28,053 bases of DNA from an uncultured Gammaproteobacteria bacterium (GTDB taxonomy: Bacteria; Pseudomonadota; Gammaproteobacteria; Pseudomonadales; Azotimanducaceae), in the NCBI GenBank assembly GCA_913043075.1, contig CAJWLI010000001.1:1-28053 (forward strand), in the 5' to 3' direction. A model generated the notes under the pieces. It saw only the letters and a program-made list of their open reading frames with translations, made no database searches and was not told the origin of the DNA. How positions within the stretch are numbered: the stretch's first letter is position 1; each line of letters begins with the position of its first letter. Positions 1-28,053 of this stretch are shown here, piece by piece. Made by a program: the position numbers and the translations under genes.

Positions 1-1
1 C

Positions 2-763
2 GGTTTAGCTGGTTTTCCGATGGTGGAACCTGGCGATGACCTAGCGCAATTTATTATTGATGCGATCAAAGATAACAAGCGCCAGTTACAAGACGGAGAT
101 GTAATCGTTATTGCCCAGAAGGTTGTTTCGAAAGCGGAGAATAGATACTTAGATCTGCGGACAATAGAACCTTCCGAGAGAGCGATAGAGCTATCAAAAA
201 AAGTTCAGAAGGATCCGAGGAAGGTACAAGCAATTTTAAATGAATCCAATGAAGTAGTAAGGGCTGTGCCTGGTGTGCTCATTGTAGAACAAAAGAACGG
301 TTTTGTTCAGGCGAACGCGGGGATAGATCAATCAAACATTGATGTCCCAGGTGTTGATCCGGAAGAGGTTTGTTTGCTGTTGCCAGAGAACTCTGACGAG
401 AGCGCAGCTAAAATTAGGGAGAAGATTAGAGGAGCTTCGGGACGAGAAGTCGGTGTCATAATTAATGATTCACTTGGCAGGCCATGGCGAGTTGGTACCT
501 TAGGCCTGGCCATAGGTGTTTCTGGTTTCACAGCCCTAGAAGACTACATCGGCGGGCAAGATATTTACGGCCGTGAGCTGCAGGTTACTCAGGTAGGTGC
601 TGCAGATGAGCTCGCTGCAGGTGCTTCTATAGTAATGGGTCAAACGACCGAAAAAACGCCAGTAGTGTTAGTTCGGGGATACCACCCCAAGGAGCCGATG
701 GAGGATGGATTGAAAGGCGTAGGCCCATTGATTCGTGCCAAGGAATTCGACCTGTTCAGGTAG
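2..763 (+). CDS. cofE: Coenzyme F420-0:L-glutamate ligase (stand-alone CofE), 5' end outside the window
   Basis: The frame is open from base 2 (GLAGFPMVEPGDDL...), so the ATG at 20 is internal. CofE motifs: GDVIVIAQKVVSKAE, NAGIDQSN, DSLGRPWR, ADELAAGASIVMGQ..E..PVVLVRG and the C-terminal DLFR. TAG at 761-763, with no C-terminal nitroreductase domain. Confidence 0.95.
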   Translation, partial: GLAGFPMVEPGDDLAQFIIDAIKDNKRQLQDGDVIVIAQKVVSKAENRYLDLRTIEPSERAIELSKKVQKDPRKVQAILNESNEVVRAVPGVLIVEQKNGFVQANAGIDQSNIDVPGVDPEEVCLLLPENSDESAAKIREKIRGASGREVGVIINDSLGRPWRVGTLGLAIGVSGFTALEDYIGGQDIYGRELQVTQVGAADELAAGASIVMGQTTEKTPVVLVRGYHPKEPMEDGLKGVGPLIRAKEFDLFR

Positions 764-770
764 GTTAGCA

Positions 771-1745
771 ATGAGCGAAAAAAATAAAGAGCGCGTCCTT
801 GCGCTTTCTGGCGGAGTCGGAGGATCGAAGCTGGCCTTTGGGCTCTCCAAGATGTTGCCTCCTGATCAGCTGACGATTTTAGCGAATACTGGAGATGATT
901 TTGAGCACTTAGGCTTTACTATCTGCCCGGACATTGATTCTTTGCTTTATAGTCTTTCTGGGATCAACAACAGCAAGTTAGGTTGGGGCCAAAAGGGGGA
1001 GACCTGGAATTTTTTGTCGGCACTGGAGCGTTTGGGAGGAGAGACTTGGTTTAAGCTTGGTGATCGAGATCTAGCAACTCATATTTTTCGGGCAGCAAAG
1101 CTCAAAGAAGGCTTGTCCCTTTCGGAGGTGACTATGCTGCTTGCCGATGGAATGGGCGCATCCCATCGAATTTTGCCTATGACTGACCAGCCCGTCAGGA
1201 CTATGATTCAGTGTGAACTGGGTTCTCTGAGCTTTCAAAATTACTTTGTAAAAGAGAGATGCGAGCCCAAAGTCAAGGACATCAGTTTCGAGGGGATCGA
1301 ATCCGCTATCTTAAACCCTGCCGCTCTTGATCTTATTGAGCAAGGATTGAAAGCAGTTATCATCTGCCCGTCTAACCCATTTTTATCTATCGACCCCATT
1401 CTATCGCTTGATGGTGTTGTCAATGCAATAAAAAAGCAAGGCTGCCCTGTGATCGCCGTCTCAAACATAATCGGCGGCGCCGCTCTGAAAGGACCCGCAG
1501 CTAAATTGATGAGCGAGCTGGGCATGGCTGAGTCTGCTTTAGGGGTCGCCAGGTACTATCAGGAACGTTACCCGGGGCTATTGACTGATTTTGTTTTAGA
1601 TCAAAAAGACAAAAATCTTGAAAATGATATCGCAACGCTTAACTTGTCGACTTCAGTGACCCAAACGTTAATGAATTCCTCGGAGCGCAAAAAGAAGCTG
1701 GCTGCCCATATCTTGAACTTAGCTTCTAAGGCATTGTCGTTTTGA
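771..1745 (+). CDS. cofD: 2-phospho-L-lactate/EPPG:Fo transferase (CofD/FbiA)
   Basis: Motifs ALSGGVGGSKL, NTGDDF, ICPDIDS, LGDRDLATH, PMTD, FQNYFV and IICPSNPFLSIDPIL. ATG 771, 7 bp after the cofE stop, is preferred over the track's GTG 735, which overlaps cofE. Confidence 0.95.
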   Translation: MSEKNKERVLALSGGVGGSKLAFGLSKMLPPDQLTILANTGDDFEHLGFTICPDIDSLLYSLSGINNSKLGWGQKGETWNFLSALERLGGETWFKLGDRDLATHIFRAAKLKEGLSLSEVTMLLADGMGASHRILPMTDQPVRTMIQCELGSLSFQNYFVKERCEPKVKDISFEGIESAILNPAALDLIEQGLKAVIICPSNPFLSIDPILSLDGVVNAIKKQGCPVIAVSNIIGGAALKGPAAKLMSELGMAESALGVARYYQERYPGLLTDFVLDQKDKNLENDIATLNLSTSVTQTLMNSSERKKKLAAHILNLASKALSF

Positions 1746-2440
1746 ATAAGGTGTGTGCAGTTATTCCAATTGGAGATCTTTCATGCGCAAAGAGTCGACT
1801 TTCCAGCGTCCTAAGCAGAGAAGAAAGAACTAAGTTTTTTATAGCCATGGTGAAGGACGTGTTAAGTGCACTTAGCAAGTGTACTAAAGTCCAGTCGATA
1901 ATGGTGGTTACGAACGATGGAGAGGCGGCCTCCTTAGCCAATTCTTATGGAGCCGTGGTAAAGCCGGAACCCGAACATCCAGGATTAATCCAATCTGTGA
2001 CCCACGCTGCAGCGTTACTTGAAAAAGCTTACGCAGATATCATGTTATTTTTGCCAGGAGACGTGCCGTTGATAAACACTGAAGAGTTAGAGGCCGTTAT
2101 AGACGGCCTAAGCCAGTCAAAGGCTAGTGGACTAGTAATTGTTCCTTCTAAAGACTTTGGAGGCACGAACTGTATGGCTATATCCCCTCCAAGTGCGATA
2201 GACTTCCAGTTCGGGAAGGACAGTTACAGAAAGCACATTAAGAACGCGAGGAGCAAAGGAATTGAACCAGAAACGCTCACCTTGCCCGGCTTAGGTATGG
2301 ATATAGATACGCCTGAGGACCTTATGGTATTAATTAGGACGATTGGGGATACAAACCAGAACTTGGTTTCAAGCAGCACCTTTAATTACTTGAAGTCGAG
2401 CGGAATAGCAGAGCGTTTAACTAAACTATCTGGGGTATAA
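1742..2440 (+). CDS. cofC: Phosphoenolpyruvate/2-phospholactate guanylyltransferase (CofC/FbiD)
   Basis: Motifs AKSRL, PGDVP, GGTN, FGKDS..H and DIDTPED. The TTG start overlaps the cofD TGA (TTGA at 1742-1745); GTG 1751 is an alternative start. Confidence 0.93.
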   Translation: MNKVCAVIPIGDLSCAKSRLSSVLSREERTKFFIAMVKDVLSALSKCTKVQSIMVVTNDGEAASLANSYGAVVKPEPEHPGLIQSVTHAAALLEKAYADIMLFLPGDVPLINTEELEAVIDGLSQSKASGLVIVPSKDFGGTNCMAISPPSAIDFQFGKDSYRKHIKNARSKGIEPETLTLPGLGMDIDTPEDLMVLIRTIGDTNQNLVSSSTFNYLKSSGIAERLTKLSGV

Positions 2441-2447
2441 CAAACCG

Positions 2448-4955
2448 ATGACGATTCAAAATATCCTTTTGAAGGAAGCTCTAGAGAGAAGGCTGAGCGA
2501 TGACGAGATACTCGCGCTAGGATCTTTTTCTGATACTGAGATGTTGTCCCTAGCGGCCAGACAAATAAGGGACGCTGGACACCAGAATTTGGTCTCATAC
2601 TCCCGCAAGGTCTTTATCCCGCTCACTCATCTTTGCCGAGATGTTTGCCATTACTGCACCTTTGCACAGGTGCCCCGAAAACTTAAAGCCCCTTATTTAA
2701 AACCGGAAGAGGTTCTAAAAATTGCTAGGGACGGAGCAGATGCTGGTTGTAAAGAGGCTTTGTTTACCCTGGGCGATAAGCCAGAGCTGCGTTATAAGGC
2801 GGCTAGGGAGGGGCTTAAAGAGCTCAAACAGGATTCAACTCTCTCGTACCTCAAGGACATGGCTCAACTCGTTCTGGATGAAACAGGGTTGTTCCCTCAC
2901 CTCAACCCTGGGCTGATGAGTGAATCGGAGGTTAAAGAACTTCGTTCTGTTTCAGTTTCTATGGGAATTATGCTGGAGAGTGATTCAGATAGGTTAACTG
3001 AAAAAGGTATGCCGCATTATGGATCCCCCGACAAGATCCCTGCTCGGCGAATCGAGACTCTGGAAAACGCTGGTAGGGCTAAGGTGCCTTTTACTTCAGG
3101 CATTTTAATTGGGATTGGGGAAACAAGAGAAGAACGAGTGAAATCAATCTTAACTCTACGAAGGCTGAGTGAAGAATTTGGACATATTCAAGAGATCATT
3201 GTCCAGAATTTTAGAGCGAAGCCAGAAACACTCATGGCCAAAGCCCCCGAGCCTGATTTGAACGAACTGCTATGGACGATTGCCTTGGCAAGAATCGCGT
3301 TCGGTGCTGAGATGAATATCCAGGCCCCGCCAAATTTAAGCCCCGGTGTTTTTGAAAAAATAGTTGGAGCAGGGATTAACGACTGGGGAGGTGTCTCTCC
3401 GGTTACCCCAGATTTTGTAAACCCAGAAGCTCCATGGCCTCATTTGGTTGATTTGGCCGACAGAACAAGGGGTGCAGGGAAGCTTCTGCTAGAAAGGCTT
3501 GCACTATATCCCAGCCATGCTAACGACCTCGACAAATGGGTGGATCCGTCTATTCGCCCGATAGTTTTACAAGCAATTGACGGCTCTGGTTTTGCGCGTT
3601 CAGAGACATGGAGTGCGGGCGACTTAATTCCCCCTCCTCAGCTTGATATAGGTTTGGTTTCGGCTATTCCAAGAGATCGTGTGTCAAGTGACATAACCTA
3701 TATCCTTGAAAAAGCAATTAGCGAAAGAGGATCTCTATCTGAGGCTGAAATCGAGAGAATGATGCAGGCAAGAGGCTCTGATTTTACTGCAGTTTGCCAG
3801 GCCGCGGATAAATATAGAAAAGTAGTGGCAGGTGACGAAGTTACCTACTGCGTAAACCGAAACATTAATTACACAAATATCTGCTATTTCAAATGCCAAT
3901 TTTGCGCTTTTTCAAAGGGCAAAATGAGCGAAAATTTAAGAGGTCGGCCCTACGATCTTTCCCATGAAGAGATTATGAGACGAACAAAGGAGGCTTGGGA
4001 CAGAGGTGCCAGTGAGGTGTGTCTTCAAGGGGGAATTCATCCAGAATATGATGGCAATACCTATATTGACATATGCCGTTCTATTAAACAGGTGGTTCCT
4101 GAGATGCACATCCATGCTTTTTCACCGCTTGAGGTTTGGCAAGGAGCAAAAACTCTGGGACTGCCCATACCAGACTTTTTGAGAGAGCTTAAAGAAGCGG
4201 GGCTGGGAACACTTCCAGGCACTGCCGCTGAGATTCTTGATGATGAAGTTAGGAAGGATCTATGCCCAGACAAGATCAATACTTCACAGTGGCTCGAGGT
4301 AATGGAGGCAGCGCACAACGAGGGTTTCAACACCACTGCTACGATAATGTACGGGCATCTTGAGCGCTACCGTCACGTGGCGAAGCATCTGCTACGCGTA
4401 AAAAATCTCCAGATGAAAACGGGAGGTTTTACTGAGTTTGTTATATTGCCTTATATTCACATGGAATCCCCCCTTTATCTCAAAGGTAAAGCCAGGAAGG
4501 GCCCTACATTTCGAGAGGCCGTGCTAATTCACGCGGTGTCACGTTTAGTTTTGTCTCCCCATTTCAAGAATATTCAGGCGTCTTGGACCAAGCTGGGGCA
4601 TGAGGGCATAAAAGCCTGTTTGAGAGCTGGTGTAAACGATATCGGGGGTACTTTAATGAATGAGACCATTACACGAGCGGCAGGTGCTTCCCACGGACAA
4701 GAGACTACCCCAGACGAGATGGAAAAGTTGATCAAAAGTGTAGGTAGGCAGCCAAGGCAGCGAACCACTTCATATGGACACGTTTCAGAGCTTCAGCGTC
4801 AGAAATCCCTTGGGGCTGGGGATCTAGCTGAGCCTGTCTATGCTAGCGCAGAAAAATATGAGAGAAAATCAAGCCGCAAAAAGTCAAAACTAGTCCGCCC
4901 AGGTATTGATAATCTTGGAGGAGAGGAAAAAATAACAAGCGCCGATATTGTTTAG
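2448..4955 (+). CDS. fbiC: Bifunctional Fo synthase, CofG-CofH fusion (FbiC) with two radical SAM domains
   Basis: 835 aa with two CxxxCxxC motifs: CRDVCHYC (nt 2634-2657) after SYSRKVFIPLT, and CYFKCQFC (nt 3882-3905) after NRNINYTNI. Also NDWGGVSPVT.D.VNPE.PWP (CofG) and GTLMNETITRAAGA (CofH). Confidence 0.96.
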   Translation: MTIQNILLKEALERRLSDDEILALGSFSDTEMLSLAARQIRDAGHQNLVSYSRKVFIPLTHLCRDVCHYCTFAQVPRKLKAPYLKPEEVLKIARDGADAGCKEALFTLGDKPELRYKAAREGLKELKQDSTLSYLKDMAQLVLDETGLFPHLNPGLMSESEVKELRSVSVSMGIMLESDSDRLTEKGMPHYGSPDKIPARRIETLENAGRAKVPFTSGILIGIGETREERVKSILTLRRLSEEFGHIQEIIVQNFRAKPETLMAKAPEPDLNELLWTIALARIAFGAEMNIQAPPNLSPGVFEKIVGAGINDWGGVSPVTPDFVNPEAPWPHLVDLADRTRGAGKLLLERLALYPSHANDLDKWVDPSIRPIVLQAIDGSGFARSETWSAGDLIPPPQLDIGLVSAIPRDRVSSDITYILEKAISERGSLSEAEIERMMQARGSDFTAVCQAADKYRKVVAGDEVTYCVNRNINYTNICYFKCQFCAFSKGKMSENLRGRPYDLSHEEIMRRTKEAWDRGASEVCLQGGIHPEYDGNTYIDICRSIKQVVPEMHIHAFSPLEVWQGAKTLGLPIPDFLRELKEAGLGTLPGTAAEILDDEVRKDLCPDKINTSQWLEVMEAAHNEGFNTTATIMYGHLERYRHVAKHLLRVKNLQMKTGGFTEFVILPYIHMESPLYLKGKARKGPTFREAVLIHAVSRLVLSPHFKNIQASWTKLGHEGIKACLRAGVNDIGGTLMNETITRAAGASHGQETTPDEMEKLIKSVGRQPRQRTTSYGHVSELQRQKSLGAGDLAEPVYASAEKYERKSSRKKSKLVRPGIDNLGGEEKITSADIV

Positions 4956-4968
4956 AAAGGGAGATTAA

Positions 4969-5964
4969 ATGAGCATACGTCAGAGGGTAGCGTTGACTTT
5001 GCCAGATCCGCGAGGAGTGAACGCAACGATTGAGATGGCTAGGCGCGCTGAGGCAGAGGGTTATGATGACCTTTGGTTCGCTGATTCGGGCGGCGTTGAC
5101 GCGTTGACGACCGCGGCCGCGGTCGCGATTAACACTAAGAGGGTTAGAATTGGTACGGCTATCATCCCCGTCTACACCCGCACACCGGCGGTTCTTGCGT
5201 CTACGACTCGCGTTTTGTGGGAGTTGTCAGAGGGACGCTTTATTCTCGGTCTTGGCTCGTCTAGTCAAACTATGATGGAAAACTGGAACGGTCAAAAGTT
5301 CGAAAAACCATTAACTCGGGTCAAGGAAACAACACAGTTAGTTAAGTCGATTCTTAGAGGCGAGAAGACAGATTACTCTGGTGAGACAGTAAAAAGCCGT
5401 GGCTACAAACAGATTCCTGTAGAAGATGGGGTGCAACCAGTTTATATGGCTGCATTGCGACCAGGCATGCTGGAGGCAGCTGCAGAGTTCTCCGATGGTG
5501 TAATTCTTAATTTATTCCCGAAAGAAGCTCTACCGAAAATGATGGAACATATCAGAATTGGAGCAGAAAGGGCTGGAAAGAGACTTGAGGATGTTGAGGT
5601 TGTCTGCAGACATCAAGTTGTAGTTACTGACGATAAAGAGAATTCAAGGAATTTAATACGTGCGGGCTTTGCCCCTTATTACGCCACCCCAGTTTACAAT
5701 AAATTTTTGGCATGGTGTGGCTACGAAGATGTGGCCGAGTCAATAAGAGATGGTTGGGCGTCCAAAGATAGAGATAAAACTACTAGCGCGTTGAGTGATA
5801 AGCTTGTTGAAGACATAGCTATTTTAGGCTCTGAGGAGCAGTGTCATGACCGTATAAGAGAATATGCGGAGATGGGGATTACTACTCATATTATCTCCTG
5901 TGTTTCTCCGAAAGATTCACAGCGAACCTTTCAAGCCTTTTCTGGCAATAAATTTAGTATTTGA
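4969..5964 (+). CDS. LLM-class (luciferase-like) oxidoreductase, probably F420-dependent, Mer-like
   Basis: Motifs AEAEGYDDLW, RIGTAIIPVYTRTP, SEGRFILGLG and ADGVILN-like. SD-like AAAGGGAG upstream; 13 bp after fbiC. Confidence 0.85.
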   Translation: MSIRQRVALTLPDPRGVNATIEMARRAEAEGYDDLWFADSGGVDALTTAAAVAINTKRVRIGTAIIPVYTRTPAVLASTTRVLWELSEGRFILGLGSSSQTMMENWNGQKFEKPLTRVKETTQLVKSILRGEKTDYSGETVKSRGYKQIPVEDGVQPVYMAALRPGMLEAAAEFSDGVILNLFPKEALPKMMEHIRIGAERAGKRLEDVEVVCRHQVVVTDDKENSRNLIRAGFAPYYATPVYNKFLAWCGYEDVAESIRDGWASKDRDKTTSALSDKLVEDIAILGSEEQCHDRIREYAEMGITTHIISCVSPKDSQRTFQAFSGNKFSI

Positions 5965-5991
5965 ATAAATCGACTTAAAAGAGGAAAAAAT

Positions 5992-6999
5992 ATGATAGTA
6001 GACGGTGGTATATCAACTGATAATCTCGCAGGTGTCCCAGCCCATGCCAAGAGACTCGAGGCACTTGGCTATCATGGCGCAGTTACGGCTGAAACATCGC
6101 ACGACCCATTCTTTCCCCTTTTGCTCGCGGCAGAGCACACAGAAAAAATTCAATTGGTTACATCAATTGCCGTCGCTTTCGCGCGAACGCCGATGAATTT
6201 GGCGAACATCGGGCATGACCTTAATAGCTTTTCGAAAGGACGTTTTGTTTTGGGCTTGGGATCTCAAATAAGACCTCATGTTACGAAACGATTTAGCATG
6301 CCCTGGTCAAAGCCAGCCGCCAGGATGCGGGAATTCATTTCTGCGATGCGGGCTATCTGGGACTGCTGGCATAATGGCTCACAGCTTTCCTTTAAAGGTG
6401 ATTTCTACGACCACTCGCTTATGACACCAATGTTCACGCCTTTGGATAGCGAATATGGCGCCCCACGGGTAATGCTGGCGGCGGTCGGTCCGTTGATGAC
6501 TGAGGTCGCAGGCGAGGTAGCGGACGGAGTTATTATTCATTCTTTTACGACGAAAAAATATTTACAGGAAGTGACGCTTCCTGCTGTTGAAAAGGGTCTT
6601 GAAAAGGCGGGCCGGTCAAGGTCGGACTTCCAGATATCGTACCCGGGCTTCATTGTGACTGGCAAAAATGAGGAAGAGTTCAATGCTACAAAAAAAGCGG
6701 TGTGCAAGCAGATAGCATTTTATGGCTCTACTCCTGCCTATGCGCCGGTTCTTGGTTCTCATGGTTGGGGAGATTTGCAGCCTGAATTGAATAAATTATC
6801 AAAGATGGGGAATTGGGATGAAATGGGATCTCTCATCACTGATGAGATTCTAAACGAATTTGCCATAGTGGGAGAACTGGATCAGGTGGTGGATAAGTTC
6901 AAAAATCGATACTCTGGTCTAGTTGACCGAACTATGGGATCTTTGCCCGCGCGTGATGACGAACACGCCAAAGAATTATTAAGGAACTTGAGCGCTTAA
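5992..6999 (+). CDS. LLM-class F420-dependent oxidoreductase, MSMEG_2256-like (TIGR03617-like)
   Basis: Strings I recall as typical of the family: AETSHDPF.PL.LAAEHT, VAFARTPM, LGLGSQIRPH..KRFSMPWS.PAARMREF and IAFYGSTPAY. SD GAGG upstream. Confidence 0.85.
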   Translation: MIVDGGISTDNLAGVPAHAKRLEALGYHGAVTAETSHDPFFPLLLAAEHTEKIQLVTSIAVAFARTPMNLANIGHDLNSFSKGRFVLGLGSQIRPHVTKRFSMPWSKPAARMREFISAMRAIWDCWHNGSQLSFKGDFYDHSLMTPMFTPLDSEYGAPRVMLAAVGPLMTEVAGEVADGVIIHSFTTKKYLQEVTLPAVEKGLEKAGRSRSDFQISYPGFIVTGKNEEEFNATKKAVCKQIAFYGSTPAYAPVLGSHGWGDLQPELNKLSKMGNWDEMGSLITDEILNEFAIVGELDQVVDKFKNRYSGLVDRTMGSLPARDDEHAKELLRNLSA

Positions 7000-7036
7000 A
7001 AAAGAAGATAGAGATTAATTACACAAGGAATAAGAC

Positions 7037-8071
7037 ATGAAGCTAGGAATTTTAAATGGTCTAGGCGGAAAAAATATCGCGATAGATATCAATAGAATAA
7101 AGGCAGCAGAGAGTATGGGTTATGACTCTGTCTGGACAGCAGAAGCTTACGGATCAGATGCTGTAACTCCGGCAGCCTGGATTCTCGCTCACACCGAAAA
7201 GATCAAGGTTGGAACAGCCATAATGCAAATGCCTGGACGCAGTCCAGCTTGCACCGCCAGTACTGCGATGACCCTCAATCAGCTCTCAAATGGACGATTT
7301 ATAGTCGGTCTAGGTGCTTCTGGCCCTCAAGTCGTGGAGGGTTGGCACGGGGTAGCATACGGCAGACCTATGACTAGAACAAAAGAATACATTGACATCA
7401 TGCGAAAGATATTCGCTAGAGAAGAACCGGTAGAGCATCAGGGGTTCCATTATAGTATGCCTTACCAGGGCGAAGACGGGACTGGACTTGGCAAGCCTTT
7501 AAAAAGCATGTTGGCAGCTGATACTTCAATAAAGATCTATACTGCTGCGATTACACCAAAAGGCTTAGAGACCTCAGGCGAGGTAGCAGACGGAGTGTTC
7601 CCTATATGGATGCCTCCAGAAAAAACCGATGTCTTGGTTGACTCTATTCAGAGTGGGCTCAGCAAATCCGGCAGGTCATTGGTTGAATACGATGTTGCCC
7701 CTTTTGTCACTGTCATGATTGGGGATAATCTTGATCATTGCAGAATGCCAATAAAAGGAAACATGGCGCTTTACATTGGCGGCATGGGAGCTCGGAACAA
7801 AAATTTCTATAATGACTATGCTAAAGCCTTGGGATATGAAGACGCCGCGATAAAGATCCAGGATCTTTTCTTGTCTGGAAAGAAAGATGAAGCCATGGCG
7901 GCGGTTCCAGACGAACTGGTCGATGCGTGCCATCTGGTAGGTCCAGTTGAGCGAATCAAAGAACGTCTGCAGGTTTGGAAGGAAGCCAGTGCCTCCGGAA
8001 AAATTGGTAGCATGTTAATTGGCGCGGGTCAGCAAGAAGCGTTGGAGCTAGTTGCGGGAGAAATGCTTTAG
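7037..8071 (+). CDS. LLM-class F420-dependent oxidoreductase, Rv3520c-like (TIGR03559-like)
   Basis: Strings GYDSVWTAEAYGSDA.TP.AWI, GLGASGPQVVEGWHG and ALYIGGMGAR.KNFYN, recalled as the Rv3520c family pattern. SD AAGGA upstream. Confidence 0.85.
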   Translation: MKLGILNGLGGKNIAIDINRIKAAESMGYDSVWTAEAYGSDAVTPAAWILAHTEKIKVGTAIMQMPGRSPACTASTAMTLNQLSNGRFIVGLGASGPQVVEGWHGVAYGRPMTRTKEYIDIMRKIFAREEPVEHQGFHYSMPYQGEDGTGLGKPLKSMLAADTSIKIYTAAITPKGLETSGEVADGVFPIWMPPEKTDVLVDSIQSGLSKSGRSLVEYDVAPFVTVMIGDNLDHCRMPIKGNMALYIGGMGARNKNFYNDYAKALGYEDAAIKIQDLFLSGKKDEAMAAVPDELVDACHLVGPVERIKERLQVWKEASASGKIGSMLIGAGQQEALELVAGEML

Positions 8072-8110
8072 TAATGCATTCCGAGTAAAAAAATTTCAAA
8101 TTCAGATTAT

Positions 8111-9259
8111 GTGATTAAGGTCTTTCCTGACATAAGGGAAATAGACCAGAGCTGCTGGGACAAATGCGCTGCACCCAAAGGGTCAACGTTTGACCCGTTC
8201 ACTTCATATAGCTTTCTTCGAGCGCTCGAAGAAAGCAAATCTGCTTGCTCGGAATCTGGTTGGTCCCCATGTCATCTAGGCTTAGAGAGCTCCTGTGGAG
8301 AATTGTTGGGAATTGTTCCGAGTTATTTAAAGAGTCATTCTCAAGGGGAATACGTTTTTGATTATGCGTGGGCAGACGCGTTTGAGAGGGCGGGAGGTCG
8401 TTATTATCCTAAGTTGCAAATTAGCATCCCTTTTACGCCGGCAACTGGCAGAAGATTGTTGGTTAGTGATCGCGTTGATTCGAAGGGTTTAGAAACGGAA
8501 CTGGCCCAAGGGCTTTTATCTTTGGCAGACAGACTAAAAGCTTCATCCGTTCACCTGACTTTTTTAGAAAAAGAACAGTGGCAGGGCCTATCTAAATTAG
8601 GGTTTCTTCAGCGAACGCATAGCCAATTTCATTGGGAAAACCGAGACTACCGCTCATTCAGTGAATTCTTAGATAGTCTAGCCTCAAAGAAGCGAAAAAA
8701 CATAAAAAGAGAGCGTAAAGGCGCCGTAGAATCTGGGGTAGTCATTGAGCGCATAACTGGCAAAGAAATCCTTGAGCGTCATTGGGACGCTTTTTATAAC
8801 TTCTACCTTGACACAGCAAATAGAAAATGGGGTTCTGCATACTTAACGAGGGAGTTTTTCTCGATGGTTGGTCAAACCATGGCAGAGCATATTTTACTGA
8901 TAATGTGCAAGAAAGGCGGTAGGTACATAGCAGGGGCGATTAACTTCATTGGATCCGAGTGCCTCTATGGACGTAATTGGGGGTGCGTCGAAGATTATCC
9001 TTACCTTCATTTTGAGGTTTGCTACTACCAAGCTATAGACTTTGCAATTGAGAACAATCTTAAGAGAGTAGAGGCGGGAGCGCAGGGCGCTCACAAGTTA
9101 GCGCGAGGTTATATGCCGATTCACACTTATAGCTCTCACTGGATTGCTAATAATTCTTTTTCTGAAGCGGTTTCTAGTTATCTCGATCAAGAAAGGCAAC
9201 ATGTAGATCAAGAAATTGATTTCGTCGAGAAAAAAGGACCTTTCAAAGATAGTAAGTGA
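8111..9259 (+). CDS. FemAB-like/GNAT-fold protein (DUF482 family)
   Basis: Motifs YLKSHSQGEYVFDYAWA, YYPKL...PFTPATG, QFHW.N, LYGRNWG, LHFEVCYYQAIDFAI and EAGAQG.HKLARGY. GTG start with no clear SD. Confidence 0.9.
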   Translation: MIKVFPDIREIDQSCWDKCAAPKGSTFDPFTSYSFLRALEESKSACSESGWSPCHLGLESSCGELLGIVPSYLKSHSQGEYVFDYAWADAFERAGGRYYPKLQISIPFTPATGRRLLVSDRVDSKGLETELAQGLLSLADRLKASSVHLTFLEKEQWQGLSKLGFLQRTHSQFHWENRDYRSFSEFLDSLASKKRKNIKRERKGAVESGVVIERITGKEILERHWDAFYNFYLDTANRKWGSAYLTREFFSMVGQTMAEHILLIMCKKGGRYIAGAINFIGSECLYGRNWGCVEDYPYLHFEVCYYQAIDFAIENNLKRVEAGAQGAHKLARGYMPIHTYSSHWIANNSFSEAVSSYLDQERQHVDQEIDFVEKKGPFKDSK

Positions 9260-9306
9260 TTACTATGCATAATTCGCCACCTCTTTCCATAGATGAAAAA
9301 GTCTTC

Positions 9307-9346
9307 AAAATCAATGTATTCTATTTGAATACAGTTGTATGATTTT
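9307..9346. terminator. AT-rich imperfect hairpin between convergent genes, possible bidirectional terminator
   Basis: TGTATTC (9315-9321), a 5-nt loop, GAATACA (9327-9333), flanked by AAAATCA/TGATTTT. It is AT-rich and lacks a classic GC stem. Confidence 0.3.
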
Positions 9347-9367
9347 AGATGTATGCGAGGTGCTTGA

Positions 9368-9823
9368 TTAGATATTTTTATGTTTTGTGATATATCGGTC
9401 CAAAGCGTTAGCAAATTTCTGGAGGTCTGTTTTAGCTAGCGGTTTTGATCTGCCACTGTGTTCACCTGAAGATCGCATAGTTTCCATGAAATCTCTCAGC
9501 ACCAGTTTCTGTTTTATCGTGTCTTTGGTGAAATTCTCACCACGCGGGCTTATCACAGCGACTTCTTTATCTATTAGATCGGCTGCTAAGGGAATGTCTG
9601 ATGTTATCGCGAGATCCTTTGGGCTAGCCCGTTTTAAGATCTCGTCGTCAGCGACGTCGAATCCCCTGGGGACTTGAACAAAGTTAATTTGCTGTACTTT
9701 AGGAAGAGGGATAACTGAGTTCGCCACAAAATTTGTTCGAATTTTTGTTCTGATGCTTGCCCGGCAGAGGATCTCTCTAACGCCCTTCGGACAAGCGTCT
9801 GCGTCAACCCAAATGGTAATCAA
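9368..9823 (-). CDS. yaiI: YaiI/YqxD family protein (DUF188)
   Basis: Motifs IWVDADACP, GFDVADDEI, IT.DIPLAA, PRGE and RDFMETMRSSG. The TTG start overlaps the TGA of the upstream SDR, and an in-frame stop lies 12 nt upstream. Confidence 0.92.
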   Translation of the reverse strand: MITIWVDADACPKGVREILCRASIRTKIRTNFVANSVIPLPKVQQINFVQVPRGFDVADDEILKRASPKDLAITSDIPLAADLIDKEVAVISPRGENFTKDTIKQKLVLRDFMETMRSSGEHSGRSKPLAKTDLQKFANALDRYITKHKNI

Positions 9824-10545
9824 AAGTTTTCTTTAAAAGTTCTTATGTCTATTTCGTGTGTCCACGCATTTTTGGGCTGAGAATACAGGTACATAAACGT
9901 CTCCGATATACCATCAAGTCCAATTAAGCCATTGATTCCGGTTGAAGCGACATAATCTGGGTAATTTGATGTAATTTTCTCGCCCATGATCCCACCATCA
10001 ATTATAATGTGTCCCACGTGAATGCCCTTTGGCTGAAACTCCCTCGCTAAACTCTGTGATAATGCCCTAAGCCCCGCTTTAGCTGCAGTAAAAGCTGAGA
10101 AGTTTGGCTTACCCCTTACTGAGGCACTCGCGCCTGTGAAAAGCAACGTTCCGGACCCTCGAGTTAACATTTTCTTCACTACATTCTGGGAAAAGAGAAA
10201 TCCTCCAAACGTGCAAACTTTCCATGCTTCCTCAAAATATCCAGGTGACATGGTGATGAAATCTCCGGGAAAAGCATTTCCAGCATTGTAGACAGCAAGA
10301 TCTATGGGACCAGCTTGTTCCGCTCTATCGACTAGCGAGCTGACCTCTTCAGGATCAGTTGCGTCGGCGCAAAAGGCAGTTGCCTTGCCCCCTTCGTTAA
10401 TTATCTTTGAAGCTATTTTTTCTATAGCAGACTTAGTTCTCCCAGAAATAAAAACGTGAAGCCCAGCCCTTGCTGCATGCATAGATAAATTTGCCCCCAA
10501 TCCTTCGACTGGTCCTACGCCAAGTATCACAGCTGTCTTTTCCAA
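9820..10545 (-). CDS. Short-chain dehydrogenase/reductase, atypical subgroup with FxxxK in place of YxxxK
   Basis: Motifs AVILGVGP..GLG, YNAG, LLFTGASAS.RG, AFTAAKAGLRALSQSLAREFQPKGIHV and IIIDG. TTG start. Confidence 0.9.
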   Translation of the reverse strand: MEKTAVILGVGPVEGLGANLSMHAARAGLHVFISGRTKSAIEKIASKIINEGGKATAFCADATDPEEVSSLVDRAEQAGPIDLAVYNAGNAFPGDFITMSPGYFEEAWKVCTFGGFLFSQNVVKKMLTRGSGTLLFTGASASVRGKPNFSAFTAAKAGLRALSQSLAREFQPKGIHVGHIIIDGGIMGEKITSNYPDYVASTGINGLIGLDGISETFMYLYSQPKNAWTHEIDIRTFKENF

Positions 10546-10641
10546 TCTATAATCACTTTTTAATAACTGTGGGTTGGATGGTACCTATTGTTTGAGCGGG
10601 GTTCCATTAGAAAAAGTATAGCGATCAAAAATTTCAAATAG

Positions 10642-10670
10642 TTGCGTATTTACTTGCGCACCCTTATGCT
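10642..10670 (+). promoter_or_regulatory. Putative sigma70 promoter of the thiolase
   Basis: TTGCGT (10642-10647), a 17-nt spacer, then TATGCT (10665-10670), 36 nt before the ATG. SD GGAG at 10693-10696. TTGCGYA is repeated at 10642 and 10654. Confidence 0.45.
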
Positions 10671-10706
10671 CTTTGAAAATGAAAGCTGTTCTGGAGAACT
10701 TGTTGT

Positions 10707-11870
10707 ATGAGTGATGTATATATTGTTGAGGCATGTCGAAGCGCAATTGGTAAACGTGGAAAGGGTTTAGCGGGCTTAAAACCAGCGGATCTGTTGGGGT
10801 TGGTGCAGAAGGCTGCGCTTAATCGAGCTAAAGTTGCACCTGAAAATATTGATCAAGTCATCGGCGGATGCGTTTCCCAAGTGGGAGAGCAAACTTTTAA
10901 CATTGCAAGAATCGCCTGGCTTTCTCAAGGATTGCCTCTCGAAGTCCCCTCTACTACCGTAGATGCTCAATGCGGATCGAGTCAACAGGCGACCTCTATG
11001 GCAGCGACAATGGTTGCTTCAGGTATAGAGGATATTGTGATGAGCTGTGGCGTAGAGATGATGTCTAGGGTTCCTTTAGGTTCAGCTATGAAAGATGGCA
11101 ACCCAATGGGCGAGGACTACGGCAATTTGTATCAACCTACCAGTCAATTTATGGGCGCGGCGTTGATCGCCGAAGAATATCAAATAACTCGAGAAGACAC
11201 GGATAAATTTGGGTTAGACAGCCAGAACAAGGCCATCGAGGCTTGGAAGGAAAAAAGGTTTGATCGAGAAATTGTAAAAATAGAGGCGCCCATCTTAAAC
11301 GAAAAATTTGAGCCCACTGGAGAGAGGCGGACTGTTGATCGCGATGAGGGGTTGAGAGAGACCTCGCTTGATTCCTTGGCTGGTCTTGATCCTGTTCCAG
11401 GACAAGACGTACATACCGCTGGATCAAGCTCTCAGGTCTCAGATGGCGCCGCGGCAGTCATTATGGCATCTCGAAAGGCTTGTGACCGCTTAGATTTGAA
11501 ACCCCGCGCAAAAATTGTTGCCACGACCCTAGTTGGAGTCGATCCGGTCACGATGTTAAAGGGTCCTATACCTGCAACAAGGAAAGTTCTGGAGAGAGCC
11601 GGTTTGACAATGGATGATATTGATATTTTTGAGGTGAACGAGGCTTTTGCTTCTGTGGTGCTTGCTTGGCAAAAAGATCTTGGCGCCGACCCTGATAAAG
11701 TTAATGTCAACGGAGGCGCGATTGCGCTTGGTCATCCCACGGGAAGTACAGGGGCGAGGTTGATTACAACTGCATTGCATGAGTTGGAACGTCGAGGAGG
11801 GAAATATGCCTTGATCGCAATGTGTTGCGGTGGTGGCCTGGGAACGGGAACCATTATTGAGCGTCTATAG
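10707..11870 (+). CDS. Acetyl-CoA C-acyltransferase (3-ketoacyl-CoA thiolase), FadA5/FadA6-like
   Basis: Catalytic motifs QCGSSQQA, NEAF, GHPTG and CCGGG. The C-terminal TGTIIERL and N-terminal VQKA/QVIGGCV/GEQ/AWL resemble my recall of mycobacterial FadA5. Confidence 0.92.
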   Translation: MSDVYIVEACRSAIGKRGKGLAGLKPADLLGLVQKAALNRAKVAPENIDQVIGGCVSQVGEQTFNIARIAWLSQGLPLEVPSTTVDAQCGSSQQATSMAATMVASGIEDIVMSCGVEMMSRVPLGSAMKDGNPMGEDYGNLYQPTSQFMGAALIAEEYQITREDTDKFGLDSQNKAIEAWKEKRFDREIVKIEAPILNEKFEPTGERRTVDRDEGLRETSLDSLAGLDPVPGQDVHTAGSSSQVSDGAAAVIMASRKACDRLDLKPRAKIVATTLVGVDPVTMLKGPIPATRKVLERAGLTMDDIDIFEVNEAFASVVLAWQKDLGADPDKVNVNGGAIALGHPTGSTGARLITTALHELERRGGKYALIAMCCGGGLGTGTIIERL

Positions 11871-11910
11871 TACTCTTTAAACTCGCTAGGCTTCTATCCT
11901 TTTTGAGGTT

Positions 11911-13185
11911 TCAGGCTTTTTTATCAAAATCGATTTGAAGGCCTGTCAGTCCATGCAGTAACGCATTAGCTGAGAACTCAGGCGGGGGTGCTCCTTCTGA
12001 AAGCCTAAAGTTTTCAAGACGCTCGAATATAACTCTAAATCCTATGTTCATTTCCCTGCGGCTTAGTGCAGCCCCTAAACAATGATGAACACCTTTCCCA
12101 AACGCAACTTGGTCCTTTAGATTCTCTCTAGTGATGTCGAATTTATAAGGATCGGGGAACTTTTCTCCGTCCTGATTCGCCGATGCAAACCTAGCAAAAA
12201 GAATGCTGTCTTTAGGGATTTTTATACCATGCATCTCGACATCTTTAGTTGCTCGACGAAACATATTTGACGACGGGCTGGAGTATCTCAGCACCTCCTC
12301 AACGAAATTGGAAATAATTTCTGGAGAAGGGTCCTTCTTTATAAGTTCATACTGTTCTGGATTCTTGGTTAAAAGCCATATTCCTTCAGTCATTGATGCA
12401 GCGGTTGTTTCGTTTCCGGCAACCAAGATTTGGCTCAACATGGATAGAGACTCAGCATTTTCAAGAGGTTTTTCGCCGTCAATGCTCGCGTTAACTATTT
12501 GCGAGAGAATATCCTCCTCAGGGTTTTCTCGTCGCTCGTCCATTCTTTCCACGAAGTATTTTTGGAACTCAATGACGTCTCGTGCAGCGTTCAGCAATCC
12601 CTCTCTGTCTAACTGCCCACTTAGGTTTCCAACAAATGCTTCGGTCCATTTCCTGAAAAGCGGGATATCCTCCTCCGGGGCACCAAGCTGAGAGGAAATA
12701 ACCCTGATAGGAAGTGGTATTCCGAATTCGTCTAAAAATTCGCAAGAACCTTTGTCAATGAAATTATCGATTAGTTCATTCGAAACTGCCTCTATGAAGG
12801 GCTCCAAAGCCCTTAAATTTTTTGGTGAAAACGCGCTATTTACAAATTTTCTGTACCTGAGCTGAAGTGGAGGATCTTCAGTGAGCATTGTTGGAACGTT
12901 CTCATAACCTTCTCGCATTATCGCCAGCAGTTCTTCGTCCTCGGATGAGTATAGTGCTCTGCTAGAGGACAGCATCCTGCTAGAAAAAGTCTCATAATCT
13001 TTTGCCATCTCCACGACGTCTTCGTATCTTGATACGAAAAATATCCCCGAGTTTGGGTCCTGGAAAACCGGGGCTTCTTTTCTTAGCCGCTCGTTCATTA
13101 ACCAGGGCGATTTAAGAACCTCTGGGTGCATAGGATTGATTTGGTGTATCGGACACGTTGCAATTTTTTGTATTTCTTCTGACAT
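11911..13185 (-). CDS. Cytochrome P450
   Basis: Heme-ligand motif FGKGVHHCLGA, I-helix AGNETT and K-helix EEVLR; 424 aa. Confidence 0.96.
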   Translation of the reverse strand: MSEEIQKIATCPIHQINPMHPEVLKSPWLMNERLRKEAPVFQDPNSGIFFVSRYEDVVEMAKDYETFSSRMLSSSRALYSSEDEELLAIMREGYENVPTMLTEDPPLQLRYRKFVNSAFSPKNLRALEPFIEAVSNELIDNFIDKGSCEFLDEFGIPLPIRVISSQLGAPEEDIPLFRKWTEAFVGNLSGQLDREGLLNAARDVIEFQKYFVERMDERRENPEEDILSQIVNASIDGEKPLENAESLSMLSQILVAGNETTAASMTEGIWLLTKNPEQYELIKKDPSPEIISNFVEEVLRYSSPSSNMFRRATKDVEMHGIKIPKDSILFARFASANQDGEKFPDPYKFDITRENLKDQVAFGKGVHHCLGAALSRREMNIGFRVIFERLENFRLSEGAPPPEFSANALLHGLTGLQIDFDKKA

Positions 13186-13223
13186 GCTATCTCTTCAATG
13201 TTTTCTAAGGGAAGATTACCACG

Positions 13224-13238
13224 GAAATCGTCGATGTG
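13224..13238. promoter_or_regulatory. Candidate operator GAAATCGTCGATGTG, a 13/15 match to the palindrome at 17331-17345
   Basis: Direct sequence comparison. It lies in the divergent P450/MFS spacer, where the -35 of a TATACT -10 element (13253-13258) would fall. Confidence 0.45.
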
Positions 13239-13346
13239 GGACCATAATCAGCTATACTGCTAGTCAAACGCTAACAATAAAAACGGTAAAGCAAACTTGA
13301 TAATTTCCTTTCGAGAGAGAGTAATCCCCATTAGGTTTATCACATT

Positions 13347-14672
13347 GTGAAGACCTATTCGAATTGGACCCTCTGGTATGTGGTTTTTTTGCTGACTATT
13401 GCGGCCACTTTATCTTTCATAGATCGACAAATATTGAATGTGATGATAGGACCCATAAAACGAGATTTGGGGGGGCTCTCTGACACAGAAATTTCTTTAA
13501 TTATTGGACTAGCATTCTCGACCGTATACTCTTTAACGACATTGCCCCTGGCTAGGATAGCCGACCGATATAGTAGACGAAATGTTATTGCCGCTGGAAT
13601 CTTTAGTTGGAGCCTTATGACGGCTTTGGCAGGCATGGCAAATTCTTTTTGGCAGTTGTTCACAGCACGAATGGGGGTTGGGATCGGTGAAGCGTCCTTG
13701 GGCCCTGCTTCAACTTCAATGTTGGCCGATTATTTCGATGAGCATCGTCTGCCCTTCGCTTATGGTATTGTTGCGTCTGCTCCCTTTATTGGAACGGGTT
13801 TAGCTAACATCGTAGGTGGACCTTTAATCGATTACCTGGAAGCGCAGCCCAAAGTGATTTTGCCATTTTTTGGAGAAATGTTTTCCTGGCAAACTGTGCT
13901 TGTGACGGTTGGACTTCCCGGAATCCTATTAGCCGCAGTGATGTTTACTATCAAAGAACCGAAAAGAGTTGGCGTGAGCGCGGAAAAAGATGAGGGTTTT
14001 TCCTACAAAGAACTATGGGAGTTTTGTCTATCAAGAAAAAAGTTTCTTTCTTTTCTCTTTGTCGCTTACCTCTGTTTATCTGTTCAAGGCTTCGCTTTTC
14101 TCACTTGGATCGTTGAGTTTTTTGTTAGAACGCATGGATGGACAAGGACCGAAATAGGTCTTTCATACGGCTTCATAGCCTTGTTTTTTGGAACTGGTGG
14201 GAGTGTCTTAGCTGGATATTTTGCAGGGTACTTGGTAGCAAAAGGGAGTCCAAATGCACCGATGAGAGTTTGTTTCTGGGGAACTGTTGGTCTAGCACCT
14301 TTGGCGATTTTGATGCCGCTATTGGACAATGCTCATCTAGCGCTCGCGATTGTGGTGCCGATAACATTTTTTATGGGTGTGCCACCAGGTTTGTCGAATG
14401 CTGCTCTCCAGGCTATTTCTCCTAACCGATTGCGAGGTCAGATGATTGCGGTCTATTTGATCTGTGTAAGTTTTTTATCCTATTTGTTTGCTCCTCTGAT
14501 AATTGGGTTGATGAATGATTACGTCTTTGGCCGAGAAGACGCGATCAATCTGTCTTTGTCTTCGCTTGCAGCGGTGAATTATGCAATTGCTATCGCGTGT
14601 TTATTTTTCAGTTTTAAACCCATGGATCAGGCTATTAAGATGGCTAAAGAATTTACTTATACCTCAAGCTAG
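13347..14672 (+). CDS. Major facilitator superfamily transporter (spinster-like)
   Basis: About 12 hydrophobic segments, motif A IADRYSRRNVI, N-terminal SFIDRQIL and RMGVGIGEA. GTG start. Confidence 0.92.
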   Translation: MKTYSNWTLWYVVFLLTIAATLSFIDRQILNVMIGPIKRDLGGLSDTEISLIIGLAFSTVYSLTTLPLARIADRYSRRNVIAAGIFSWSLMTALAGMANSFWQLFTARMGVGIGEASLGPASTSMLADYFDEHRLPFAYGIVASAPFIGTGLANIVGGPLIDYLEAQPKVILPFFGEMFSWQTVLVTVGLPGILLAAVMFTIKEPKRVGVSAEKDEGFSYKELWEFCLSRKKFLSFLFVAYLCLSVQGFAFLTWIVEFFVRTHGWTRTEIGLSYGFIALFFGTGGSVLAGYFAGYLVAKGSPNAPMRVCFWGTVGLAPLAILMPLLDNAHLALAIVVPITFFMGVPPGLSNAALQAISPNRLRGQMIAVYLICVSFLSYLFAPLIIGLMNDYVFGREDAINLSLSSLAAVNYAIAIACLFFSFKPMDQAIKMAKEFTYTSS

Positions 14673-14675
14673 GTT

Positions 14676-15443
14676 TTAGCGAGGCTTCGCGCCTCCTCCT
14701 ACTCGAAGGATTTCGCCGCTAATCCAAGAGGCCGCATCTGAACTGAGGTATATGCAAGCGGATGAAATATCCTCTGGAGTTCCCAGTCTGCCGAGAGGAA
14801 TATTCCATTCTTCTAGAATGCTATCTAACTGTGTCTCGTCCTTCCCAATTGCTTTTAACATTACCTCTGTTGGGATTGCTCCGGGGGCTACCGCGTTAAC
14901 TCGAATGTTTGGGGCGAATTCCGCGGCAAAGGTCCATGTCAAAGAGTTTGTTCCAGCTTTGGCCGCTCCATAATGCGCACTCCCAGGAACTGGACCAGTT
15001 CCTGCTCCCGAAGTTATATTGATGATAGACCCTTTTTTCATATAACGTTCCGCTGTAAGGCAGCCCTCGTATATAGATGTAAGGTTAAGCGCTATGGTTT
15101 TATGCCATTCTTCTCTGGGCAGCTCTTTTGCTGGCATACGAAGAGGAGAGCCTCCGGCATTGTTGATCCAGTCGGTTAATTTCCCAAATTCCCCGACCGC
15201 AGTGCTCCCTAATTTATCAAGGTCACTACTTTTTGTCACATCGGCAGTTATAGCGATAGCAGTTCCTCCTGCTTCTCTAATTCTTTGCTCCACTCCTTTA
15301 ATTTCTTCTGTTCTCCGAGCGGCAAGCACTACTTTCGCTCCAGCTTTTGCGAAATCTTCGGCGATTCCCTGTCCAATGCCTCTTCCAGCGCCAGTGACCA
15401 CGGCCACTCTTCCCTCAAGACTGTATCTGTCAAGAATACTCAT
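14676..15443 (-). CDS. Classical SDR, FabG/7-alpha-HSDH-like, probably NADP(H)-preferring
   Basis: Motifs TGAGRGIG, NNAG, YGAAK and RVNAVAPG. Basic ARR after beta-2. The SD AGGAG overlaps the pckG stop. Confidence 0.92.
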   Translation of the reverse strand: MSILDRYSLEGRVAVVTGAGRGIGQGIAEDFAKAGAKVVLAARRTEEIKGVEQRIREAGGTAIAITADVTKSSDLDKLGSTAVGEFGKLTDWINNAGGSPLRMPAKELPREEWHKTIALNLTSIYEGCLTAERYMKKGSIINITSGAGTGPVPGSAHYGAAKAGTNSLTWTFAAEFAPNIRVNAVAPGAIPTEVMLKAIGKDETQLDSILEEWNIPLGRLGTPEDISSACIYLSSDAASWISGEILRVGGGAKPR

Positions 15444-15451
15444 GCGTTCTC

Positions 15452-17248
15452 CTACGCTACTTTTTCTGCTCGCCTTAGCTTTTCTGTGAGTACGTTCAAT
15501 TCATTCTCCAGTTCTTTCGGTACTTTATCTCCATAGGAGCTATAGTAATCACGAATTAAAGGTATTTCCTCTAGCCAACCATCAATTTCTACCTTGAGCA
15601 GGTTATCCAAGTCTCTTTCTGAAAGATTCAAACCCTCAAGGTCAATGCTGTTAGGGCTTGGTAAATTACCTATGGGAGTTTCTATAGCGCTTGCTTTTCC
15701 TTCAATTCTATCGAAGATCCATTTTAGAACCCTTGAGTTTTCTCCAAACCCCGGCCAGACAAAATTCCCTTCTCCATCTTTTCTAAACCAGTTGACGTAA
15801 AAGATTTTCGGAAGGGAATCCTTGTCCTTTTTTCCCATATTAATCCAGTGTGACCAGTAGTCAGCCATGTTGTAGCCACAGAAGGGAAGCATGGCCATCG
15901 GATCCCTGCGAAGCTCCCCTATCTTGCCGTCGGCAGCCGCAGTTTTTTCGGAGGAAACTATCGATCCAAAAAAAGTCCCTTGGACCCAGTCTCTAGCTTC
16001 ATTCACTAGAGGCACAACCGTTGCTCTTCTACCTCCAAAGAGAATTGCACTAATAGGCACCCCAGAGAGTTCTTCCCACTCCTCTGCAATCACAGGACAT
16101 TGAGCTGCTGAAACGGTGAATCGTGCATTAGGATGAGCAGCGGGCTCATTGGACTTTGGGGTCCAATCATTCCCTTTCCAATCGATCAGATGATCAGGTG
16201 CTGGTCCCATGCCTTCCCACCAGACATCGCCATCATCCGTTTCTGCGACATTGGTGAAAATACAATCTTTTTCTAGACTTCGCATCGCATTCGGATTTGA
16301 CTTCATCCCTGTTCCTGGAGCGACTCCAAAAAACCCTGCTTCAGGGTTGATAGCATAAAGTCGCCCATCAGGTCCGAATTTCATCCAACATATATCGTCG
16401 CCTACCGTTTCCACCTTCCAATCTGGGATAGTTGGAATAAGCATTGCTAAATTTGTCTTGCCGCAAGCGCTTGGGAAGGCTCCCGCGATATATCTGGAAG
16501 TTCCCTCTGGGTTGGTAAGCTTGAGTATTAGCATATGCTCGGCAAGCCAGCCTTGCTCCTTTGCCATAGCGGAAGCTATTCTCAATGCAAAGCATTTCTT
16601 TCCCAAGAGCGCATTACCTCCATAGCCCGATCCAAAGGACCAGATTTCTTTTGTTTCAGGAAAGTGAGCTACATAAAGGTTTTCTGGATTGCATGGCCAG
16701 ATTGAGTCTTCGTCTTCACTCTCGAGCGGAACGCCAACTGAGTGAACGCAAGGAACAAACTCTCCGTCTCCGCCAAGCTTTTCAAGAACTTTTTCTCCTA
16801 CTCTAGTCATAATGTGCATACTTGCAACTACGTAAGGCGAGTCCGTAATTTCTACCCCAATGTGGGCTATTGGAGAACCAACCGGTCCCATCGAGAAGGG
16901 TATTACATACATTACCCTTCCTCGCATGCAACCTTTAAACAATCCATGAAGAGTAGCTTTCATTGTTTCGGGGTTTTCCCAATTATTATTTGGACCGGCT
17001 TCCCCTTCACTCTCGGAGCAAATATAAGTCCTGCTCTCGACCCTAGCTACATCAGCAGGATCAGAACGAACTAGATAACTGTTGGGTCTCTTTGTTTCAT
17101 TGAGTTTTCTGGCTGCCCCGGATTTCAAAAGAAGATTCATCATCTGGTTATATTCTTCGGTGCTGCCATTACATATAACAAGAGAATCAGGCTCACAAAG
17201 AGATCTGATTTCTTCTAGCCAGTCAGCGAGACGCTCGTGTTTCAGCAT
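15452..17248 (-). CDS. pckG: Phosphoenolpyruvate carboxykinase (GTP)
   Basis: Motifs [34 protein letters not shown]-loop [33 protein letters not shown] and [10 protein letters not shown]. Confidence 0.97.
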
Positions 17249-17330
17249 TAATTTGGTCCTTTTTGCTAGCGATCAAATAACGATACCGGTGCATCGCATG
17301 GAAGCCTCAAGGATAACTTATTAGAAGTTT

Positions 17331-17345
17331 CAAATCGACGATTTG
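17331..17345. promoter_or_regulatory. Perfect 7-1-7 palindrome CAAATCG-A-CGATTTG upstream of pckG, candidate operator
   Basis: Perfect inverted repeat 4 nt past the ligase stop and about 82 nt before the pckG ATG. No U-tract follows on the minus strand, so it is unlike an intrinsic terminator. Confidence 0.55.
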
Positions 17346-17349
17346 TCTA

Positions 17350-19044
17350 TCAAAGAGCATTTTTTAGATCCAGGCTTTCCCGCAGCTCTCGTTTTAGGAA
17401 TTTTCCATTCGCGTTCCGAGGAAGCGGTGACTCATTAAACCAAATGTATTTAGGAACCTTATGTTTGGCCATGTGTGAGAAGCAGAACTCCCTAATTTCT
17501 GTCACTGTTTTTGTTGACCCTGGAACTATATAGATTACCGCACCGACTTCTTCCCCAAGTCTGTCGTCTGGAACACCAAAAACCGAACATTCTGAAATTT
17601 CTGAAATTTTATGCAAGGTTGTTTCAACCTCTGAGCAATAGATATTTTCTCCTCCTCGAAGAACCATGTCTTTTACCCTGTCGACTATAAATATAAACCC
17701 TTCCTCGTCGCATCTGGCTACATCCCCAGTGTGGAGCCATCCATCGGTAATAGCTTCTCTCGTCGCGTCGGGTCGATTGATATATCCCTTAATAACTGGC
17801 GCGCCCCTGACCCATAGTTCTCCGTCATGGCCGTTTGGCTGTTCCGTTCCATCGGCATTCACAATTTTTGTTTCAAAAACAGGCATGGCAGGACCACAGC
17901 TTTCTGGTTTATCTAAAAAAAATATTCCAGCAATGGACGTAATGATGCCGCAGGTTTCAGTCATCCCATAACCTGTGCTTGGGCGAGCCTCTCCCGAGGA
18001 ATCAATTTTTTCCACAAGATCGGGCTGCAACTGCGCTCCACCTCCACCTAGATTTAACAGCGAAGAGGTGTCGTACTTTTTAAATTCTGGATGACTGAGC
18101 AATTCGCGAGACATAACCGGCACCCCCGACATCGAGGTTATCTTTTCTCGTTCTATCAGCCTGAGTGCTTCACTCGCATCCCAGCGATACATATGAACTA
18201 ATTTCCCTCCTGCAATCGTAGTCATGTGGGCAACACAATTGTTTGCGGTTACGTGAAACATCGGAGTGGTAACCAGAGCGCTTGGAGTGGGAGTGTCTTT
18301 TGGGTTGGGTTCGGGAACCATCTGAGTGCGGCACGTAGCTGACAAACTGAGTTGTCCCGCAAAGGCGAGGTTCATAATATTGTGTACGCATCCCCGGTGA
18401 GTCAGTTGAGCTCCCTTGGGATAACCGGTTGTGCCAGACGTATAAAAAATGCATGCATCATGATCTGGTTCAATATCAACTTCCGGCGAAGCAGCCGAAC
18501 TTTCCTTCACTTCTTGATAGTCTATAACGCTGGGCTGTCCTTTTTCTGTTCTGACTCCTACAACTTTCATTCCTGCAAAGTCGGAGTTAATTTCGAAAAA
18601 TCGCTGAAGACGCTCGCTATCTGCAAAAAGCACTTTCGGCTTCGAGTCTGAGAGCCCATATTCCATTTCATCTGCGACCCACCAAGCATTCATCCCTACT
18701 ACAACGATTCCAGTAGTGACACAGGCCCAGTAGATGAGAATCCACTCAGGATAGTTTCTCATGGCGATGGCTACCCTATCTCCTTTAGAGATGCCTTGAT
18801 TTCTAAGCCAACTAGCAACAGAGGACACTTCTTGGTGAGCTTGGTCGTAGGTCCAGCGCTGATCTTCAAAGACAAGATATTCTGAGGCAGCAAACTCCTT
18901 TGTTGGCTGCCATATGTCTCGAAGGTTGCTAGGCGCCTTGTCATAGATACGCATAGGTGACCCTCTCACTTCGATTTCCTTAACAGAAAAAGGCCCGTCT
19001 TTTTCGGTAAGTTCTTCCCACACTTCCTTGTAGATTTTATACAT
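17350..19044 (-). CDS. Class I adenylate-forming enzyme, long-chain fatty-acid--CoA ligase-like
   Basis: Motifs YTSGTTGYPKG, GYGMTE, LHTGD, DRVKDMVLRGGENIY, PDDRLGE and NGK. Confidence 0.93.
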   Translation of the reverse strand: MYKIYKEVWEELTEKDGPFSVKEIEVRGSPMRIYDKAPSNLRDIWQPTKEFAASEYLVFEDQRWTYDQAHQEVSSVASWLRNQGISKGDRVAIAMRNYPEWILIYWACVTTGIVVVGMNAWWVADEMEYGLSDSKPKVLFADSERLQRFFEINSDFAGMKVVGVRTEKGQPSVIDYQEVKESSAASPEVDIEPDHDACIFYTSGTTGYPKGAQLTHRGCVHNIMNLAFAGQLSLSATCRTQMVPEPNPKDTPTPSALVTTPMFHVTANNCVAHMTTIAGGKLVHMYRWDASEALRLIEREKITSMSGVPVMSRELLSHPEFKKYDTSSLLNLGGGGAQLQPDLVEKIDSSGEARPSTGYGMTETCGIITSIAGIFFLDKPESCGPAMPVFETKIVNADGTEQPNGHDGELWVRGAPVIKGYINRPDATREAITDGWLHTGDVARCDEEGFIFIVDRVKDMVLRGGENIYCSEVETTLHKISEISECSVFGVPDDRLGEEVGAVIYIVPGSTKTVTEIREFCFSHMAKHKVPKYIWFNESPLPRNANGKFLKRELRESLDLKNAL

Positions 19045-19123
19045 TTACTTTAGCGCTTATTTGAGAATTTTGGTTAAGATATGCGTTCTGAGGTTTTGTT
19101 GCAATCAACTGGGAGATTTGCCT

Positions 19124-20307
19124 GTGAAATACCTTTTTGATGGATTAAAAGTCGTTGATTTAGCGAGCTTTTTAGCAGCGCCCGGTGCTGCAACCCTATT
19201 GGGAGATTTCGGCGCAGAAGTAATCAAGATAGAGCCCCCTAGCGGAGACGGTTATCGGCGACTTCATGGTAACTGGAAGTCAGATTACAACTGGCAACTT
19301 ACAAGTCGTAACAAAAGAGGGCTCTCTCTTGATATTCGTTCAAAACAAGGGAAAAAGGTTTTATTTCGTCTGTTAGAAGAGGCCGACATTTTAGTAACAA
19401 ACTTCAGATCCGATCAATTGACAGATTATGATTTAGATTTTGAGACGCTTCACGAATTCAATTCTCGTCTAATTCTGGCTCAAGTAACTGGATATGGAAA
19501 TCTCGGACCCGACTCCAATAAAAAAGGTTTCGATACGACAGCGTGGTTTGCCCAGACAGGGATTATGGAGCTGACAAGGCAGATGAATAATCCCCCGGCT
19601 TTCCCTGCCGGAGGAGTTGGAGATCATTCAACGGCCATGGCCCTTTTTGCCGCAATTCTAATGGCCATGCTGAAACGTGAGCACACGGGGAAAGGATCCT
19701 TTGTCGAAACTTCTCTTGTTGCAAATGGCTGCTGGGCTAACGGGATGGGGCTTCAGGGTGCTATTTCTGGTTTTGATCTGGGATCTTTCTTACAAAAAAA
19801 AACAAGAAGTCCCTTCGCAGATGTTTACGAGACTAGAGATGGTCGCTATATAACCCTAGTGCTGACCGATCCTGAAAGGGAGTGGCCTAGGTTAGCAAAA
19901 GCGCTGGGACAAGAGGATTGGCTTGAAGACGAAAGATTCTCTGAGCTCAAAAATTTATTCAAAAATAAGAGCTTGGCAAAGGAGATGTTTTCAAGAAAGA
20001 TAAAATCAATGCTTTTAAAGGATATCTGTCTTTGTTTGGACGAATATGATTTAACACATGGAGTAGTGGAGGATCTCACTTCAGTTGTCCAAGATGCACA
20101 CCTTATCGAGAATGGGATAATTACGTCTACGGAATCAGAAGATCCAAATTTTAAATGGACTGTGGCTAATCCCATCAAAGTTTCTGGCGAAATGACTCGG
20201 CCTGTTTCAGACCCGCCATACAAAGGTCAACACACTCGCTGCGTCTTAGAGGAGCTTGGCTTCTCCGCCGATGAGATTGATCAGTTATACTCCGACGGTG
20301 TGATTTT

Positions 20308-20311
<4 letters not shown>
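19124..20311 (+). CDS. Class III CoA-transferase (CaiB/BaiF family)
   Basis: Motifs [33 protein letters not shown] and ADILVTNF, plus the putative catalytic Asp in GVGDH. GTG 19124 with SD GGGAG (19111-19115) is preferred over the track's TTG 19061. Confidence 0.92.
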
Positions 20312-21327
<1,016 letters not shown>

Positions 21328-21347
21328 ATAATCAAGCACCCTTAAAA

Positions 21348-21376
21348 CTGATAATTTATCACAATCTTGGTAACCT
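21348..21376 (+). promoter_or_regulatory. Putative promoter of the phosphotransferase gene, overlapped by the palindrome TGATAA-T-TTATCA (21349-21361)
   Basis: CTGATA, a 17-nt spacer, then TAACCT with an extended TG at 21368-21369. On the minus strand the palindrome also contains TGnTAAATT facing the MDR gene. Confidence 0.45.
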
Positions 21377-21404
21377 TTTGGAGTCAACCTCTGAGGAGAG
21401 ATTA

Positions 21405-22430
21405 TTGATTGAAGGCATCAACCATGAGCTAGTTTCCGATTGGCTAAAAAAGGAAATCTCGGAACTTTCAATGCCACTGTCTTTTTCGTTGATAGCAGGA
21501 GGCCATTCCAATCTTACCTTTCATTGCGAGGACAGCTCTGGTCGGTCTCTCGTCCTGCGACGTCCTCCGTTAGGAGAAATTCTCAATTCTGCGCATGATA
21601 TGGTTAGAGAGCACAAGATAATCTCATCTCTTAAGAACACTGCAGTTCCGGTTCCTGAAACGCTTGGGCTTTGCGAAGATGGCTCTATTAATGGTGCAGA
21701 TTTTTATACGATGGACTTCGTTGAGGGCGATGTCTTAAACGACTCGGTTATTTCCTCCTCTCTCTCTGTAGACGACAAACAATCAATAAGCAGAGACGTT
21801 GTGGAAATACTATGTTCTTTGCATGCGATTGATCCAGATGATGTTGGGCTCGGTGACCTCGGTAGGAAGGACAGTTATCTTAGTCGACAAATAAAAAGAT
21901 GGGTCGCTCAGTGGAATGCCTCAAAAACTCACGAAATTCCTGAGATGGAAGAAAGCTGTGAGCTTTTGCTTCAAAACCTTCCAGAACAAATTGGGTCGGC
22001 CATAGTTCATGGCGATTTTAGATTAGGAAATATGATCGTTTCCGGTGGCCACGTCAGAGCTGTCTTGGATTGGGAACTTTGCACTTTGGGGGATCCCTTA
22101 GCTGATTTGGGTTACGTTCTAAACAATTGGCTTACTCTTGAAGAGGTCCCAGAACCAGGAGAGGGAGATCAGGCTCCAACTGCAGCGGGAGGTTTCTTTT
22201 CACGAGAAGAATTTCTTAATGTTTATGCCAATAAAACTGGAAGGGATATTTCTAAGGTTAACTACTATCGGGCATTCTCTCACTGGCGTCTGGCTGCTAT
22301 CGGACAAGGTGTTTATAAGAGATATCTAGTTGGTGCTATGGGAAGTGAACGAGAGTTAGATTTAGAGAAACAAAAGGACAGTGTCTCTCGAAGAGCTGCG
22401 GCAGCATTAGAGCTCTTGTCAACGACTTAA
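21405..22430 (+). CDS. APH-family phosphotransferase, ACAD10/11 N-terminal/LvaA-like
   Basis: Motifs GGHSNLT, LVLRRPP, AHDM.REH, FY.MDFVEG, RQIKRW, HGDFRLGN and AVLDWELCTLGDPLADLG. TTG 21405 has a GAGGAG SD 6 nt upstream; the track gives TTG 21378. Confidence 0.9.
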   Translation: MIEGINHELVSDWLKKEISELSMPLSFSLIAGGHSNLTFHCEDSSGRSLVLRRPPLGEILNSAHDMVREHKIISSLKNTAVPVPETLGLCEDGSINGADFYTMDFVEGDVLNDSVISSSLSVDDKQSISRDVVEILCSLHAIDPDDVGLGDLGRKDSYLSRQIKRWVAQWNASKTHEIPEMEESCELLLQNLPEQIGSAIVHGDFRLGNMIVSGGHVRAVLDWELCTLGDPLADLGYVLNNWLTLEEVPEPGEGDQAPTAAGGFFSREEFLNVYANKTGRDISKVNYYRAFSHWRLAAIGQGVYKRYLVGAMGSERELDLEKQKDSVSRRAAAALELLSTT

Positions 22431-23266
22431 TGTATAACTGTTGGCTGGCGGGCAAAAGATGATAAGCGTTTAATCGCGATAGAGCGTATGTCTTCACTGA
22501 ACTCCTGATCTGTTATTATTTCTTTGTATTTTCTTTCTGCTTTAGGCTGGGCTCCTCGCATCTCGAATACGGCCCCTAATTGCAGTTCGAATTGGCTTTT
22601 TTTTTGCGAGAGAAGGATTTGGTTTTCAATGCAGCGTTGGCATTGTTTCCACTCTTTTTTCCTCCAGAAAATACTTTTCAGATTGTCAATTAATCGAACA
22701 AGAGTTTCTCTTTTTGTCGCCACTCGAAGATGAGTATTGTCGAGTTCCAAACGACCCCCGGAAATCTGTTTTAACAATGTTTTACAATCGTGTGTGTTGA
22801 GTTCTCTGCCAAAAAAAGGGTCGACTAGCGATCCGCCATCTTCTTTATATCGAACAAGAAAATGCCCTGGGAAGCCAATTCCCTCTACAGGGATATCTAA
22901 CCTAGCTCCAATAGACATCTGCAGTATAGCGAGGCTAATCGGGATGCCAACTCGATTATCGATTACTTTGTTTAGGTAACTATTAGCTGGGTCGAAATAA
23001 TTGCTTTTATTTCCAGCAAAACCGGTTTCTTTATAAAAAAAAGAAATCATGGCTTTTGCACCAGTTATTTCAGGTACGGATTGTCTGTAAAGATTAAAGT
23101 CTTCAGCAAGTGAATCGATCCTATTAAGATATTGCTGAATGCCAGCATCTTCTCCGATTTCAATAGCTAGCAGCAGCGCCGCCTCGTCAAGCGGAAGAAA
23201 TCCCTCTTCCATCAAAGCTATTTCAGTCAATCTTTTTTGAGCGAATCGGTTGGGATCACTATTCAT
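22427..23266 (-). CDS. SirB1/YchA family protein (transglutaminase-like core plus TPR-like tail)
   Basis: Motifs GF.GN..NYFDP.NSYLN.V...R.GIPISL, GIGFPGHFLVR, DPF and RL..NLK. Confidence 0.88.
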   Translation of the reverse strand: MNSDPNRFAQKRLTEIALMEEGFLPLDEAALLLAIEIGEDAGIQQYLNRIDSLAEDFNLYRQSVPEITGAKAMISFFYKETGFAGNKSNYFDPANSYLNKVIDNRVGIPISLAILQMSIGARLDIPVEGIGFPGHFLVRYKEDGGSLVDPFFGRELNTHDCKTLLKQISGGRLELDNTHLRVATKRETLVRLIDNLKSIFWRKKEWKQCQRCIENQILLSQKKSQFELQLGAVFEMRGAQPKAERKYKEIITDQEFSEDIRSIAIKRLSSFARQPTVIH

Positions 23267-23319
23267 AAAGCTGTTCTCTAAGGATCGCTAATCATCTTTT
23301 TCCGATCGGATTTACGAAA

Positions 23320-23994
23320 TCACCACTCATCAACATGCATTATTTCTTCAACGTCGGGCCTGTATGCCGGCTTGAAACTTGTTCCTTTTGTGTAGGCTAT
23401 CGGAATAAGGGCTATTTGCATAAATTCATCGTAAGGGATACCTATGAGTTCAGCTATCTCCTTTTCGTGCATCAGGTGCAAAGTAGTCCAAGCAGTCCCT
23501 ATCCCCCTGGCTCTGGCGGCGAGCATGAAACTCCAGGCGGCTGGTATGATAGACCCATAAAGAGCTGATTGTGCTAAAACATTGTTGCTCTCAGCATTGT
23601 CGGTCCTTCCAGCGATGCAAGGAATCATCATCACTGGCACTTTACCCATATTTTCGCCCAAATAATCGGCTGAAGAGGCAGATCTCTCCTGACTGTTCGT
23701 CAAATCTTTGTCGTCAGATTCCGAATGAAGTTTGTGAATAGCCATAGGCATCTCTTTGTAAAGGCTAAACGCTTGGCGATAGAGTTCTCCAATTTTCGCT
23801 CTCTTTTCGGGATCGGTTACAAATACGAATTGCCAGCTTTGAGAGTTTGAACCTGTGGGCGCCTGCACGGCCATCTCCATGCATTCTTTTACAACTTCCA
23901 TCGATAGCGATCGTTCTAAGTCAAGTCGCTTTCTGACTGCCCTAGTAGTGCTCAAAAGCTCATCATTGGAAAGACCTAATTGTGCGTGATTCAT
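23320..23994 (-). CDS. Nitroreductase-family (FMN) protein, Rv3368c-like
   Basis: Motifs DELLSTTRAVRKRLD, QAPTGSNSQ.WQ.VFV, PAAWSFMLA.R.RG.GT.WTTLHL and GIPYDE...ALIPIAYT, matching my recall of M. tuberculosis Rv3368c. The SD TAAGGA overlaps the ACAD stop. Confidence 0.88.
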   Translation of the reverse strand: MNHAQLGLSNDELLSTTRAVRKRLDLERSLSMEVVKECMEMAVQAPTGSNSQSWQFVFVTDPEKRAKIGELYRQAFSLYKEMPMAIHKLHSESDDKDLTNSQERSASSADYLGENMGKVPVMMIPCIAGRTDNAESNNVLAQSALYGSIIPAAWSFMLAARARGIGTAWTTLHLMHEKEIAELIGIPYDEFMQIALIPIAYTKGTSFKPAYRPDVEEIMHVDEW

Positions 23995-24007
23995 TTCTTT
24001 TTCCTTA

Positions 24008-25306
24008 TTACCAAGTTGCTATTTCTCGTTCTATTTGATCGCCATAAAGAGCGATGGCATCTTCTTGCCGACGTGGAAGGCTATATGAAGGGAAAAGGTC
24101 CTGAGAGGGTTCGTAATCTCTCAGGACTTGCCTAGCTACGGTTACTTTGTGTACCTCTGTTGGTCCGTCTGCAAGCCCCATTGCATAGGAGCCGATGAGC
24201 ATGGAGGTAAAGGGCATTTCGTTAGAAATTCCAAGCGAACCGTGAATGTGGAGCGCTCTGGATACTACGTCATGATATACCTTTGGCATCGCAGCCTTGA
24301 TTGCAGCGATATCTTTTCTGACCTTTAAGTAGTCATTATACTGATCTATTCTCCAAGCGGTTCTGAGCACCAATAGTCTAAACTGTTCCATCTCTATCCA
24401 AGAATCCGCTATTTTTTCCTGTACCATCTGTTTGTCTGCCAGTATTTCACCCTTTGTTTGCCTAGATAGCGCTCTCTCGCACATCATGTCGAAAGCTTTC
24501 TTGATTTGACCCAAGGTCCTCATTGCATGATGAATCCGCCCTCCACCTAAGCGGGTTTGGGCAACTGCAAACGCCTGACCTCTGGGTCCAAGCATGTTGC
24601 TTTTTGGAACTCGCACGTCTTCGTATCTAATGTACCCATGGGAACCTTTCCCCGGAGCTTCGGTTCCAACACCTACGTTCCTTAATATGTTTATTCCCGG
24701 AGTTTCAGCTGGAACAATGAATTGACTCATTCTTTGATGAGGAGCGGCTTCTGGGTCGGTTACTACCATAACTATAAGAAAAGAAGCATGTCTTGCGTTT
24801 GAGGAGTACCATTTTTCTCCATTAATTACATAATCATCTCCGTCTTCAACTGCCATACATTTGAACATGGTCGGGTCTGCACCGGCGTGAGGCTCGGTCA
24901 TTGAGAAGCAAGAAACAATTTCTCCATCAAGAAGTGGCTTAAGATATTTCTCTTTATGTTCCTCGGTTCCATAATGAGCTAGGATTTCTGCGTTACCCGA
25001 ATCTGGTGCCTGACATCCAAATACGATGGGGGCAAAGCGCGACGTTCCAAGTATTTCATTTAGTAAAGCTAGTTTGAGTTGGCCATAACCGGGCCCACCC
25101 AGATCAGGACCTAAATGGCAAGCCCAGAGCCCTCTATCTTTAACTTCTTCTTGGAGAGGCCGAACCAACTTAATGAAGTCGGGGTCATTAACCATATAGC
25201 TCTCGTTAAGGACTAAATCGAGAGGCGCAACTTTTTTGTCGACGAATTCGGTTGCCCAATCTAAAACACTTTGAAATTCTGGATCTGTATCAAAACCCCA
25301 ACTCAT
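24008..25306 (-). CDS. Acyl-CoA dehydrogenase, ACAD10/11 (FadE2/LvaC-like) subfamily
   Basis: Motifs CQAPDSGN.EIL..YGT, FSMTEP, INGEKW, AQTRLGGGRIHH.MR and GLADGPTEVH. SD GAGGAG upstream. Confidence 0.92.
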   Translation of the reverse strand: MSWGFDTDPEFQSVLDWATEFVDKKVAPLDLVLNESYMVNDPDFIKLVRPLQEEVKDRGLWACHLGPDLGGPGYGQLKLALLNEILGTSRFAPIVFGCQAPDSGNAEILAHYGTEEHKEKYLKPLLDGEIVSCFSMTEPHAGADPTMFKCMAVEDGDDYVINGEKWYSSNARHASFLIVMVVTDPEAAPHQRMSQFIVPAETPGINILRNVGVGTEAPGKGSHGYIRYEDVRVPKSNMLGPRGQAFAVAQTRLGGGRIHHAMRTLGQIKKAFDMMCERALSRQTKGEILADKQMVQEKIADSWIEMEQFRLLVLRTAWRIDQYNDYLKVRKDIAAIKAAMPKVYHDVVSRALHIHGSLGISNEMPFTSMLIGSYAMGLADGPTEVHKVTVARQVLRDYEPSQDLFPSYSLPRRQEDAIALYGDQIEREIATW

Positions 25307-25336
25307 TCGCTTACTCCTCTAAAAATATTTATTTCC

Positions 25337-26347
25337 CTAATAAGAACTGTCTGTAAAACTATCACGTTTACCAGATATTTTCTTCAGCCGCTCTTTTTTT
25401 TCTCGTTTTCGATTTTTTTGATCTTTTTTGGCTTCCTCGCCTAAATGAATTTCTTTTCGCTGTGCTGCAAGGTTAATTTGTTTTTGTCGTTCCCTAAACC
25501 TCAATCTATCGTGATCTGTCTTAGTCTCTATGCAATGAGGACAACTAATCCCTTTTACGAAATCTTGGCTTAACTTATCTTCTTTGCTTATTGGTGTTCG
25601 GCAGGCATGGCACTGCTCGAATGAGCCCTCTTGAAGATCCTGGTCTACGGTTACTCTATTGTCGAAGACAAAACACTCTCCGTTCCAGAGGGATTTCTCC
25701 GTCGGAACCTCTTCAAGATACTTAAGTATACCTCCCTCCAAATGAAACACGTTTTCAAAACCATTTTCCTTCAAAAAAGAAGTAGACTTTTCGCAACGTA
25801 TACCTCCCGTGCAAAACATTGCTATTTTTTTCTCGCTTTTGTTTTTTAAATAGGTCTTTGCGAATTTCGGAAATTCCCTGAATGTTTTTGTTCCCGGATT
25901 AATCGCGCCCGGGAAGGTTCCAACTTTTATTTCATATTCATTTCGAGTGTCTATTAAAATAACGTTCGGATCCGAGATCATCTCATTCCAGTCTTCAGGC
26001 TTGATATAGGTCCCAGCAGAGGCGAGAGGATCAATGTCAGGCAAACCCATGGTTACGATTTCACGTTTTATTTTTACAGTCCTTCGTAAGAAGGGTTGTT
26101 GACTTGTTACCGATTTTTTCACTGACAGTTTTTTAAAACCCTTTTGTGAAAGGAAGACTAAAAAATCATTAATGCCGGTCTCACGGCCGGAGACCGTACC
26201 ATTGATCCCCTCTCTCGCGATTAAAACAGTTCCTCGAATAGAGTTTTGTTCAAAGATTGCATCTATTTCTTTGCGTAGGCTCTCTAAATTATCCGTTTTT
26301 ATGAACTGGTAGATAGCGCATACGACAAACTTTTCTTCGTCTTCCAA
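25337..26347 (-). CDS. trhO: Oxygen-dependent tRNA uridine(34) hydroxylase TrhO (YceA, rhodanese domain)
   Basis: Motifs GT.LIA.EGINGT, KREIVTMG, IDTRN.YE..VGTF, MFCTGGIRCEK, HLEGGILKYLE, GECFVFDNR and C..C...CPHC. TTG start. Confidence 0.93.
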   Translation of the reverse strand: MEDEEKFVVCAIYQFIKTDNLESLRKEIDAIFEQNSIRGTVLIAREGINGTVSGRETGINDFLVFLSQKGFKKLSVKKSVTSQQPFLRRTVKIKREIVTMGLPDIDPLASAGTYIKPEDWNEMISDPNVILIDTRNEYEIKVGTFPGAINPGTKTFREFPKFAKTYLKNKSEKKIAMFCTGGIRCEKSTSFLKENGFENVFHLEGGILKYLEEVPTEKSLWNGECFVFDNRVTVDQDLQEGSFEQCHACRTPISKEDKLSQDFVKGISCPHCIETKTDHDRLRFRERQKQINLAAQRKEIHLGEEAKKDQKNRKREKKERLKKISGKRDSFTDSSY

Positions 26348-26436
26348 TCGTTTTAACCTTCCTGCTTTTTTTATATCAATCTAGTAGTATATTATCATTC
26401 GATTCGCTGTGAATAACCTTTATTGAGGAGAGAAGT

Positions 26437-27273
26437 ATGGCCATAGATCCTAATGCTGTTGGACAAAGAGGGCAGCCATCTAATAGAAGTTGGAACTCAA
26501 AAGATGCGCTACTCTATGCGGTCGGAATTGGTGCCGGCATTGATGAGCTGCAATATACAACGGAAAATACTAAAGATGTTGTTCAAAAAGTTTTTCCTAC
26601 GTTTGCAGTGATTATAGGAGGCGGCGGCATCCCAATGAAAGAGGTCGGATCTTTTAACCCTGCCCTGATGGTTCACGGAGAACAAGGAATTGAGTTGCTG
26701 GGAGAGATTCCACCTGATGGAGAGATTGAGAGTGTCGGAGAATGTAGCGCGATTTGGGACAAAGGTTCTGCTGCAGTCTTGGAGTTTACTTCTGAATCTC
26801 GTAACGTTAAGACAGGGGAACCGCTTCTGCGAACTAAGACCTCACTTTTTTGTCGCGGTGAAGGAGGTTGGGGAGGCGATCGTGGTCCATCAGACAAACT
26901 AGAATTTCCGGACAGATCTCCAGATAAAAAAATCACATATGCCACCCGAGAAGACCAAGCTCTAACATATCGACTTTCAGGAGATCGTAATCCCCTTCAC
27001 TCTGATCCATCTTTTGCCGCAATGGGCGGGTTTGACAAACCCATCCTTCATGGTTTGTGCACATATGGTATAACGGGAAGAGCTTTGCTCCATGGGTTGT
27101 GTGAAGGTGATGCAGGCCGCTTCCTTTCAATGAACGCGAGATTTTCAAAACCAGTGATTCCTGGCGATTCGCTGACAGTCTCTATGTGGATAGTTGGAAA
27201 AAAAGCTCTTTTTCGCACTGAAAATCAAAACAACGAGATTGTGATTGATCAAGGAGAATTTAGTTTTTCTTGA
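26437..27273 (+). CDS. MaoC/hydratase-2 double-hotdog dehydratase, HtdY (Rv3389c)-like
   Basis: Hydratase-2 motif YRLSGDRNPLHSDP, plus PILHGLCTYG and ARFSKPV.PG. The N-terminal MAIDPN and TREDQAL match my recall of Rv3389c. SD GAGGAG. Confidence 0.92.
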   Translation: MAIDPNAVGQRGQPSNRSWNSKDALLYAVGIGAGIDELQYTTENTKDVVQKVFPTFAVIIGGGGIPMKEVGSFNPALMVHGEQGIELLGEIPPDGEIESVGECSAIWDKGSAAVLEFTSESRNVKTGEPLLRTKTSLFCRGEGGWGGDRGPSDKLEFPDRSPDKKITYATREDQALTYRLSGDRNPLHSDPSFAAMGGFDKPILHGLCTYGITGRALLHGLCEGDAGRFLSMNARFSKPVIPGDSLTVSMWIVGKKALFRTENQNNEIVIDQGEFSFS

Positions 27274-27361
27274 AAAGATTCTTATTAAACAGTGATCTAA
27301 GTTAACTGATGTAGGCTAATAGGCATCTTCTTAGTAACGGTCTAATAAAAGAGTGATTTGT

Positions 27362-28053
27362 ATGAGTGGAAATTACGTTTGGATATTGGCTATTTTAGCG
27401 AGTGTACTCTTTGGTTTTTTGCTAGCTTGGGCTGGTAGCGATGGAAGTATGCAAATCTATGGATTGCCTCTTTTTTCTATTTCGGTGGTCTTCGCCTTTC
27501 TTATTCAGTGGATTTGTTTCGTCCCCTCTTTTCTTTTTCAGACAGAGAAATATTTTGATCTTACGGGCAGCTTAACCTATGTCTCGATAATAATTTTTGC
27601 TTTGGTAATGTCGGATGATCTGGGAGCGCGAAAACTTACGATAGGGATTTTTGTTCTTTTGTGGGCATTTCGATTGGGAACATTTTTGTTTTCTCGAATT
27701 AGATCAGCTGGTGAAGACTCCAGATTTAAAGTGATTAAAACTAATTTCTTCCAATTTTTGATGACCTGGTCTCTTCAGGGGCTTTGGGTTTGCGTCACTT
27801 GTGGTGCTGCTCTGGCAGCCATTACCTCTGATAAACAAAACTCTTTGGGTGTTTTCTTTTTCGTGGGGTCTGCTTTTTGGTTGGTAGGTTTTTTCGTTGA
27901 AGTATTGGCTGATCACCAGAAATCTGAATTTAATCGAGAGCTGGAGAATTCTGGAAAGTTTGTTCACACAGGGTTGTGGGCTTGGTCTAGGCATCCTAAC
28001 TACTTCGGTGAAATTATGCTTTGGTCAGGGTTAGCAGTTGTTGCTTTGCCTGT
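27362..28053 (+). CDS. DUF1295 integral membrane protein (steroid 5-alpha-reductase-like), truncated at the window end and absent from the ORF track
   Basis: My translation from ATG 27362 is open to the end: MSGNYVWILAIL...QTEKYFDLTGSLTY...LWAFRLGTFLFSRI..GEDSRF...TWSLQGLWV...EVLADHQK...TGLWAWSRHPNYFGEIMLW. It is highly hydrophobic. Confidence 0.9.
   Translation, partial: MSGNYVWILAILASVLFGFLLAWAGSDGSMQIYGLPLFSISVVFAFLIQWICFVPSFLFQTEKYFDLTGSLTYVSIIIFALVMSDDLGARKLTIGIFVLLWAFRLGTFLFSRIRSAGEDSRFKVIKTNFFQFLMTWSLQGLWVCVTCGAALAAITSDKQNSLGVFFFVGSAFWLVGFFVEVLADHQKSEFNRELENSGKFVHTGLWAWSRHPNYFGEIMLWSGLAVVALP

Follow-up and report, generated by a model that had tools for sequence, protein, structure and literature searches.

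The 28,053-nt window analyzed here, which is one entire contig of a metagenome-assembled genome (MAG) of 71% completeness, very probably carries a conserved operon, fno-cofE-cofD-cofC-fbiC-LLM1-LLM2-LLM3, without its 5′ tenth; the source is a marine member of the OM182 / Ca. Azotimanducaceae group of the Gammaproteobacteria. The encoded proteins are predicted to synthesize cofactor F420, to exchange hydride between F420 and NADPH and to use the cofactor in three luciferase-like (LLM) oxidoreductases. The pathway is of a known type and its biochemistry is not in itself new.

Features of the F420 operon and its downstream neighbor in the window
Gene	Position	Strand	Product	Model and score (curated NCBIfam cut-off)
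cofE	2-763	+	F420-0:gamma-glutamyl ligase, single-domain	TIGR01916, 268.6 bits (180.65)
cofD (fbiA-like)	771-1745	+	transferase joining the activated C3 acid to Fo (predicted)	TIGR01819, 276.2 bits (257.45); PF01933
cofC (fbiD-like)	1742-2440	+	guanylyltransferase	TIGR03552, 163.3 bits (105)
fbiC	2448-4955	+	fused CofG-CofH Fo synthase	NF006687, 1125.2 bits (1018)
LLM1	4969-5964	+	predicted F420-dependent luciferase-like oxidoreductase, Rv3093c family	TIGR03841, 231 bits (213.65)
LLM2	5992-6999	+	predicted F420-dependent LLM oxidoreductase, MSMEG_2256 family	TIGR03617, 473.4 bits (278.15)
LLM3	7037-8071	+	predicted F420-dependent LLM oxidoreductase, Rv3520c family	TIGR03559, 372.2 bits (335)
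FemAB-like gene	8111-9259	+	FemAB-like (PF04339), downstream of LLM3	PF04339, 518 bits

The seven genes from cofE to LLM3 are arranged head to tail at distances of −4 to 37 bp. The co-directional order given in a preliminary description was confirmed by the ORF coordinates and by the junctions, which were read directly from the sequence. The gap is 7 nt between the cofE stop and the cofD start, 7 nt between cofC and fbiC, 13 nt between fbiC and LLM1, 27 nt between LLM1 and LLM2 and 37 nt between LLM2 and LLM3, and cofD and cofC overlap by four bases (TTGA). For cofD, the ATG at 771 was chosen as start codon, a GTG at 735 being the alternative that gives the longest ORF; the orthologous ORF in an independent MAG (G022) starts at the equivalent ATG, 7 nt past the cofE stop. 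No terminator-like sites were found on the + strand between the operon genes, and promoter-like sites in the operon were not more frequent than in shuffled sequence.

At its 5′ end the operon had to be revised, as it had previously been called complete. The G022 contig is collinear with the window (96.4% nucleotide identity across all 28 kb), and the ATG that starts its cofE lies 17 nt ahead of the first window position, so that the first six cofE codons are removed by the contig end. Directly upstream of cofE, G022 carries fno, encoding an NADPH:F420 oxidoreductase (TIGR01915, 189 bits against a cut-off of 149.8), whose stop codon overlaps the cofE start (TAATG). The same gene precedes cofE in three further genomes (G005, G014 and G019); among 80 related loci, 50 show this arrangement. 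In addition, an RNA contig of the same population, from metatranscriptome X15, extends 174 nt beyond the 5′ end of the window and has the TAATG junction seen in G022. A search for fno in the window and the MAG assembly gave no hit; the 3.6 kb expected to carry it are missing from the assembly. Because the contig end truncates cofE and fno lies directly upstream in relatives, the operon in the window is incomplete at the 5′ end, and the real unit is therefore probably fno-cofEDC-fbiC followed by the three LLM genes.

The identities assigned earlier to the four biosynthetic genes could be verified, as each protein scores above its own NCBIfam cut-off. FbiC matches TIGR03550 in one half and TIGR03551 in the other, and a CX3CX2C radical-SAM motif is present in each half (residues 63 and 479). 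CofE is of the single-domain type: its alignment to the FbiB model NF009810 (449 positions) spans positions 18-243 only, and it does not contain the C-terminal nitroreductase domain of FbiB. Judging from family membership, FbiC would build the deazaflavin Fo. In the proposed mechanism, CofC would activate a C3 phospho-acid with GTP, CofD would move the activated acid onto Fo, and the single-domain CofE would add gamma-glutamates. Fno, encoded just past the contig end in relatives, would exchange hydride between NADPH and F420, and the three LLM oxidoreductases, which appear to be co-transcribed, would act with F420/F420H2.

The identity of the linker acid was approached via CofC, which matches the solved structures 7P97, 6BWG and 2I5E, the best being 7P97, a 3-phospho-D-glycerate guanylyltransferase (E 4e-24). 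A glycine in the motif QFGKDS aligns to S162 of the Mycetohabitans enzyme and G163 of that of M. tuberculosis, and the position equivalent to H145 is likewise a glycine. In Mycetohabitans CofC, S162 is required for the activation of 3-phosphoglycerate (3-PG), which makes it a diagnostic residue (PMC8764529); where the 3-PG type needs this serine, the enzyme described here has glycine. By this residue, CofC is probably of the 2-phospholactate (2-PL)/PEP type, and the linker acid would be 2-phospholactate or PEP and not 3-phosphoglycerate because of the diagnostic glycine.

A dehydro-F420-0 reductase was not found, neither fused as the FbiB C-terminal domain nor as a free conserved FbiE-like gene, although a reductase that is not recognized as such may be present. 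The nitroreductase-fold reductase that belongs to the PEP/dehydro-F420 pathway of Actinobacteria and Thermomicrobium was thus not recognized here, so that a PEP-based route would have one step with no assigned enzyme. The nitroreductase encoded in the window (23320-23994) resembles generic NTR and BluB structures and not FbiB, and the best FbiB-C-terminal-like genes reach 68 bits in G014 and G019, whereas those of G005, a closed genome, and of this MAG score only 48 and 31 bits, respectively. This gap would be closed if the product were 3PG-F420, the Mycetohabitans-type derivative, instead of classical F420, since that route needs no dehydro-F420 reductase; the best structural match of CofC and the single-domain CofE, as in Mycetohabitans (PMC8498797), point the same way. 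With glycine at both the S162 and the H145 sites, and with a 7P97 match that may only mirror shared proteobacterial ancestry, a 3PG-F420 product is nevertheless considered improbable, and 2-phospholactate or PEP is retained as the likely linker.

All three LLM proteins exceed the curated cut-offs of their F420-specific subfamilies, which substantiates their earlier classification as F420-type enzymes. At E≤1e-8, the PDB matches of LLM1 are all F420-dependent Mer and FGD enzymes and those of LLM2 are F420-dependent Mer or FGD in 8 of 9 cases, the weakest being an unnamed luciferase-like monooxygenase; for LLM3, all six matches are F420-dependent Mer. The evidence thus indirectly supports the prediction that LLM1-3 bind F420 and transfer hydride to or from it. 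Their distribution in a sample of 300 genomes of the order links the LLM families to F420 biosynthesis: among the 110 CofD-positive genomes the LLM3 family occurs in 93 (85%), the LLM2 family in 69 and the LLM1 family (strong matches) in 30, and none of the three is found in the 190 CofD-negative genomes or in 14 control genomes. The families track CofD even where a single taxonomic family is split (f15 and f247). The Rv3520c type (LLM3) is the commonest F420 client family in the order. Eleven of the closest loci reach past fbiC, and in every one of them LLM1 comes after fbiC; LLM2 occupies its operon position only in L012, L014, L017, L049 and G022 and is the variable member of the operon. 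At least 10 of the 15 LLM genes of the 1.5-Mb MAG exceed F420-LLM cut-offs, and DDN-type F420H2 reductases (PF04075) are present in larger genomes of the genus.

FbiC alone is sufficient for Fo, and photolyase antennae are often needed by surface-ocean bacteria. The main purpose of the genes might accordingly be to supply Fo as a chromophore that harvests light, e.g. in photolyases, with the LLMs as unrelated flavin enzymes next door. This is very improbable, as cofC, cofD and cofE are intact, score above cut-off and are conserved alongside fbiC, the three LLM families never occur without CofD in the 300 genomes, and nearly all LLM matches among solved structures are F420-dependent. A secondary role of Fo as a chromophore has been noted in a review (PMC8498797). 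Synthesis of complete F420 for use by the LLM enzymes is therefore the preferred interpretation.

Transcription of the operon was assessed with RNA contigs from four marine metatranscriptomes, each from a different study, which cover window positions 1-8440. The contigs bridge the four internal junctions cofC/fbiC, fbiC/LLM1, LLM1/LLM2 and LLM2/LLM3 as well as fno/cofE, as would be expected for the one transcript sought by the preliminary description, although a Logan contig that spans two genes does not prove that they share one transcript, and DNA may be present in RNA libraries. Coverage ends past LLM3, fading after about position 8440 in all four metatranscriptomes, in which no RNA contig was found for positions 8442-9909. 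Judged from contigs in marine RNA libraries, which can carry DNA, the operon is expressed in the sea. The proposed co-transcription of cofactor synthesis with the client LLM enzymes is supported by the tight spacing, the lack of internal terminators, the bridged junctions and the confinement of the LLM families to CofD-positive genomes.

The nearest FbiC loci, with 69-77% identity and conserved gene order, are located in MAGs titled Pseudomonadales, Candidatus Azotimanducaceae or OM182 clade and include the closed 4.0-Mb chromosome OY843767.1. In the FbiC tree, the protein falls into a 13-member clade with a support of 100 that consists solely of Pseudomonadales-type MAGs, and the remaining 20 kb of the contig fit the tetranucleotide profile of the MAG (r 0.97). 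The locus titles, a taxonomy look-up, the FbiC clade, G022 and the tetranucleotide data place the host among the marine Gammaproteobacteria, as had been suspected, and within these in the GTDB order Pseudomonadales (OM182 / Ca. Azotimanducaceae); it does not belong to the Actinobacteria, Chloroflexota or Archaea.

The composition of the operon itself could suggest that it or the whole contig is foreign, either because a fragment was mis-binned or because the genes were recently acquired by horizontal transfer, the donor being a member of the Actinobacteria, Chloroflexota or Acidobacteriota. The 8.1-kb operon has the highest GC content among the 66 windows of the MAG and a tetranucleotide correlation (r 0.865) in the lowest 2% of its 8.1-kb windows, LLM3 homologs with 68-72% identity adjoin the cassette in Acidobacteriota MAGs, and some neighboring genes look mycobacterial (see below). 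Set against this, the same 28-kb arrangement occurs in the independent MAG G022 and has counterparts among the closed chromosomes from this genus, the remainder of the contig agrees with its MAG, and the FbiC clade contains Pseudomonadales-type MAGs alone; any transfer is therefore old and predates the genus, and a mis-binned or recently acquired operon is extremely improbable.

The rarity implied when a gammaproteobacterial F420 cassette was presented as a taxonomic novelty is overstated. Of 24 genomes of the genus, 23 encode FbiC. CofD occurs in all eight genomes from other genera of the family and in about 37% of the order sample (110 of 300), whereas in a sample drawn from the whole class its share is only about 4%. 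The core cassette is shared by cultured relatives, namely Litorivivens (L. lipolytica CECT 8654), Haliea and Halioglobus strains, and the lineage is present in metagenomes from at least six studies.

In relatives the operon is flanked by a TrmY-like and a FemAB-like gene, the latter being adjacent in all 11 closest loci that extend beyond fbiC. The FemAB-like family occurs in 240 of 301 genomes of the order, including whole CofD-negative families, and is absent from some CofD-positive genomes, and RNA coverage fades within this gene; it was judged to be a conserved downstream neighbor and not a part of the F420 system. Among the neighboring genes, those for a FadA5-like thiolase, a CYP125/142-like P450 and a GTP-PEPCK have a mycobacterial appearance; the thiolase and the P450 belong to an adjacent mycobacterial-like set of the lipid/sterol side-chain type that also encodes a CasG-like CoA ligase, a CaiB-family transferase, an ACAD and a MaoC-like hydratase.

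A more far-reaching proposal, which we regard as unlikely, is that F420, far from being a niche cofactor, serves a large radiation of marine Gammaproteobacteria as a core redox currency whose near-universal client is the Rv3520c-type LLM, and that in this lineage the operon LLMs cooperate with the products of the neighboring lipid/sterol side-chain genes of mycobacterial type. If true, F420 would for the first time be given a physiological role in Proteobacteria, namely in reductive or oxidative steps by which sterol- or isoprenoid-like lipids are degraded in seawater.

A 2021 review posed the question why Proteobacteria synthesize this cofactor and stated that no F420-dependent enzyme from Proteobacteria had been studied (PMC8498797). 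The operon offers a handle on this question by coupling synthesis, recharging and three candidate clients in compact form, and the confinement of the Rv3520c-type family to F420-capable genomes of the order provides a further one. Litorivivens and Haliea can serve as test systems for the cofactor and for knock-outs, and a widespread marine lineage invests heavily in F420 enzymes.

Among the known systems, the clusters of Paracoccus denitrificans and Oligotropha carboxidovorans are similar in having a fused FbiC, a single-domain CofE, CofC and CofD in one cluster, with Fno as the predicted F420-reducing enzyme and LLM/FDOR genes sometimes adjacent, as summarized in a review (Ney et al., 2017, via PMC8498797). 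In contrast to these, the host described here is a marine gammaproteobacterium, a class absent from the review text (PMC8498797), three client LLM genes lie within the same transcription unit, at least 10 F420-type LLMs are encoded in a 1.5-Mb MAG, and in situ transcripts are available. The 3PG-F420 cluster of Mycetohabitans (Paraburkholderia) rhizoxinica shares the proteobacterial gene set, the single-domain CofE without a reductase domain and the closest solved CofC (7P97). It differs in the diagnostic Ser162, which is glycine here, and in lacking recognizable F420-dependent enzymes (PMC8498797), in which this genome is rich. The mycobacterial system (FbiA, FbiB, FbiC, FbiD and many LLM/FDOR enzymes) has in common the fused FbiC and a large LLM repertoire of the same subfamilies (Rv3093c, MSMEG_2256, Rv3520c and Rv2161c types), whereas here CofE has no FbiB nitroreductase domain, the biosynthetic genes form one operon instead of being scattered, and the apparent reducing enzyme is Fno and not Fgd.

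Positions 2-8071 of the window are filled by seven co-directional ORFs. All seven products exceed the curated NCBI cut-off of an F420 family, and the Pfam assignments of the operon genes are consistent with NCBIfam. The gene order cofE-cofD-cofC-fbiC followed by three LLM genes with tight gaps, as given in the preliminary description, was thereby confirmed on the level of ORFs, protein families and gene junctions. From 5′ to 3′, the gaps are 7, -4, 7, 13, 27, and 37 bp. No terminator-like site was found on the + strand between the operon genes, and Shine-Dalgarno-like purine runs precede each of the LLM genes. One CX3CX2C motif is present in each half of FbiC. The window represents the entire longest contig of a MAG of 1.51 Mb (227 contigs, 71% complete, 0.5% contamination, 43% GC).

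Coordinates and family assignments of the operon genes and of further features (window positions unless a locus or contig is named)
Feature	Position	Strand	Product	NCBIfam match
cofE			CofE	TIGR01916, above curated cut-off
cofD			CofD	TIGR01819, above curated cut-off
cofC			CofC	TIGR03552, above curated cut-off
fbiC			bifunctional CofGH/FbiC	NF006687, above curated cut-off
LLM1	4969-5964	+	LLM-class F420-dependent oxidoreductase, Rv3093c type	TIGR03841, above curated cut-off
LLM2	5992-6999	+	LLM-class F420-dependent oxidoreductase, MSMEG_2256 type	TIGR03617, above curated cut-off
LLM3	7037-8071	+	LLM-class F420-dependent oxidoreductase, Rv3520c type	TIGR03559, above curated cut-off
thiolase and P450	10707-13185		thiolase; P450	thiolase: NF005889, 542 vs. 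515
PEP carboxykinase	15452-17248	-	GTP-dependent PEP carboxykinase	NF003253, 965 bits
nitroreductase	23320-23994	-	nitroreductase	C-terminal half of FbiB, weak (E 1.8e-6)
TrmY-like gene	L097:5065-5694 (G022, outside the window)		TrmY-like SPOUT methyltransferase	NF002560, 154.5 bits (below the cut-off of 183)
LLM gene and sodium transporter	G022:C9:11-2863		LLM enzyme; sodium transporter	

The 5′ end of the operon could be completed with a genome of the same genus (G022), in which one contig runs collinear with the window over the full 28 kb (96.4% nucleotide identity). Since cofE begins in G022 with an ATG 17 nt ahead of the first window position, the window copy is short of six codons only, and position 20 holds an internal ATG. 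Directly 5′ of cofE, G022 carries fno/npdG (TIGR01915, 189 bits, cut-off 149.8), whose TAA stop codon overlaps the cofE ATG. The two genes also adjoin in three further genomes of the genus (G005, G014, and G019), as they do at 50 of the 80 related loci compared. No fno was found elsewhere in the MAG, and the 3.6 kb expected to carry it are unassembled. The G022 region upstream of the operon maps only in part to another contig of the MAG (C57). There, the segment with an LLM gene and a sodium transporter reaches 82.7% identity, compared to 96.4% over the window, which may reflect a variable region or a mixed-strain assembly. The TrmY-like gene is located 5′ of fno in G022; among the closest loci, 10 have it in front of fno. 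Next to the cassettes of more distant lineages, no such gene was seen; the TrmY family is mainly archaeal.

The operon is visibly transcribed in the ocean. Words sampled from positions 1-9300 were recovered at 79-87% in 14 DNA runs of marine origin (six studies, 2013-2025) and at 13-40% in six marine metatranscriptomes. For four RNA runs from four studies, assembled contigs were placed on positions 1-11000. They cover positions 1-8440 in patches, reaching about 300 nt beyond LLM3, while positions 8442-9909 are not covered in any of the four runs; a covered operon next to a silent flank argues against DNA carry-over. The contigs bridge four junctions (cofC/fbiC and LLM1/LLM2, as well as fbiC/LLM1 and LLM2/LLM3 in two runs each), in agreement with the proposed co-transcription, although assembled contigs are no proof of a single RNA molecule. 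One RNA contig reaches 174 nt further 5′ than position 1 and reads across a TAATG junction that resembles the one in G022.

The assignment to the Gammaproteobacteria is supported by the FbiC phylogeny, by synteny and by sequence composition. The closest FbiC loci (69-77% identity), which include one on the closed 4.0-Mb chromosome OY843767.1, share the gene order fno-cofE-cofD-cofC-fbiC-LLM1-(LLM2)-LLM3 with the window. They belong to MAGs titled Pseudomonadales, Candidatus Azotimanducaceae, OM182 clade or Gammaproteobacteria; Ca. Azotimanducaceae is placed in the gammaproteobacterial order Pseudomonadales in the NCBI taxonomy. In a quick FbiC tree, the window falls into a 13-member clade (support 100) consisting of such MAGs only. 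A second clade comprises other Pseudomonadales (Halieaceae, Spongiibacteraceae, Pseudohongiella), and Acidobacteriota, Chloroflexota and Alphaproteobacteria are placed elsewhere. The other 20 kb of the contig fit the tetranucleotide profile of the MAG (r 0.97). The operon segment (1-8100) is a compositional outlier: its GC content of 0.467 is the highest of 66 windows of 8.1 kb (genome median 0.43), and its tetranucleotide fit (r 0.865) is among the lowest in the MAG despite genus-wide conservation. Because the arrangement is common to genus and family, any transfer of the operon must be old. Based on these sequence comparisons, the gammaproteobacterial assignment stands.

In the host lineage, the cassette is the rule, not the exception. 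Of the 24 other genomes in the genus, 23 have FbiC, and CofD was detected in all eight genomes from other genera of the family. Across the order, 300 genomes were sampled; 110 of them, from 46 of 137 genera (including that of the MAG), carry CofD. In an even class-wide sample of 401 genomes, the MAG included, 15 have a CofD above the cut-off. According to these counts, F420 biosynthesis is rare across the Gammaproteobacteria, yet typical of this mostly marine order. The same fno-cofEDC-fbiC cassette is also present in seven loci of Acidobacteriota/Holophagales MAGs (L046, L048, L057, L059, L060, L065, and L067), where homologs of LLM3 (68-72% identity) and of the upstream LLM (62-64% identity) are located nearby on the opposite strand. 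These loci hint that genes for F420 clients have passed between marine Acidobacteriota and Gammaproteobacteria.

The three LLM proteins share only 26-31% pairwise identity, each belonging to a different subfamily, and their matches among solved structures are almost all F420-dependent Mer/FGD enzymes. In the LLM superfamily, the substrate cannot be read from the fold. All searches for the LLM families were carried out on one deterministic sample of 300 genomes of the order. Strong matches to the family of LLM1 were detected in 30 genomes, to that of LLM2 in 69 and to that of LLM3 in 93. Every one of these genomes is CofD-positive (110 in the sample); the 190 CofD-negative genomes gave no such match. 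In two families of the order that are split for CofD, CofD and the LLM3 family occur in the same four (f15) and the same two genomes (f247). The association is one-way and complete, with counts that span related, non-independent genomes. In total, the MAG contains 15 LLM genes, including an FMN-type MsnO8 enzyme. Ten exceed an F420-LLM cut-off: besides the three operon genes, these are four matching TIGR03619, two matching TIGR03564, and one matching TIGR03857. The PPOX-class F420 family TIGR03618 was left out of the count, as all matches were below the threshold. In larger genomes of the same genus, 26-38 LLM matches are accompanied by 2-7 DDN-type F420H2 reductases.

With regard to the linker acid activated by CofC, the top match among solved structures is 7P97, a Mycetohabitans enzyme that activates 3-PG and requires serine S162 for this purpose (Hasan et al., PMC8764529). 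As glycine is found at the positions of both S162 and H145, the CofC of the window looks like the 2-PL/PEP type. If PEP is used, a dehydro-F420-0 reductase is needed, and none was found among CofE, the window nitroreductase and the FbiB-like genes of the genus. CofE lacks the FbiB nitroreductase domain, and no gene resembling the FbiB C-terminus is conserved across the genus, better FbiB-like genes being present in some members only. The window nitroreductase, which is kept in G022, was rejected as the dehydro-F420 reductase FbiE, since in the PDB it matches generic nitroreductases and BluB instead of FbiB. Other Proteobacteria share the gap at this step (2021 review, PMC8498797).

Downstream of the operon, LLM3 is directly followed by a FemAB-like gene (PF04339), as in all 11 of the closest loci whose sequence reaches beyond fbiC. 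Of 301 genomes of the order, 240 (80%) encode a member of its family, among them whole CofD-negative families; some CofD-positive genomes lack it, and the RNA coverage fades inside the gene. For these reasons, a role in modifying the F420 tail or a membership in the operon was rejected, and the gene is regarded as a syntenic neighbor only. Further downstream, a set of mycobacterial-looking lipid genes is located. The best solved match of the thiolase is FadA5 of M. tuberculosis (415 bits, next 287), a steroid 3-ketoacyl-CoA thiolase, and the adjacent P450 is nearest to the CYP125 and CYP142 types, which are sterol side-chain oxidases. CasG-like and CaiB-family CoA enzymes, an ACAD, and a MaoC-like hydratase are encoded as well. 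The synteny of these genes with the operon is kept only in part among relatives. Rv3520c, the namesake of the LLM3 family, is located in the cholesterol region of M. tuberculosis. Together with the lipid neighbors, this suggests, but does not show, a role of the operon enzymes in lipid or sterol-like metabolism. The region also encodes the GTP-dependent PEP carboxykinase, an unusual form, as most Gammaproteobacteria use the ATP-dependent PckA.

The NCBIfam name F420_CPS_4043, which occurs among the family matches, refers to a gene of Colwellia psychrerythraea, so that curators were aware early on of F420 markers in a marine gammaproteobacterium. No relevant paper on F420 in OM182 or HTCC2089 was found, and F420 did not appear in titles or abstracts of the Azotimanducaceae papers retrieved. 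Publications joining F420, fbiC and Gammaproteobacteria, judged in part from title and abstract, describe no such operon. The 2021 review treats Alpha- and Betaproteobacteria, and Gammaproteobacteria are not named in its text (PMC8498797). Overall, the interpretation as an F420 cassette co-transcribed with its clients in a gammaproteobacterium is supported, and the finding is real. The biochemistry itself is not new: the cassette belongs to the known proteobacterial F420 type, to which three client enzymes are added, and the operon offers a tractable way into the question of the function of F420 in Proteobacteria.

What the first reader, a model, noticed from the sequence alone, without database searches (positions are those of the whole stretch)
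21405..25306. Split ACAD10/11 (lva-like) kinase plus dehydrogenase suggests 4-hydroxy/4-oxo acid catabolism
Seen: an ACAD10/11-type APH kinase and an ACAD10/11-type dehydrogenase lie about 1.6 kb apart on opposite strands. An acyl-CoA ligase, CoA-transferase, SDRs, a hydratase and a thiolase are nearby. Known: Pseudomonas putida LvaA (APH), LvaC (ACAD), LvaD (SDR) and LvaE (ligase) convert levulinate via 4-phosphovaleryl-CoA, and eukaryotic ACAD10/11 fuse the two domains. No small LvaB-like ORF was found next to the kinase. Inference: a scattered, possibly longer-chain version of this route, perhaps handling P450- or LLM-generated hydroxy acids.
Basis: partly seen in the sequence, partly recalled or inferred. 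Interest (0 to 1): 0.6.

Follow-up and report, generated by a model that had tools for sequence, protein, structure and literature searches.

The report
Split ACAD10/11-type kinase and dehydrogenase
A marine gammaproteobacterium encodes, as two separate genes 1.6 kb apart, the kinase and the unusual flavoenzyme that mammals fuse in ACAD10/11 to feed 4-hydroxy fatty acids into beta-oxidation; bacterial pairs of this kind are already known, so this is a correct but fairly ordinary find.

Summary
An APH-fold kinase (21405-22430, +) and an acyl-CoA dehydrogenase (24008-25306, -) lie 1,578 bp apart on opposite strands. Both match mouse ACAD11 far better than they match ordinary relatives.

- **ACAD:** it has the catalytic Asp (ADGP) and the phosphate-binding Arg and His-x-Met-Arg cluster (HAMR here, HCMR in ACAD11).
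- **Kinase:** it keeps every catalytic residue and both proposed CoA-binding arginines.
- **Subclade:** both proteins fall in a sister subclade to the animal ACAD10/11 branch. The closest long relatives of the ACAD are bacterial ACAD-APH fusions in reversed domain order. The kinase domains of these fusions are sister to the window kinase.
- **Neighbours elsewhere:** across 80 named genomes, APH, SDR, acyl-CoA ligase and MDR reductase genes crowd next to this type of ACAD. The window holds all four.
- **Not an lva-like operon:** the genes are on both strands, mixed with unrelated genes. The ACAD is missing from this spot in many genus relatives that keep the kinase.
- **Partner uncertain:** the MAG has four kinases of this family and only one such ACAD was found.

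The scan has noted split pairs like this in at least 51 other genomes. Verdict: a new member of a known kind, of low to moderate interest.

The parts
21405..22430 (+). APH-fold small-molecule kinase of the ACAD10/11 kinase family, called 'APH-1' in this report (341 aa from the TTG at 21405; the longest ORF starts at 21378)
   Evidence: Pfam APH 4.6e-49. PDB matches: 9o56 2e-58, 3dxp 1e-56, mouse ACAD11 5.6e-47. Beta3 Arg, alphaC Arg-Glu, the RQxxxW Arg, HGD, Asn and DWE are all kept. GAGGAG ribosome-binding site before 21405. An ortholog is present in 24 of 24 genus genomes searched.
24008..25306 (-). ACAD10/11-type (FadE2-like) acyl-CoA dehydrogenase, 'HAMR' subclade; predicted 4-phosphoacyl-CoA phosphate-eliminating flavoenzyme
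   Evidence: PDB matches: 4hr3 2.6e-78 and ACAD11 5e-76, against 4e-41 for ordinary ACADs. The motifs TRLGGGRIHHAMR and LADGP correspond to ACAD11 R626, H634, R637 and D753. It forms a starred clade with bacterial ACAD-APH fusions.
20308..21387 (-). MDR-family (PIG3/quinone-oxidoreductase-like) NAD(P)H reductase, divergent from the kinase; a likely accessory reductase. Its true start is probably downstream of 21387.
   Evidence: Pfam ADH_zinc_N and ADH_N. TIGR02824 at 240.7 bits, below its cut-off. It lies next to APH-1 in most genus genomes. Relatives at 27-43% identity lie within 2.5 kb of ACAD10/11-type ACADs in 12 of 80 loci, against 2, 1 and 0 in the farther bins.
17350..19044 (-). Acyl-CoA ligase (FadD-like; nearest models are long-chain and steroid-24-oyl-CoA ligases, all below cut-off); a candidate activating enzyme
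   Evidence: Pfam AMP-binding 6.2e-80; NCBIfam. It is syntenic with APH-1 across the genus. Ligases are enriched next to ACAD10/11-type ACADs (18/7/6/0 by distance bin).
19061..20311 (+). Family III CoA-transferase, conserved beside the ligase and the kinase
   Evidence: Pfam CoA_transf_3 5.3e-86. It is syntenic across the genus. It is not enriched next to such ACADs elsewhere.
14676..15443 (-). SDR reductase; a candidate for the LvaD-like 4-oxoacyl-CoA reductase step (weak assignment)
   Evidence: Pfam adh_short 4.2e-49. SDRs 28-39% identical to it lie within 2.5 kb of ACAD10/11-type ACADs in 24 cases, against 1, 7 and 6 farther out. In the window it is 6 kb from the kinase.
26437..27273 (+). 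MaoC / MFE-2-type (R)-specific enoyl-CoA hydratase; possible downstream beta-oxidation step
   Evidence: Pfam MaoC_dehydratas 2.2e-30 and MFE-2_hydrat-2_N 2.6e-25. It is syntenic in most genus genomes, with or without the ACAD.
22427..23994 (-). Two intervening genes that are probably not part of the route: a SirB1-like transglutaminase-fold protein (22427-23266) and a nitroreductase-family protein (23320-23994)
   Evidence: Pfam Transglut_core2 1.7e-43 and Nitroreductase 5.7e-21. Both keep their place in genus genomes that lack the ACAD at this spot.

Best explanation
The two genes encode a split version of the ACAD10/11 module.
1. A 4-hydroxy (or reduced 4-oxo) fatty acid is activated to its CoA ester. 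The candidates are the ligase at 17350-19044 and the family III CoA-transferase at 19061-20311.
2. The APH-fold kinase (21405-22430) uses ATP to phosphorylate the 4-hydroxyl of the acyl-CoA.
3. The atypical FAD enzyme (24008-25306) abstracts the alpha-proton with Asp in place of the usual Glu. It holds the 4-phosphate with an Arg and a His-x-Met-Arg cluster, and eliminates phosphate to give 2-enoyl-CoA.
4. The product enters beta-oxidation (MaoC hydratase, thiolase).
5. The MDR reductase that is divergent from the kinase, and an SDR, may prepare the substrate by saturating a double bond or reducing a 4-oxo group.

Shown: family membership, conservation of the catalytic residues, natural fusions, and recurrent gene neighbours.
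Inferred: the substrate, which is unknown in chain length and origin; that this particular kinase serves this ACAD; and the roles of the accessory genes.
For: - Both proteins match the two domains of mouse ACAD11 well above other families.
- The ACAD keeps the equivalents of R626, H634, R637 and D753. Changing these residues abolished ACAD11 activity (PMC12440821). An ordinary ACAD in the same genome (contig C13) has the usual Glu and no such cluster.
- The kinase keeps HGD, Asn, DWE, the beta3 Arg, the alphaC Arg-Glu and the RQxxxW Arg.
- The best long relatives of the ACAD are bacterial ACAD(N)-APH(C) fusions, 60-64% identical, for example in Parafrankia. Their kinase domain is nearer to the window kinase (34%, 1e-48 to 1e-52) than to the MAG's other kinases (26-29%).
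- The trees agree with this pairing.
- In 80 named genomes, APH genes lie within 2.5 kb of such ACADs 39 times, against 6, 1 and 0 in the farther bins. SDR, ligase and MDR reductase genes show the same crowding.
- The ligase-transferase-reductase-kinase block is syntenic across the genus, and the ACAD lies next to it in six genomes.
- A split Burkholderia pseudomallei pair replaced the ACAD10 domains in vitro (PMC11342911).
Against: - The cluster is not an operon. The kinase is monocistronic between genes on the opposite strand, and the ACAD sits in a trhO-ACAD-nitroreductase-sirB1 run.
- At least seven genus genomes keep the kinase block but have no ACAD at this spot. In the complete genomes G020, G023, G005 and G018, no ACAD10/11-type hit lies near the kinase.
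- Only 13 of about 32 'HAMR'-type ACAD loci have an APH within 5 kb, and most of the closest relatives (62-71% identity) have none.
- The MAG has four kinases of this family and only one such ACAD was found. Two of those kinases (contigs C24 and C122) are closer to animal ACAD10/11 kinases. Relatives of the C24 kinase (46-50% identical to it) lie beside or near ACADs in sister families.
- No member of this subclade has been assayed.
Confidence: 0.58

Rival explanations
1. The ACAD is a 4-phosphoacyl-CoA eliminase, but the neighbouring kinase is not its dedicated partner. The kinase belongs to a separate conserved block (ligase, CoA-transferase, MDR reductase, and in some relatives a wax-ester synthase). 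It phosphorylates another lipid alcohol, such as an alkyl- or acylglycerol or another hydroxy-lipid. The ACAD is a variable gene that landed in, or was lost from, a conserved backbone, and it is served by one of the other kinases (contigs C24, C122).
For: - The ACAD is absent from this spot in many genus genomes that keep the kinase block.
- The kinase ortholog is present in 24 of 24 genus genomes, including ones whose best ACAD hit is only 42-45% identical, the range where the typed examples were HCMR.
- A WS/DGAT gene lies 82 nt upstream of the kinase, on the same strand, in G020.
- The kinase's best solved relative (9o56) phosphorylates 1-O-alkylglycerol in vitro, stimulated by acetyl-CoA (bioRxiv 10.1101/2025.09.10.675409).
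- The C24 and C122 kinases are closer to the ACAD10/11 kinases. Relatives of the C24 kinase lie beside or near ACADs in G026, G028 and G030.
Against: - The kinase domains fused to the closest ACAD relatives are sister to the window kinase clade, not to the C24/C122 clade.
- The proposed CoA-binding arginines are kept.
- The conserved neighbours of the kinase make CoA esters.
- MDR reductases like its divergent neighbour recur in ACAD-APH clusters.
- The alkylglycerol activity is known only from a preprint and in vitro.
Confidence: 0.25
2. The 'HAMR' subclade ACAD does not use a phosphorylated substrate. Its Arg/His cluster binds another anionic or polar group on an acyl-CoA made by oxygenases, and no kinase is needed.
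For: - Most of the closest relatives (62-71% identity) have no APH within 10 kb.
- Some relatives sit in P450-MFS-ACAD (G009) or P450-LLM-ACAD-TetR clusters.
- The subclade is separate from the assayed ACAD10/11 branch, and no member has been characterised.
Against: - Every residue shown to be needed for phosphate elimination in ACAD11 is kept.
- Members of the same starred clade are fused to APH kinases.
- Eight 'HAMR' loci have an APH within 300 bp.
Confidence: 0.12
3. The juxtaposition has no functional meaning, and one or both genes are inactive or unrelated to hydroxy-acid catabolism.
For: - The genes are on opposite strands, with unrelated genes between them.
- Promoter-like and terminator-like sites in the region are no more frequent than in shuffled sequence.
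Against: - Both ORFs are intact.
- The ACAD is 85-92% identical to its genus orthologs, and the catalytic residues are intact.
- The same families co-localise widely elsewhere.
Confidence: 0.05

Closest known systems
Mammalian ACAD10 / ACAD11 (mouse ACAD11, PDB 8v3u/8v3v; PMC12440821, PMC11342911)
   Same: The same two domains are present, with strong sequence matches to both (5.6e-47 and 5e-76). The kinase catalytic residues and the proposed CoA-binding arginines are the same. The ACAD has the same Asp base and the same Arg plus His-x-Met-Arg phosphate cluster.
   Different: Here there are two separate genes on opposite strands, not one polypeptide. The ACAD is only about 41% identical to the animal ACAD domain and the kinase 32-41% identical to the animal kinase domain. 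The motif is HAMR, not HCMR. Both proteins fall in a sister subclade. There is no HAD domain.
Pseudomonas putida levulinate operon lvaABCDE (Rand et al. 2017, as described in PMC6692424, PMC11342911)
   Same: The enzyme set is the same: an APH kinase, an atypical ACAD, a reductase and an acyl-CoA ligase. The expected chemistry is the same, through a 4-phosphoacyl-CoA intermediate.
   Different: There is no single operon, no LvaB-like small gene and no LvaR-type regulator in the window. Unrelated genes are interspersed, and an MDR reductase and a CoA-transferase are present in addition. The substrate is unlikely to be levulinate specifically. Direct comparison with the Lva proteins could not be made.
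Bacterial split pairs already assayed (Burkholderia pseudomallei LvaA/LvaC orthologs, PMC11342911) and the many adjacent APH-ACAD pairs in genomes
   Same: A stand-alone kinase plus a stand-alone ACAD10/11-type ACAD. Such a pair can replace the ACAD10 domains in vitro.
   Different: Most such pairs are adjacent and on the same strand: 39 APH genes lie within 2.5 kb in 80 loci. Here three... in fact two unrelated genes separate them, and the link is not conserved across the genus.
Bacterial ACAD(N)-APH(C) fusion proteins (e.g. Parafrankia sp. EAN1pec, P0002)
   Same: These are the closest long relatives of the window ACAD (60-64% identity, the same HAMR and ADGP motifs). Their kinase domain is sister to the window kinase clade.
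   Different: They are fused in the order opposite to animal ACAD10/11, whereas the window genes are split. None is characterised.

Membership tests
ACAD10/11-type (FadE2-like) acyl-CoA dehydrogenases | Sequence is closer to the ACAD10/11 ACAD domain than to ordinary ACADs | tested here: met
   ACAD11 5e-76 and 4hr3 2.6e-78, against 4e-41 for the best ordinary ACAD.
ACAD10/11-type (FadE2-like) acyl-CoA dehydrogenases | Catalytic Asp (ACAD11 D753) in place of the canonical Glu | tested here: met
   LADGP at residues 378-382 aligns with ADGP of ACAD10/11. The ordinary ACAD on contig C13 has TEG there.
ACAD10/11-type (FadE2-like) acyl-CoA dehydrogenases | Phosphate-binding cluster: Arg (R626) plus the HCMR motif (H634, R637) | tested here: met
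   TRLGGGRIHHAMR: the Arg, His and Arg are kept. The Cys is Ala (HAMR), as in 4hr3 and in the bacterial fusions. The role of the Cys was not tested in the paper.
ACAD10/11-type (FadE2-like) acyl-CoA dehydrogenases | Falls inside the clade of assayed members (animal ACAD10/11; LvaC by reported identity) | tested here: not met
   The window ACAD sits in a separate 100/100 'HAMR' clade. Animal ACAD10/11 group with bacterial HCMR types. No LvaC sequence was available.
ACAD10/11-type (FadE2-like) acyl-CoA dehydrogenases | [quoted passage not shown] | not testable with these tools
   Needs an enzyme assay.
ACAD10/11 kinase family (CDD ACAD10_11_N-like, by my recall of the name) | APH fold with HGD catalytic Asp, Asn, DWE metal site, beta3 Arg and alphaC Glu | tested here: met
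   VLRR, REH, HGDFRLGN and LDWE align with the ACAD10/11 and C. thermarum residues (bioRxiv 10.1101/2025.09.10.675409).
ACAD10/11 kinase family (CDD ACAD10_11_N-like, by my recall of the name) | Arginines proposed to bind the CoA moiety (ACAD11 R86, R176) | tested here: met
   The Arg before the alphaC Glu, and the Arg of SRQIKRW, are conserved in all members aligned. The residue mapping was made through Ambystoma ACAD11, which has a numbering offset of about 3.
ACAD10/11 kinase family (CDD ACAD10_11_N-like, by my recall of the name) | Falls in the clade of the animal ACAD10/11 kinase domains | tested here: not met
   The window kinase groups with a second genus paralog and with the kinase domains of the bacterial fusions (81/73; its inner clade 97/95). 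The animal domains group with the MAG's C24 and C122 kinases.
lva operon (P. putida lvaABCDE) | Kinase, small LvaB, ACAD, SDR and ligase in one co-directional operon under LvaR | tested here: not met
   The genes alternate strands over 10 kb with unrelated genes between them. There is no room for a 12-kDa ORF beside the kinase. No conserved small ORF lies beside the APH in 80 related loci either.
lva operon (P. putida lvaABCDE) | Reciprocal best match to LvaA and LvaC; an LvaB homologue present | not testable with these tools
   No Lva sequence could be fetched. The two Pseudomonas loci recovered (L126, L127) have no APH within 10 kb and are not lva operons.

The most novel reading that the evidence does not exclude
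The 'HAMR' ACAD subclade and its matching kinase clade form an uncharacterised sister system to ACAD10/11 and LvaAC. This system has fused independently, in the reversed domain order, in Actinobacteria. It may handle a different class of substrate, for example long-chain or oxygenase-derived hydroxy-acyl-CoAs, as hinted by the P450, LLM and MFS neighbours, or another C4 leaving group. In this marine lineage several kinases would feed one eliminase.
Probability: 0.25. Interest if true: 0.5.

Novelty: new member of a known kind. Interest (0 to 1): 0.3.

Why it matters
If the reading is right, abundant marine Azotimanducaceae (HTCC2089 / OM182 group) can feed 4-hydroxy or 4-oxo fatty acids into beta-oxidation by the phosphorylation-elimination route known from Pseudomonas and mammals. 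Such acids arise from lipid peroxidation, lactones and oxygenase products. That adds a little to the picture of marine lipid turnover. The more useful general points are these:
- The family splits into HCMR and HAMR subclades, each with its matching kinase clade.
- The HAMR branch, which includes reversed-order fusions, has no assayed member.
- MDR reductases are recurrent but unstudied partners of these clusters.

None of this overturns current knowledge.

Tried and rejected
- **Fetching P. putida LvaA, LvaB and LvaC for reciprocal comparison.** The Rand 2017 paper is not held. The named control genomes include no Pseudomonas. The single genome-contig scan returned two Pseudomonas loci that are not lva operons. 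This comparison was therefore not done.
- **LvaB by homology.** This was not possible without a sequence. As substitutes I checked the free space around the kinase and found none. I also looked for any conserved small ORF beside the APH genes in 80 related loci and found none.
- **DUF6285 as a possible LvaB-like domain.** DUF6285 is fused to another APH on contig C13. It occurs only there in this genome, and no paper mentions it. The idea remains unsupported.
- **A SAR86 locus (L131).** I looked for the ACAD/APH/small-protein triad reported earlier by the scan. It is not that locus.
- **Promoter and terminator scan of 20000-27400.** There were fewer sites than in shuffles, so it is uninformative.
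- **The nitroreductase as an FbiB-C-like dehydro-F420-0 reductase.** There is a weak NCBIfam hit (1.8e-6), but no FbiB among the solved-structure matches. This is left open.
- **GC and GC3 of the ACAD against its neighbours.** There is no sign of recent foreign origin.
- **Complex prediction for kinase plus ACAD.** I did not run it. The report does not claim that they bind, and one job could not discriminate among four candidate kinases.

Full report
**What is there.** The window is the whole of contig C1 of a 1.5-Mb MAG that is 71% complete. Near-identical proteins carry the name Candidatus Azotimanducaceae, in the Pseudomonadales. The finding covers two genes.

- The kinase is an APH-fold protein. 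The longest ORF is 21378..22430 (+). The TTG at 21405 is preceded by GAGGAG, and the homologues are 339-341 aa long, so 21405 is the likely start.
- The acyl-CoA dehydrogenase (ACAD) is 24008..25306 (-), 432 aa.
- They are 1,578 bp apart. Between them lie a SirB1-like transglutaminase-fold gene (22427-23266, -) and a nitroreductase-family gene (23320-23994, -).

**Family assignment.** Against solved structures, the kinase matches the Caldalkalibacillus thermarum 'ACAD10 kinase' (9o56, 2e-58), 3dxp (1e-56) and mouse ACAD11 (5.6e-47). The next family scores 2.5e-08. The ACAD matches 4hr3 (2.6e-78) and ACAD11 (5e-76), against 4e-41 for the best ordinary ACAD.

Rashan et al. (PMC12440821) showed that ACAD11 needs a catalytic Asp (D753) and a phosphate-binding cluster (R626, and H634 and R637 of an 'HCMR' motif). 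The window ACAD has TRLGGGRIHHAMR and LADGP at the aligned positions, so only the Cys differs. An ordinary ACAD on contig C13 of the same MAG has the usual Glu and no such cluster.

The kinase keeps HGD, the Asn and DWE. It also keeps the beta3 Arg and alphaC Glu described for the C. thermarum enzyme, and the two arginines proposed to hold the CoA moiety in ACAD11 (bioRxiv 10.1101/2025.09.10.675409). The observation, including the 'ACAD10/11-type' label, is therefore confirmed.

**Subclades and natural fusions.** A search for longer relatives of the ACAD found animal ACAD10/11 at about 41% identity. Well above these, it found bacterial proteins of 765-815 aa at 60-64% identity, for example from Parafrankia sp. 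EAN1pec. These carry the ACAD at the N-terminus and the APH at the C-terminus. This is the reverse of the animal order, which points to a separate fusion event.

- In a tree of ACAD domains, the window protein and its orthologs form a starred clade with these fusions. That clade lies inside a 100/100 'HAMR' clade. Animal ACAD10/11 group with bacterial 'HCMR' proteins.
- In the kinase tree, the window kinase ('APH-1') and a second genus paralog ('APH-2') form a 97/95 clade. This clade is sister (81/73) to the kinase domains of the fusions. Animal kinase domains group with the MAG's other two kinases, on contigs C24 and C122.
- By BLAST, the fused kinase domain is 34% identical to the window kinase, against 26-29% to the C24 and C122 kinases. 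Those two are 38-40% identical to ACAD11, against 32% for the window kinase.

The kinase and ACAD subclades thus match each other. This is a Rosetta-stone argument that the two window genes belong together. They are nevertheless a sister branch of the assayed enzymes. Paquay et al. report LvaC as 56-62% identical to ACAD10/11 (PMC11342911), which would put LvaC on the other branch. I could not check this directly.

**Gene neighbourhood within the genus.** The order ligase, CoA-transferase, (MDR reductase), kinase, SirB1-like, (nitroreductase), TrhO, (MaoC), DUF1295 is kept in most of the genus genomes examined. Bracketed genes are missing from some genomes. Two divergent genomes (G015, G013) keep only part of the order. 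Kinase identity in these genomes is only about 60-74%.

- The ACAD lies between the nitroreductase (or the SirB1-like gene) and TrhO in G000, G022, G014, G019, G008 and G016.
- In G020, G023, G018, G007, G002, G011 and G021 the same spot has no ACAD. In G020, TrhO is followed directly by the nitroreductase.
- The kinase ortholog is present in 24 of 24 genus genomes searched.
- In the complete genomes G020, G023, G005 and G018, no ACAD10/11-type hit lies near the kinase.

The conserved partners of the kinase are therefore the ligase, the CoA-transferase and the reductase. The ACAD is a variable member of the region. The genes alternate strands, so this is not an operon like lva. The ACAD could be co-transcribed with trhO, the nitroreductase and the SirB1-like gene, since the gaps are 30, 13 and 53 nt. 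The promoter scan gave no information on this.

**Gene neighbourhood across bacteria.** One scan of named genomes with an alignment of HAMR ACADs gave 80 loci with 10-kb flanks. The table counts neighbours by distance from the ACAD.

| Neighbour | 0-2.5 kb | 2.5-5 kb | 5-7.5 kb | 7.5-10 kb |
|---|---|---|---|---|
| APH kinase | 39 | 6 | 1 | 0 |
| SDR | 24 | 1 | 7 | 6 |
| Acyl-CoA ligase | 18 | 7 | 6 | 0 |
| MDR reductase like the window's | 12 | 2 | 1 | 0 |

The usual cluster is therefore ACAD, APH, SDR and ligase, which mirrors LvaC, LvaA, LvaD and LvaE, plus an MDR reductase. The window holds all of these within 10 kb.

The link is looser for the HAMR type. Thirteen of about 32 HAMR loci have an APH within 5 kb, eight of them within 300 bp. 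Most of the closest relatives (62-71% identity) have none within 10 kb. Some relatives sit in P450-MFS-ACAD (G009) or P450-LLM-ACAD-TetR arrangements. This gives anecdotal support to the idea that oxygenase products are the substrates.

**LvaB.** There is no free space for a 12-kDa ORF beside the kinase. No conserved small ORF lies beside the APH genes in the 80 loci. ACAD10/11 work without LvaB, a B. pseudomallei pair replaced the ACAD10 domains in reactions where no LvaB is mentioned, and P. citronellolis lacks lvaB (PMC12440821, PMC11342911, PMC6692424). Its absence is not evidence against the route. A homology search for LvaB could not be made.

**Other kinases and rival readings.** The MAG encodes four kinases of this family, and only one ACAD10/11-type ACAD was found in its 71% of the genome. 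The four are:
- the window kinase;
- the APH-2 ortholog, cut by the end of contig C222;
- the kinase on contig C24;
- the kinase on contig C122.

Relatives of the C24 kinase (46-50% identical to it) lie directly beside HCMR ACADs in two sister families (G026, G028) and about 6 kb from one in a third (G030). Which kinase serves the window ACAD is therefore open.

A preprint reports that ACAD10 kinase homologues, including the window kinase's best solved relative, phosphorylate 1-O-alkylglycerols in vitro with stimulation by acetyl-CoA. In G020, and apparently in several other genus genomes that show the same 1.5-kb gap, a wax-ester synthase/DGAT gene lies just upstream of the kinase ortholog. 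A lipid-alcohol kinase role that is independent of the ACAD is the main rival. I give it about 0.25.

**Verdict.** There is no lva-like operon, the pairing is not conserved across the genus, the proteins belong to a sister subclade, and the claims about chain length and oxygenases remain untested. Split bacterial pairs of this module have been assayed (PMC11342911), and this scan has noted them in at least 51 other genomes. This is a new member of a known kind. My confidence in the main mechanism is 0.58, and interest is 0.3.

Noticed in passing
G000 contig C13: 6740-8020 (+) and 8004-9425 (+) (locus L041): This is a second, tightly coupled ACAD-kinase pair in the same MAG. An ordinary Glu-type ACAD overlaps by 17 nt an APH kinase that carries a C-terminal DUF6285 domain. 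It is a different family from ACAD10/11. DUF6285 occurs nowhere else in the genome, and no paper mentions it. Whether DUF6285 is related to the small LvaB partner is an untested idea.
   Followed up: partly
window 23320-23994 (-): This stand-alone nitroreductase-family gene gives a weak hit to the C-terminal part of the NCBIfam coenzyme F420-0:L-glutamate ligase model NF009810 (profile positions 259-429, E 1.8e-6) and to BluB. No FbiB chain appeared among its solved-structure matches, so the question stays open.
   Followed up: partly
L029:10484-11824 (-) (G020), with the same gap in G019, G023, G005 and G007: A wax-ester synthase/diacylglycerol acyltransferase gene sits 82 nt upstream of the kinase ortholog, on the same strand, in several genus genomes. 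It is absent from the window. This hints at a lipid-alcohol link for this kinase.
   Followed up: partly
proteins P0001-P0003, P0007, P0009, P0014: These bacterial proteins, mostly actinobacterial and 765-815 aa long, fuse an ACAD10/11-type ACAD at the N-terminus to an APH kinase at the C-terminus. This is the reverse of the animal ACAD10/11 order, so it appears to be an independent fusion.
   Followed up: partly
L027:7122-11299 (G009) and L057:7468-11897: Close relatives of the window ACAD lie in P450-MFS-ACAD and P450-LLM-ACAD-TetR arrangements with no kinase nearby.
   Followed up: partly
L047:7098-11716 (G026 contig C29): The gene order here is ACAD, SDR, APH, histidine phosphatase, SDR. 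It resembles the P. citronellolis lva cluster, in which a histidine-phosphatase gene replaces lvaB (PMC6692424).
   Followed up: no
window 2-8071: An F420 biosynthesis cluster (cofE, cofD, cofC, fused fbiC) followed by three luciferase-like oxidoreductases. The scan has already reported and followed up this cluster.
   Followed up: no
genus genomes G001-G024: Larger genomes of this genus carry up to nine ACAD10/11-type ACAD paralogs but only three kinases of the family at E<=1e-30. The eliminase family has expanded far beyond the kinases.
   Followed up: no
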